Assembly: GCF_024502345.1 (NCBI RefSeq)
Contig: NZ_JALDNN010000001.1
Reading direction: 5' to 3' (one strand)
DNA from: Escherichia coli
Lineage (GTDB): Bacteria; Pseudomonadota; Gammaproteobacteria; Enterobacterales; Enterobacteriaceae
Length of the DNA stretch: 64,000 nt
In this document: piece by piece, positions 1 to 64,000 of the stretch
How positions within the stretch are numbered: position 1 is the first letter of the stretch
How the letters are laid out: every line of letters begins with the position of its first letter
Notes under the pieces: generated by a model
The model's input: only the letters and a program-made list of their open reading frames with translations
Told to the model about the DNA's origin: nothing
The model's database searches: none
Translations under genes and position numbers: made by a program

Positions 1-1595
<1,595 letters not shown>

Positions 1596-2462
1596 TTAAG
1601 GGCGTGCGAGGAAATTCAGCACCAATTGATTGAAAGCGTCGGCATGTTCCCACTGCGCCCAGTGACCACAGTCGCGGAAGATATGCAGTTCAGAACCGGC
1701 AATGCCGGACAGCAGACGCAGCCCCGCATCCATCGGCACAAAGCGGTCGTTGCGCCCCCAGACAATCAGGGTTTGCGCTTTGATTTCCGCCAGACGTGGG
1801 CCAAAATCCGGGAACTGTTTCGGATTGGCTTCCAGGCTTTTAACAAAGTTTTCCAGGTGATCGCGGCGCGACAGCATATTATTCAGGCGCGCTTCAAACA
1901 GGGCGTCGGTCAAATCGCTGGTATCAAAAACGAAGATATCCATCATCAGCTTCAGGTTTTCGATAGTCGGCTGACGATAAAGCTGATTCAGTCGCTTAAT
2001 ACCTTCGGTTGGCATCGGCGTAAACAAACTCATGCCGCCCGTACCGCCGCCCATCAGCACCAGTTTGCCGACGCGCTCCGGCCAGTTAAGGGTGAACGCC
2101 ACAGAACTATGGCCCCCCATCGAGTTACCCAGCAGGTGGATTTTGGCGATATCCAGTTGATCCACCACGCTTTTCAGGATTCGTGCATTAAGATCCGATC
2201 GCGAACCACTATTAACGATCGAATCGCTCTTGCCCCAACCCGGACAATCCAGCAGGATCACCCGATAGCCCGCCTCTACCAGCGGATCGATATTGCGGCT
2301 GAAGTTCGCCCAGCCAGTAGCACCCGGGCCGGAACCATGCAGCAGGACAACGGTTTCGTCGCCTTGTCCGCAGTCATTAAAATGGATGCGCAGCGTTTTA
2401 CCCGCTTCTTCTACATTCAGAAAACGGCTGGTGGCGGCTTCGGTTTGTGGCTGATAACTCAT
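1596..2462 (-). CDS. mhpC: 2-hydroxy-6-ketonona-2,4-dienedioate hydrolase MhpC (alpha/beta hydrolase)
   Basis: ORF 1596..2525. It contains the GNSMGG nucleophile elbow. The start was chosen at [14 protein letters not shown] (288 aa), preceded by AGGAG. Confidence 0.93.
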
Positions 2463-2479
2463 CATCTTCTCCTGCATAT

Positions 2480-3424
2480 TCAGTTCTCTGTTCTGGCGCT
2501 TAACGAGCCAAATCCGGCAATCCACTCCGGGATTGGGCGGTAATAACGCCCTTCGCTACGCCAGTTGCCAAATGCAGAAATAGCGGCAAAAGCGGCGACC
2601 CAGGTTTTGATTTCATGTGTCGACTTTCCGGCAATGGCGGAAAGCTCTTCGTTACTGACGGCATCCAGTTCCTGTATGCGTCCCTGCTCCAGCAAAGTCA
2701 TGAACTGGTTATCCCAAATCGGGTTGAGCGGATGCAGAGTTCTCTGATCCTCAACAAACTTCTCAGCGGCGCTAATCACCCGTTGCTGACGCAATTCGCG
2801 CTCACTGGCGGGTAAATCTTTCCCGCTCCCCAACAGGCGGTCGCGCATATGGGCATCGGCTTTCGCCAGTTCGGGCACCGGCGGCTGATGGGAAAGCCCA
2901 CCGGAACCCAGGAACAGCACGCGTTTATTGAGAGTGCTGGTGAAACGTCCAATGGCTTCACCCAACATGCGGGTACGCTGGAAACCGGGCAGCGGCGTGG
3001 CGACACCGTTGATGAACACAGGCAGAACTGGCACCTTATCCAGCCCACCGAGCAGGAACTCCAGCGGCTGGGCGAACCCGTGGTCCACCTGCATACAGTA
3101 AGAAACGGCAAGATCGATCCCGCTCTTCATGACGGCATGCGCACAGGCCTCCGCCAGCTCCACAGGCACTGGCAGCTCTCCTGCCGCACTGCCGAAATCA
3201 CCAATTGCCGTCGCTCCAACGCCTAAACAGAACGGTGGCATCACGTCATAGAAAAAGCCGTTGTAGTGATCTGGCGCAAACAGCACCACCAGTTCAGGGG
3301 AGAAAGCCGCAATACGCTCGCGGGCGCTGGCAATCACGCCATTGACCTCATCGAGTACCTCTTGTGCTGGGTCGACATACCCCACCAGCGGCGAGTGGGA
3401 AAGACAATGAAGATAAGCGTGCAT
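2480..3424 (-). CDS. mhpB: 2,3-dihydroxyphenylpropionate 1,2-dioxygenase MhpB
   Basis: 314-aa ORF beginning [19 protein letters not shown]. It sits at the expected position in the operon. Confidence 0.95.
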
Positions 3425-3425
3425 A

Positions 3426-5090
3426 TCAGGCTACCTTTTCGACAGAAACGTCGGCATCAGGGCGGGTCAGCGTCATCACCGACGCCAGTTTATTCAGGGT
3501 CTTGCCCAGGGTTTGCGGAATGGCGGTGGCGGCAACAAAGCGATCCGGGCGCATCACCACCAGCGAAGCATTGTGTTGCGCGAACCAGCTACGCAGACGA
3601 CATTGCGTATCCCCCACGCGTAGTACGCCGTCGTGGTTATCCTGTGCGGTATGAATTTGCACTTCCGGCACCACCTGAATGAAGCGTGTGCCCAACGCGC
3701 GCCACTGCTGGATTTGCTCGTCGCTCATCCCCCATAGTGGATTGCATCCCCAGCCAATTACTGCGAAGTTCGCGCCAATCGCGTTATCGAGCAGCGTCAC
3801 GTCGCCGTTTTCCAGCGTGACTTTCGGCTGAATAAACATCTTGCCGACCGGAGAGTGCTTCGCTTCGCCCTCTCGCACCAGCGCACCGCCGTAATATTGC
3901 GGCATCGGCTTGAAGCGCATTTCGAGGAAGTAGCGTTTTACTGGCGGCAGATAATTCAGCAGCCAGGAAACGCCGTCACGTAACGTACCCTGCCAGCGTT
4001 TCGGCGGAGCCAGCACGTTGCCCGCCGTCACGGACAGGTCAATCATCGCTTTGGCGTGATCGCGACGTTCTTGTTGATAGGTATCGAGCAGCGCATCGCG
4101 GGCTTTCCCCTGGATAACCAACGCCAGTTTCCATGCGAGGTTAAAGGCGTCGCGCATGCCACTGTTATAGCCCTGCCCCTGCCATACCGGCATGATGTGT
4201 GCGGCATCGCCCGCCAGCAGTACGCGATCAATACGGAAACGTTGCGCCAGTCGCGCGTTGTGGGTGTAGACACGCTGGCGAATCAATTCAACATTGTCCG
4301 GATTAGGCAGCACTTTGCTTAACAGCTTGCGCATATTTTGCGGCTCACGCAGCTGTTCTTCGGTTTCTCCTGGCATCACCATAAATTCAAAGCGACGTAC
4401 CGCATGAGGTAGCGCGGCAGAAACATACGGGCGCACCGGATCGCAACACAAATAGATATGCGGCGTACTTAACGGATCGTTGGCGATATCTACCACAATC
4501 CACTGATTTGGCGCAGTTTTACCTTCAAACGGCACATTCAGAGTGCGACGGACAAAACTTGCTCCACCGTCACAGGCTACCAGCCACTGGGCTTTGACCG
4601 TTTCCCGCTGCCCTTCTGCCGTTTTCAGGTGCAAGGTCACTTCGTCATTTTGCTGGCTGAAGGCCTCCAGCTCGCGGGCAAACAAGCAGCGCACATTCGG
4701 AAAACGCGACAACCCTTCCAGCATCACCGCATCGACCTGAGGCTGAATAAAGGCGTTACGGCGCGGCCAGCCAAATTCATCGGTCATTGGCTGAATATCA
4801 GCAAAACAGCGGCCTTTCGGGGTGAGAAAACGCATCGCGTGCCACGGTGTAGTGTGCGGCAGAACATTATCGACCAGGCCAACCGACTGCATGGTGCGCA
4901 GCGCCTCGTCATCAATACCTATCGCACGCGGGTAGTCGATCAACTTATCGAGTTTCTCCACCACCAGCACGTCAATGCCCATCTGACCGAGATAGTTCGC
5001 CATCATCAGCCCGACCGGACCGGCACCAGCGATCGCCACCTGAACGCTATGGTTAACAGCAGGCTGGATGTCAGGGTGTTGTATTGCCAT
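3426..5090 (-). CDS. mhpA: 3-(3-hydroxyphenyl)propionate hydroxylase MhpA (FAD monooxygenase)
   Basis: 554-aa ORF with an N-terminal GAGPVG FAD-binding fingerprint. It is divergent from mhpR. Confidence 0.95.
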
Positions 5091-5280
5091 TTCAGTACCT
5101 CACGACTCGGACAAAATGCCGTTGCGCGCACAGTACAGCGCAACTTATTTTGTTAAAAACATGTAAATGATTTTTTATTGTGCGCTCAGTATAAGAAGGG
5201 TGTTTTCGGCTACAATCAAAACATGCCCGAATGTGCACCAGGCGCACAACGTTGTTTTAACTATAGAAATGTCAATTAAT

Positions 5281-6114
5281 ATGCAGAACAATGAGCAGAC
5301 GGAATACAAAACCGTGCGCGGCTTAACCCGCGGTCTAATGTTATTAAATATGTTAAATAAACTTGATGGCGGTGCCAGCGTCGGGCTGCTGGCGGAACTC
5401 AGCGGCCTGCATCGCACCACTGTGCGGCGACTGCTGGAGACGCTGCAGGAAGAGGGATATGTCCGCCGTAGCCCCTCCGATGACAGTTTTCGTCTGACCA
5501 TCAAAGTGCGGCAATTAAGCGAAGGATTTCGTGACGAACAGTGGATTTCTGCACTGGCGGCTCCACTGCTGGGCGATCTGTTACGCGAAGTGGTATGGCC
5601 GACAGATGTGTCCACGCTGGATGTTGATGCAATGGTGGTACGCGAAACCACTCACCGTTTCAGCCGCTTATCCTTTCACCGGGCAATGGTTGGGCGGCGT
5701 TTACCGCTTCTGAAAACCGCCTCGGGCCTGACCTGGCTGGCCTTTTGCCCGGAACAAGAACGCGAGGAATTAATCGAGATGTTAGCCTCCCGCCCCGGTG
5801 ATGACTATCAACTGGCACGAGAACCGTTAAAGCTGCAAGCCATTCTGGCGCGCGCGCGCAAAGAGGGTTACGGACAGAACTACCGCGGCTGGGATCAGGA
5901 GGAGAAGATCGCCTCTATCGCCGTACCGCTGCGCAGTGAACAACGGGTGATTGGCTGTCTGAATCTGGTGTATATGGCGAGCGCAATGACCATCGAACAG
6001 GCAGCGGAAAAGCATCTTCCGGCACTACAACGGGTAGCAAAACAGATCGAAGAAGGGGTTGAATCGCAGGCTATTCTGGTGGCCGGACGGCGAAGCGGCG
6101 TGCATTTACGTTGA
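5281..6114 (+). CDS. mhpR: IclR-family activator of the mhp operon, MhpR
   Basis: ORF 5167..6114. The start was taken at MQNNEQTEYKTVRGLTRGL (277 aa). It is divergent from mhpA and upstream of lacI, as in K-12. Confidence 0.92.
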   Translation: MQNNEQTEYKTVRGLTRGLMLLNMLNKLDGGASVGLLAELSGLHRTTVRRLLETLQEEGYVRRSPSDDSFRLTIKVRQLSEGFRDEQWISALAAPLLGDLLREVVWPTDVSTLDVDAMVVRETTHRFSRLSFHRAMVGRRLPLLKTASGLTWLAFCPEQEREELIEMLASRPGDDYQLAREPLKLQAILARARKEGYGQNYRGWDQEEKIASIAVPLRSEQRVIGCLNLVYMASAMTIEQAAEKHLPALQRVAKQIEEGVESQAILVAGRRSGVHLR

Positions 6115-6190
6115 CACCATCGAATGGCGCAAAACCTTTCGCGGTATGGCATGATAGCGCCCGGAAGAGAGTCAATTCAGGGTGGTGAAT

Positions 6191-7265
6191 GTGAAACCAG
6201 TAACGCTATACGATGTCGCAGAGTATGCCGGTGTCTCTTATCAGACCGTTTCCCGCGTGGTGAATCAGGCCAGCCACGTTTCTGCGAAAACGCGGGAAAA
6301 AGTGGAAGCGGCGATGGCGGAGCTGAATTACATTCCCAACCGCGTGGCACAACAACTGGCAGGGAAACAGTCGTTGCTGATTGGCGTTGCCACCTCCAGT
6401 CTGGCCCTGCACGCGCCGTCGCAAATTGTCGCGGCGATTAAATCTCGCGCCGATCAACTGGGTGCCAGCGTGGTGGTGTCGATGGTAGAACGAAGCGGCG
6501 TCGAAGCCTGTAAAGCGGCGGTGCACAATCTTCTCGCGCAACGCGTCAGTGGGCTGATCATTAACTATCCGCTGGATGACCAGGATGCCATTGCTGTGGA
6601 AGCTGCCTGCGCTAATGTTCCGGCGTTATTTCTTGATGTCTCTGACCAGACTCCCATCAACAGTATTATTTTCTCCCATGAAGACGGTACGCGACTGGGC
6701 GTGGAGCATCTGGTCGCATTGGGTCACCAGCAAATCGCGCTGTTAGCGGGCCCATTAAGTTCTGTCTCGGCGCGTCTGCGTCTGGCGGGCTGGCATAAAT
6801 ATCTCACTCGCAATCAAATTCAGCCGATAGCGGAACGGGAGGGCGACTGGAGTGCCATGTCCGGTTTTCAACAAACCATGCAAATGCTAAATGAGGGCAT
6901 CGTTCCCACTGCGATGCTGGTTGCCAACGATCAGATGGCGCTGGGCGCAATGCGCGCCATTACCGAGTCCGGGTTGCGCGTTGGTGCGGATATCTCGGTA
7001 GTGGGATACGACGATACCGAAGACAGCTCGTGTTATATCCCTCCGTTAACCACCATCAAACAGGATTTTCGCCTGCTGGGGCAAACCAGCGTGGACCGCT
7101 TGCTGCAACTCTCTCAGGGCCAGGCGGTGAAGGGCAATCAGCTGTTGCCCGTCTCACTGGTGAAAAGAAAAACCACCCTGGCGCCCAAGACGCAAACCGC
7201 TTCTCCCCGCGCGTTGGCCGATTCATTAATGCAGCTGGCACGACAAGTTTCCCGACTGGAAAGCG

Positions 7266-7273
<8 letters not shown>
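6191..7273 (+). CDS. lacI: lactose operon repressor LacI
   Basis: GTG start, then KPVTLYDVAEYAGVSYQTVSRVVNQ (360 aa). The ORF-track start at 6182 lies 3 codons upstream of the known GTG. Confidence 0.97.
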
Positions 7274-10470
<3,197 letters not shown>

Positions 10471-10476
10471 TAATAA

Positions 10477-11775
<1,299 letters not shown>

Positions 11776-11784
11776 GCAATCAAT

Positions 11785-11814
11785 GTCGGATGCGGCGCGA
11801 GCGCCTTATCCGAC
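11785..11814. repeat. REP element between lacY and lacA
   Basis: gtcggatgcggcgcgagcgccttatccgac is a typical imperfect REP palindrome. Confidence 0.8.
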
Positions 11815-11840
11815 CAACATATCAGGACGGAATGATCGCA

Positions 11841-12452
11841 ATGAACATGTCGATGACAGAAAGAATAAAAGCAGGCAAGCTATTTACCGATATGTGCGAA
11901 GGCTTACCTGAAAAAAGACTTCGTGGGAAAACGTTAATGTATGAGTTTAATCACTCGCATCCATCAGAAGTTGAAAAAAGAGAAAGCCTGATTAAAGAAA
12001 TGTTTGCCACGGTAGGGGAAAACGCCTGGATAGAACCACCTGTCTATTTCTCTTACGGTTCCAACATCCATATAGGCCGCAATTTTTATGCAAATTTCAA
12101 TTTAACCATTGTCGACGACTACACGGTAACAATCGGTGATAACGTACTGATTGCACCCAACGTTACTCTTTCCGTTACGGGACACCCTGTACACCATGAA
12201 TTGAGAAAAAACGGTGAGATGTACTCTTTTCCGATAACGATTGGCAATAACGTCTGGATCGGAAGTCATGTGGTTATTAATCCAGGCGTCACCATCGGGG
12301 ATAATTCTGTTATTGGCGCGGGTAGTATCGTCACAAAAGACATTCCACCAAACGTCGTGGCGGCTGGCGTTCCTTGTCGGGTTATTCGCGAAATAAACGA
12401 CCGGGATAAGCAATATTATTTCAGAGATTACAAAGTTGAATCGTCAGTTTAA
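11841..12452 (+). CDS. lacA: galactoside O-acetyltransferase LacA
   Basis: ORF 11790..12452. The start was taken at MNMSMTERIKAGKLFTDMCEGLPEKRL (203 aa). The upstream part of the ORF reads through the REP element. Confidence 0.93.
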   Translation: MNMSMTERIKAGKLFTDMCEGLPEKRLRGKTLMYEFNHSHPSEVEKRESLIKEMFATVGENAWIEPPVYFSYGSNIHIGRNFYANFNLTIVDDYTVTIGDNVLIAPNVTLSVTGHPVHHELRKNGEMYSFPITIGNNVWIGSHVVINPGVTIGDNSVIGAGSIVTKDIPPNVVAAGVPCRVIREINDRDKQYYFRDYKVESSV

Positions 12453-12464
12453 ATTATAAAAATT

Positions 12465-12530
12465 GCCTGATACGCTTCGCTTATCAGGCCTACAAATTCA
12501 GTGATCTACGTAGGCCGCATCCGGCGTGAA
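12465..12530. repeat. BIME/REP pair downstream of lacA and cynX
   Basis: gcctgatacgcttcgcttatcaggcctac is followed by gtaggccgcatccggc. Confidence 0.75.
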
Positions 12531-12554
12531 CAAAGCGCAGAAACAAGCGTCGCA

Positions 12555-13736
12555 TCATGCCTCTTTGACCCACAGCTGCGGAAAACGTGCTGGTGCAAAA
12601 CGCAGGGTTATAATCATCAGCCCAACGACGCACAGCGCATGAAACGCCCAGTCCATCAGGTAATTGCCGCTGATACTACGCAGCACGCCAGAAAACCACG
12701 GGGCAAGCCCGGCGATGATAAAACCGATCCCCTGCATAAACGCCACCAGCTTGCCAGCAATAGTCGGTTGCACAGAGTGATCGAGCGCCAGCAGCAAACA
12801 GAGCGGAAATGCGCCGCCCAGACCTAAACCACACACCATCGCCCACAATACCGGCAATTGCAGCGGCAGCCAGATAAAGCCGCAGAAACCCACCAGTTGT
12901 AACGCCAGTGCCAACAGCAAAAGTTTGCGCCGATCCTGATGGCGAGCCATAGCAGGCATCAGCAAAGCTCCTGCGGCTTGCCCAAGCGTCATCAATGCCA
13001 GCAAGGAACCGCTGTACTGCGCGCTGGCACCAATCTCAATATAGAAGGCGGGTAACCAGGCAATCAGGCTGGCGTAACCACCGTTAATCAGACCGAAGTA
13101 AACACCCAGCGTCCACGCGCGAGGAGTGAAAACCACGCGAACCGGAGTGGTTGTTGTCTTGTGGGAAGTGGCGACCTCGCGGGTGCTTTGCCACCACCAG
13201 GCAAAGAGCGCAACAACGGCAGGCAGCGCCCACCAGGCGAGTGTTTGATACCAGGTTTCGCTATGTTGAACTAACCAGGGTGTCAGGGCGGCACCAAGTC
13301 CACCGCCGCCCATCAGAGCCGCGGACCACAGCCCCATCACCAGTGGCGTGCGCTGCTGAAACCGCCGTTTAATCACCGAAGGCATCACCGCCTGAATGAT
13401 GCCGATCCCCACCCCACCGAGCAGTGCGCTGCTAAGCAGCAGCTCACTTTGGGGGTAAAGCTCACGCATCAATGCACCGACGGCAATCAGTAACAAACTG
13501 ATGGCGACGCTGCGACGTTCGCTGACATGCTGATGAAGCCAGCTTCCGGCCAGCGCCAGCCCGCCCATGGTAACCACCGGCAGAGCGGTCAACAGGGCAG
13601 CCACGCTAAAGCTCATTCCGCTTGCCTGGCGCAATTGCGGTAGCAGTGGCCCGACGGAGGTGAGCAGTGGTCGCATATTAAGACCAATCAGCACCAGAAC
13701 CAGCAGTATCGTGAACGTCTTTTGATGGTTGCGCAT
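12555..13736 (-). CDS. cynX: cyanate MFS transporter CynX
   Basis: 393-aa polytopic membrane ORF downstream of cynS. The exact start is uncertain; I recall the K-12 annotation as slightly shorter. Confidence 0.9.
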   Translation of the reverse strand: MRNHQKTFTILLVLVLIGLNMRPLLTSVGPLLPQLRQASGMSFSVAALLTALPVVTMGGLALAGSWLHQHVSERRSVAISLLLIAVGALMRELYPQSELLLSSALLGGVGIGIIQAVMPSVIKRRFQQRTPLVMGLWSAALMGGGGLGAALTPWLVQHSETWYQTLAWWALPAVVALFAWWWQSTREVATSHKTTTTPVRVVFTPRAWTLGVYFGLINGGYASLIAWLPAFYIEIGASAQYSGSLLALMTLGQAAGALLMPAMARHQDRRKLLLLALALQLVGFCGFIWLPLQLPVLWAMVCGLGLGGAFPLCLLLALDHSVQPTIAGKLVAFMQGIGFIIAGLAPWFSGVLRSISGNYLMDWAFHALCVVGLMIITLRFAPARFPQLWVKEA

Positions 13737-13741
13737 GGCTG

Positions 13742-14230
<489 letters not shown>

Positions 14231-14242
14231 TTAAAAATAAGG

Positions 14243-14902
14243 TTACGCTGCGGTCGGTTGGCGTAGCGGTATGGCACAAACGCGAGGATTAGCGGCCAGT
14301 GGCACAAACTGGCGGGTTGCGCCGTCAAACGCTGCGATGCTGCCGCTTTCAATGTCGTAGACCCAGCCGTGCAGGGCGATCCGCCCCTCTTCGAGCGCCA
14401 GGCGCACCGATGGATGAGTTTGCAAATTAGCCAACTGAGCAATGACGTTTTCACGTACCATCGCCGCAGCTTTTGACGGTAAATCGGGATGCGGGCGCGC
14501 CTCATTAACGACGCGGGCTGAATCGGCATAACGCAGCCAGTGGGAGACGGCAGGCATATGGTCCATGCACTGACAGCTGGCAATGGCGGTCATCGCGCCA
14601 CAGTTGGAATGACCGCAAATCACAATGTCAGATACCCGAAGCGCAGCGACGGCATACTCCACCGAAGCAGAAACGCCACCGGGTTCCGGCCCGTAGGAAG
14701 GGACGATATTGCCCGCGTTGCGAATAACGAACAGATCGCCAGGCTCACGTTGCGTCACCAGCTCAGGGACCAGACGGCTGTCGGAGCAGGAGATAAAAAG
14801 TGTGCGCGGGCTTTGCTGTGTCGCCAACTGTTTAAATAAGGCTTCCCGCTTCGGAAATGCCTCGCGCTGGAATTTAAGGAATCCATCAATAATCTCTTTC
14901 AC
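14243..14902 (-). CDS. cynT: carbonic anhydrase CynT
   Basis: 219-aa ORF beginning [43 protein letters not shown], a beta-carbonic-anhydrase motif. Confidence 0.96.
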
Positions 14903-15011
14903 CGTTAACCTCTGTCTGTCTCTGGAATGAGAGGCAGACTACTCGCCGATTGTCATAAGGTAAAAGTCTCATTTATGATGAGTTCTATTGGATTTACTTA
15001 TAGGTTGGCGA

Positions 15012-15911
15012 ATGCTCTCTCGACATATCAATTATTTTCTTGCCGTGGCTGAACATGGCAGCTTCACCCGTGCCGCCAGTGCGTTGCACGTCTCTCAGCC
15101 TGCGCTTTCCCAGCAGATTCGCCAGTTAGAGGAGAGTTTAGGCGTGCCGCTGTTTGACCGTAGCGGGCGAACGATTCGTCTCACTGATGCAGGAGAAGTC
15201 TGGCGACAGTACGCCAGCCGGGCGTTACAGGAACTGGGGGCGGGTAAACGGGCGATTCATGATGTTGCCGATTTGACGAGAGGATCGCTGCGTATCGCCG
15301 TCACCCCCACCTTTACGAGCTACTTTATCGGCCCTTTAATGGCAGATTTCTATGCGCGCTACCCCGGCATCACGCTCCAGTTACAGGAAATGTCGCAGGA
15401 GAAAATCGAAGATCTGCTTTGCCGCGACGAGCTGGACGTTGGGATTGCCTTCGCGCCTGTGCATTCGCCGGAGCTGGAGGCAATTCCTTTACTGACAGAA
15501 AGTTTAGCGTTAGTCGTGGCGCAACATCATCCGCTGGCTGCCTGTGAACAGGTGGCGTTGAGTCGCTTGCATGATGAAAAACTGGTCCTGCTCAGCGCGG
15601 AATTTGCCACCAGAGAGCAAATTGACCACTACTGCGAGAAAGCGGGGCTGCATCCACAGGTGGTCATTGAGGCGAACTCAATTAGCGCGGTTCTGGAGCT
15701 GATTCGCCGCACTTCCCTTTCCACATTGTTACCAGCAGCGATTGCCACACAACATGACGGGCTTAAAGCTATTTCTCTTGCCCCGCCACTACTGGAGAGA
15801 ACGGCGGTTTTGTTGCGGGGGAAAAATAGCTGGCAGACAGCCGCCGCGAAGGCATTTTTGCACATGGCGTTGGAGGAATGTGCGGATGTTGGCGAGAATG
15901 AATCACGGTAG
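15012..15911 (+). CDS. cynR: LysR-family regulator CynR
   Basis: ORF 14988..15911. The ATG at 15012 gives [40 protein letters not shown] (299 aa). It is divergent from cynT. Confidence 0.94.
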
Positions 15912-15924
15912 CCACTGACACAAT

Positions 15925-16008
15925 TGCCTGATGCGCTACGCTTATCAGGCCTACGAGTTCGGTGCTCTACGTAGGCCGGATAAGGCGTTCACGCCGCATC
16001 CGGCATAA
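15925..16008. repeat. BIME/REP pair between cynR and codA
   Basis: gcctgatgcgctacgcttatcaggcctac is followed by gtaggccggataaggcgttcacgccgcatccggc. Confidence 0.8.
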
Positions 16009-16043
16009 ACTACGCTCGCTTTGTCAACACACAGCCCAGCCGA

Positions 16044-17327
16044 TCACCGTTTGTAATCGATGGCTTCCGGCTGCTCCAGATATACGGTGGTTTGTGCCGG
16101 TTGTGTGCTGGCAATCACCTTGCCGCCACGTACCGAATAACGTACCGGAACCTGACGGCGCAGCGCATCAAATCCATTTTCAGCCGGCAGGATAATCAGG
16201 TTGGCGCTGTTTCCGGCGGCAATGCCGTAATCCTGCAAATTCAACGTCCTGGCGCTGTGGTGGGTGATTAAATTCAGGCCATCGTTAATTTGCCCGTAGC
16301 CCATCAACTGACAAACATGCAGCCCCATATGCAGCACTTGCAGCATATTCGCCGTTCCCAGCGGATACCACGGATCGAAGACATCATCGTGACCAAAACA
16401 GACGTTAATGCCGGACTCCAGCATCTCTTTAACGCGCGTGATGCCGCGACGTTTTGGATACGTATCGAAACGCCCTTGCAGATGAATATTGACCAACGGG
16501 TTGGCGACAAAGTTAATACCGGACATTTTCAGCAAGCGGAACAGGCGTGAGGTATACGCCCCGTTATAGGAGTGCATTGCCGTAGTGTGGCTGGCGGTGA
16601 CTCGCGCGCCCATGCCTTCACGGTGCGCCAGGGCAGCAACGGTTTCGACAAAGCGCGACTGCTCGTCATCGATCTCATCACAGTGAACGTCGATGAGACG
16701 GTCGTATTTTTGCGCCAGGGCGAAGGTTTTATGCAGCGACTCCACGCCGTATTCACGGGTAAATTCAAAATGCGGAATCGCCCCCACTACATCTGCCCCT
16801 AAGCGTAACGCCTCTTCCAGCAACGCTTCACCGTTGGGATACGACAAAATCCCTTCCTGAGGGAAGGCGACGATTTGCAGATCAATCCACGGCGCGACTT
16901 CCTGCTTCACTTCCAGCATTGCTTTCAGCGCAGTTAGCGTTGCATCCGAAACATCGACATGGGTACGCACATGCTGAATGCCGTTGGCAATCTGCCATTT
17001 CAGCGTTTGCCAGGCGCGTTGTTTCACATCGTTATGGGTTAATAACGCTTTGCGCTCGGCCCAGCGTTCAATGCCTTCAAACAGCGTGCCGGACTGATTC
17101 CAGTTCGGTTGTCCGGCGGTTTGCGTGGTGTCCAGGTGAATATGTGGCTCCACAAACGGCGGTATAACTAAACCTTGTTCGGCATCCAGGCTGTTTTCAG
17201 TTATGGGCATCACGCCGGATTGCGCATCAATGGCGCTGATTTTTCCGTCCTGCAGATGAATCTGCCACAGCCCCTCTTTGCCTGGTAACCGGGCGTTAAT
17301 AATTGTTTGTAAAGCGTTATTCGACAC
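16044..17327 (-). CDS. codA: cytosine deaminase CodA
   Basis: ORF 16044..17342. The known GTG start gives [15 protein letters not shown] (427 aa). It has the HxH metal-binding motif [10 protein letters not shown]. Confidence 0.95.
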
Positions 17328-18576
17328 TGTTAGCCTCCACATGCGTCATTGTTGCTGTCGTTTTACGATTCAAAATCGGGTTAAGGATCAGATAGCTCAG
17401 CGCGCCACCTAATACCGCGTTGACCGGAACAATTCCCGGTAACCAGTGGCCTGCAGCAATCCCCAAGGCGACCGCCAGAATCGCCACCCAATTGACACTC
17501 ATCATACGCGTGGTCGCAAAGTGCTCATAGCGGCGACGGTTCATCAGATAGTCGGCGATGATCACGCCCCCTACCGGAGGAATAGCTGCCGAAAGGAAGG
17601 TCAGCCAGCCGACAAAATTGTTATACAGCCATAAGGCGCAGACCGTACCGATAATACCGTTAATCACCGAAAGGGTTTTGCTCGACATCCCGGTGATGTT
17701 GGCGAAACCTAAACCCGACGCATAGAGTGCGTTATCGTTGGTGGTCCAGATATTCAGCCCGAGCACCACAATCGCAGGCAACAGCAGGCCCTGAGCAATC
17801 ATCACATCAGAGATATCCGCCATCCCCAGTGCCGCCGCTCCCGCTGCACCGAAAATAAACATCAACGAGTTGCCGAGGAAAAAGGCCACCATCGCCACCA
17901 GCACCGCCAGTTTGGCATTGCGACCAAAGCGGACAAAGTCAGCGGTAAGCGTACCCGCGCTGATAAATGACCCCACAACCAGCGCCAGCGCGACATTGAA
18001 ATCTAATGGTTGTGTGGGAACGACCGCTTTTAAGGCGTCCAGGCCGCCCATGCCGTTAACGGCCAGCCACACGGAATAACCGCCAAGACAGGCGATCGCC
18101 GGAACCGCAATCACCGAAAGAACTGTCAGCGCCGAAATGCCAAAGAAGACGGTGACGGTCATCAGTAAACCGGAAACGGCAATCAGCAAATTAATATCCA
18201 GCCCGGTTGCCTTACCCACCGGAATGGCAAACATCGCCACGCCAACGCCAAACCAGCCAACCTGGGTGCCGCCCAGCAGCAGTGAAGGCAGCCATGAGCC
18301 TTTAACACCAAACGAGAAGCGAGCAAGAAGATGGGTGGTCAGGCCGGTTTTTGCGCCAATGTAACCGAGAAATGAAGTGTAAATACCGAGGAGAAGATTG
18401 CCGATGAGAACTGCGAGGAAGAAATCATGATAGCTAAGACCGGTTCCGAGAGTGCCGCCGGTCCACATACTGGCGGAAAAGAAGGTTAATCCCAGCATGA
18501 CGAACGTCAATGCCAATACCCCTTTCCGCGCCGACTGCGGGACTGGCCCCTGGCTAAAGTTGTTATCTTGCGACAC
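17317..18576 (-). CDS. codB: cytosine permease CodB
   Basis: 419-aa membrane ORF beginning [19 protein letters not shown]. Its stop overlaps the codA start. Confidence 0.96.
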
Positions 18577-18724
18577 GAAATTCCCCCTTTTTGCTGTTTG
18601 AAACCCAAAAAATCCGCCGCATTCTATTCATCTGAAGATAAAAAGCAATCGTTTTCGTAGGGGAATATATTTTTTATATGAATGAGTGCGAAAAGGTGGG
18701 GGAAAATTATCGGTGTAAAAACAG

Positions 18725-19085
18725 TGGGCAGGCATGATAAGACGCGCCTGCGTCGCATCAGGCATCTGAGCATGGTGTCGGATGCGGCGCGAGCGCCTTA
18801 TCCGACCTACGGTTCAGGCCTGTAGGCATGATAAGACGCGCCTGCGTCGCATCAGGCATCGGCGCATGGTGTCGAATGCGGCGCGAGCGCCTTATCCGAC
18901 CTACGGTTCAGGCCTGTAGGCATGATAAGACGCATCAGCGTCGCATCAGGCATCGGCACACGGTGTCGGATGCGGCGCGAGCGCCTTATCCGACCTACGG
19001 TTCAGGCCTGTAGGCATGATAAGACGCGTCAGCGTCGCATCAGGCATCGGCGCATGGTGTCGGATGCGCCACGCGACGCATCCGA
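18725..19085. repeat. tandem BIME array, about 3.7 units of roughly 94-95 bp
   Basis: The unit ggcatgataagacgcgcctgcgtcgcatcaggcatc...gtcggatgcggcgcgagcgccttatccgacctacggttcaggcctgta restarts near 18731, 18826, 18920 and 19014. Confidence 0.9.
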
Positions 19086-19092
19086 CAATACC

Positions 19093-20979
19093 TTACTCTT
19101 CCATCGCCTGGCGGATCTGATCCAACGACGCAGGATCATCAATGGTCGTCAGATCCCCAGGATCGCGTCCTTCGCAAATCGCCTGGATCGTGCGGCGCAG
19201 CATTTTTCCGGATCGCGTTTTTGGCAATTGCGAGACAAACCAGACGTGCGCCGGGCGACCAAAGTTGCCAATCTGGCTGTCCACCAGCGCCATAATTGCC
19301 TTCTCTTGCGAATGCGCCACATCACGATCTTCCAGACTGTCGCTCTCTTTCGGAATGACAAACGCCACCGCCACCTGCCCTTTCAGCGCATCTTTCACCC
19401 CAACCACAGCCACTTCGGCAACGCCCGGATGACTGGAGATACTCTCTTCAATCTCGCGCGTCCCCAGCCGATGCCCGGCAACGTTAATCACATCGTCAGT
19501 GCGCCCGAGAATAAAGTGATAACCGTCAGCATCGCGGATGCCCCAGTCAAAGGTGGCGTATACCGGGCGGGAAAACAGCGACCAGTACGTCTTCACAAAG
19601 CGGTCGTCGTCACCCCAGATGGTCTGAATACAGCCCGGCGGCAGCGGCCCTTCCACCACCAGCATCCCTTTCTCATTGACGCCACACGGCTCGCCGGTGA
19701 CTTCATTGAGCAACTGCACGTTGTAGCCATACATCGGCACGCCGGGGCTTCCCAGACGCGTCGGCCTGTCGTCCAGACCGCGAGCAATCGCCATAATCGG
19801 CCAGCCGGATTCGGTCTGCCAGTAGTTGTCGATAACCGGCACATCCAGCGTATTGCTTACCCAACTGGCGGTTGGCTCGTCCAGCGGCTCCCCCGCCAGA
19901 TAGAGTACTTCCAGCGACGAAAGATCGTGTTTGCGAATTTCAGCGGTAGGGAATTTTTTCAGCACGCGAATGGCGGTCGGCGCCGAGAACATCCGGCTAA
20001 CCTGATATTTCTCGACGATTTTCCACCACACGCCGCAGTCCGGCCAGGTCGGTAATCCTTCGTAAACGATAGTCGCCATCCCCGCCAGCAGCGGCGCGTA
20101 GACGATATACGAATGCCCCACCACCCAGCCGATATCCGAAGCACAAAAGAACACACCGCCCGCTTTGCCGCCAAAAATGGTGTCCATCGAGGTCGCCAGC
20201 GCCACCGCATATCCGCCGACGTCACGCTGCACGCCTTTAGGTTTGCCGGTTGTGCCGGAGGTGTAGAGAATGCAGGAGGTTTCGTTGGATTCCAGCCACG
20301 CCACCGGTACCCGCGCGCCGATGTGTTGATGGCGCAACGACGCGAAATCGACATCCCGCCCGCTGACGCGCGCCATTTTCGCCAGCCCGCGATCCACCAG
20401 CAAAACATGGCGCGGCTGGTGCTGCGCCTGACTTATCGCATCGTCGAGCAATTTTTTATAGGGAATGATTTTGCCACCGCGCGCTCCGGCATCAGCCGAG
20501 ACAATCAGCACCGGTTTAGCGTCATCAATTCGCGCCGCCACACTGTGCGAGGCGAATCCCCCAAACACCACCGAGTGAATAGCGCCAATGCGCGCGCAGG
20601 CCAGCAGGGTAATATGCGCTTCGGCAATCATCGGCATATACACCAGCACCCGATCGCCACGCTGCACGCCCAGTGAGCGCAGCATTGACGCCACCGCGTT
20701 CACTTCGTCATGCAGCTGGCGAAAGGTAAAGGTGCGCTCTTCTTCTGTTTCCGAAGAGACGGCAATCAATGCCAGCGCCTCTGGCTGTTTCTCCAGCCAG
20801 CGGTCGATAGCGTTGTGGCACAAGTTGGTTCGGCCTTCACAAAACCAACGGGCAAACGGCGGATTGCTGTGATCGAGCGTTTGCGTAAAGGGCGTCTGCC
20901 AGTCAATACGCCGGGCCTGCTCGGCCCAGAACTGCTCCGGTTCGTTAATCGAACGCTGATAAAATTCGCTAAAAGACAT
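19093..20979 (-). CDS. prpE: propionyl-CoA synthetase PrpE
   Basis: 628-aa ORF beginning MSFSEFYQRSINEPEQFWAEQARRIDW, with the AMP-binding motif YTSGTTGKPKG. Confidence 0.96.
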   Translation of the reverse strand: MSFSEFYQRSINEPEQFWAEQARRIDWQTPFTQTLDHSNPPFARWFCEGRTNLCHNAIDRWLEKQPEALALIAVSSETEEERTFTFRQLHDEVNAVASMLRSLGVQRGDRVLVYMPMIAEAHITLLACARIGAIHSVVFGGFASHSVAARIDDAKPVLIVSADAGARGGKIIPYKKLLDDAISQAQHQPRHVLLVDRGLAKMARVSGRDVDFASLRHQHIGARVPVAWLESNETSCILYTSGTTGKPKGVQRDVGGYAVALATSMDTIFGGKAGGVFFCASDIGWVVGHSYIVYAPLLAGMATIVYEGLPTWPDCGVWWKIVEKYQVSRMFSAPTAIRVLKKFPTAEIRKHDLSSLEVLYLAGEPLDEPTASWVSNTLDVPVIDNYWQTESGWPIMAIARGLDDRPTRLGSPGVPMYGYNVQLLNEVTGEPCGVNEKGMLVVEGPLPPGCIQTIWGDDDRFVKTYWSLFSRPVYATFDWGIRDADGYHFILGRTDDVINVAGHRLGTREIEESISSHPGVAEVAVVGVKDALKGQVAVAFVIPKESDSLEDRDVAHSQEKAIMALVDSQIGNFGRPAHVWFVSQLPKTRSGKMLRRTIQAICEGRDPGDLTTIDDPASLDQIRQAMEE

Positions 20980-21018
20980 AATGCTCTCCTGTTGAACTTA
21001 CGCCTTACCGCCGTTTAC

Positions 21019-22470
21019 TTAAATGACGTACAGGTCGAGATACTCATTGACCGGCATCTGTTCCAGGCGAGCTCTGTCGAGAGAAACCTCCAGAATGCGC
21101 TGCTGTTGGCGTGTCGGGAACTGGCGCGCGAGATTGATTTTGAATTTATCCACCAGCTTCGGAATGCCATCCTGACGGCGACGAGCATGACCAATGGGGT
21201 ACTCCACCACCACTTCTTCAAAGCGCGTGCCGTCGGTGAACTCAAGGGTTATGGCATTGGCAATAGCGCGTTTTTCCGGGTCGTGGTAGTCAGCGGTAAA
21301 TGACGGATCTTCAAAGCAATTGATCTTCTCGCGCAGGGTGTCGATGCGTTTATCTTGCGCAACGTTGTCTTCGTAATCTGCCGCTGTTAAGCGCCCGAAC
21401 AGCAGCGGGATCGCCACCATGTACTGAATGCAGTGGTCGCGGTCTGCCGGGTTATTGAGCGGCCCCTTTTTGTCGATGATGCGAATACAGGCTTCGTGGG
21501 TGCGGATGGTCACTTTTTCGATATCTGCCGCCGTTTTGCCTGCTGCCTGCATCTGTTCATAGAGCGTCATCGCCGCTTCAACTGCCGTCTGGGAGTGGAA
21601 CTCCGCCGGGAAGGAGATTTTGAACAGCACATTTTCCATAACGTAGGAACCGTACGGACGCTGGAAGCGGAACGACTCACCTTTAAAGGAGACGTCGTAG
21701 AAGCCCCACACAGGCGCAGTCAGGGCTGACGGGTAACCCATTTCGCCCGTTTTCGCCATCAGTGCCAGACGTACCGCGCGAGAAGTGGCATCGCCCGCCG
21801 CCCAGGATTTACGCGTACCGGTGTTCGGCGCATGGCGATAGGTGCGCAGCGACTGACCGTCCACCCACGCCAACGAAACGGCGTTGAGAATTTCCTCGCG
21901 GGTCAGACCGAGCATTTCGGCGACCACGGCGGTGGAAGCCACTTTCACTAACAGAACGTGGTCGAGGCCGACGCGGTTAAAGGAGTTTTCCAGCGCGATG
22001 CAGCCCTGAATTTCATGGGCTTTGATCATTCCGGTCAGCACTTGTTTCATGGTCAACGGCGCTTTGCCGCTGGCGACCGCATTGCGTGAAAGCCAGTCCG
22101 CCGTTGCCAGAATGCCGCCGAGGTTGTCGGAAGGATGGCCCCACTCTGCCGCAAGCCAGGTATCGTTGAAATCGAGCCAGCGGATCATCGCGCCGATGTT
22201 AAATGCCGCCTGGACGGGGTCGAGCTGGAACTGAGTTCCGGGGACGCGCACGCCGTTAGGTACGACGGTGCCGGGGACAATTGGCCCCAGCAGTTTTTTA
22301 CAGGCTGGGTATTCGAGAGCTTCAAGACCGCAGCCGAGCGTGTCGAGCAGGCAGAAATGTGCGGTGTCGTAGGCCACTTTAGAGCTGATTTCGTAGTTCA
22401 TCACGTAATCGACGATATCAACGATTTCACGATCAAATTCCGGGCGGATGTTGTTGATTTGAGCTGACAT
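21019..22470 (-). CDS. prpD: 2-methylcitrate dehydratase PrpD
   Basis: 483-aa ORF beginning [23 protein letters not shown]. Confidence 0.96.
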
Positions 22471-22503
22471 TGGGTACGTTTCCTTATTGTTATTCGTAGA
22501 GGT

Positions 22504-23673
22504 TTACTGGCGCTTATCCAGCGCGACAAACTGGCGGTCTTCCGGTCCAACATAATTGGCGGAAGGACGGATAATTTTGTTGTCCTGACGTTGTTCGATA
22601 ATGTGCGCCGCCCATCCGGTGACGCGGGCGATAACAAACAGTGGTGTGAACATCTCGGTGGGAACGCCCATCATGTTGTAGGAAACAGCGGAGAACCAGT
22701 CGAGATTGGGGAACATCTTTTTGCTCTCCCACATCACCGTTTCCAGACGATCGGCGATGTTGTACATCTTCAGCGAGCCGCCTTCCTGCGAGAGCTGCTT
22801 CGCCACACGTTTAATCACCTGGTGGCGCGGGTCGGCGATGGTATAAACCGGATGCCCAAAACCAATGACCACTTCTTTGTTTTCCACGCGCTTGCGGATA
22901 TCTGCTTCGGCTTCGTCTGGCGTTTCGTAGCGTTGCTGGATCTCCAGCGACACTTCATTCGCCCCGCCGTGTTTCGGCCCGCGCAGTGCGCCAATCGCGC
23001 CAATAATCGCGGAATACATATCAGAGCCAGTACCCGCAATCACCCGGCTGGTAAAGGTGGAGGCGTTAAACTCGTGTTCGGCGTACAGCACCAGCGAAAT
23101 ATGCATCGCCTTTTCCCAGCTTTGCGACGGCTTTTCGCCGTGCAGCAGATGCAGGAAGTGACCGCCGATGGAGTCGTCATCGGTTTCCGGCTGGATGCGT
23201 TCGCCGTTGTGGCTGTAGTGATACCAGTAGAGAAGAATCGAGCTAAGTGACGCCAGCAATTTGTCGGCAATATCCCGCGCGCCAGAGACGGTATGCCCCT
23301 CTTTTTCTGGCAGCGTGCAGCCGAGCGCGGAAACGCCGGTGCGCATAACATCCATCGGGTGTGACGCCGCCGGTAAGGCTTCCAGCACGGTACGCACGTT
23401 AGCCGGTAAACCGCGCAGGGCTTTCAGTTTCGTTTTGTAAGCGGCGAGTTCGTCACGGGTCGGCAGTTTGCCGTGGATCAGCAGATGCGCCACTTCTTCA
23501 AATTCGCAATGTTCCGCCAGATCAAGAATATCGTAACCACGGTAATGCAAGTCATTGCCACTTTTACCCACGGTGCAGAGCGCCGTATTGCCCGCCGGAA
23601 CGCCAGAAAGTGCTACCGATTTTTTCGGTTTAATGACATGGGTACTGTTTTGCAGGATCGTTGTGTCGCTCAT
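22504..23673 (-). CDS. prpC: 2-methylcitrate synthase PrpC
   Basis: ORF 22504..23802. The start was taken at [24 protein letters not shown] (389 aa). The longer ORF reads through a REP element. Confidence 0.95.
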
Positions 23674-23704
23674 ATTGTCCTCGTCATTGTTATCATTTGT
23701 AGGG

Positions 23705-23815
23705 TCGAGATTGTTGTCGGATGCGACGCCATGCGTCTTATCCGACCTACAGTTCAGTACACCCGTAGGCCTGATAAGTCGCGTCAGCGGCGCATCAGGC
23801 ATCGGTTGTCGAATA
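23705..23815. repeat. BIME/REP pair between prpB and prpC
   Basis: gtcggatgcgacgccatgcgtcttatccgacctac is followed by gtaggcctgataagtcgcgtcagcggcgcatcaggc. Confidence 0.8.
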
Positions 23816-23832
23816 CAACCAACGGGCGTTTT

Positions 23833-24723
23833 TTATTTCACCTGGCTACGGGCAAACAGGTCGTCGAGCTTCTCTTCGTACTGGTAGTAGTTGATGCTTT
23901 CGTACAGCTCGTTGCGGGTTTGCATAGTGTCGATGACACTTTTCTGCGTGCCTTCCTGACGCAGGACGTTGTAGACATGTTCAGCGGCGCGGTTCATGGC
24001 GCGGAACGCTGAAAGCGGGTACAGCGCCATTGCGACATGGGCGCTGCGTAATTCGTCGGTGGTAAACAGCGGCGTGGCACCAAATTCGGTAATGTTGGCG
24101 AGGATTGGCACCTGCACCGCATCGGCAAACTGGCGGTACATGGCGAGTTCGGTAATCGCCTCCGGGAACAACATCTCGGCACCCGCTTCAACATAGGCCT
24201 GCGCACGCTCGATCGCCGCATCCAGCCCCTCTACCGCCAGCGCATCGGTGCGCGCCATGATCACAAAATCAGGATCGGTTTTCGCATCCACCGCTGCACG
24301 GATCCGATCCACCATCTCCTCTTTCGAGACGATCGCTTTGTTCGGGCGATGACCGCAACGTTTCGCGCCAACCTGATCTTCAATATGCAATCCTGCCGCA
24401 CCGGCTTTAATCATCGATTTCACAGTGCGCGCCACGTTAAAAGCCGAAGATCCAAAACCGATATCCGCATCCACCAGCAGCGGCAGCGAGCAGACGTCGG
24501 TGATACGGCGAATGTCAGTCAGCACATCATCAAGAGTAGAAATACCGAGATCGGGCAGCCCCAGCGAACCTGCCGCCACACCACCGCCGGAGAGATAAAT
24601 CGCCTGATATCCGGCACGCTGCGCCAGCAGCGCATGGTTAGCGTTGATGGTGCCGACAATCTGCAATGGATTTTCTTTAGTGAGTGCAGCGCGAAACGCT
24701 TTACCTGGAGAGTGTAGAGACAT
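23833..24723 (-). CDS. prpB: 2-methylisocitrate lyase PrpB
   Basis: 296-aa ORF beginning [39 protein letters not shown]. Confidence 0.96.
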
Positions 24724-24769
24724 AGCCCATCCTTTGTTATCAACTTGTTATTTACGTTGATAAAGACAA

Positions 24770-24785
24770 AGCAAGGGGTGTGCCA
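24770..24785 (-). promoter_or_regulatory. sigma54 (-24/-12) promoter of prpBCDE
   Basis: The minus strand reads TGGCACaccccTTGCT, a perfect TGGCAC-N5-TTGC, about 45 nt upstream of the prpB ATG. Confidence 0.85.
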
Positions 24786-24961
24786 CAATTGCCTGAATAA
24801 AATTAAATGCTTAATTTCAATTTGTTAGAGATAAACCCATGAATTAATCCGCAAATATGCGTTTCAGTTAACGTTTCAGGCAATGTTTCACTGCGTTTCA
24901 TTGCAACAATTATGAAACAAGACTAAACCCACTATTCGGTTTCTTAACTTTGCGGTGCGCT

Positions 24962-25096
24962 ATGGCACATCCACCACGGCTGAATGACGACAAACCGGTT
25001 ATCTGGACGGTATCTGTAACGCGGCTGTTCGAGCTGTTTCGCGATATCAGTCTCGAGTTTGATCACCTGGCGAACATTACCCCTATCCAGCTTGGC
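24962..25096 (+). pseudogene. prpR: prpR' : the first 45 codons of the sigma54-dependent activator PrpR, cut by IS1
   Basis: [45 protein letters not shown] runs directly into the IS1 terminal repeat ggtgatgctgccaactta at 25097. Confidence 0.9.
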
Positions 25097-25151
25097 GGTG
25101 ATGCTGCCAACTTACTGATTTAGTGTATGATGGTGTTTTTGAGGTGCTCCA

Positions 25152-25427
25152 GTGGCTTCTGTTTCTATCAGCTGTCCCTCCTGTTCAGCTACTGACGGGG
25201 TGGTGCGTAACGGCAAAAGCACCGCCGGACATCAGCGCTATCTCTGCTCTCACTGCCGTAAAACATGGCAACTGCAGTTCACTTACACCGCTTCTCAACC
25301 CGGTACGCACCAGAAAATCATTGATATGGCCATGAATGGCGTTGGATGCCGGGCAACCGCCCGCATTATGGGCGTTGGCCTCAACACGATTTTCCGCCAT
25401 TTAAAAAACTCAGGCCGCAGTCGGTAA
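25152..25427 (+). CDS. insA: IS1 InsA
   Basis: 91-aa ORF beginning [43 protein letters not shown]. Confidence 0.95.
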
Positions 25428-25849
25428 CCTCGCGCATACAGCCGGGCAGTGACGTCATCGTCTGCGCGGAAATGGACGAACAGTGGGGATACGTCGGGGC
25501 TAAATCGCGCCAGCGCTGGCTGTTTTACGCGTATGACAGGCTCCGGAAGACGGTTGTTGCGCACGTATTCGGTGAACGCACTATGGCGACGCTGGGGCGT
25601 CTTATGAGCCTGCTGTCACCCTTTGACGTGGTGATATGGATGACGGATGGCTGGCCGCTGTATGAATCCCGCCTGAAGGGAAAGCTGCACGTAATCAGCA
25701 AGCGATATACGCAGCGAATTGAGCGGCATAACCTGAATCTGAGGCAGCACCTGGCACGGCTGGGACGGAAGTCGCTGTCGTTCTCAAAATCGGTGGAGCT
25801 GCATGACAAAGTCATCGGGCATTATCTGAACATAAAACACTATCAATAA
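25346..25849 (+). CDS. insB: IS1 InsB frame, expressed as the InsAB' transposase by a -1 frameshift
   Basis: 167-aa ORF in the -1 frame relative to insA. It overlaps the A6C motif. Confidence 0.9.
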
Positions 25850-25864
25850 GTTGGAGTCATTACC

Positions 25865-26518
25865 CGCTTTGTCGATCAGATCTCCGGCGGGCAGCAGCAG
25901 CGCGTGGCGCTGGCCCGCGCGCTGATCCTCAAGCCGAAAGTGCTGCTGTTTGATGAGCCGTTGAGTAACCTCGACGCCAACCTGCGTCGCAGCATGCGCG
26001 ACAAGATCCGCGAGTTGCAAAAGCAGTTTGATATCACCTCGCTGTACGTCACCCACGATCAGAGCGAAGCCTTTGCGGTTTCTGATACTGTGCTGGTGAT
26101 GAACAAGGGACACATCATGCAGATCGGCTCACCGCAGGATCTTTACCGCCAGCCCGCCTCCCGCTTTATGGCGAGCTTTATGGGCGATGCCAACCTGTTC
26201 CCGGCAACCTTCAGCGACGGATACGTTGATATCTACGGCTATCATCTGCCGCGCCCGCTGCACTTTGGTACACAGGGTGAAGGGATGGTCGGTGTGCGCC
26301 CGGAAGCGATCACGCTCAGCGATCGCGGCGAAGAGAGCCAGCGCTGCGTGATCCGCCATGTCGCCTATATGGGGCCGCAGTATGAAGTGACGGTGGAATG
26401 GCACGGGCAGGAGATATTATTGCAGGTCAACGCTACGCGTCTGCAACCGGACGTCGGCGAGCAGTATTATCTTGAAATCCATCCGTACGGCATGTTTGTT
26501 CTGGCGGATGCGGCATAA
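25865..26518 (+). pseudogene. afuC: 'afuC : 5'-truncated ABC-transporter ATPase (ferric-uptake type)
   Basis: The frame is open from the first base after IS1: RFVDQISGGQQQRVALARALILKPKVLLFDEPLSNLD (ABC signature plus Walker B). The Walker A half is missing. Confidence 0.85.
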
Positions 26519-26524
26519 CGTTTT

Positions 26525-26605
26525 GTGGTTTTGTAGGCCGGATAAGGCGCTTGTGCCGCCATCCGGCAATGCCTGATGCGCTGCGCTTATCAGGCCTACA
26601 ATGAA
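26525..26605. repeat. BIME/REP pair between afuC' and mmuM
   Basis: gtaggccggataaggcgcttgtgccgccatccggc is followed by gcctgatgcgctgcgcttatcaggcctac. Confidence 0.8.
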
Positions 26606-26626
26606 CGATGTAGACCCGATAAACCC

Positions 26627-27559
26627 TCAGCTTCGCGCTTTTAACGCGGCGATATCCGCAGGCGTGGTGCGACAGCACCCGCCAATCAACCGTGCGCCAG
26701 CGGCCTGCCACTGCGGCAGATAATCCGCCAGCTGCGCGCAATGTTCACCGTGATGATGCCAGGTTTTGCTCACGGCATCGTAATGCTCGCCCGAGTTCGG
26801 ATACACCACCAGCGGCAGCACCGTTAAACCGTGTAAATGCTGCAACGCAGCGGTGGTGTTTTCCAGCGCAATACAGTTAATGCCTAGCGCCACCACCTGC
26901 GGATAACCCGCCAGCAACGCAACCACGTCACGCAGCGGCGTACCGTCGCTCAGGTGTTCGCTGTCGCGCAGGGTAAATGAGAACCACGCCCGCGCACGCG
27001 GATATGCGGTCAACAGCTCGGCCAACGCCTCAATCTCGGAAAAATTCGGCAGGGTTTCGCAGGCCAGCAGATCGGCCCCGGCATCCAGCAAGGCTTCCAC
27101 GCGCGGGCGATGAAACGCCTGAAATGCCTCAACGCTACAATGATAATCGCCACGGTATTCAGAGCCATCCGCCAGATACGCGCCGTAAGGCCCGACGGAT
27201 CCCGCCACCAGAAGCGTTCCCGCCTGCGGGTTCTCTGCCAGATACGCTTCACGGGCTTTACGCGCCAGCTCCACGCTTTTGCCAATCAGCGCTTTCGACT
27301 GCGCTTCATCCAGACCTCGCGCGGCGAAGCCCGCCGGCGTCGCCTGATAGCTGGCAGTGATCGCGCATTGCGCCCCCGCCCGGTAGTAATCAAGATGCAC
27401 TTCGCGGATAAGCTCCGGGTTTTCTACCAGCACTTTGGCTGACCACAGGCTGTCGGCTAAGTTACACCCTCGCGCTTCCAGCTCCGTCGCCATCGCGCCA
27501 TCCAGCAGCAGGATATCCTGTTTATCAAGAAGAGCGCGTAACGGATTATTCTGCGACAT
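26627..27559 (-). CDS. mmuM: homocysteine S-methyltransferase MmuM
   Basis: ORF 26627..27703. The start was taken at [28 protein letters not shown] (310 aa). It overlaps the mmuP stop. Confidence 0.93.
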
Positions 27560-28949
27560 GTTCTGGCTCCTGTTTTGCGTTTCGGGGTTGAGTAAGGAAA
27601 TAAGCACCATAGCACAACGCAACAAACGGTAACCCGCACCACAACGCAATTCTCTGCGCTGGATCGAATGCCAGCCCAACACAGGCCACCAGGCACAGCA
27701 CAAAACCTAATACTGGCACCAGCGGATACCACGGCGCGCGATAATGTAATTCACTCAATGCCTTACCTTGTTGCAGATGACGGCGACGAAAAACAAAATG
27801 CGAGGCGCAGATACTCAGCCACACCGCTACCACCGCAAACCCGGAGATTGCCGACAGCGCAACAAATACCGTGTCCGGGGCCACCACGCTGGAAAACAGC
27901 GCCAGCACACCACCGAGCATACTGACCGACAGCGCCGTCAGTGGCACGCCGTTTTTCGTTACTCGCGCAAAACAGGCCGGTAGCGTACGTTCATTCGACA
28001 ACGACCACAGCATGCGCCCGGAGGCATATAACCCGGAGTTCGCTGCAGAAAGAATAGCCGTCAGGATCACGAAGTTAAAAATATCAGCGGCGTACGGGAT
28101 CCCTACTTTCTCAAATACCAGCACAAACGGGCTTTTCTCCACGCCCGCCTGCTGCATCGGGATCAGCGCTGCCAGCACAAACACGGTGCCGATAAAGAAA
28201 ATAATCAGTCGCGCGATGGTAGTACGAATCGCTACCGGGATAACTTTGCGCGGGTTTTCCGTTTCACCGGCGGCAATGCCGATAAGCTCGGTACCCGAAA
28301 AAGCAAAGTTCACTGCCACCATAGTCATCAAAATCGGTAAGCCACCGTGCGGGAACCAGCCTTCTGCCGTGATATTACTCAGCCCCGGCGCGGGCGAGCC
28401 ATCCTGCATCGGAATAAAGCCGAAAATCGCCGCCCCACCGAGGATGATAAAGGCGATGATAGTGACCACTTTGACCAGCGAGAACCAGAACTCCCCTTCG
28501 GCAAAAAAGCGCGTGGAGATAACATTCAGACCAAAAATAATCGCGCAGAACACCACGCACCAGACCCATACCGGCACCTGTGGAAACCAGTACTGCATAC
28601 AGAATCCAGCGGCGGTAAAGCTCGAACCCAGCGCCACGGTCCAGGTCAGCCAGTAAAGCCAGGCCACGGTATACCCGGTAGCCGGACCAAGATAGCGCGC
28701 GGCATAAACGTGAAACGCTCCGGTCTCCGGCATCGCGACCGACAGCTCGCCCAGACACTGCATAACCAGCCAGACCACCAGCGCACCAATCAGATAGGCC
28801 AGCAGCGTTCCCGCCGCTCCAGTGGTGGAAATGATGTACCCGGTATTGAAGAATAATCCTGTGCCAATCACGCCGCCCAAGGAAAGCATAATCAGGTGAC
28901 GCGTTTTCATTGTGCGCTTCAGTGGCGCATTTTGTTGTGTTGTTTGCAT
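27546..28949 (-). CDS. mmuP: S-methylmethionine permease MmuP (APC family)
   Basis: ORF 27546..28973. The start was taken at [34 protein letters not shown] (467 aa). Confidence 0.93.
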
Positions 28950-29223
28950 ATAACCTTCTAAACGCATGGACATCTAAACATCCAAAGAAGGTTTGTTATA
29001 CCGCGTTTGTTAACAGAATGCAAAGTCAACCCTGCACCAGACGCAGATGCCCGCGCCGGGCGCTTAATAGCGGGTGGGGATTAATAATCAGATACAAAAA
29101 GGGCCGCCAGCTCATAACGCCTCCGTTGCCATGTTTTATCTAAACTTTGGCACCACAGTTGACTGACGGCGTTAACCCGGAAGTGGGAATCAAATCTCCC
29201 CACTCCCACAACCGGATGAATGC

Positions 29224-30435
29224 TTAAGCACCGCTGGCCGGGATCGGCATCTGTGATTTGCGGCTCATCAGAATAAATACCGCCAGGCCTGCCAGCAAAA
29301 TGCCCGGCGCAGAAGCCGCCATCACCCCTACCCTTCCGGTACCGAGCGCTAACATTTTCCCTGCCAGCAGCGGACCGCTCATCGCCCCCAGACGCCCGAC
29401 TGCGACGGCGGTTCCCACGCCTGTGGCGCGGATCTGCGTGCTGTAAAACAGCGGCGCCAGCGCATACAACACACTTTGCCCGCCGGTGGCGAACATCCCC
29501 GCCACAAATCCCGCCATTAGCATGCCGCTCAATGACGACACCGTACCCAGCGCCAGCAGTGAAGCCAACATCCCGGTGTAGATCAGCAGCGACATCACCA
29601 CCGGGCGCAGTTTATCCATTAACGCCCCGAGAATTAACGTGCCGCTGGCCGCGCCAATTTGCAGAGCAAACATTACGCCTGCCGCCTGCGATGGCCGAAA
29701 GCCCTGCTCCACCAGCAGCATCGGCAGCCAGTTGATCAGCATATACACCACCAGCAGGGTGAAGAAATAGCACAACCACAGCAGCAGCGTGGCACTCGCC
29801 GTCGCTGGCGCAAACAGGGCGCGCAACGGTGCGGCGGCCACCTGCGTTTGTTGGGTATAAACCTGAGATTCCGGCAGCCAGCGCATCAACAGCGGCACCA
29901 GCAGCAGCGGGATCACCCCGCCTACCCAGAACACCGTTTGCCAGGCGGAGGCCAGGCCGCTAAACCCGAGCGCTGCCGCCAGCGCCGCGCCAATCGGCAC
30001 ACCGCAGTACATCAGGCTCACCGCCGTACCGCGAAAACGCGGGCCCGCCGCCTCGGAAGTCAGCGCGATCAGATTCGGCAACGCCGCGCCCAGCCCGACG
30101 CCGGTCATCAGACGGGCAAACACCAGCGATGAGAAATCCCAGGAAATCGCCGTCGCCAGCGAGAACAGGCCGAACAGCGCCACAGAGGCAATGAGAATAC
30201 GCTTGCGGCCATAGCGGTCGGCCAGCATGCCGCCCACCAGCGCGCCGGGCAGCAGCCCGAGAATGCCCGCACTGAAGATCCAGCCCATCTGCATTTTATC
30301 CAGCGCAAACGCGTGGGCGATACCGACGGCAGCGATACCGGCGGCCTGTAAATCCAGCCCTTCCATCAGGGCAACTAAAAAGCAAAGCCCAACGGTCAAC
30401 GTCAGGCGGTAAGATGCGGAGGTACGGGTCGTCAT
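29224..30435 (-). CDS. mhpT: MFS transporter, MhpT-like (3-hydroxyphenylpropionate transporter), second-copy cluster
   Basis: ORF 29224..30501. The start was taken at MTTRTSASYRLTLTVGLCFLVALMEGLDLQAAGIA (403 aa, the same length as K-12 MhpT as I recall it). It sits directly downstream of the second mhpE. Confidence 0.85.
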   Translation of the reverse strand: MTTRTSASYRLTLTVGLCFLVALMEGLDLQAAGIAAVGIAHAFALDKMQMGWIFSAGILGLLPGALVGGMLADRYGRKRILIASVALFGLFSLATAISWDFSSLVFARLMTGVGLGAALPNLIALTSEAAGPRFRGTAVSLMYCGVPIGAALAAALGFSGLASAWQTVFWVGGVIPLLLVPLLMRWLPESQVYTQQTQVAAAPLRALFAPATASATLLLWLCYFFTLLVVYMLINWLPMLLVEQGFRPSQAAGVMFALQIGAASGTLILGALMDKLRPVVMSLLIYTGMLASLLALGTVSSLSGMLMAGFVAGMFATGGQSVLYALAPLFYSTQIRATGVGTAVAVGRLGAMSGPLLAGKMLALGTGRVGVMAASAPGILLAGLAVFILMSRKSQMPIPASGA

Positions 30436-30504
30436 AAGATGTCCCTCTGAGGTCACGATGCAGGTGAATCGCGGCTGATACGTTGCCAGCCGCGTAATCA
30501 TTTT

Positions 30505-31514
30505 TTATTTGCGGTTGCGCAGGTCCAGCGCTACGTCGACGATCATATCTTCCTGGCCGCCCACCATCCGACGTTTGCCCAGTTCCACCAGAATATCTAC
30601 TGCGCTCAGGCCATAACGTGCTGCCGCCACTTCGCAATGACGCAGAAAACTGGAGTACACCCCGGCATAGCCCAGCGCCAGCGTTTCACGATCCACCCGC
30701 ACCGGGCGGTCTTGTAGTGGACGCACTAAATCGTCGGCGGCGTCCATCAGTGCGTAGAGATCGGTTCCGTGCTGCCAACCAAGCTTATCCGCAGCGGCGA
30801 TAAATACCTCCAATGGTGCGTTGCCCGCGCCTGCGCCCATCCCTGCCAGGCTGGCGTCGACACGGTCACACCCCTCTTCTACTGCGGCAATCGAGTTCGC
30901 CACCCCAAGACTCAGGTTGTGATGCGCATGCATTCCGGTTTCTGTTTCAGGCTTCAGCACCGCTTTCAGTGCGCGGAAGCGGGCGCGAATATCGCTCATG
31001 TTCATTGCGCCGCCGGAATCGACCACATAAATACAGGTCGCGCCGTAGTTTTCCATCAGCTTCGCCTGCTGTGCCAGGTTCTCCGGTGTGGTCATATGGC
31101 TCATCATCAGAAAACCGACGGTATCCATGCCAAGCTCACGCGCATACTGAATATGCTGGGCCGACACATCCGCTTCAGTGCAGTGGGTCGCCACGCGCAC
31201 TACCCGTGCGCCGGCCTGATATGCATTTTTCAGGTCATGAATAGTGCCGATACCCGGCAGCAACAGCGTGGCAATTTTGGCATGCTTCACCACGTCCGCC
31301 GCCGCTTCAATCCACTCCAGGTCGCTGTGTGCACCAAAGCCGTAGTTGAAGCTGGAACCTTGTAAACCGTCGCCGTGGGCCACTTCAATAGAATCAACCC
31401 GTGCGTCGTCCAGCGCTTTGGCTATCTGGCGCACATTCTCCAGCGAATATTGATGACGAATAGCGTGCATACCGTCGCGCAGGGTCACGTCAGAGATATA
31501 GAGTTTTTTACCGT

Positions 31515-31518
<4 letters not shown>
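30505..31518 (-). CDS. mhpE: 4-hydroxy-2-oxovalerate aldolase MhpE, second-copy cluster
   Basis: 337-aa ORF beginning [25 protein letters not shown]. Its start overlaps the stop of the second mhpF. Confidence 0.92.
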
Positions 31519-33280
<1,762 letters not shown>

Positions 33281-34147
33281 TTAAGGGCGTGTGAGGAAAT
33301 TCAGCACCAGTTGGTTAAAGGCATCCGCATGTTCCCACTGCGCCCAGTGCCCGCAGTCGCGGTAGATGTGCAGTTCAGAACCGGCAATCCCAGAAAGCAG
33401 GCGCAGACCGGCATCCATCGGCACAAAGCGGTCATTGCGTCCCCAGACAATCAGGGTCTGGGCTTTGATTTCACCCAGACGCGGGCTGAAATCCGGGAAC
33501 TGTTTCGGGTTGGCCTCCAGACTCTGGACAAAGTTTTCCAGGTGATCGCGACGCGACAGCATGTTATTCAGGCGCGCCTTAAACAACGCCTCGGTCAGGT
33601 CGCTGGTGTCGAAGACAAAGATCTCCATCATCAGCTTCAGGTTCTCGATGGTCGGCTCACGATACAGCTGATTCAGGCGCTTGATACCTTCGGTCGGCAT
33701 CGGGGTAAACAGGCTCATGCCGCCCGTTCCGCCGCCCATTAATACCAGTTTGCCCACGCGCTCCGGCCAGCTCAGGGTAAACGCCACAGCACTGTGACCG
33801 CCCATCGAGTTACCCAGCAGGTGGACTGTTTGAATATCCAACTGATCGACCACGCTTTTCAGGATGCGGGCGTTGAGATCGGATCGCGAACCGCGGTTAA
33901 CGATCCCATCGCTTTTGCCCCAGCCAGGACAATCCAGCAGGATCACCCGGTATCCGGCCTGTACCAACGGATCGATATTACGGCTGAAGTTTGCCCAGCC
34001 CGTCGCGCCAGGACCAGAGCCATGCAACAGCACGACGGTCTCATCGCCCTGCCCACAGTCATTGAAATGCACGCGTAGGGTTTCGCCTGCTTCCTGCACT
34101 TCCAGAAAACGACTGGTAGCGGCTTCGGTTTGCGGTTGGTAAGTCAT
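33281..34147 (-). CDS. mhpC: MhpC hydrolase, second diverged copy
   Basis: The start was taken at [28 protein letters not shown] (288 aa). GNSMGG is conserved. Confidence 0.92.
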
Positions 34148-34175
34148 GATGTTCTCCTGCATATTCAGTTCTGTT

Positions 34176-35129
34176 TTAGTTCTGTGTAGTGGCGCTCAGG
34201 GAGCCGAATCCGGCGATCCACTCCGGGATCGGGCGGTAATAACGGCCTTCGCTGCGCCAGTTGCCAAAAGCAGAAATGGCGGCAAAGGCGGCAAAGGCGG
34301 CAACCCAGGTTTTCACTTCGTGCGTTGATTTGCCCGCCATCGCGGACAGCTCTTCGTTACTGACCGCGTCCAGCCCCTGCAAACGCCCCTGCTCAAGCAG
34401 GGACATAAAACGGTTATCCCAGACAGGGTTAAGCGGGTGTAGCGTGTTTTGATCGACCACAAACTTCTCGGCGGCGCTGATCACCCGCTGCTGGCGCAGC
34501 TCGCGCTCGTTTTCAGGTAACTGTTTGCCACTGCCGAGCAGGCGGTCACGCATATGGGCATCAGCCTTCGCCAGCTCCGGTACCGGCGGCTGATGCGATA
34601 GCCCGCCGGAGCCTAAAAACAGCACGCGCTTATTCAGCGAGCTGGCGAAACGGCCAATCGCTTCACCGAGCATGCGGGTACGCTGAAAGCCCGGCAGCGG
34701 CGTTGCGACGCCGTTAATAAACACTGGCAGCACCGGCACCTTATCCAGGCCGCCGAGCAAAAACTCCAGCGGCTGCGCGAAGCCATGATCGACCTGCATG
34801 TTGTAGGACACGGCGAGATCGATACCGCTTTTCATTACCGCGTGGGCGCAGGCTTCAGCCAGATCTGTCGGCACCGGTAATTCCCCCGCCGCGCTACCAA
34901 AATCGCCGATCGCCGTAGCGCCAACGCCTAAACAGAACGGCGGCATCACGTCGTAGGAAAATCCGTTGTAGTGATCGGGGGCAAACAGCACGACCAGTTC
35001 AGGTTCGAACGCCGCAATACGTGCCCGAGCGCTGGCGATCACGCCATTAACCTCGTCGAGCACAGCCTGTGCCGGGTCGACATAGCCCACCAGCGGCGAG
35101 TGGGAAAGACAGTGAAGATAAGCGTGCAT
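34176..35129 (-). CDS. mhpB: MhpB dioxygenase, second diverged copy, with a 3-aa insertion
   Basis: The start was taken at [19 protein letters not shown]. It is 317 aa against 314 aa in copy 1; the extra AAF comes from a 9-bp tandem repeat at 34279-34296. Confidence 0.9.
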
Positions 35130-35130
35130 A

Positions 35131-36515
35131 TCAGGCAACCTTTTCAACAGGAATGTCGGCAGTAGCGCGAGTGAGCGTCATCACCGACGCCAGTTTATTC
35201 AGGGTGCTGCCCAGGGTTTGCGGAATGGCGATGGCGGCCACGAAGCGGTCCGGACGCATGACTACCAGCGCGGCGTTGTGCTGGGCAAACCACGCGCGCA
35301 GGCGGTTTTGCGTATCGCCTATGCGGGTAACGCCGTCGTGGTTATCCTGATCGGTATGTATCTGCGTATCCGGCACGACCTGGATAAAACGCGTCCCCAG
35401 CGCCTGCCACTGTTGGATCTGCGCCTCGCTCATGCCCCATAGTGGGTTACAGCCCCAGCCAATCACCGCAAAATTCGGTCCGATGACGTTGTCGAGCAAC
35501 GTCACTTCGCCCGATTCCAGCGTCACCTTCGGCTGGATAAACATCTTGCCGACCGGTGAAGTTTTCGCGTCGCCTTCACGCACCAGCGCCCCGGCGTGGT
35601 ACTGCGGCATCGGCTTAAACCGCATTTCAAGGAAGTAGCGTTTGACCGGCGGAATATAGTTCAACAGCCAGGAAACCCCATCGCGTACCGCGCCGTGCCA
35701 GCGTTTGGGCGGCGCAAGTACGTTGCCAGCGGTCACGGAGAGGTCGATCATCGCTTTGGCGTGGTCGCGGCGTTCCTGCTGGTAGGTATCCAACAGCGCA
35801 TCGTCGGCTTTACCGTTAATCACCAGCGCCAGTTTCCATGCCAGGTTGAAAGCATCGCGCATGCCGCTGTTGTATCCCTGACCCTGCCAGACCGGCATAA
35901 TGTGCGCCGCATCGCCCGCCAGCAGCACGCGGTCAATACGAAAACGTTCGGCCAGACGAGCATTATGGGTATACACGCGCTGGCGGATCAGCTCGACGTT
36001 GTCCGGGTTCGGCAGCACTTTGCTCAGTAACTGGCGCATATTCTGCGGCTCGCTAAGCTGCGCTTCGGTTTCCCCCGGCATAACCATAAACTCAAAACGG
36101 CGCACCGCGTGCGGCAGCGCGGCAGAGACATACGGGCGCACCGGATCGCAGCATAAATACACATGCGGCGTGCTGAGCGGATCGTTGGCGATATCCACCA
36201 CAATCCACTGATTCGGCGCGGTTTTACCTTCAAACGGCACGTTCAGAGAACGTCTGACGTTGCTGCCGCCGCCGTCGCAGGCCACCAGCCACTGAGCCTT
36301 CACCGTTTCACGTTGACCGTCTGGCGCTTTCAGATTTAGCGTCACTTCGCCGTTTTGTTGGCTGAAGGCCTCCAGCTCGCGGGAGAACAGGCAGCGCACG
36401 TTGGGAAAACGCGACAACCCTTCCAACATCACCGCGTCCACCTGCGGCTGAATAAACGCATTACGACGCGACCAGCCAAATTCGTCGGTCATCGGCTGGA
36501 TATCAGCAAAGCAAC
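35131..36515 (-). pseudogene. mhpA: mhpA' second copy, with the 5' end (about 94 codons including the FAD GxGxxG motif) removed at the IS30 junction
   Basis: The frame reads (C)[27 protein letters not shown] and abuts the IS30 end at 36516. Copy 1 has 101 residues before the equivalent Met. Confidence 0.9.
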
Positions 36516-38646
<2,131 letters not shown>

Positions 38647-39905
38647 AACAGTCACCGAACTCGATAATAAAGCGACTCATGGCTATCCGCCAGTCCTGAA
38701 GTGGCATCGTCCATTTCTGTGAGGCTGACTGGATAGCCAGCCTCATCACTTTTTTCACCGATTCATCTATCGGGAACACTTTCCGTTTCTTTATCGCATG
38801 TCTGATGACGCTATTCAGCGATTCGATTGCGTTAGTGGTGTAGATAACCTTGCGGATCGCCTCCGAATACACGAAGAAGGTGGCAACATTCGGCCAGTTT
38901 GCCCGCCAGCTGCGACTTATCTGCGGGTACCGTGCATCCCATTCCTTCCCGAACGCATCCAGCGCCTGCAACGCGCCTTCTTCCGTGGCTGCGCGGTAAA
39001 CCTGTTTCAGGTCACGGGTTACCGCTTTATAGTCTTTCCACGCCAAGAACCGCAGGCTGTTGCGTGCCATGTGTACTATGCACAACTGGATCTGCGTCTC
39101 CGGGTAGACGGCATTAATCGCTTCCGGGAAGCCTTTCAGGCCGTCCACACAGGCGATAAGGATATCGTTCAGCCCGCGATTTTTCAGTTCCGTCAGTACA
39201 TTCAGCCAGAACTTTGCACCTTCATTTTCGGCCAGCCACATACCTGGCAGCTCTTTCTGACCATCAAGGTTAATACCCAGAGCCAGGAACACCGCTCTGT
39301 TGATAACCCGGCTGTCCTGCCGTACTTTCAGGACAATACATTCAAGATAAACAATGGGATAAATCGCATCCAGAGGACGGTTTTGCCATTCTACAACCTG
39401 GTCGATTGCGGCATCGGTGACTTTCGATATCAGCGCCGGAGAGACGTCTGCATCGTACATTTCTTTGAAGACTGAGGTAATTTCGCGGGTAGTCATCCCT
39501 CTGGCATACAGCGCCAGGATCTGGTTGTCCATGCCGGTAATGCGGGTCTGATTTTTCTTCACCAGTTGTGGTTCGAAGGAACCATCACGATCACGTGGAG
39601 TACGTAATTCCATCGGCCCGTCGGTAGTGGTGACGGTTTTCGTGGAATAGCCATTACGGGAGTTGGTTCCCGATTTGGGCTGATTTTTTTCATGTCCCAG
39701 ATGGTGAGTCAGTTCAGCGTTGAGAGCAGCCTCAACACTGATTTTCTTGAGCAGGCGATCGAACTGACTGAGATCTTCAGGGATTTTGAGATTTTTGGCC
39801 AGTTCGTTAGCCAGAGCCTGCAATTGTTTGTCGTCCATAATTTAACCTTCATTTGATGTTGAATTGAACATATCAAAATCAGGCAATTACACAAATATAT
39901 GTACA
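38647..39905 (-). mobile_element. IS256-family (Mutator-type) element, 3'-truncated; the outer end is approximate
   Basis: The minus-strand ORF begins MDDKQLQALANELAKNLKIPEDLSQFDRLLKKISVEAALNAELTHHLGHEK...GYSTKTV...CIVHMARNS. The C-terminus after RFIIEFGD reads into IS911 sequence. An AT-rich leader ends near 39905, where GC content jumps. Confidence 0.75.
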
Positions 39906-40025
39906 GGCTCGCACCTGGGCTTGCCTGACTGACCGCAGGCCGGCGACGACAAGGTGGAAAAGTTCGGCGTGTGGCTCTGGCGGCAACGATCCCGCGAAGG
40001 GCGGACGGTGCTTGAGCTGTTGAAC

Positions 40026-40428
40026 GTAAGCATGCGGGCAAACCATCTTGCGCGACTATGCCGGATGCCACCTATGCGGCAGCAGCTCTGCAATCTCACT
40101 AGCTCGCTGCGTCGGCAACCGTCTCAGCACATCCTTGAGATAGGCATACGGATCGTGCCCATTATTACGGGCCGACTGGATCAAACTCATGATCGCAGCA
40201 GCGCGCTTGAGCATGCGAACCCGCGCCGAGCATTTGAGAAGGCAACGGGATGAACGCTGGCTGGATAGCCGTGGTTTTCTGGGTAAGCAGGCGAATCCAT
40301 TTGTGGACGAGGTTGGCATTGAGGCTGTAGCCCAAGGCGATGTTTGCGATGGAGGCACCGGGTTCAGAACACTCCTGAATGACCTGGGCCTTGAAAGATT
40401 TGCTGTAGGTACGGCGCTGAGGGCGCAT
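40026..40428 (-). mobile_element. IS66-family relic: the start of tnpA fused by deletion to the C-terminal tail of tnpC
   Basis: The minus strand reads MRPQRRTYSKSFKAQVIQECSEPGASIANIALGYSLNANLVHKWI (from 40428), and then ...MSLIQSARNNGHDPYAYLKDVLRRLPTQRASEIAELLPHRWHPA*. GTAAGC, which I recall as the typical IS66 terminus, is at 40026. Confidence 0.65.
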
Positions 40429-40935
40429 GGAAAATCCGCTTGATGGGCCATGGCCTTCGGCGGCGGTGTCGGGAAGGTGTGTTGGCCGGACGGATACTGT
40501 TGAACTACGTTGTCTGGGGCAACGGAAGTGTTTCGGCCCGACTCTGGAACGCGATCCGCAGCGACGACTGGGCAATTCCGCACGTTGGCCTGAGCAGCCT
40601 CGGGGAAATCGTCGTCTGGGCGCGCCCAGACGAGTTTCCGCCAAGGAACATGCAGACAAGCAAGGGGCTGCGGGCACTCGGCTACAACGTGAGGATCGGT
40701 GTTTGATCGAGGCGCCTGTGGCACACGCAGGCTGAGGAGCCAGGCGCTGTCCATTGCCTGATCAGGCCGCCCCCCTGTGCCTTGCCTGAGCAGTTGACCT
40801 GCATCAATGGGGCGGGAGAACGCTGCACATTGCACTCTTGACTCCTGAAGTTTTTCATGGTAAGCCTAATATTACAAAGTATTGCAAGGATTTCCTTGGC
40901 CGGAACCGCAAAGCGACGCGATTGGAGAGGGTGAG

Positions 40936-41217
40936 ATGAAAGCGCACCTACAGGTGATTTTCACGCTCGATGAATTGGCTGCGTACTTGAAAGTCGGCAA
41001 GCGGACGCTTTATCGGCTCGCCGCACACGGGGAAATTCCGGCTTTCAAGGTGGGCGGGACGTGGCGGCTTCGTCAAAGTGAAATCGATCAGTGCATCAAT
41101 GATCAGACCCGAGCCGGAGCAAAGAAGGAGGTGATGCGCAAGCGTGAACAGCAGAAGTCATCCGAGCAGCCCGTGTCGCCTGGGCGCACTGCCCGTCGCA
41201 GCAGGCAAAGGGCTTGA
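40936..41217 (+). CDS. MerR/excisionase-type HTH DNA-binding protein (LHR orf1)
   Basis: The ATG at 40936 follows ggagagggtgag. The protein reads MKAHLQVIFTLDELAAYLKVGKRTLYRLAAHGEIPAFKVGGTWRLRQSEIDQ. Confidence 0.8.
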   Translation: MKAHLQVIFTLDELAAYLKVGKRTLYRLAAHGEIPAFKVGGTWRLRQSEIDQCINDQTRAGAKKEVMRKREQQKSSEQPVSPGRTARRSRQRA

Positions 41218-41251
41218 GTAACTCGTTTTCCAATTTTTCTGGAGGTATGAC

Positions 41252-41821
41252 ATGGACATCGATTTCAAGAAGTTGGCTCCCTGGAACTGGTTCAAGAACG
41301 AGCAGCAAGAGCAGCAGACCGCCTCTTCCCTGCCGGTGCAGCGCAATGACCTGCCAGCGGCGAGCGGGCCAGTCAGCCCGATCCTGCAACTGCGTCGGGA
41401 AATCGACCGGCTGTTCGATGACGCATTCCGGGGCTTCGGTTTTCCGGCGTTGAACATGCCGCAGTGGCCATCCGATTGGTCGGGCATGCTGAAGCCGGCC
41501 CTGGACATCCAGGAAACCGACAAGCAGTACAAGATTGCCCTGGAAGTGCCCGGTGTCGAGGAGAAGGACATCCAGATCACCCTCGACAACGACGTGCTGA
41601 TGGTGCGTGGCGAGAAGCGCCAGGAACAGGAGAAGAAGGAAGGTGGCTTCCACCGTGTGGAGCGCTCCTACGGCAGCTTTCAGCGTGCCTTGAACCTGCC
41701 TGACGACGCCAACCAGGATTCGATCAAGGCATCGTTCAAGAACGGGGTGCTCACGGTCACGATCGACAAGCGCGAGGTCAGCGCGCCGAAGCAGGGACGC
41801 TCGATCCCGATCAACGGCTGA
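41252..41821 (+). CDS. small heat-shock protein, Hsp20/alpha-crystallin family (LHR sHSP20)
   Basis: 189 aa. The alpha-crystallin core reads LDIQETDKQYKIALEVPGVEEKDIQITLDNDVLMVRGEKRQE...FHRVERSYGSFQRALNLPDDA. The RBS is ggagg. Confidence 0.9.
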   Translation: MDIDFKKLAPWNWFKNEQQEQQTASSLPVQRNDLPAASGPVSPILQLRREIDRLFDDAFRGFGFPALNMPQWPSDWSGMLKPALDIQETDKQYKIALEVPGVEEKDIQITLDNDVLMVRGEKRQEQEKKEGGFHRVERSYGSFQRALNLPDDANQDSIKASFKNGVLTVTIDKREVSAPKQGRSIPING

Positions 41822-41926
41822 CGTCGCCGGCTCGTTCGTCACAAGAAAAACCCGTCCCGAGACGAGGTGTCGCGGCTCGCGATGCCTCGTCGCCTCAACC
41901 TTTTCAACCTTCTAAGGAGCATCAGC

Positions 41927-44809
41927 ATGGCCAGAAAACAATGCCAGGTCTGCGGCCAACCCGCCACCGTGCGGGTGGAAGCCAATCTCAACGGTCGTCA
42001 CAGCACCATGCTGTTGTGCGACGACCATTACCGGCAATTAGTGCGCCAGCAAAAGCGCACCGTTTCGCCGCTGGAAGCCTTGTTCGGTTCGCGCAGCGGC
42101 CTGTTCGAGGACTTCCTCGGCAGTGACTTCTTCCGCATCGGCGACGACGCGACGCCAGTTGCCGCCGATACCGATGACGTGGTCGATGCCTCGTTTGGCG
42201 AGCCCGCCGCCGCAGGTTCGGGTGCGCCGCGCCGTCGCGGCAGTGGGCTGGCCAGCCGCATCAGCGAACAGTCGGAAGCCTTGTTGCAGGAGGCCGCCAA
42301 ACACGCTGCCGAATTTGGCCGCTCCGAGGTGGATACCGAACATCTGCTGCTGGCGCTGGCCGACAGCGACGTGGTCAAGACCATCCTGGGTCAGTTCAAG
42401 ATCAAGGTCGATGACCTCAAGCGGCAGATCGAGTCTGAGGCCAAGCGCGGGGACAAGCCCTTCGAGGGCGAGATCGGCGTGTCGCCGCGCGTGAAGGATG
42501 CGCTCAGCCGCGCCTTCGTGGCCTCCAATGAACTCGGTCATTCTTATGTCGGTCCAGAGCATTTCCTGATTGGTCTGGCCGAGGAAGGCGAAGGGCTGGC
42601 CGCCAACCTGCTGCGCCGCTACGGCCTGACGCCGCAGGCGCTGCGCCAACAGGTCAGCAAGGTGGTCGGCAAGGGCGCCGAGGATGGACGCGCTGAGACG
42701 CCGACCAACACGCCCGAGCTGGATAAATACTCGCGCGACCTCACCAAGATGGCGCGCGACGGCAAGCTCGACCCGGTGATCGGCCGCGCGCAGGAGATCG
42801 AAACCACCATCGAGGTGCTGGCCCGGCGCAAGAAGAACAACCCGGTGCTGATCGGCGAGCCGGGTGTGGGCAAGACCGCCATCGTCGAAGGGCTGGCGCA
42901 GCGCATGGTGGCGGGTGAAGTGCCCGAGACCTTGCGCGACAAGCGCCTGGTGGAACTCAACATCAACGCCATGGTGGCCGGCGCCAAATATCGCGGCGAG
43001 TTCGAGGAGCGCGTGCAGAAGGTGCTGAAGGAGGTGACCGAGCACCAGGGCGAGCTGATTTTGTTCATCGACGAGGTGCACACCATCGTCGGTGCCGGCC
43101 AGGGCGGTGGCGAAGGCGGGCTGGACGTGGCCAACGTATTCAAACCGATGATGGCGCGCGGTGAACTCAACCTGATCGGCGCCACGACGCTGAACGAGTA
43201 CCAGAAATACATCGAGAAGGATGCCGCACTGGAGCGGCGCTTCCAGCCGGTGACGGTGCCCGAGCCGACGGTGGCCCAGACCATCATGATTCTGCGCGGC
43301 CTGCGCGACACCTTCGAGGCGCACCACAAGGTCAGCATCTCCGAGGACGCGATCATCGCGGCGGCCGAGTTGTCCGACCGCTACATCACGGCGCGCTTCC
43401 TGCCGGACAAGGCGATCGACCTGCTCGACCAGGCGGCCGCGCGCGTGAAGCTGTCGGCCACGGCCCGGCCGGTGGCCGTGCAGGAGCTGGAGTCCGAACT
43501 GCACCAGCTGCGGCGTGAACAGGATTACGTGGCCGCGCGCAAGCAGTACGACCAGGCCGCCGAGCTCGGCAAGCGCATCGAAGCCAAGGAGACCGAGCTC
43601 AAGAAGCTCGTCGAGAACTGGGAGCGGGAGCGGGCCTCCGGCAGTGCAGAGGTCAAGGCGGAACACGTGGCGCAGATCGTCTCGCGCCTGACCGGCATCC
43701 CTGTCAACGAGTTGACGGTGGAAGAGCGCGAAAAGCTGCTGCACTTGGAACAACGGCTGCACGAGCGCCTGGTGGGACAAGACGAGGCGGTCCGTGCCGT
43801 GGCCGATGCCGTGCGGCTGTCCCGCGCCGGCCTGCGCGAAGGCAGCAAACCGGTGGCTACCTTCCTGTTTCTGGGCCCGACCGGGGTGGGCAAGACCGAG
43901 CTCGCCAAGGCATTGGCCGAATCGATCTACGGCGATGAGCACGCCCTGTTGCGCATCGACATGTCGGAATATGGCGAACGCCATACCGTGGCGCGGCTGG
44001 TGGGCGCGCCTCCGGGCTATGTCGGTTACGACGAAGGCGGTCAGCTCACCGAGAAGGTGCGGCGCAAGCCCTACAGCGTGCTGCTGCTCGACGAGATCGA
44101 GAAGGCACACCCTGACGTCTACAACATCCTGCTGCAAGTGTTCGACGACGGTCGCCTCACCGACGGCAAGGGCCGGGTGGTGGATTTCACCAACACCATC
44201 ATCATCGCCACGTCCAACCTGGGTTCGGACATCATCCAGCGACGGCTGAAGGCGCGTGGGGCGGCCGACGAGGAGTACGAAAAGACCAAGGCCGAGGTCA
44301 TGGACGTGCTGCGCGGCCACTTCCGGCCCGAGTTCCTCAACCGCATCGACGAGATCATCGTCTTCCATGCGCTGGGTAAGGAGGAGATCCGCCACATCGT
44401 CGGCCTGCAGCTCGATCGCGTGGCGCGCAGCGCCGCCAGCCAGGGCGTGACGCTCACTTTCGATCAGACGCTGATCGACCATTTCGCGGAAGAAGGCTAC
44501 AAACCCGAGTTCGGTGCGCGTGAACTCAAGCGCCTGATCCGCAGCGAGCTGGAAACTGCGCTGGCGCGCGAGATGCTCGGTGGCGGCATCGGCAAGGGCG
44601 ATCACGCCAGCGCACGCTGGGACGACAAGGCCGAACGCGTGGTGTTCGAACGCAAAGAGCCACTGCAGACCCCGGCCGAGCCGGAGCAGCCGGATGCCGC
44701 GAAGGCGACCGAGCCGGAGCAGCCGGATGCCGCGAAGGCGACCGAGACGCCGCACGGCGACGCTGGCAAAGGCTCGCGCAAGAAGAAGTCGGCGAGCGAC
44801 GCATCTTGA
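41927..44809 (+). CDS. clpK: ClpB-like AAA+ disaggregase ClpK (ClpG-GI)
   Basis: The ATG at 41927 follows aaggag. It has an N-terminal Cys-rich extension ([15 protein letters not shown]...[10 protein letters not shown]), two Clp_N repeats, two Walker A sites (GEPGVGKT and GPTGVGKT), and two Walker B sites (LFIDEVH and [10 protein letters not shown]). Length is 960 aa. Confidence 0.92.
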
Positions 44810-45000
44810 TGGCGGGCGAGGCTGCCGTGTCCGACCCCAAGGGCCTGGCATGGGCAGCCTCCCTGGCCTCGATCGCGGTGGCGTTCGTGGCCGCGGGTCA
44901 CGCGGTCGTCTACAAGCGTGATCCGCGGTCGACCACGCCGTGGGGGCTGCTCATCAGCGGCGGCACTGCCCTCCCGCTCGCTGGCCATCCGTTTGCGTGA
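44809..45000 (+). CDS. small hydrophobic protein (LHR orf4), possibly the N-terminal remnant of a cardiolipin-synthase-like gene
   Basis: Its ATG overlaps the clpK TGA (TGATG). The protein [49 protein letters not shown] resembles the first TM helix plus the KRDPR segment of Cls-type proteins as I recall them. Confidence 0.4.
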   Translation: MAGEAAVSDPKGLAWAASLASIAVAFVAAGHAVVYKRDPRSTTPWGLLISGGTALPLAGHPFA

Positions 45001-45060
45001 CGGTGCGGCCCGTCTGTTCACCTGATCCTCTGGCAACTCGACTTTCGAGGAACACAGCCC

Positions 45061-46788
45061 ATGGAAAAAAAGAATCAATGGAATACCGGCTACTGGATCG
45101 TTGCCCTCCTGCTGTTGTTGAGTTTGCAGAGCTACTGGCAGACGGCGAAAACCGTCGAGCCGGTGCCCTACAGCGAGTTCGAGAAGGCGCTGGCCGAGGG
45201 GCGCGTGGCCGAAGTGCTGGTGTCGGATCGTACGGTGACCGGGCGCCTGAAGTCGCCGGACAGCCGGGGCAAGACGACGATCGTGGCAACGAGGGTCGAA
45301 CCCGATCTTGCCGATCGCCTGTCGAAGTACGACGTGCCCTATGCCCGCGTGTTGGAGAGCACCTGGCTGCGCGATGTGCTGTCGTGGATCCTGCCAGCGG
45401 TAGCCTTCTTTGGCGTCTGGTTCTTCCTGTTCCGCCGCTTCGCCGAGAAGCAGGGCATGGGCGGGTTTCTCAACATCGGTAAGAGCCGCGCCAAGGTGTT
45501 CGTGGAAAAGAACACCGGTGTGACGTTCGCCGATGTCGCGGGGGGGGATGAGGCCAAGGCGGAGCTGGTCGAGATCGTCGATTTCCTGAAGAATCCGCAG
45601 GACTATGGCCGTCTCGGGGCGCGCATTCCCAAGGGCGTGTTGCTGGTCGGCCCACCGGGCACCGGCAAGACATTGCTGGCCAAGGCTGTTGTCGGCGAGG
45701 CGGCGGTGCCCTTCTTCTCCATCTCCGGATCAGAGTTTGTCGAGATGTTCGTCGGCGTGGGTGCGGGCCGCACGCGCGGCGTCGGCGGCCACGACGAGAG
45801 CGAGCAGACCCTCAACCAACTGCTCACGGAGATGGACGGCTTCGACAGCTCGGTCGGGCTGATCATCCTCGCCGCCACCAACCGCCCCGAAATCCTCGAC
45901 CAGGCTCTGCTGCGTGCCGGCCGCTTCGACCGCCAGGTGCTGGTGGACCGGCCCGACAAGAAGGGGCGGCTGGACATCCTGAAGGTTCATGTCAAGAAGG
46001 TGACGCTGGCCCAGGATGTAGACCTCGAACAGGTAGCAGCACTGACCACGGGCTTTTCCGGCGCGGACCTCGCCAATAGGGTCAACAAGGCGGCGCTGGC
46101 GGCGAGGAGACGCCGTGCGTCCGCCGTGGAATTGCAGGACTTCACCGCGACCATCGAGCGCATCGTGGCGGGCCTGGAAAAGAAGAGCCGCGTGCTCAAT
46201 CCCAAGGAGCGGGAAACCGTGGCCCATCACGAGATGGGCCATGCGCTGGTGGCGCTGGCGCTGCCCGAAACCGACCCCGTACACAAGATCTCGATCATCC
46301 CGCGCGGCATCGGCGCGCTGGGCTACACCTTGCAGCGCCCCACCGAAGACCGCTTCCTGATGACGCGTACCGATCTCGAGCACAAGATCGCCGTACTGCT
46401 GGGCGGGCGTGCCGCCGAAAAGCTGGTGTTCGGCGAGTTGTCTACCGGGGCGGCGGACGATCTGGCGCGAGCCACCGACATCGCCCGCGACATGATCACC
46501 CGCTTTGGCATGGACGAGGGCCTGGGCTACATCGCCTTCGAGGCGCAGCGGCCCCGCTTTCTCGATACACCGGAACTGGCCCACGGCGGTTGCCGGGTGG
46601 CCGAATCGACCCAGGCGCGCATCGATCAGGCTATCCGCGACATCGTGATGGGCGTGTTCGAGCGCGCCTACCGGATTCTCGACATCTACCGCGCGGTGCT
46701 GGAGCGCTGCGCGCGCGAGCTGCTGGCGCGGGAAGCGCTCGACGAAAGCGATATCCGTCAATTGACTCAAGGACTTGTTCGGAACTGA
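45061..46788 (+). CDS. ftsH: FtsH-like membrane AAA+ zinc metalloprotease with the Walker B segment missing
   Basis: 575 aa. It has two N-terminal TM segments, Walker A GPPGTGKT, the second region of homology [22 protein letters not shown], and the zinc motif HEMGHAL. Between FVGVGA and GGHDE there are only 7 residues (GRTRGVG). Confidence 0.85.
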
Positions 46789-46875
46789 AAACAGTAGTAG
46801 GTGCCATTCAGAGTAAACCGACGGCTCTGTTCAGTGCGTCATCCAATTCGTCGGCATTGTTCAAGGAGAACCGAT

Positions 46876-47334
46876 ATGTCTGCATTGACTCCGTGGGACC
46901 CCTTCCGGGAACTGGATGAATTGCAAAACCGCCTGGCGACGATGTTCGGACGAATACCCCAGCGACAGGGCGCCCGTACCGGCAACGAAGCCATGACCAC
47001 GGCGGACTGGGCACCAATGGCGGACATCAGCGAGGATGAGAACGCATTCCTCCTCAAGCTGGATCTGCCGGAGGTCCCCAAGGATGCCGTGCGCGTCAGC
47101 GCGGAAAACGGTGTGCTCACCATCAGCGGCGAGCGCAAACTGGAAAAAGAGGAGCAGGGCAAGAAGTTCCACCGCATCGAACGTGCGTATGGCCGCTTTG
47201 TGCGCAGCTTTGTCTTGCCTGACAACGTTGATCCGACCAAGGTGACGGCTTCCATGAAAGACGGCGTACTGGAAGTGCGGCTTGTCAAGGCCGAGCAAGC
47301 CAAACCGAAACAGATTGAAATCTCAGTCAACTAA
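46876..47334 (+). CDS. small heat-shock protein, Hsp20 family (LHR sHSP-GI)
   Basis: The ATG at 46876 follows aaggaga. The protein reads MSALTPWDPFRELDELQNRLATMFGR...ADISEDENAFLLKLDLPEVPKDAVRVSAENGVLTISGERK (152 aa). Confidence 0.9.
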   Translation: MSALTPWDPFRELDELQNRLATMFGRIPQRQGARTGNEAMTTADWAPMADISEDENAFLLKLDLPEVPKDAVRVSAENGVLTISGERKLEKEEQGKKFHRIERAYGRFVRSFVLPDNVDPTKVTASMKDGVLEVRLVKAEQAKPKQIEISVN

Positions 47335-47356
47335 CTTCAATCAGGAGCCCAAGATC

Positions 47357-48271
47357 ATGAATATCAAACAGCCACAATACACCTTCTCCGCACTTGCCCT
47401 GGCGGTCGTCGTCGGACTGAGCGGACCGGCTCTGGCCCAATCGGCGGCAGGTTCTAGCCCAGGTGCTGCAGCCCCCTCTGCCGCATCCAAGGCGGCACAG
47501 CCACAAGTAGATGACAAGGCCGCCCGGGAAGCCGATAAAAAGCGTGCCGAGCTCACTCAAGACGCCATCACGGCGCTCACCAAGACCCAGGAGGCTTTGA
47601 CCCTCCTTGATGCAAAGAAGACCAAGGAGGCGCTTGCTGCGCTGGAACTGGCCAGCGGAAAGCTGGAACTGGTATTGGCACGTGACGCCAAACTTGCTTT
47701 GGCGCCGGTCGATGTACGCGTCATCACCCACGATATCCACGCCAACGTGGAATCGGTAAAGAAAGCGGTCAAGTTGTCTCGGGAGTTGTTGGGTGATGGC
47801 GAGGTGCAAAAGGCCCGGCCCATCGTTGCCAATCTGGCCAGCGAAATCGTAATCCAAACCGACAACCTTCCGATGGCAACGTACCCGGCAGCGATCAAGT
47901 CGGCCGCACGGCTCATCGACAGCGGCAAGATCGACAACGCCAAAGCGGAACTCGCCCGAGCACTGAACACGCTGGTGGTGACCTCGGTCGCCTTTCCTCT
48001 GCCCGTGCTACGGGCCGAAGCCGCGATGGCAAAAGCTGAAAAGCTGGCCGAGACCGACAGGCGCGATGCCAAGCAGAACGAGGAGCTCAGCACCTTGCTG
48101 TCGTCCGTGCGCACGGAGATCGAGATGGCGCAGATCCTGGGTTATGGCAAGAAGGCGGACTTCAAACCCATTTTCGATCAGGTGAAGTCCATTGAGCAAA
48201 AGTCGGCTGGTGGCAAAAGCGGCAAGGGATGGTTCGACGAGTTGAAGACGCGCATCCAAAAGCTGTTTTGA
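47357..48271 (+). CDS. yfdX1: YfdX-family periplasmic protein 1
   Basis: The ATG at 47357 follows aggag. It has a signal peptide, MNIKQPQYTFSALALAVVVGLSGPALAQ, and is a paralogue of the next gene (shared ...LELVLARD...V.QAR....LASEIVI...P.A.YP.A.K). Confidence 0.85.
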   Translation: MNIKQPQYTFSALALAVVVGLSGPALAQSAAGSSPGAAAPSAASKAAQPQVDDKAAREADKKRAELTQDAITALTKTQEALTLLDAKKTKEALAALELASGKLELVLARDAKLALAPVDVRVITHDIHANVESVKKAVKLSRELLGDGEVQKARPIVANLASEIVIQTDNLPMATYPAAIKSAARLIDSGKIDNAKAELARALNTLVVTSVAFPLPVLRAEAAMAKAEKLAETDRRDAKQNEELSTLLSSVRTEIEMAQILGYGKKADFKPIFDQVKSIEQKSAGGKSGKGWFDELKTRIQKLF

Positions 48272-48373
48272 GGTGATGAAGGGGCTGACTGCTCTGTCGG
48301 TCAGTCTCGCGATGTTCGCATTCAGCCCCAACAGATTCGCCTATTTTCACTATCTCATACGAGGCATATCACC

Positions 48374-49261
48374 ATGAATGAGCAAACACCGAATCCCAAT
48401 GCGACGAACGAAGGAATAAACGAACAAGCCGCGGTAAGCAGCCTTCCTGTCAGTCCAGAGTCCAAGCCTGAAGTCGTCACGGAGGTACAGCCTGAGGTTC
48501 AGAAAGAAACGGACTCGCAGGCGGCAGACAAACGTAAACAAGTCCTCGATGAGGCAGTCTCGGCCTTGTCGCTGACCAAATCAGCGCTGGCCGCACTTGA
48601 CGGCAAGGACACTGCACGCGCATTGGCAACGCTGGCCGAAGTGACGGGAAAGCTGGAGCTGATCGTCGCGCGCGAACCCACGCTCGCCCTGGCCGGCGTT
48701 GATGTGCGCACCATCGTGCACGACTTGTTCGCCAACACGGAAACCATTGAGGCGATGACCGACGAGGCGCTGGATGCCCTCAAACATGGCGAGGTGCAAC
48801 AGGCTCGCCACGTGCTGGCTTTGCTGGCCAGTGAAATCGTGATCACGGTCACCAACATCCCTTTGGCGTCCTATCCCGCAGCCGTGAAGGCAGTCGTGCC
48901 GCTGATCGATCAGGGCAAGATCGAAGAAGCCAAAGCCGCGCTGCAGTCAGCGCTCAGCACGCTGGTCGAGGAGCGCAGCGTGCTTCCGCTGCCCGTCCTG
49001 CGTGCGAAGCTGCTCCTGAAGCGCGCCGAGCCTCTGGTAGAAGATGGTCAGCGCAGCGAAGCATCCAATGAGCGCCTGGAGACATTGTTGAACGAAGCCC
49101 GGCAGCAGTTGGAAATGGCAGAACTGCTGGGCTATGGAAAAAGGAAGGACTTTGAGCCCCTGTACGCTGAACTCAAGAAAATCAAGGAAAAGACGGGAGG
49201 GGGAGGCTTCGGAAAAGGCTGGCTCGATGAAGTCAAGGCAAAACTGTCCAGGTTGTTCTGA
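48374..49261 (+). CDS. yfdX2: YfdX-family protein 2, with no signal peptide in this frame
   Basis: 295 aa. It is homologous to YfdX1 over the C-terminal ~230 aa. The N-terminus MNEQTPNPNATNEGINEQAAV is hydrophilic. Confidence 0.8.
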   Translation: MNEQTPNPNATNEGINEQAAVSSLPVSPESKPEVVTEVQPEVQKETDSQAADKRKQVLDEAVSALSLTKSALAALDGKDTARALATLAEVTGKLELIVAREPTLALAGVDVRTIVHDLFANTETIEAMTDEALDALKHGEVQQARHVLALLASEIVITVTNIPLASYPAAVKAVVPLIDQGKIEEAKAALQSALSTLVEERSVLPLPVLRAKLLLKRAEPLVEDGQRSEASNERLETLLNEARQQLEMAELLGYGKRKDFEPLYAELKKIKEKTGGGGFGKGWLDEVKAKLSRLF

Positions 49262-49269
49262 AACCGCTG

Positions 49270-49330
49270 GAGAGGGGGCGCATAGTGCCCCCTCTCTTGT
49301 CCCATGAGTGTTTGATTTTTTATTTTGTAT
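49270..49330 (+). terminator. Rho-independent terminator candidate after yfdX2
   Basis: A 10-bp stem (gagagggggc / gccccctctc) with a 7-nt loop, followed about 20 nt later by tttgattttttatttt. Confidence 0.55.
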
Positions 49331-49350
49331 AGATCTTTAGGAGATATTGC

Positions 49351-49962
49351 ATGAACACAGACACCATCACCGATTCCAGTGCGGATGACCCCACCAAAGC
49401 ACTGTGTTCGCTTAGCCAAAATTGGTGGCTTTTTGTGCTGCGCGGTGTCTTGGCATTGATTTTTGCAGCCCTCGCGTTCTGGATGCCACAATCGGCTCTG
49501 TTGGCCATGACCATCATGTTCGGCGCATTTTCCTTGGTCAATGGCGCGTTCAACTTGTTTGCAGCGGTGCGCCATATCCAGAAAAAAGAGCGCTGGGGCT
49601 GGTTGTTGTTCAGCGGCATTGTCGGCATACTTACGGGCGTCGTCGTCCTGGTTGCTCCTTGGGTCGCCACGATAGTCTTGGCTTCTTTTTTATGGGCTAG
49701 CGTGGGCTTCTGGGCGATTTTCACCGGTGTGCTGGAGATATCTGCCGCCGTTCGGCTGCGTCGGGAAATCAAGGGTGAAATCTGGCTTGCCCTCAGTGGA
49801 CTGCTCTCGATTATCCTTGGTGCTATCGTCTTGTGGATATTTTTTACCCGTCCGGTCGAGTCATTCGTGGCCGCAGGCTGGCTGTTGGGTTTCCATGCGG
49901 CAGTCTATGGCGTCACGCTTTTGTTCTTGAGTTGGAGTCTTCGCAAAACGCGCCTGGGGTAA
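49351..49962 (+). CDS. hdeD: HdeD-like acid-resistance membrane protein
   Basis: 203 aa with about six hydrophobic helices. The protein reads WWLFVLRGVLALIFAALAFWMPQSALLAMTIMFGAFSLVNGAFNL. Confidence 0.8.
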   Translation: MNTDTITDSSADDPTKALCSLSQNWWLFVLRGVLALIFAALAFWMPQSALLAMTIMFGAFSLVNGAFNLFAAVRHIQKKERWGWLLFSGIVGILTGVVVLVAPWVATIVLASFLWASVGFWAIFTGVLEISAAVRLRREIKGEIWLALSGLLSIILGAIVLWIFFTRPVESFVAAGWLLGFHAAVYGVTLLFLSWSLRKTRLG

Positions 49963-50041
49963 GAGCGTGCCAAACCAAAATCTATGGATATGAGCATCCT
50001 CGATTCATGCCTCCATAGAAATGACATCGAAGGAGTCATAC

Positions 50042-51187
50042 ATGCAGATACAATATAGCTATCGAGCTATCGACAAAGAGTTTCATGAACCTTGGCAGAG
50101 AGCTTTGGGAAATGTGATCGAGCACGCCCTCAAGCCATTGCTCGACAAACACACTAAAGATTCAGCGCGACTTCAAATCGTCCTTGATCGCGACAAGATC
50201 AAGCGGCAATTTCTGGCCAGTGGCTATATGCACCTGCCCGGCAAAAAGATTGTCAGCGTTACTGCATCACATGACGAGCTGACGCCCCTCGCGCAGATGC
50301 TCGCACAGTCGTTGTTCCGTCAGGCCAAGAAGCATTTTGACCGACTGCATGCTCAGGATCAAATCAAGCGCAAAGCACGACGCGAGCGCTTGCGCGAGCT
50401 CAAGGTGCGGATTGCCGCAAAACCCGCATCAGCCGCCCATGAGGCCGAGGTGACCCGAATGCCTCTACTGTCGAAACTTGAGGCTGTCGCAAGGCGTGAG
50501 CTGGCTTATCTGCGGGCCGTCGGCGATTTACCGCGCGATTATCCGACGCTGCGCGACGTGGTGGATGAAGCGATTGTCCGAGCTAAGGTGGAATGGCAAT
50601 CCGTGCCGGGGGAAAAAGAGGCTTACACCGGTCTTTTGAAGCATCTGTTCGCCGTCCTGGATAACGAAGTGGCAAGCAGCCGGCAATTTGGCGAATTCGT
50701 TTCTCTGGACGCGCCGGTCGAACCGGATGCCCAAGACGTGGCCGAGGCCATGGTGGAAGAGGAAATCTTCGAATTTTATCAGCACGATGACACACTCAAG
50801 CTGGCCGATATTTTCGCTGGCAGTCAGCATCCCGATGTCGCAACGATCGCGGAACAGGAGGAGCTGATTGATCGGTCGAGCGAGTTCGCTTTTGCATTTG
50901 ACCTGCTGAAGGACATGCCGCGTTTGTGGCGGCGCATTTTTCTGCTTATCCGTGTGGACGGGCTGAATGCCAGCAGCGTCTCTGAAATCCTGCTGATTCC
51001 TAGTAAGGAAGATGCTGTCCAAAGGTGGCTCATGCAGGCCGAAGCATTCATCGCTGCTCATCTGGAAGAGGCCGGAGTAAGCAAAAACGGGAACGATTGG
51101 CTCCAAGGCGTTGATTGGCCGGCATTGTCTGTGACCCGAAGCGAGGCAGCCTCACTGTGGTCCAAGGAGGCGAACCATGAAGAATGA
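50042..51187 (+). CDS. uncharacterised LHR orf11, with an HPF-like N-terminal region and a sigma-70-like C-terminal region (by eye)
   Basis: The ATG at 50042 follows aaggag. It is 381 aa and its stop overlaps the trx start. See the findings for the domain argument. Confidence 0.6.
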   Translation: MQIQYSYRAIDKEFHEPWQRALGNVIEHALKPLLDKHTKDSARLQIVLDRDKIKRQFLASGYMHLPGKKIVSVTASHDELTPLAQMLAQSLFRQAKKHFDRLHAQDQIKRKARRERLRELKVRIAAKPASAAHEAEVTRMPLLSKLEAVARRELAYLRAVGDLPRDYPTLRDVVDEAIVRAKVEWQSVPGEKEAYTGLLKHLFAVLDNEVASSRQFGEFVSLDAPVEPDAQDVAEAMVEEEIFEFYQHDDTLKLADIFAGSQHPDVATIAEQEELIDRSSEFAFAFDLLKDMPRLWRRIFLLIRVDGLNASSVSEILLIPSKEDAVQRWLMQAEAFIAAHLEEAGVSKNGNDWLQGVDWPALSVTRSEAASLWSKEANHEE

Positions 51188-51617
51188 TCTTCACCTCGTC
51201 TGCCCGCATTGCCAGTCCATCAACCGCGTACCGACTGCGAAGCTATCGGAACATCCCAACTGTGGCCGCTGCCAGCAGCCCTTGTTCACGGGCGAGCCCA
51301 TCGAGTTGACCACGGCGACGTTCTCGCGCCACGTGGAGCGCAGCGATCTGCCGCTGCTGGTCGATTTCTGGGCGCCATGGTGCGGGCCGTGCAAGATGAT
51401 GGCGCCACAGTTCCAGCAAGCGGCGCACCAGCTCGAACCGACGATCCGGCTGGCGAAGGTGAATACCGAGGCTGAGCCCCACCTGGCCGCGCAGTTCGGT
51501 ATCCGCAGCATCCCGACGCTCGCCCTGTTCCAGGGTGGGCGGGAGATCGCCCGTCAGGCCGGCGTGATGGGCGCGCAGGACATCGTGCGCTGGACGTCGA
51601 CGCAAGTGGGACGCTGA
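51177..51617 (+). CDS. trx: thioredoxin 2-like protein (N-terminal zinc-finger CxxC pairs plus WCGPC)
   Basis: The protein reads MKNDLHLVCPHCQSINRVPTAKLSEHPNCGRCQQPLF...FWAPWCGPCKMMAP (146 aa). Confidence 0.9.
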   Translation: MKNDLHLVCPHCQSINRVPTAKLSEHPNCGRCQQPLFTGEPIELTTATFSRHVERSDLPLLVDFWAPWCGPCKMMAPQFQQAAHQLEPTIRLAKVNTEAEPHLAAQFGIRSIPTLALFQGGREIARQAGVMGAQDIVRWTSTQVGR

Positions 51618-51620
51618 CCG

Positions 51621-53336
51621 ATGCAGGGCTTGCTCGGCACTACGCTAATCCTGCTGGCGGCTTGCAGCCTGGCGGCGATGGCGACGGCGGCGTTCAGAGT
51701 GCCCGCCTTGCTGGGGTATCTCTCTGTCGGCGTTGTACTGGGCCCCTCAGTCATCGGCGTGATCGCGCCGGGGGAGACGCTGAGCTTTCTGTCCGAGCTG
51801 GGCGTGGCGCTGCTGTTGTTCATGGTCGGACTGGAATTCTCCCTCGGAGACTTCTGGCTCGCCCGCAGGACGGTGCTGATGGCGGGCGCTCTGCAGATGA
51901 TCGCCGTGGCCCCGCCGCTGATCCTGCTATTGATGTGGCTGGGGCAGCCCGGCCAGAGCGCCGCGCTGCTCGGCACTGCGGCGGCCATGTCGTCCACGGC
52001 GCTGGTCAGCCGACAACTGGCCGACCAAGGCGAGCTCACCACCCGCCACGGACGCAGTGCCATCGCCGTGCTGGTCTTTCAGGACCTGGCCAGCGTGCCC
52101 CTGCTGGCCTTGCTGGCGATCTGGGCGCGCGGCGACTCGCCGAAGATCGAGCATGTGCTGCTCGAAGTATTCGGTGTGCTGCTGCTGTTCGCGGCAGCGG
52201 CCCTCGCCTCGCGCCGTCTGTTGCATGGCCTGCTGGGCTGGGTGGCGCGGCGGGGCCACGAGGAATCGTTCGTGCTCGTCTCCTTGTGCGTGGTGGTGGC
52301 CGCCGCCGCCGCTGCGCACGCGGTCGGCGTATCTGCCGCCCTGGGGGCCTTCCTCGCCGGGATGGTGCTGGGCGAGAGCGACTTCCGGCACCACATGGAA
52401 AGCCACCTCAGGCCGTTTCGCGATGTGTTGTCGGGCGTGTTCTTCGTGACCATCGGCCTGCAACTGGACGCAGCACAGATTCTTTCGGCACCGCTGGCGG
52501 TGCTGGCGTGGCTGGTGGTGCTGGTACCGGTCAAGATCCTGCTCAATACACTGGCCTTGCGGGCGACGCGCCTGTCCGCCCTCGATGCCTGGCGCACGGG
52601 CATAGCGTTGGGGCACGGCGGCGAGTTCGCCCTGCTGTTGTTGGGCACGGTCTTGCAGCAGCATCTGATCCCCGCGACCGTCGTCCAACCCATGCTGGTC
52701 GCGCTGGTGCTCAGCATGGCCCTGGCACCGCTACTGATCCGCCATCACGATGTACTTGCCCGGTTCTTGAGCCGCACCGGCGGCGTCATTCAGCCACCCC
52801 AGGCTGAAGAAGTCGAGATCGCCGCGCAGACGACGCGATATCGAGACCATGTCATCATTTGCGGCGCGGGCGAGCTTGGCCTGACAGTCAGCGAGATTCT
52901 TCGCCACGCCGGCGTGGCGCATCTGCTGCTGGAGGCGGACGCGCAGAAGGTCGAGGCCGCGCGTGCCGCCGGCGCGCCGGTGTTCCATGCCGATGCCAGT
53001 CGGCCCGATACCTTGCTGGCTGCCGGCTTGACGCATGCACACTTGGTGGTGCTGACGTTCGCCCATGCCCAGCAAGCGTTGCGCATCGCCCAGGCGATTG
53101 CCGAGCACCGTCCGGCGCTGACCTTGTGGGTGTCATGCAGAAGTACGACCGCGGCCGATGCATTTCGCGCCATGCCCAACGTGCGCGTGTATCAGCAATC
53201 CTTTGCCGCAGCTATTGGGCTGGCGGAACAGGTGATGTCGACGCTTGGCATGTCGACCGAGCTGATTGAAGGACACATCAGCGCAATGCGCCGCCGTCTC
53301 GACAGCAGCCGTTTTCCAGGGAGTTCATCGTCATGA
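51621..53336 (+). CDS. kefB: KefB/KefC-type monovalent cation:proton antiporter with a C-terminal TrkA-N (Rossmann) domain
   Basis: 571 aa. The polytopic N-terminal two-thirds is followed by VIICGAGELGLTVSEILRHAG. Confidence 0.85.
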   Translation: MQGLLGTTLILLAACSLAAMATAAFRVPALLGYLSVGVVLGPSVIGVIAPGETLSFLSELGVALLLFMVGLEFSLGDFWLARRTVLMAGALQMIAVAPPLILLLMWLGQPGQSAALLGTAAAMSSTALVSRQLADQGELTTRHGRSAIAVLVFQDLASVPLLALLAIWARGDSPKIEHVLLEVFGVLLLFAAAALASRRLLHGLLGWVARRGHEESFVLVSLCVVVAAAAAAHAVGVSAALGAFLAGMVLGESDFRHHMESHLRPFRDVLSGVFFVTIGLQLDAAQILSAPLAVLAWLVVLVPVKILLNTLALRATRLSALDAWRTGIALGHGGEFALLLLGTVLQQHLIPATVVQPMLVALVLSMALAPLLIRHHDVLARFLSRTGGVIQPPQAEEVEIAAQTTRYRDHVIICGAGELGLTVSEILRHAGVAHLLLEADAQKVEAARAAGAPVFHADASRPDTLLAAGLTHAHLVVLTFAHAQQALRIAQAIAEHRPALTLWVSCRSTTAADAFRAMPNVRVYQQSFAAAIGLAEQVMSTLGMSTELIEGHISAMRRRLDSSRFPGSSSS

Positions 53337-53830
53337 AATCAACACGCCTTAACCCATTTCAGGTCTTACGTGACCAATTGGCCATCATGAGTTTTTACGA
53401 GCGCTTCGAGCAGGTCGTCGCGCTCGTGCTGTCGGCGGTGATCGCCGTCATCATCGTGGTGTCGCTGTTCCAGCTCATCTCCATCGTCTTCACGCTGCTG
53501 GTTCTAGATGCCTTCAATCCCCTGGACCACGAGGTATTCCAGAGCGTGTTCGGCATGATCATGACGCTCTTGATCGCGATGGAGTTCAAGCATTCCATCG
53601 TGCGCGTGGCGCTGCGTCGGGACAGCATCATCCAGGTCAAGACGGTGGTCCTGATCGCGCTGATCGCACTCTCCCGCAAGTTCGTGATCCTCGACTCCAA
53701 CGCGAGCCCCGCAAAGATAGCCGCGCTGGCTAGCGCCACGCTGGCTCTGGGTGCGACCTACTGGCTGCTGCGCAAGCGCGGCGACCGCGCCGCCGAGACC
53801 TCTGAGCATGACCCGTCATCATCCCAGTGA
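53333..53830 (+). CDS. psiE: PsiE-like phosphate-starvation-inducible membrane protein
   Basis: 165 aa with four hydrophobic segments. Its ATG overlaps the kefB stop (ATGA). Confidence 0.7.
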   Translation: MKSTRLNPFQVLRDQLAIMSFYERFEQVVALVLSAVIAVIIVVSLFQLISIVFTLLVLDAFNPLDHEVFQSVFGMIMTLLIAMEFKHSIVRVALRRDSIIQVKTVVLIALIALSRKFVILDSNASPAKIAALASATLALGATYWLLRKRGDRAAETSEHDPSSSQ

Positions 53831-63232: not shown

Positions 63233-64000
63233 TTAAACAGACTGAAACTGTGACAACATCGTTTCCGCCATCACCCACAGCGCACGGTTGAGTTTTACGT
63301 CCCCGTCAATGCCACGCACCGCACGGGTATGCGTTCGCCCGCCTTTAGCATTACGTCCACTAAGCCCGCCCTTAATCAGGTTTTCCTGTACACGCTGATA
63401 AGTGGTCCACAGATCATTGCTCTCATCCTGCCAGCGGCGTGGGGAGAGTATCTGCGATTCATTAACAGGCTGGTGGTCCTCACCAAAGCGATACGTAAGC
63501 GCTGCTTTAGCAAGTGCCTGCTGCGCAGGTGGCGGTAGCATCAGAGACTGCATGGCATCGCGTTTCTCTTCCACCCGGTCAAAAATCCCAAGCACTTCAT
63601 AAGCCCCTTCAATCACCTGACTCACCACATCACCTTTGTGTGGTACCCGCACCTCACCAAACGACTCACCGCAGACAAGCCCGTTCTGACACACCGCACG
63701 AAATAATCCCGGCAGCATTTGATACGAACTGGTGCCATCATGAGAGTTAAGCAGAATGATTTCCGGCACCTGTTTACCTGTAATTTGCCCCTCCCGACGC
63801 AGGCGAAGCATGTGCTTGGTGTGTTCCCGACGCCCCGGGTCACGCACGCGGGTCTGACAGGCAAAGAATGGCTGAAAGCCTTCGCGCTGCAGGTTGTCCA
63901 GCAGGGATATGGTTGGAATATAGGTATAACGTTCGCTGCGGGATTTGTGTTTGTCCTGACTGAAAACGCTGGGCACCACACGAAACAGCTCTTCACGGGT
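63233..64000 (-). CDS. DUF932-family protein (YafZ/YfjQ type); 5' end beyond the window
   Basis: The frame is open to the window edge: ...TREELFRVVPSVFSQDKHKSRSERYTYIPTISLLDNLQREGFQPFFACQTRVRDPGRREHTKHMLRLR. Confidence 0.8.
   Translation of the reverse strand, partial: TREELFRVVPSVFSQDKHKSRSERYTYIPTISLLDNLQREGFQPFFACQTRVRDPGRREHTKHMLRLRREGQITGKQVPEIILLNSHDGTSSYQMLPGLFRAVCQNGLVCGESFGEVRVPHKGDVVSQVIEGAYEVLGIFDRVEEKRDAMQSLMLPPPAQQALAKAALTYRFGEDHQPVNESQILSPRRWQDESNDLWTTYQRVQENLIKGGLSGRNAKGGRTHTRAVRGIDGDVKLNRALWVMAETMLSQFQSV

Follow-up and report, generated by a model that had tools for sequence, protein, structure and literature searches.

Within the 64-kb stretch of Escherichia coli DNA analysed here (the window), a single IS1 element joins two pieces of chromosome that do not belong together (Table 1). 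To its left lies prpR, broken off after codon 45 and preceded by the divergently transcribed prpBCDE operon, and to its right lies the middle of afuC, of which the last 217 codons are left, followed by mmuM and mmuP. A first-pass annotation of this DNA had described the element at 25097-25864 as complete and its flanks as unrelated, and our data agree on both counts. IS1 measures 768 bp, opens with ggtgatgctgcc at 25097 and closes with gtcattacc at 25864, and it has what defines the family - imperfect terminal inverted repeats of about 23 bp (GGTGATGCTGCCAACTTACTGAT, GGTAATGACTCCAACTTATTGAT) at the ends of a body of about 768 bp, the insA and insB' frames, the A6C site and the DDE_Tnp_IS1 domain - except for the 8-9 bp direct target duplication. 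The 9-mers adjoining its ends, cagcttggc (25088-25096) and cgctttgtc (25865-25873), are unrelated, hence there is no target-site duplication and the same annotation was right to argue against a simple insertion. This concerns where the element sits rather than what it is: it does not occupy a simple insertion site, and its identity as IS1 is unaffected. It is the only IS1 copy in the window. Compared with K-12 IS1B it differs at 2 of 768 positions, and it is identical over all 768 to the IS1 found at 'afuC in AH04, CX12 and G3/10, whereas the IS1A copies of AH04 differ at 7-9 positions.

Table 1. Features around the prpR'::IS1::'afuC junction of the window and their K-12 counterparts.
Feature	Position	Strand	Basis or remark
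prpBCDE operon	19093..24723	-	all four frames intact
prpE	19093-20979	-	same length as K-12
prpD	21019-22470	-	same length as K-12
prpC	22504-23673	-	same length as K-12
prpB	23833-24723	-	same length as K-12
prpB-prpR divergent control region	24724..24961	.	IHF-consensus match near prpB, repeated GTTTCA motifs
sigma-54 -24/-12 element of prpB, TGGCAC-N5-TTGCT	24770..24785	-	direct reading; K-12 spacer alignment
prpR remnant, 45 codons	24962..25096	+	translation; tblastn with K-12 PrpR
IS1, IS1B type, complete	25097..25864	+	direct reading, ORFs, Pfam
IRL of IS1	25097-25119		
insA of IS1	25152-25427		91 aa; Zn_ribbon_InsA and HTH_Tnp_IS1 (Pfam)
insB' of IS1	25346-25849		167 aa; DDE_Tnp_IS1 positions 1-131/131 (Pfam)
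A6C frameshift motif (AAAAAAC) of IS1	25403-25409		-1 frameshift site
IRR of IS1	25842-25864		
shared island starting at IS1	25097..59858	.	identity to AH04, annotations
'afuC (fbpC) remnant, pseudogene	25865..26518	+	C-terminal 217/348 residues of AfuC/FbpC
mmuM	26627-27559	-	coordinates transferred from AH04 annotation, 99.95% identity
mmuP	27546-28949	-	coordinates transferred from AH04 annotation, 99.95% identity
K-12 afuC	277756-278802	-	K-12 annotation
K-12 afuB'	278814-279162		K-12 annotation
K-12 IS1B	279163-279930		K-12 annotation
K-12 prpR	346857-348443	-	K-12 annotation

That PrpR is cut down to 45 residues, as claimed earlier, is borne out by its reading frame, which passes from the 45 prpR codons into IS1 and adds eight IS1 codons before a stop at 25121-25123. 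No Pfam domain was matched in the resulting 53-aa product, which lacks all three domains of the protein family - the PrpR_N sensor, the Sigma54_activat AAA+ domain and the DNA-binding HTH_8 - that full-length PrpR on related contigs has. Judged from its sequence, the prpR of the window is a remnant that would not encode a functional sigma-54-dependent enhancer-binding protein, and a tblastn search of the 64-kb window with K-12 PrpR as query found this stub only. As a separate observation, a frameshift allele of prpR also circulates.

The neighbouring operon is whole, as is its promoter, in line with what the first reading had stated of both. The four prpBCDE frames (for which Pfam assignments were taken on related contigs) differ from K-12 at 152 nucleotides, of which 135 are third codon positions, and their products differ at only 10 amino acids. 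The reverse complement of 24770-24785 reads TGGCACACCCCTTGCT, identical to K-12; it shows the GG at -24 and the GC at -12 of the TGGCAC-N5-TTGCW element, and 47 nt separate its end from the prpB ATG downstream. Of the 238-nt spacer between prpB and prpR, 230 positions are as in K-12, whose spacer contains the IHF consensus match TATCAACTTGTTA, and the GTTTCA repeats in this region are putative PrpR-binding motifs. When IS1 was scanned in a simple way for sigma-70 promoters that point out of the element at prpB, none turned up, and the scan picked out only the known inward promoter in IRL. Because the prpB promoter requires PrpR (PMC5566544) and the window has no second prpR, it is reasonable to predict that prpBCDE is silent and growth on propionate poor: a stub devoid of the sensor, AAA+ and DNA-binding functions would leave an intact operon behind a sigma-54 promoter that nothing can activate.

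On the other side of IS1, the 'afuC remnant starts at the ABC signature motif. It has no Walker A, and Pfam recognises only positions 107-136 of the 137 in ABC_tran together with TOBE_2, so the full set of Walker A, Q-loop, signature motif, Walker B and H-loop that defines AfuC/FbpC is not present; in AH04 and G3/10, PGAP calls this segment an incomplete protein with a TOBE domain. From 'afuC through mmuP the window is 99.94% identical to K-12, and mmuM-mmuP (26627..28949) are the conserved right neighbours of afuC, as in K-12 CP4-6. The K-12 coordinates bear out a statement in the earlier annotation, namely that prpR and afuC lie tens of kb apart in that genome with an IS1 beside afuB. This K-12 IS1B next to afuB' (CP4-6, b0263-b0265) resembles the IS1 of the window in position, orientation, near-identical sequence and its afuC-mmuM-mmuP neighbours, and the two differ in what adjoins their ends: the K-12 element has afuB' at its IRR and an IS30 fragment and yagB at its IRL, whereas in the window the IRR end is found 753 bp deeper, in afuC, and the IRL end abuts prpR.

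Mapped to K-12, the breakpoints of the window are 69,899 bp apart, i.e. 69.9 kb of K-12-equivalent DNA is gone at the junction. Since K-12 has prpR and afuC on its minus strand and the window has the two on its plus strand, in collinear order, the loss is a deletion and not an inversion. An inversion mediated by IS1, in which the rest of prpR and of afuC sits at another junction in the genome, would suit the missing target-site duplication just as well, as intramolecular IS1 transposition can either invert or delete; it should, however, have flipped one flank and added a second, inverted IS1, yet prpR' and 'afuC keep their K-12 strand and order and no such copy occurs in the window, which makes this scenario scarcely credible to our minds. 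Of the origins first offered for the junction - deletion, inversion or recombination between two IS1 copies - deletion thus stands, inversion falls with the collinear flanks on the same strand, and recombination is still a candidate (see below). To call the junction a large rearrangement, as was also done, is correct against K-12 only and not against strains with IS1::'afuC, which already lack most of the interval: the window lacks 3,280 bp more than G3/10 and 12,040 bp more than AH04.

An identical IS1::'afuC junction occurs in 9 of 5,426 complete E. coli genomes (AH04, AH02, CT01, CX08, CX12, G3/10, LHM10-1, A30 and CP52E), and the 204-aa ORF of this derived right junction is listed in 256 index blocks. 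Such strains, which carry a heat-resistance island 99.5-99.95% identical to that of the window, share its right junction and its IS1 but, unlike the window, have full prpR and other left flanks. When complete genomes, one metagenome contig and the window are taken together, the derived right flank is seen with five left flanks: one lies downstream of a lactate permease gene, and the others are mrkB', a point 375 bp beyond yahM, ykgB/rclC and prpR nt 135. The right flank in turn comes in two forms, the older IS1::'afuB (K-12, Z226-5, GCA_053109955) and the derived IS1::mid-afuC, 753 bp further on (window, AH04, CX12, G3/10, LHM10-1, L021, GCA_037080035, GCA_000768425). There are, in other words, five left flanks on one right flank and two right flanks on one left flank, a pattern of one constant and one variable flank that is the signature of adjacent deletion, and the original relative orientation is kept for prpR and afuC. 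Z226-5, which combines the lactate-permease left flank with the older 'afuB right flank, suggests that the right-side deletion took place before the left-side ones. The left endpoints in the backbone (ykgB; yahL/yahM at K-12 345,030; prpR at 348,308) are collinear and lie successively farther from IS1.

Our favoured reading, which we hold to be probable albeit by no means certain, is that a single resident IS1, the counterpart of K-12 IS1B, deleted outward from both of its ends. In a first step at the IRR end, the 753 bp that comprise the afuB remnant and the first 131 afuC codons would have been lost, and in a second, one or more later deletions at the IRL end would have removed everything up to prpR nt 135. 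Such losses are likely to be the work of IS1 transposase on a single DNA molecule, where intramolecular replicative transposition yields an adjacent deletion: the element would stay, its far flank would be unchanged, whatever lay between the IS end and the target under attack would be lost and no target-site duplication would form. Missing duplications are indeed reported to arise by adjacent deletion or by recombination between IS copies, and adjacent deletions to grow stepwise (PMC11708052). Microhomology between prpR and the older left flanks of IS1 was not found, and a literature search for prpR with IS1 returned nothing relevant.

The left junction, prpR'::IS1, is absent from the 5,426 complete E. 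coli genomes, from GTDB species representatives and from JGI metagenomes. It was seen independently on contigs of the window haplotype (L010, L011, L016, L056), and it is contained in no fewer than five further public data sets from the window lineage. An IS1 variant in P0002 was considered as an independent event and rejected, its contig L056 being the window haplotype with one base change and of the same lineage. Exact look-ups of PrpB and PrpE, and nucleotide comparison of the loci derived from PrpB, yielded no close relative of the window lineage in which prpR is intact; PrpB and PrpE of the window are widespread alleles, with 37,656 and 26,399 index blocks, respectively.

In public assemblies, the identical prpR'::IS1-IRL junction is present on at least three prp haplotypes - that of the window lineage, one identical to K-12 and a third type - which differ by 2-4% to within 9 nt of the junction. 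It is conceivable, and we suggest it only tentatively, that prpR nt 135 is a nucleotide-precise, recurrent target of IS1, with independent, convergent loss of the propionate activator in unrelated E. coli that may be selected in some niche. At nt 135, 27 intact genes showed no SNP, and a survey of 3,008 genomes gave no C-to-T change. As for what might attract IS1, IHF consensus matches occur only in the prpB-prpR spacer and not near prpR nt 135, and the best ungapped score of the prpR target against the IS1 ends was 7, a value reached by 62% of random backbone windows. Hypothetical fusions of prpR to a reversed IS1, or to one displaced by 3 nt, were absent from the collection. Contigs that stop at prpR nt 133-134 (a 44-aa partial protein, 87 index blocks) were rejected as extra evidence for a hot spot because partial PrpR fragments come in many lengths, from 28 to 56 aa.

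Recurrence at nt 135 fits equally well a two-step route, in which IS1 inserts at this position with a 9-bp duplication (CAGCTTGGC) and then recombines with the directly repeated IS1 at 'afuC so that the DNA between them is deleted and one hybrid IS1 is left. Such a route can draw on IS1::'afuC existing separately with other left flanks, on both flanks being in the direct order it demands and on the three or more prp haplotypes with prpR'::IS1, one of them identical to K-12, which indicate that IS1 reaches nt 135 repeatedly. A simple prpR::IS1 insertion was, however, not found, the left junction being present in 0 of 5,426 complete genomes, nor is the reciprocal junction of such an insertion present in JGI metagenomes. 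Moreover, the IS1 of the window is uniform with the resident 'afuC copy and free of IS1A-type differences (a weak argument, since those differences all fall within about nt 265-450 and a crossover to their left would leave no trace), and the four other left flanks of IS1 are more simply seen as one-ended deletions. We therefore take insertion followed by recombination seriously as an option but regard it as rather unlikely.

A more trivial explanation would be that two IS1 copies, in prpR'::IS1::X and Y::IS1::'afuC, were collapsed into a false adjacency during assembly. A repeat of 768 bp fragments assemblies of short reads or joins them wrongly, all public contigs from the window lineage end inside IS1 and both flanks are linked in the window assembly alone; in addition, contig L014 looks like a chimera of this type, in which IS1 is followed by a plasmid-borne gene for a chemotaxis protein. 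(As this metagenome contig is probably chimeric through IS1, its right flank was rejected as a different partner.) Each junction is, however, real by itself, both flanks follow the K-12 order and agree with the deletion series of complete genomes, and there is one IS1 only in the 64 kb, all of which renders an assembly artefact very improbable.

The IS1 also marks a step in sequence identity. To its right the window is 99.8-99.95% identical to AH04, compared with 96.5-98.1% over 1-25096, and the backbone on its left is at most 97.7-98.6% identical to any complete genome. The genome is neither K-12 nor B, its backbone being that of a divergent E. coli lineage, and we propose that the island on the right - 'afuC-mmuMP, a second mhp cluster, IS30, the locus of heat resistance and CP4-6-like genes through ykfI - was acquired horizontally. 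Could the junction then be an insertion, with the heat-resistance island moved into prpR as an IS1-bounded composite element or via a cointegrate? The identity step falls exactly at the IS1 end, the island is common to unrelated backbones, and AH04 has a second IS1 at the far end of its CP4-6-like segment. This second copy, however, is a simple insertion with a duplication of its own (cacattgcc) and has no counterpart in the window; toward ykfI the island is still ordered and oriented as in K-12, neither the 3' part of prpR nor a second IS1 occurs in the 39 kb to the right, and other strains have the island in the same chromosomal location and an intact prpR. An IS1 composite transposon would show an IS1 on either side of the segment and one target duplication outside the pair, which is not what we see: the window has one IS1 and the island runs past its end. 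We judge insertion of the island very improbable. With outward deletion from a resident IS1, the left portion of the island and its original join to the backbone would have been erased, and that the IS1 end coincides with the identity step would follow from this.

Taken by itself, the event is ordinary IS-driven bacterial gene loss of the textbook kind. Its appeal is that it would offer a clear case from nature of an IS1 that made deletions from each of its ends, with intermediates kept in different strains, from K-12/Z226-5 via AH04/LHM10-1 to G3/10, CX12, L021 and the window. The junction also marks where the heat-resistance island begins on the left in this divergent E. coli lineage, and prpR'::IS1, found in 0 of 5,426 complete genomes and in at least five other data sets from that lineage, could be used to recognise it by PCR. 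The predicted phenotype, no propionate-induced methylcitrate cycle, would concern strains tied to food, wastewater or gut, where propionate is abundant. Recurrence on other haplotypes, if true, would be of interest for target choice by IS1.

Compared with known loss of prpR, the window allele shares that the sigma-54 enhancer-binding activator is gone and prpBCDE is whole, so the expected outcome is no propionate induction via 2-methylcitrate; it differs in being a natural allele, probably made by IS1 deletion. The closer parallel is with IS1-promoted adjacent deletions, the classic cases reportedly being those of the gal region described by Reif and Saedler (1975), and Ahmed is said to have used nested deletions from Tn9/IS1 for sequencing in the 1980s. 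In common with these, the IS is intact, one flank is fixed and the other variable in collinear DNA, there is no duplication and enlargement appears stepwise. Ours, by contrast with a laboratory selection, is a natural chromosomal series reconstructed across strains, from which we infer the mechanism, and it would have involved both ends of the same element.

Re-reading the sequence bears out how the first-pass annotation had described the parts of this junction: a complete IS1 with codon 45 of prpR on its left and afuC on its right, whose adjoining 9-mers (cagcttggc on the left, cgctttgtc on the right) are unrelated, leaving no target-site duplication. Each IS1 product matches its family (InsA or IS1 DDE transposase) from end to end, and no second IS1 lies within the 64-kb window. 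The prpR frame reads through 8 codons of IS1 to a stop at 25121-25123, giving a 53-aa product in which no recognisable domains were found, and the 'afuC remnant lacks Walker A, its first residues being the ABC signature motif. The K-12 arrangement is the reverse complement of the window, with IS1 in the same orientation relative to afuC; the window copy differs from K-12 IS1B at 2 of 768 positions, and 'afuC-mmuM-mmuP is 99.94% identical between the two. The K-12 map given in the annotation, with prpR and afuC tens of kb apart and an IS1 near afuB/afuC, proved right, as the breakpoints map to 278,410 and 348,308 (distance 69,899 bp) and IS1B abuts afuB'. Since K-12 strand and order are preserved in both flanks, the event is a deletion. 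Hence, of the options that had been offered (deletion, inversion or IS1-IS1 recombination), IS1-associated deletion holds, while inversion, which would have flipped one flank, is ruled out.

Coordinates of features in K-12 and in the window
Feature	Sequence	Position	Strand or context
afuC	K-12	277756-278802	minus
afuB'	K-12	278814-279162	minus
IS1B	K-12	279163-279930	IRR end abuts afuB'
prpR	K-12	346857-348443	minus
REP-like units, tandem, ~94 nt	window	18737-18973	prpE-codB
REP-like units, tandem, ~99 nt	window	23713-23811	prpB-prpC
prpR remnant, 45 codons	window	start 24962	left of IS1
IS1, complete, 768 bp	window	25097-25864	both terminal inverted repeats present
insA	window	25152-25427	in IS1
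insB'	window	25346-25849	in IS1
A6C frameshift site	window	25403	in IS1
'afuC/fbpC remnant, last 217 of 348 codons	window	25865-26518	right of IS1
Second mhp cluster	window	29224-36513	in island, beside mmuP
IS30	window	36516-37738	at cut end of second mhpA
Locus of heat resistance, complete	window	41252-55949	
ClpK	window	41927-44809	locus of heat resistance
FtsH-like protease	window	45061-46788	locus of heat resistance
KefB-GI	window	51621-53336	locus of heat resistance

Of 5,426 complete E. coli genomes, not one has the left junction, and nine have the right junction at the identical nucleotide: it is 100% identical in strains G3/10, AH04, AH02, CT01, CX08 and CX12, and is also present in LHM10-1, A30 and CP52E, which carry a 7-nt deletion inside their IS1. 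A public assembly index lists the 204-aa 'afuC-remnant ORF in 256 blocks. Reading junctions base by base together with annotations, we find IS1 between an IS30 fragment and 'afuB in K-12 and GCA_053109955, and between DNA downstream of the lactate permease gene and the same, older 'afuB flank in Z226-5. AH04, LHM10-1 and GCA_037080035 share the left flank of Z226-5, and their right flank lies 753 bp further, in mid-afuC. Mid-afuC is likewise the right flank in CX12, G3/10, a metagenome contig (L021) and the window, where IS1 is preceded by mrkB', by DNA 375 bp past yahM (K-12 345,030), by ykgB/rclC and by prpR nt 135, respectively. IS1 is identical at 768/768 positions among the window, AH04, CX12 and G3/10, whereas IS1A copies of the same genomes differ from it at 7-9 positions; together with the junction series, this shows that one IS1 has exchanged its neighbours on both sides without itself moving. 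Its left endpoints in collinear backbone (ykgB, yahL/yahM, prpR) each lie farther from IS1 than the last, and the window's is the deepest among those found. The large rearrangement proposed at first is thus large relative to K-12 (69.9 kb) but not a single large event, because the shared right junction speaks for a stepwise history: most of the interval is already missing in strains with that junction, and the window lacks a further 3,280 bp compared with G3/10 (the prpR 3' part, yahO, yahN, yahM) and 12,040 bp compared with AH04. In CX12 (locus L002, 5388-12769) and CX08, an IS1A and the IS1 at 'afuC flank a fimbrial mrk cluster of Klebsiella type (mrkI', mrkJ, mrkF, D, C, B'), in what looks like an IS1-mediated acquisition beside the same element.

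With the 53-aa fusion ORF as a precise tag of the left junction, we recovered it on independent contigs that have the window's haplotype (L010, L011, L016, L056), so the junction is real and its lineage is circulating; isolate assembly GCA_017173755.1 (L055) ends 2 nt before IS1. The tag also lies on another prp haplotype (L009, identical to K-12 across 1.1 kb), on a third (L012, L013) and on further prp types (L014, L015) that are possible assembly chimeras. For the T haplotypes, a graph artefact borrowed from the window lineage is ruled out, since a C/T difference 9 nt before the junction falls within every 31-mer spanning it. Judged from these contig sequences, IS1 is joined to prpR at exactly nt 135 in at least three backgrounds; microhomology, an IHF site and likeness to IS1 ends were sought at this position and none was found. 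Alternatively, and to our minds less probably, IS1 could first have inserted at prpR nt 135 and then recombined with the copy at 'afuC; this would be the main competing route to the window's arrangement. Differences informative of IS1 isoform are confined to ~nt 265-450, and the window copy is uniform; among the complete genomes and PrpB-derived loci compared, no relative of its own lineage with intact prpR was found. Separately, many public contigs (L050-L054; 87 index blocks, at least five haplotypes) stop at prpR nt 133-134; a search for a SNP at nt 135 that would explain this found none. Because PrpR fragments come in many lengths, assembly noise may account for such stops.

The left end of IS1 coincides exactly with a step in identity: window 1-25096 reaches only 96.5-98.1% identity with AH04 and G3/10, whereas 25097-59858 matches AH04 at 99.8-99.95% over ~35 kb. 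No close relative of the backbone (mhp, lac, cyn, cod, prp) exists among the 5,426 complete genomes (best matches 97.7% for prp and 98.6% for lacI-codB), and the window genome is neither K-12 nor B. Its backbone proteins are common alleles despite the divergent nucleotide sequence. The right-hand DNA is a CP4-6-type island comprising 'afuC-mmuMP, the second mhp cluster, IS30, the locus of heat resistance (clpK and neighbours) and CP4-6-like genes up to ykfI. As AH04 and G3/10 have this island in common despite backbones that differ by 1.3-2%, it moves between lineages; the IS1 junction doubles as the border of this horizontally acquired island. That the island entered prpR as a composite transposon is unlikely, however: AH04's far IS1, which the window lacks, is a simple insertion flanked by a duplication of its own, no 3' prpR fragment lies further right in the window, and in other strains the island occupies the same chromosomal position and prpR is intact. 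In Z226-5, AH04 and LHM10-1 the shared DNA extends left of IS1 into a module of lactate-utilisation, dld and lactate-permease genes plus ISKpn26. The window lacks both this module and the original island-backbone join, which a leftward deletion from IS1 into native DNA would erase.

Within the island, the locus of heat resistance (transmissible locus of stress tolerance) is 99.8% identical to that of E. coli AH04 and also encodes sHSP20, sHSP-GI, YfdX1/2, HdeD-GI, Trx-GI, PsiE-GI, HtpX and a DegP-like protease. Relative to AH04, an in-frame 33-nt tandem duplication at the clpK 3' end (44706-44746) repeats 11 residues in the ClpK C-terminal tail (960 vs 949 residues). The second mhp cluster, common to AH04, G3/10, LHM10-1 and Z226-5, consists of mhpT, E, F, D, C, B and a truncated mhpA and shares only 82.6% identity with the native mhp genes next to lacI (1-5090). 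The IS30 at its end is missing in AH04 and CX12, and present but itself interrupted in G3/10, LHM10-1 and Z226-5. At ~59700-64000 two CP4-like islands stand tail to tail, with ykfI/yafW facing a cbtA-type toxin-antitoxin pair; Z226-5 and Z226-6 have the same island pair (99.9% identity) plus an Ag43-type autotransporter gene missing in the window.

As first annotated, prpBCDE keeps its sigma-54 promoter (TGGCACACCCCTTGCT, the reverse complement of 24770-24785) and PrpR is cut to 45 residues, a stub without the PrpR_N, AAA+ and HTH domains seen in the full-length protein. The prpB-prpR spacer (238 nt) is as in K-12 at 230 positions, and the frames of prpB, prpC, prpD and prpE are open over their full length. 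These genes differ from K-12 at 152 nucleotides, 135 of them at third codon positions, and in 10 amino acids, so they were under purifying selection until recently. PMC5566544 describes PrpR as the sigma-54 activator essential, with 2-methylcitrate and IHF, for the prpB promoter, crediting Horswill and Escalante-Semerena 1997 and Palacios and Escalante-Semerena 2000 for this requirement. With PrpR a stub, no other prpR copy within the 64-kb window and, in a simple scan, no sigma-70-like promoter directed outward in the stretch from IS1 to prpB, it is a sound prediction that prpBCDE would be silent and growth on propionate lost. prpR is rarely lost structurally: 5,218 of the 5,426 complete genomes have a single piece covering at least 80% of the gene, only 6 have a partial match and 202 have no match. 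A second natural null allele, a 49-aa frameshift (...GFEKQ*) in the PrpR N-terminus cluster P0005, occurs on 8 contigs, one of them chromosome-sized (4.8 Mb), and is consistent with loss of G145 after an A-run. The REP-like units in the operon region vary in copy number among strains, and alignments are broken there.

At its core the original reading is supported: a deletion associated with IS1, in which the prp activator was lost. The IS is kept, one flank is constant, the other has variable collinear endpoints and a target-site duplication is absent, which together form the signature of IS-promoted adjacent deletion. On this pattern, we consider it rather probable that the last step was such a deletion, by intramolecular transposition of IS1. 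A small deletion from the IRR end came first, and the IRL end later underwent changes of varying length. IS copies without duplications are explained in a review by adjacent deletion or IS-IS recombination, and adjacent deletions are described as enlarging stepwise (PMC11708052). The recurrent prpR nt 135::IS1 junction is the sole part of our finding beyond the ordinary, the type of event being already well known. Indeed, promotion of adjacent deletions is a long-known property of IS1, reportedly described by Reif and Saedler in 1975, and Ahmed is said to have obtained nested deletions promoted by this element.

Follow-up and report, generated by a model that had tools for sequence, protein, structure and literature searches.

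The FtsH-like protein of the Escherichia coli tLST1 heat-resistance island lacks the Walker B segment and is probably an inactivated, decaying xenolog

The heat-resistance island tLST1/LHR1 carries an FtsH-like gene, ftsH-GI, between clpK and hsp20-GI, and the copy studied here raises the question whether its product can still act as an ATP-dependent protease. The gene lies in a stretch of 64,000 nucleotides from Escherichia coli (contig NZ_JALDNN010000001.1), which is referred to as the window; all positions are those of the window (Table 1). The gene order clpK-[cls]-ftsH-hsp20-GI-yfdX1/2 matched that of the island loci L001-L004, as expected of the tLST/LHR FtsH-GI ortholog. At the DNA level, the gene was 98.5% identical to the Klebsiella copy and 90.8% identical to the LHR2 copy. 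A GAGGAA Shine-Dalgarno sequence is located ∼8 nt 5′ of the ATG and represents a plausible ribosome-binding site. The near-identical protein WP_000412528.1, which is the dominant E. coli variant and differs from the window protein by 3 aa, is named 'ATP-dependent metallopeptidase FtsH/Yme1/Tma family protein' by PGAP and is not marked as a pseudogene. As detailed below, the window ftsH-GI is probably an inactivated and decaying tLST FtsH xenolog that is still annotated as an intact protease.

Table 1. Positions of ftsH-GI, its features and its neighbours in the window
Feature	Position	Strand	Residues or remark
clpK/clpG-GI disaggregase, upstream neighbour	41927..44809	+	context
Cardiolipin synthase (cls/orfA of tLST2) N-terminal remnant, 63-codon ORF	44809..45000	+	
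ftsH-GI (tLST1/LHR1 FtsH xenolog), Walker-B-deleted allele, 575 aa	45061..46788	+	open ORF
G8 homopolymer encoding AGGD of VAGGDEAK	45540..45547	+	specific to tLST1-type ftsH
Walker A GPPGTGKT	45649..45672	+	aa 197-204; intact
A211V	45691..45693	+	column Ala in 80/80 homologs
Pore-loop-1 motif MFVG	45745..45756	+	aa 229-232; intact, now abuts the deletion directly
Retained linker GRTRGV (ggc cgc acg cgc ggc gtc)	45766..45783	+	right-hand copy of imperfect repeat
Single leftover copy of the 9-nt repeat TCGGCGGCC	45782..45790	+	
R247S in HDEREQ	45799..45801	+	column K/R in 80/80 homologs
Sensor-1 / second region of homology (SRH, arginine fingers)	45874..45933	+	aa 272-291; intact
L340R (double change CTG>AGG) and E343K	46072..46098	+	
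HEMGH zinc site, M41 protease domain	46228..46242	+	aa 390-394; intact
hsp20-GI, downstream neighbour	46876..47334	+	context

The window gene was aligned with intact reference copies, namely the tLST2/LHR2 plasmid copy L002 (609 aa) and the Tepidicella/Comamonadaceae FtsH sequences L005/L006. Compared to these, 30 codons (90 nt) are absent from the window gene, including those for IIFIDELD, while the frame is kept; the interval GVGA...GGHDE spans 36 residues in the references. A previous sequence-only reading of the window had placed this loss at about 28 codons. The loss is real, but the count is 30; measured against the Klebsiella copy it is 27, and against intact alleles in which the residues GPIG are missing already it is 26. 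The same reading had pointed out that a Walker B motif elsewhere in the ORF would speak against it. When the entire ORF was scanned with the regular expression [ILVMFAC]{3,4}D[DE] no match was obtained, whereas the intact copy gave exactly one, IIFIDE, and the hhhhDE signature by which the FtsH family is recognised is missing from the window ORF. By contrast, the Walker B box was present without a gap in all 80 species-level homologs and in LHR2 (81/81 relatives), and the deletion removes 12 of the 101 columns that are strictly invariant across the 80 homologs. Going by established AAA+ topology, the deleted part would comprise the helix that follows pore loop 1, the entire Walker B strand and a portion of the loop behind it.

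The remainder of the protein is well preserved. Both the alignments and the motif scan bear out that Walker B was lost in frame with Walker A, the SRH and HEMGH retained. The M41 profile PF01434 was matched over positions 1-191 of 191 with 194 bits, the window motif GAADD, which should supply the third zinc ligand, aligned with GAAND of Thermotoga maritima, and no inactivating change was found in the M41 protease domain. The periplasmic FtsH_ext domain with the membrane anchor (PF06480) was recognised at residues 11-94 with 43.4 bits. The AAA module itself is damaged: the Pfam AAA score dropped from 149.7 bits in the intact copy to 96.3 bits in the window protein, the match being split in two with profile positions ∼49-75 unmatched. 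Likewise, TIGR01241 matched the window protein in two stretches that skipped profile positions ∼240-268 and scored 664.5 bits, as compared to 779 bits in one stretch for the intact copy. This still exceeds the equivalog cut-off of 600, and a score above that cut-off is no proof of activity. Observations that count against decay are the plausible ribosome-binding site, the undamaged protease domain and the open ORF, which most E. coli copies have also kept open.

How the segment was lost can be read from its borders. The junction left by a 78-nt deletion falls at 45765|45766, and the flanking motifs, coding for ARVR and GRAR, form an imperfect direct repeat (11/14) with a spacing of exactly 78 nt (...GCC CGY GTG CGC G... 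and ...GGC CGC GCG CGC G...). The linker GRTRGV is the counterpart of GRAR in the intact genes, from which a single G>A change sets it apart. Moreover, intact genes of the LHR2 type contain two perfect copies of the 9-nt TCGGCGGCC sequence, 12 nt apart. The earlier suggestion of a deletion between short GC-rich repeats was broadly right, with both the imperfect and the perfect repeats involved. The 12-nt loss (GPIG) was found alone in many alleles with an intact Walker B box, which speaks against one single 90-nt event; a single 78-nt deletion on this background is therefore the best reading of the window allele. We infer from these sequences that ftsH would have been freed of selective constraint in the tLST1 lineage which came into the Enterobacteriaceae, and that 12 nt were probably lost first, between the two TCGGCGGCC repeats. 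Within E. coli, on the chromosomal branch, a subsequent misalignment or replication slippage between the imperfect direct repeats would have resulted in the in-frame excision of 26 (+4) codons. The intact tLST1-type sequence also contains a 20-nt, 75% inverted repeat around 82 nt that include Walker B. Hairpin-mediated excision was nevertheless dismissed, as ssDNA folding of the intact segment was no better than that of shuffled sequences (z = +1.07 and +0.41).

The GC-rich, repetitive nature of this region makes it prone to assembler and polymerase slips. The sequence-only reading had considered that the deletion might be strain-specific and that the read pile-up at 45.76-45.79 kb deserved inspection. 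Neither concern holds. Many of the complete E. coli genomes matched the 1728-bp allele in a single piece at 99.8%, and an identical junction is shared by ∼99 complete E. coli records at ≥99%, which stem from many laboratories and platforms, as well as by at least 1000 contigs carrying the dominant variant P0011. The exact window protein is itself on record (P0001) in independent NCBI assemblies. With hundreds of independent assemblies the pile-up question is moot, and there is virtually no chance that the deletion represents a sequencing or assembly artefact or a mutation private to one strain. The window-type gene is the standard ftsH allele of the E. coli chromosomal tLST1.

Other copies of the gene proved to be damaged as well. 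The H6/AH21 type, found in E. coli H6, has a 90-nt deletion with another junction on an unrelated haplotype. That the deletions of the H6 and window types go back to one event was rejected, as the junctions differ at 6 of 24 nt and no derived sites are in common. In Raoultella, a 105-nt deletion occurred between the copies of a 27-nt imperfect repeat. Judging from these sequences, the Walker B segment has been excised independently at least twice besides the window type. Furthermore, an out-of-frame deletion of ∼990 nt leaves a stump of 228 aa; among the tLST1 forms of Klebsiella and Enterobacter it is the most frequent, and AW1.7 carries it too. Of 60 plasmid rows sampled evenly, 36 showed it (46% query coverage), and 180 of the 264 matching records fell into the 80-90% identity band of these rows. 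The Walker B box was included in all four medium or large deletions (4/4) of the tLST1-type alleles examined. Additional tLST1-type lesions were G7 and G9 frameshifts and insertions of +7, +24 and +6, and in yet another lineage 11 nt are deleted at the same spot. Descendants were also hit: in the E. coli C group window-type alleles are frameshifted at the G tract, and AH21, a descendant of the H6 type, is frameshifted. FtsH-GI alleles of intact length were found in Yersinia, Enterobacter, Citrobacter and on E. coli tLST2 plasmids; 157 contigs had the intact-length P0232, and 29 E. coli records carried the LHR2 type. The idea that the frame was kept to spare hsp20-GI/yfdX from polarity was abandoned, because the most frequent tLST1 form of Klebsiella and Enterobacter, which AW1.7 shares, does not keep the frame, and the island that carries it is still highly protective. 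That the window ORF is still open is due only to a deletion length divisible by three and to the youth of the allele.

We then considered the substitutions outside the gap. Odd residues at conserved positions, as noticed from the sequence alone, were confirmed by comparison with the homologs for G162, R340 and K343. G162 in VAGGDEAK, where none of 81 homologs has G, is indeed odd, but it is more than an odd residue, since it is encoded by a frameshift hotspot, the G8 tract, of which G7 and G9 variants in other strains are frameshifted. L340R is common to all window-type alleles at a position where homologs have L, I or V; it was followed by A211V and R247S, and then by E343K, N543Y and T559A. 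E343K is private to the window sublineage, with E in 80/80 homologs. For five of these six window-lineage substitutions the derived residue is absent from the 80 homologs, and two fall at invariant columns. All three nucleotide differences (3/3) between the window and the dominant E. coli allele are non-synonymous. Recent tLST1-type replacements struck invariant columns in 4 of 19 cases, as in the neutral expectation of 16.6%, versus 0 of 26 in the older tLST2-tLST1 divergence (Fisher p=0.026). The dN/dS of ftsH was 0.08 versus LHR2 and 0.59-0.79 among tLST1 copies, where dS is ∼0.02; for clpK it was 0.08-0.20. On the same short branches, the polarised N:S counts of ftsH (18:11) and of clpK+hsp20-GI+yfdX1/2 (29:31) showed no significant difference (p = 0.26), and relaxed selection is therefore read from the sites struck and the independent lesions rather than from rates. 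Motif loss, replacements at invariant sites, and frameshifted descendants and sister lesions thus occur together, as is to be expected of a decaying gene.

What would remain of the activity can be predicted from the known biochemistry of AAA+ proteins. A product that lacks the Walker B Asp/Glu, and with them an inner strand of the nucleotide-binding sheet, should not hydrolyse ATP and would probably not fold into a normal AAA module. Unfolding of substrates and their translocation into the still-intact M41 chamber would then not take place, and the protein would make no contribution to the heat resistance of the island, which would depend on ClpK and the sHSPs together with the envelope and oxidative modules. 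The sequence-only reading had foreseen a protein that binds ATP without hydrolysing it, and had proposed a substrate trap, an adaptor or a decaying gene. Decay fits. The trap does not, as 26-30 residues that include the 12 invariant columns are gone, a lesion larger than a point mutation to which later changes at invariant sites and frameshifted descendants are added. Engineered Walker B Glu-to-Gln traps keep Walker A and have their hydrolysis abolished, as predicted for the window protein. However, they retain the complete nucleotide-binding fold and lose one carboxylate, whereas the window protein would have lost the strand of the motif and the preceding helix. With this whole strand and helix deleted, a substrate-trap role is unlikely.

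Conceivably, an ATPase-dead protein could still be made, inserted into the membrane and assembled into hexamers through its TM and M41 parts, alone or with host FtsH, and serve as a dominant-negative modulator, for example one that stabilises sigma-32, or else as a holdase, substrate trap or adaptor. The open and widespread ORF with its Shine-Dalgarno sequence, the intact protease domain and Walker A, and the in-frame removal of the same segment at least three times independently are in line with such a role, as are the hetero-oligomers that FtsH-GI and core FtsH form in Pseudomonas aeruginosa (PMC6629908). Nevertheless, we consider this role very unlikely. A trap-competent fold is doubtful where a strand and a helix rather than a catalytic side chain were lost, the later changes A211V, L340R and E343K lie at AAA-module sites, and frameshifts have arisen in descendants of both the window type (E. 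coli C group) and the H6 type (AH21). Moreover, the commonest Klebsiella and Enterobacter form, shared by AW1.7, is a mere stump, heat resistance is comparable with or without a functional ftsH-GI (PMC8290217), and poisoning of the essential host FtsH would be costly. A slightly fainter chance still is given to the related idea that the recurrent in-frame excision of Walker B in the window, H6 and Raoultella types reflects selection for a made and assembled ATPase-dead FtsH-GI. If true, this would be a natural 'poison subunit' or pseudo-ATPase damping host FtsH in the stress phenotype of the island, for instance with sigma-32 up or LpxC turnover altered.

A different matter is why the gene decays. 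Inactivation could have been positively selected if intact FtsH-GI were harmful in Enterobacteriaceae, through mis-degraded host substrates or aberrant mixed hexamers. The product would be non-functional in this case too, and only the cause of decay would differ. Many independent inactivations in a young island, of which all 13 other genes checked (13/13; hsp20 through degP) are intact, and the recurrent inclusion of the Walker B box in the larger deletions could be explained in this way. We regard adaptive loss as possible but rather improbable, as alleles of intact length persist in the four groups mentioned above, mutational bias suffices where breakpoints lie on direct repeats and an 11-nt deletion hit the same spot elsewhere, and, by our own estimate, the lesions per lineage are about those of neutral indel rates at this divergence. 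As cls is reduced to a 63-codon stump, the clpK-hsp20-GI interval appears to be eroding as a whole, in agreement with the preferred reading of a gene that decays because constraint was relaxed.

Comparison with known systems places the window protein among its relatives. Core FtsH (HflB; 7VHP) of E. coli and T. maritima FtsH (2CE7/7TDO) share its domain architecture at 44% identity, but core FtsH contains RVRD...IIFIDEID...GRQRGAGLG, around which phmmer splits the window protein in two stretches. Chloroplast FtsHi pseudo-proteases are FtsH-family proteins that persist although one of two catalytic activities was lost. Yet FtsHi proteins kept the ATPase, lost the zinc site and are conserved under selection; the window allele is the opposite, with the zinc site kept and with signs of decay. 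The intact FtsH-GI ortholog WP_021567664 occupies the same island slot, with clpK(-cls) on its 5′ side and hsp20-GI on its 3′ side, and outside the gap is 94% identical in amino acids, with TM/periplasmic domain, Walker A, pore loop, SRH and HEMGH alike. Intact FtsH-GI proteins possess Walker A and B and are active, hetero-oligomerising proteases (PMC6629908), whereas the window protein lacks 30 codons and has replacements at invariant sites. The ftsH remnant of tLST1_AW1.7 (orf5/orf6 of LHR1), dominant on Klebsiella and Enterobacter IncF plasmids, belongs to the same tLST1-type gene and island context and likewise arose by a repeat-mediated deletion over Walker B. That deletion (901 nt relative to the window allele) is out of frame, while the window allele retains the frame and the whole protease domain, and annotation pipelines therefore call it an intact protein.

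That tLST1 ftsH is truncated and dispensable for heat resistance is already known to specialists. The gene has been called 'truncated', with a heat resistance comparable to that of tLST2, and in E. coli FtsH-GI has not been found to contribute to stress tolerance (PMC8290217); in AW1.7, which serves as the heat-resistant reference strain, 901 bp of ftsH are missing (PMC5514686). A literature search for an explicit statement of Walker B loss in tLST1 FtsH found none, the matches for 'Walker B' being author names or ClpG. The present analysis adds an annotation caveat, as RefSeq/PGAP and the tLST literature list the 575-aa product as an FtsH-family metalloprotease, whereas it is predicted not to be an ATP-dependent protease. 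In models of the E. coli tLST1, FtsH-GI should not be counted among the active components of protein homeostasis. For tLST typing, the window-, H6-, Raoultella- and AW1.7-type junctions and the length of the G tract are usable as lineage markers. More generally, ftsH-GI would provide a clean natural case of a dispensable gene being worn down, through in-frame deletions at repeats and through homopolymer slippage, inside an operon that spreads horizontally and is otherwise conserved. We also observed that one genome paper treats the 575-aa product as 'FtsH'.

The ORF between clpK/clpG-GI and hsp20-GI is, judged from its sequence and context, the FtsH xenolog (FtsH-GI) of a tLST1/LHR1 heat-resistance island. 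Window positions 38334-56781 align colinearly (99.7%) with the heat-resistance island on the chromosome of E. coli ECONIH4, which contains hsp20, clpK, ftsH, hsp20-GI, yfdX1/2, hdeD-GI, trx-GI, kefB-GI, psiE-GI, htpX and degP; GC content is 62-65% in the island and 52-56% in its flanks. An E. coli record (P0001) is identical to the window FtsH-GI protein, and all 13 other island genes that were checked in the window, hsp20 to degP, are intact.

Features of the ftsH-GI region (window positions)
Feature	Position	Strand	Remark
clpK/clpG-GI	41927-44809		upstream neighbour of ftsH-GI
cls remnant	44809-45000		63-codon 'hypothetical' ORF between clpK and ftsH
ftsH-GI	45061-46788	+	575 aa; between clpK/clpG-GI and hsp20-GI
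G8 homopolymer	45540-45547		encodes AGGD of VAGGDEAK
Retained six linker codons	45766-45783	+	GGC CGC ACG CGC GGC GTC
hsp20-GI	46876-47334		downstream neighbour of ftsH-GI

The sequence-only reading had proposed an in-frame loss of about 28 codons spanning Walker B, with Walker A, the arginine-finger region and HEMGH kept. Alignment to the intact genes of a tLST2/LHR2 plasmid (L002), Tepidicella baoligensis (L005, 97% amino acid identity to LHR2) and a Comamonadaceae MAG (L006), which agree across this interval, bore out the loss but set it at 30 codons. Walker A, MFVG, SRH and HEMGH are indeed all kept. A scan of the whole ORF revealed no hhhhD[DE] or hhhD[DE] motif elsewhere, and the gapped architecture is not general among LHR FtsH proteins, as the intact tLST2/LHR2 copy has the Walker B segment. 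Among 80 species-level homologs from GTDB representatives (53-97% identity), the Walker B box was present in all 80 and the gap in none, and the deletion removes 12 of the 101 columns that are strictly invariant in this panel. The Pfam AAA match dropped from 149.7 to 96.3 bits and was broken into two stretches, while phmmer alignments to solved FtsH structures, all of which contain the segment, broke around it. The TIGR01241 score decreased from 779 to 664.5 bits; because this exceeds the cut-off of 600, pipelines still name the protein FtsH-family.

The acidic pair of an AAA+ Walker B box lies at the end of an inner strand of the nucleotide-binding sheet, and point mutants of the Glu become substrate traps since the fold is preserved. 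The window allele, by contrast, lacks the entire strand together with the helix before it and part of the loop after it. A trap or adaptor role, which had been offered beside gene decay, would be unlikely for a protein that has lost strand and helix instead of one Glu; of the proposed fates, decay fits the findings. The product would most probably be inactive and is possibly unstable. We consider it likely that ftsH-GI is here a non-functional, decaying allele that arose by repeat-mediated slippage; that the protein, with its retained motifs, has kept an ATPase-independent function is unlikely.

The junction in the window reads GGT GCG/GGC CGC ACG CGC GGC GTC GGC GGC CAC. Intact genes carry GCG GCC CGY GTG CGC G in the left flank and CTG GGC CGC GCG CGC G 78 nt further downstream, which together form an 11/14 imperfect direct repeat; the window retains the right-hand one of these copies, altered by a single G>A. 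Beside it, LHR2-type genes that are intact contain TCGGCGGCC twice, as perfect copies 12 nt apart, against a single copy in the window. The corresponding 12-nt (GPIG) loss occurs alone in many Walker-B-intact alleles (Enterobacter, Yersinia and others). Since it is found separately from the Walker B loss, the simplest history would be a GPIG-less background in which one 78-nt slippage between the imperfect direct repeats produced the window allele. The earlier suggestion of a deletion between GR.R-type GC-rich repeats was thus essentially right. Hairpin-mediated excision was unsupported, with folding no better than that of shuffles. Immediately before the Walker B strand, the 9-nt unit TGCGCGACC (RDL) is present in one, two or three tandem copies in otherwise intact tLST1-like FtsH-GI alleles (L093:3712-3729; proteins P0182, P0232, P0196 and P0210), and these alleles also vary in the 12-nt GPIG indel. 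The helix and loop on either side of Walker B are an in-frame indel hotspot.

Many complete E. coli chromosomes contain the 1728-bp allele as a single ungapped match of 99.8%, which ruled out a sequencing artefact or private mutation. Any form of ftsH-GI was found in 142 E. coli records from 124 of 5426 genomes, and 99 of these records matched the allele at at least 99% identity. The dominant protein variant (P0011), from which the window protein differs by E343K, N543Y and T559A, was present on at least 1000 contigs, so the gap is not strain-specific, a point for which an alignment had been proposed. The intact tLST2 gene was found in 29 E. coli records, mostly plasmids.

Other copies, too, have repeatedly lost this segment. 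E. coli H6 and AH21 lack 90 nt at a different junction (GCG GCC CGT GTG CGC GGC ATC GGC GGC CAC) that keeps the left repeat copy; their haplotype has no derived substitution in common with the window type and shares with the Walker-B-intact EA7 allele a 9-nt deletion at position 1281. In Raoultella terrigena NCTC9997, 105 nt are missing in frame between the copies of a 27-nt imperfect repeat whose spacing is also exactly 105 nt. The commonest form on Klebsiella and Enterobacter plasmids, also present in E. coli AW1.7, is an out-of-frame deletion of ~990 nt between GTTGCCGG repeats that leaves a 228-aa stump. In an even sample of 60 plasmid rows it accounted for 36, and of 264 matching records 180 lay in the same identity band. 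A separate tLST lineage with cls, found on Klebsiella and Citrobacter plasmids, has lost 11 nt out of frame at the same GC-rich spot, and 515 nt at the 3' end. One such ftsH (L086:2500-3810, K. pneumoniae plasmid OW848880; 88% identity to LHR2) is annotated as two FtsH fragments, and the same lineage occurs in K. quasipneumoniae and Citrobacter plasmids.

The odd VAGGDEAK of the sequence-only reading is real. Its codons contain a G8 homopolymer (window 45540-45547; see also L088, L089, L093 and L096) that only tLST1-type genes have, the sequence at this site being GCT GGC GTC GAT (GCTGGCGTCGAT) in LHR2 and Tepidicella. G7 variants (E. roggenkampii, K. variicola, E. coli EA7) and a G9 variant (E. 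coli C NCTC122 and six other records with the same 1721-nt match span) are frameshifted, and the tract is therefore a slippage hotspot. For EA7 and NCTC122, the two E. coli records examined in RefSeq, PGAP gives a frameshift flag. Further tLST1-type events are insertions of 7, 24 and 6 nt, a 9-nt FEQ deletion and the variable copy number (1-3) of the RDL unit. Full-length tLST1-like alleles have 1-4 replacements at columns invariant in the 80 homologs (e.g. D158Y, A207T, P190T, F218C, R308S); LHR2 has none, and the leave-one-out median of the homologs is 0.

Purifying selection on ftsH was strong over the long tLST2-tLST1 divergence (dN/dS = 0.08). Between tLST1 copies, dN/dS was 0.59-0.79 for ftsH and 0.08-0.20 for clpK, on small counts; polarised N:S ratios, likewise from small counts, did not differ significantly between ftsH and its neighbours (p = 0.26). 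The site-based test is more telling: 4 of 19 recent replacements fell on strictly invariant columns, in line with the 16.6% expected under neutrality, against 0 of 26 older ones (Fisher p = 0.026). The decay may have been neutral or favoured. In the window lineage, the deletion and L340R came first, then A211V and R247S, then E343K, N543Y and T559A; for five of these six substitutions the derived residue was never seen in the 80 homologs. L340R (46078-46080) is a double-nucleotide change, CTG>AGG, that every window-type allele has, even the basal STK77 variant.

According to a 2021 tLST review, a contribution of FtsH-GI to stress tolerance has not been shown in E. coli, and heat resistance is comparable between tLST2 strains with functional ftsH-GI and tLST1 strains with the 'truncated' gene (PMC8290217). 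The FAM21845 genome paper named the 575-aa type simply 'FtsH' and reported a 901-bp deletion in AW1.7 (PMC5514686), and a 2025 survey defined tLST1a/b and tLST2a-d by ftsH deletions (PMC12603250). The P. aeruginosa ortholog, whose Walker A/B motifs are intact, hetero-oligomerises with core FtsH (PMC6629908). In the literature searched, we found no text that ascribes a loss of Walker B specifically to the E. coli tLST1 allele. The Walker B loss, its recurrent excision and the G8 tract are incremental additions to the known picture; in practice, the gene calls for a caveat on its annotation.

On chromosomes, the FtsH of E. coli tLST2 has its nearest relatives in the hot-spring betaproteobacterium T. 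baoligensis (97% amino acid identity) and the Comamonadaceae MAG (96%), consistent with an island that stems from thermophilic Burkholderiales. The 63-codon ORF upstream of ftsH is what remains of the N-terminal part of cls/orfA, the cardiolipin synthase gene, of which tLST2 has an intact copy; the start of this ORF overlaps the clpK stop codon. Near its 3' end (44678-44743), clpK contains a perfect 33-bp tandem duplication, single-copy in the clpK of a Klebsiella plasmid (L001), which accounts for a ClpK of 960 rather than 949 aa. Upstream of the island, 35483-38333 holds an mhpA fragment (35483-36515) and IS/transposase fragments; this stretch matches the ECONIH4 island flank in pieces only, and the insertion context therefore varies between strains in IS and group II intron content.

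Follow-up and report, generated by a model that had tools for sequence, protein, structure and literature searches.

Orf11 of the heat-resistance island tLST: a predicted pairing of a RaiA/HPF-type fold with a module derived from an ECF sigma factor

The HPF/RaiA domain is that of the ribosome hibernation factors RaiA (YfiA/pY) and short HPF (PF02482); in long HPF, mycobacterial RafH, plastid PSRP1 and archaeal HibA (HPF plus CBS) it is N-terminal and followed by a linker and a second module. The ECF (group 4) sigma factors, such as E. coli RpoE, P. aeruginosa AlgU and EcfG, have a sigma2-linker-sigma4 layout without sigma3. In PhyR, of the alphaproteobacterial general stress response, a sigma2/sigma4-like module with a degraded DNA-binding capacity is joined to a regulatory domain, the receiver domain. 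At the level of gene order, Balon genes are most often found beside RaiA and share their operons with those for Hsp20, HdeD and "alternative sigma70 factors" (Helena-Bueno et al. 2024; PMC10901736), and baeRF-1 and HPF are operonically associated (Burroughs and Aravind 2019; PMC6514570). In these two papers RaiA and the alternative sigma70 factors are neighbours, not a fused or coupled unit.

The window, which is the whole stretch of Escherichia coli DNA that was analysed (64,000 nucleotides of contig NZ_JALDNN010000001.1), contains orf11 of the locus of heat resistance (tLST). The gene is located between hdeD-GI and trx-GI, which is the place of orf11 in the tLST/LHR, and the tLST copies of E. 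coli have the same flanking genes and are 99.7% identical to it at the DNA level. The features are as follows.

49963..50041, plus strand: hdeD-GI/orf11 intergenic gap of 79 bp, with the orf11 Shine-Dalgarno sequence (from reading the sequence)
50042..51187, plus strand: orf11 coding sequence, 381 aa plus stop (from ORF calling and the identity to tLST copies)
50042..50356, plus strand: predicted HPF/RaiA-type (S30AE) domain with beta-alpha-beta-beta-beta-alpha topology, aa 1-105
50357..50416, plus strand: predicted basic helix that prolongs HPF helix 2, aa 106-125, QDQIKRKARRERLRELKVRI, conserved (from AF2, conservation and charge)
50426..50683, plus strand: predicted ECF-type sigma2-like domain, aa 129-214, with the motifs RRELAYLRAxGDLPxDYP, DVVDEA and LLxxLFxxIDxE..R
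50690..50878, plus strand: sigma2-sigma4 linker, aa 217-279 (from AF2 pLDDT, conservation and charge)
50879..51076, plus strand: predicted ECF-type sigma4-like helix-turn-helix domain, aa 280-345, with invariant LPxxWRR
51077..51184, plus strand: C-terminal tail, aa 346-381, poorly conserved, present in the tLST clade only, with low pLDDT and a dN/dS of about 0.83
51177..51617, plus strand: trx-GI, a Trx2-type thioredoxin with an N-terminal Zn ribbon (Pfam Thioredoxin and Zn_ribbon_Thio2)

The orf11 ATG at position 50042 is preceded by an AAGGAG Shine-Dalgarno sequence at 50030-50035, and the homologs have their start at the same residue. The full-length reading frame is intact in 131 of the 169 matching E. 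coli records. The first-pass annotation had given the protein as hypothetical only, and this is indeed its label both in RefSeq and in a protein cluster of 5909 members. At the 3' end, the stop codon (51185-51187) and the trx ATG (51177) overlap by 11 nt, and the Shine-Dalgarno sequence of trx sits within orf11, as seen from the junction sequence. This confirms the overlap that had been pointed out earlier, but not the accompanying proposal that orf11 heads the distal operon, because no sigma70-like promoter and no terminator is recognised in the 79-bp gap between hdeD-GI and orf11. A scan for sigma32 sites 5' of the E. coli gene finds no site either, the best match being 8/14.

Direct searches of Pfam, NCBIfam and the PDB with E. 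coli Orf11 give sub-threshold matches only, and profiles of the homologs are required for detecting its relatives. For the N-terminal part, Pfam S30AE (PF02482) does not match E. coli Orf11 itself, its similarity to RaiA and short HPF being too low for detection in this way, and the Orf11 query alone reaches an HPF chain with E=0.38 only. The family profile matches E. coli HPF with E=3.3e-6, and Pfam Ribosomal_S30AE is matched at E<=0.01 by 25 of the 50 family members, several of them above the gathering score of 23.7; full-length homologs with 35-52% identity score 37.3 (P0056), 30.2 (P0030), 29.1 (P0064) and 34 (L096) bits. This is also in agreement with the AlphaFold model (pLDDT 77.8), in which the secondary structure elements are beta 2-8, alpha 12-37, beta 43-51, beta 56-65, beta 69-77 and a helix from residue 80, so that the HPF/RaiA topology proposed by eye for residues 1-105 is borne out by model and profile alike. 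When compared with RaiA and short HPF, helix 2 runs on as a conserved, Arg-rich helix of 20 residues, one continuous helix spanning residues 80-125 in the model, and the HPF part is fused or coupled to a sigma-like module of roughly 220 aa. The basic extension (residues 106-125) has a mean conservation of 0.69, a net charge of about +6 and an invariant arginine, R110; in the split homologs that are discussed below, the HPF-like gene stops exactly past this helix. The long-HPF C-terminal dimerisation domain (Ribosom_S30AE_C) gives no Pfam match in Orf11 or its homologs. These comparisons identify residues 1-125 (module 1) as a fold of the RaiA/HPF type, predicted to be 30S-binding and prolonged by a conserved Arg-rich helix.

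The remainder of the protein is best compared with ECF sigma factors. The family profile matches E. coli RpoE with E=2.7e-15; it is colinear with RpoE residues 31-89 over the sigma2 part, at 15.9 bits, and scores 42 bits against RpoE sigma4. Pfam Sigma70_r2 is detected in 0 of the 50 family members. Sigma70_r4_2 is found in Orf11 alone with E=0.022 (14.8 bits, below the gathering score of 25.7) and in 29 of the 50 homologs, being above the threshold in some of these (P0046, 30.7; P0034, 27.8). These data agree with the resemblances to sigma region 2 in the centre and to ECF region 4 in the C-terminal part that had been noticed from the letters. ECF sigmas can be aligned structurally with Orf11 over 135-149 residues (Bartonella RpoE superposes over 149/163), and the modelled sigma2/sigma4 arrangement is most similar to ECF structures with bound anti-sigma (5uxx_C, 5wuq_A and 4cxf_A). 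As in the ECF sigmas of group 4, the layout is sigma2, linker and sigma4, without sigma3, with the region 2.1/2.2-like motif DVVDEA and a region 4 helix-turn-helix. Module 2 (residues 126-345), with its sigma2, strongly acidic linker and sigma4, can thus be assigned, at the level of sequence, as derived from an ECF sigma factor.

There are also clear differences from ECF sigmas. The linker, which is long and acidic, is better conserved than any other part of the protein (mean conservation 0.72, net charge about -13 for residues 217-279); its core, residues 229-258 (DAxDxAEAMVEEExYEFYQPDDxLxLADV), is very acidic and highly conserved, and the motif is also common to the split and the HPF-less relatives. 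The AF2 pLDDT of below 50 indicates that the linker is probably disordered. The recognition helix (residues 322-340) is neutral to acidic, with a charge of -1 (-4 to +1 in the family) compared with +3 in RpoE, and somewhat more basic in the soil clade. The conservation of this helix (0.53) and of the L3 loop (0.38) is such that the DNA-reading surfaces of ECF sigmas are the least conserved parts of Orf11, the best-conserved ones being the linker and the basic helix. Orf11 thus lacks a conserved, basic helix in region 4.2 for recognition of the -35 element, and its loop for -10 specificity is not conserved. The net charge is +11 for the HPF half and -24 for the sigma half.

The combination of the two modules recurs throughout the family, which comprises roughly 130 clusters at 50% identity. 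The Proteobacteria/tLST family has the modules in fused form, as does part of the soil clade (L096 and L104 are of this form), and in other soil lineages they are encoded by two genes, the HPF-like stop and the sigma-like start overlapping as ATGA. This two-gene form, with an HPF-like reading frame (Pfam S30AE, 31-34 bits) directly 5' of the sigma-like one, is seen in L099, L109, L110, L115, L116, L131, L138, L139 and L141. Only L085 and the L155-L166 relatives have no HPF partner. Relatives of 220-290 aa, considered initially as stand-alone sigma-like proteins, are mostly the downstream half of split pairs or N-terminally truncated calls of fusions. Conservation of the pairing extends from Proteobacteria to Actinobacteria and Chloroflexota. 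The dN/dS values of the two modules, 0.20 and 0.27 at 70% amino acid identity, are in agreement with purifying selection on both. As Rosetta-stone evidence, this shows the HPF-like and sigma-like modules to be, as judged from their sequences, one evolutionary unit. Like long HPF, RafH, PSRP1 and HibA, Orf11 has an N-terminal HPF/RaiA domain, a linker and a second module, but unlike in those fusions the second module is sigma-factor-derived.

The neighbourhoods are those of stress islands. The recurrent neighbours of the unit are Trx2, PsiE, sHSP/ClpK/FtsH/DnaJ and Balon-type hibernation factors; trx is directly 3' of the sigma-like gene in 36 of 38 tLST-like, 23 of 52 soil-clade and 4 of 41 divergent loci. 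A baeRF family 10 gene, whose product matches mycobacterial Balon with E=2e-4, adjoins the unit in L001, L005, L054, L056 and L059, and lies at a greater distance on the 3' side in L096 and in other soil loci. Homologs of orf11, whether fused or split, are found next to baeRF family 10/Balon-like genes, Hsp20, HdeD, Trx and PsiE, as in the Balon-RaiA operons and the baeRF-1/HPF association, although the E. coli tLST, unlike these operons, has no Balon gene. Sigma32-type promoters are present 5' in 8 of 29 loci (shuffle mean 0.4), and six soil loci have sigma54-type TGGCAT-N5-TTGCT promoters; homologs that head a transcription unit are behind promoters of these two types and not of the ECF type. 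An exact 5+5 dyad enumeration for an ECF-type promoter in 185 island intergenic regions gives nothing above shuffles, with a method that is insensitive, since it also misses the sigma32 motif. A defence-system or phage origin of orf11 was considered and set aside, the context being consistently that of a heat-shock/stress island. These neighbourhoods show that the HPF-sigma unit belongs to stress islands. The neighbourhood tables contain no annotated sigma or anti-sigma gene near orf11 homologs; the coupled HPF-like and Trx genes are no more than candidates for an anti-sigma role.

In E. coli the gene is dispensable for resistance to heat and to chlorine. According to published work, deletion of orf11 leaves both unchanged, whereas deletion of kefB reduces chlorine resistance (PMC8407380), and these phenotypes speak against an essential role of Orf11 as an activator. 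In tLST2/LHR2 a 2.7-kb insertion interrupts the sigma2 part of orf11, and the island with this disrupted gene still confers heat resistance (PMC5383660). The dN/dS of orf11 is 0.26 at 70% identity; among close tLST copies it is 0.4-0.6, and there the constraint is only moderate. In E. coli orf11 is an accessory gene, and the RaiA, HPF and RMF of the host may mask its role.

The best explanation overall, in which confidence is evenly balanced, is a bipartite Orf11 with a ribosome-docking module 1 and a partner or regulatory module 2, most likely a ribosome factor of the RaiA type that is induced by stress and has a partner module derived from a sigma factor. By analogy with RaiA, it is fairly probable that the decoding region of the idle 30S or 70S is the docking site of module 1, which would protect or silence ribosomes in heat or oxidative stress; the evidence for this binding is indirect, namely the basic surface of the HPF half (net +11) and the adjacency to Balon. 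More tentatively, the acidic sigma-derived module would act as the protein-interaction or regulatory partner, either by masking the basic module until stress or by engaging the RNA polymerase core via its retained sigma2/sigma4 surfaces. The same module pairing recurs in several phyla, either within a single gene or split over a pair of genes that overlap, and so may connect idle ribosomes with the polymerase; Orf11 may thus couple RNA polymerase to the state of the ribosome. Counting against this explanation are the deletion without a reported phenotype in E. coli and the dN/dS among close tLST copies. A further version of it, which is doubtful, is a ribosome-sensing switch, in which the HPF-like module is an anti-sigma-type domain. 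In the unstressed cell the basic helix would keep the acidic sigma-like module in a closed state; a collapse of translation would expose vacant decoding centres and let the HPF-like module dock on the 30S, and the sigma-derived module, released or tethered at the ribosome, would engage the RNA polymerase core. Such a protein switch, fused or in two genes and carried by a mobile stress island, could possibly be redox-tuned by the coupled Trx2.

The regulator model of the first-pass annotation, taken here to mean that Orf11 is a bona fide ECF-type sigma for the island promoters, including that of trx-kefB-psiE-M48-degP, with the HPF-like part as a fused anti-sigma-like regulatory domain, is considered unlikely. 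It agrees with the complete sigma2 and sigma4, with the match to RpoE and the extent of the structural alignments, with the conservation of the core-binding-like motif DVVDEA and of the motif LPxxWRR, with the ATGA-coupled form, which is like that of sigma/anti-sigma pairs, with the tight coupling of trx and with the similarity of the AF2 arrangement to anti-sigma-bound ECF structures. However, the recognition helix is neutral or acidic and variable, no segment is less conserved than the L3 specificity loop, Pfam Sigma70_r2 is silent and the sigma half is strongly negative. Unlike for ECF sigmas, no known anti-sigma gene is seen nearby, and neither an autoregulated nor a shared promoter of the ECF type emerges from the (insensitive) search, the homologs being behind sigma32-/sigma54-type promoters. 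The orf11 deletion does not resemble the kefB deletion, and sigma2 is interrupted in a functional tLST2. With no recognisable promoter directly 5' of the E. coli gene either, the idea of a regulator driving trx-kefB-psiE-M48-degP is not sustained, and Orf11 probably does not act as a promoter-specific sigma for these genes. Some lineages at least may nevertheless have genuine sigma activity, considering the complete ECF-like layout and the more basic helix of the soil clade.

It is also rather improbable that hibernation or the protection of ribosomes is all that Orf11 serves, with a sigma part that has lost every function in transcription and is only structural or used for oligomerisation, like the C-terminal dimerisation domain of long HPF or the CBS module of archaeal HibA. 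The long-HPF C-terminal domain is absent, and the strongest constraint is seen in the helices of sigma2, in LPxxWRR and in the acidic linker, which are kept even in the HPF-less L085 and L155-L166; such constraint without the HPF domain points to an independent, specific binding function.

A much less probable alternative is that the sigma-like module mimics a sigma factor in the manner of PhyR (as an anti-anti-sigma), and receives its signal via the HPF-like module or Trx-GI, sequesters a host anti-sigma and frees a host ECF sigma. As in PhyR, a sigma2/sigma4-like module with degraded DNA-binding capacity is joined to a putative regulatory domain in a stress-related setting, and Pfam PhyR_sigma-like matches many Orf11 family members, in the region-4-like part only. 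However, the partner has the HPF fold and there is no receiver domain, the NepR/EcfG partners of PhyR are absent among the annotated neighbours, which include no conserved anti-sigma or sigma gene, the family is spread well outside Alphaproteobacteria, and genuine ECF sigmas match better than PhyR (2.7e-15 compared with 2.5e-6). Because the island moves between classes and phyla, such a mimic would require a universally conserved partner. That orf11 of the E. coli tLST1 is a decaying passenger without current function is highly improbable: the deletion without a phenotype, the disruption in tLST2 and the dN/dS values of the close copies and of the tail are as expected for a passenger, but the reading frame is intact in most E. 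coli records and in a cluster of 5909 sequences, both modules are constrained at 70% identity and the architecture is conserved across phyla.

In the literature searched, nothing relevant was found on an HPF-sigma fusion or on a characterised orf11, and Orf11 is not named in the proteome paper. The obligatory pairing of HPF/RaiA with a sigma-derived module is undescribed in that literature, and it is a new domain architecture made from known parts. New here are the two modules as a unit, the recurrent stress neighbours and the sigma32- and sigma54-type promoters 5' of it. In tLST, a heat- and chlorine-resistance island of clinical and industrial importance, orf11 was the sole core gene without a name, and it now has a testable identity. 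Should the sigma-like half bind RNA polymerase, the family would physically connect ribosome hibernation with transcription; if it does not, this would be the second case, after PhyR, of a sigma factor recycled as a protein-interaction module. Either way, the family is defined, together with the [HPF-sigma]-Trx2-PsiE(-Balon) cassette, in which the unit is often found beside Balon.

The heat-resistance locus (LHR, or tLST) contains orf11, for which the coordinates of the first-pass annotation hold:

50042-51187, + strand: orf11, an open reading frame of 381 aa

An AAGGAG stands at 50030-50035, ahead of the ATG, which corresponds to the residue at which the homologs start. The gene, a 'hypothetical protein', lies between hdeD-GI and trx-GI, and kefB-GI comes after trx-GI. 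The overlap that had been described with trx is also present: the orf11 stop codon (51185-51187) lies 11 nt inside trx-GI (ATG 51177), and the trx Shine-Dalgarno sequence, AAGGAGG, is located inside orf11. It is unproven that orf11 heads the distal operon, as had been proposed, because no promoter or terminator was found between hdeD and orf11 (79 bp) in the E. coli island, and the known tLST promoter is upstream of orf1 (review, PMC8290217). The RefSeq product name is still 'hypothetical protein' (WP_001166995.1), as it is for every named member of its cluster of 5909 sequences, and a 2021 review puts its identity to proteins of known function below 30% (PMC8290217). In this island copy, ftsH-GI is degenerate (45061-46788), with an ORF of only 575 aa and long overlapping alternative frames; the equivalent gene of E. 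coli C is frameshifted according to RefSeq. A metagenomic gene call of 545 aa (P0001), 100% identical over orf11 and with a DUF308 Pfam match, has HdeD-GI and Orf11 in a single product, probably either an artefact of gene calling or a variant without the stop codon.

When E. coli Orf11 is searched alone, the matches are sub-threshold (Pfam Sigma70_r4_2, E=0.022, aa 288-334; a sigma-factor NCBIfam, E=0.016; an HPF chain among the PDB sequences, E=0.38, aa 44-103), and they are located exactly at the positions where an HPF-like fold and an ECF-sigma-like module had been predicted. A word-indexed search gave 80 relatives, and among the full-length ones (35-52% identity) Pfam gathering scores are passed in both halves: N-terminally for Ribosomal_S30AE (gathering score 23.7 bits; P0056 37.3, P0030 30.2, P0064 29.1, P0077 27.8), and C-terminally for Sigma70_r4_2 (25.7 bits; P0046 30.7, P0034 27.8) and PhyR_sigma-like (27 bits; P0077 29.1). 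At E<=0.01, Sigma70_r4_2 matches 29/50 members of the family alignment, S30AE 25/50, PhyR_sigma-like 23/50 and the Pfam Sigma70_r2 model 0/50. The whole-family profile finds AlgU (8e-6), RpoE (5e-5) and HPF (1.6e-4) among the PDB sequences; the HPF-module profile finds E. coli HPF (3.3e-6) and RaiA (3.6e-3), and the sigma-module profile finds E. coli RpoE (2.7e-15) in two colinear stretches, a sigma2 stretch (profile 30-85 with RpoE 31-89, 15.9 bits) and a sigma4 stretch (42 bits), with isolated sigma2 domains at ~0.01. In the AlphaFold2 model built on the family alignment (pLDDT 77.8, pTM 0.64), the N-terminal part is predicted as β 2-8, α 12-37, β 43-51, 56-65 and 69-77 and a single long helix 80-125; it is followed by helices 129-160, 170-184 and 191-214, a disordered stretch 217-264, and helices 266-289, 294-305, 310-316 and 324-343. 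The top Foldseek structures are HPF/RaiA (TM 0.75-0.83, probability 1.0), and the fold searches agree with a three-part reading of the model. Together, the profile, Pfam-homolog and fold-search results establish that the HPF fold, sigma region 2 and sigma region 4 are all real, as the first-pass annotation had suggested. Orf11 is thus bipartite, HPF-like and ECF-sigma-derived, and by predicted structure and family profile it is an HPF/RaiA-fold protein. Unlike members of the ECF sigma family, it falls below the Pfam r2/r4_2 thresholds and its recognition helix is neither basic nor conserved, and it is therefore not filed as an ECF sigma.

An exhaustive profile search gives 131 clusters (50% identity) at E<=1e-30 and 465 at E<=1e-10, mostly 330-390 aa long and covering both modules. 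Shorter relatives of 220-290 aa seeded a metagenome scan that gave 80 soil loci. Reading them as stand-alone sigma-like proteins was rejected, as most have an HPF-like ORF directly upstream or are N-terminally truncated calls of fusions. In the full fusions (16 ORFs) the HPF domain is more canonical (L096 and L104, S30AE 34 bits). In 29 sigma-like ORFs there is an upstream in-frame stop, and for most of these an HPF-like ORF of 116-135 aa (S30AE 31 bits) lies immediately upstream, ending right after the basic helix, with its TGA overlapping the sigma-like ATG as ATGA; a few relatives (L085, L155-L166) have no HPF partner. By this comparison, the two modules meet at Orf11 residue ~125. In evolution they behave as a single unit, fused in some lineages and translationally coupled neighbours in others, which is a classic sign of modules that work together, most likely, judging from these gene arrangements, by physical contact.

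In the species-representative genome scan, near-identical tLST copies occur in Enterobacteriaceae, Acinetobacter, Pseudomonas, Burkholderiales and Xanthomonadales, and homologs at 30-49% identity in Alpha-, Beta- and Gammaproteobacteria, Gaiellaceae (Actinobacteria) and Chloroflexota. The neighbours are reshuffled (sHSP20, ClpK/ClpG, FtsH, YfdX, HdeD (DUF308), Trx2-type thioredoxin, KefB, PsiE, M48 protease, DegP, cardiolipin synthase, DnaJ with a MerR-type regulator), and orf11 is therefore not specifically tied to the slot upstream of trx-kefB; Trx is directly downstream in 36/38 tLST-like, 23/52 soil and 4/41 divergent loci. The tLST order orf11-trx-...-psiE echoes the soil operon L096, [HPF-sigma]-Trx2-glutaredoxin-like-PsiE-Balon-like. 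There, the conserved cassette downstream of HPF-sigma (L096:8845-11273) encodes Trx2 with a Zn ribbon, the glutaredoxin-like protein, PsiE and a baeRF family 10 (Balon-like) protein, the last two ORFs overlapping by ~60 nt. A baeRF family 10 gene directly adjoins the homolog in Tibeticola, Gaiellaceae, Chloroflexota and two other loci, and its product resembles Balon, a hibernation factor of mycobacteria (8v9j_z, E=2e-4). This fits published associations: raiA is the most frequent neighbour of Balon genes, and Hsp20, HdeD and 'alternative sigma70 factors' are also found with them (PMC10901736), and HPF is persistently operonic with baeRF-1 families (PMC6514570). A DUF1451 gene is a recurrent neighbour, directly downstream of the homolog in two gammaproteobacterial loci (L004:5784-6290, L084:9085-9567) and followed by DegP or by DnaJ with a MerR-type regulator.

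Homologs that head a transcription unit have host stress promoters: sigma32-type CTTGAAA-N13-14-CCCCATNT in 8/29 loci at >=11/14 matches (shuffle mean 0.4, maximum 3), and sigma54-type TGGCAT-N5-TTGCT in six soil loci. The latter, as (C)TGGCAT-N5-TTGCT, precedes the HPF(-sigma) start by ~90-130 nt (L096, L097, L100, L109, L110, L113), and in several soil-clade loci is followed by an imperfect palindrome, ACGTCATGAGGCA...TGCGTCAT, which may serve as a leader element or bind an enhancer-binding protein. Another motif, GCGCCGAGAC...GCGTCAAAGACTCTA(A/G)G, ~30-60 nt before the start codon in L104, L105, L111 and L135, could be a leader RNA or operator. A weak search for an ECF-like dyad common to the island intergenic regions found none. 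The HPF-sigma unit is part of stress islands and stress regulons, in association with Trx2, PsiE and Balon.

The invariant residues of the family alignment are R110, E153, L157, L163, P168, D175, D249, D256, P293, W296, R297 and R298. The best-conserved segments include the loop GDLPxDYP (0.79), the core of the acidic linker, which is predicted to be disordered (DAxDxAEAMVEEExYEFYQPDDxLxLADV; 0.72, net charge ~-13), the Arg-rich stretch that prolongs HPF helix 2 (YKRKARRERLRELK; 0.69, charge ~+6), the sigma2 helices (0.64-0.66) and LPxxWRR. Conservation is lowest in the segments with which true ECF sigmas read DNA, namely the L3 loop (0.38) and the region 4.2 recognition helix (0.53), whose net charge is -1 in Orf11 and -4 to +1 in the family, versus +3 in RpoE. 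In this helix (residues 322-340), the Orf11 of the window has DAVQRWLMQ (51005-51007), one basic residue fewer than the DAVRRWLMQ of many tLST copies. The protein is strongly dipolar (HPF half ~+11, sigma half ~-24).

We propose that the basic HPF-like module would probably bind idle ribosomes, by analogy with RaiA. The acidic sigma-derived module is a putative partner or regulatory domain, which would either mask the basic module or engage the RNAP core, possibly through the retained sigma2/sigma4 surfaces and the sigma-finger-like acidic linker; RNAP binding is suggested only tentatively. That Orf11 is a promoter-specific sigma for the distal tLST genes is possible, given its sigma regions, but disfavoured: the DNA-reading segments are the least conserved, the recognition helix is not basic, and homologs lie behind sigma32- and sigma54-type promoters. 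Moreover, deletion of orf11 from E. coli MG1655 lacZ::LHR leaves heat resistance, chlorine resistance and membrane-lipid oxidation unchanged, whereas deletion of kefB, two genes downstream, lowers chlorine resistance (PMC8407380). Under those conditions, kefB function thus does not require Orf11, and current evidence does not support the regulatory role over trx-kefB-psiE-M48-degP proposed earlier. These assays were run on overnight cultures (PMC8407380), in which host RaiA, HPF and RMF are presumably abundant, so that a redundant ribosome-protecting role of Orf11 would be masked.

In tLST2 (LHR2), two inserted ORFs interrupt orf11 (PMC5383660), as confirmed in the tLST2-type island of Thauera aminoaromatica S2 (L047:8001-11817), which matches the LHR2 description (Boll et al. 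2017). There, residues 1-195 and 186-348 are 2.7 kb apart, the break is at residue ~190 in the sigma2 L3 loop, the junction carries a duplication of ~10 residues (186-195), and the HPF module is 99% identical despite the sigma2 break. A purely structural C-terminal domain is slightly less likely still than a promoter-specific sigma. PhyR-like mimicry by the sigma-like module is very improbable, and a decaying passenger gene is the least credible reading; in comparison with a homolog of 70% identity, dN/dS is 0.26 overall, with 0.20 for the HPF half, 0.27 for the sigma half and 0.83 for the C-terminal tail, and among closer tLST copies it is 0.4-0.6.

The S30AE/HPF and ECF sigma parts are known; their combination is new. 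No description of an HPF-sigma fusion was found in the literature searched, and the pairing is hinted at only by JGI automatic names ('RaiA / sigma24 family protein') and by a figure legend with RaiA and alternative sigma factors near Balon (PMC10901736). The HPF-sigma combination is real and well supported, a new domain architecture and a new family of gene pairs.
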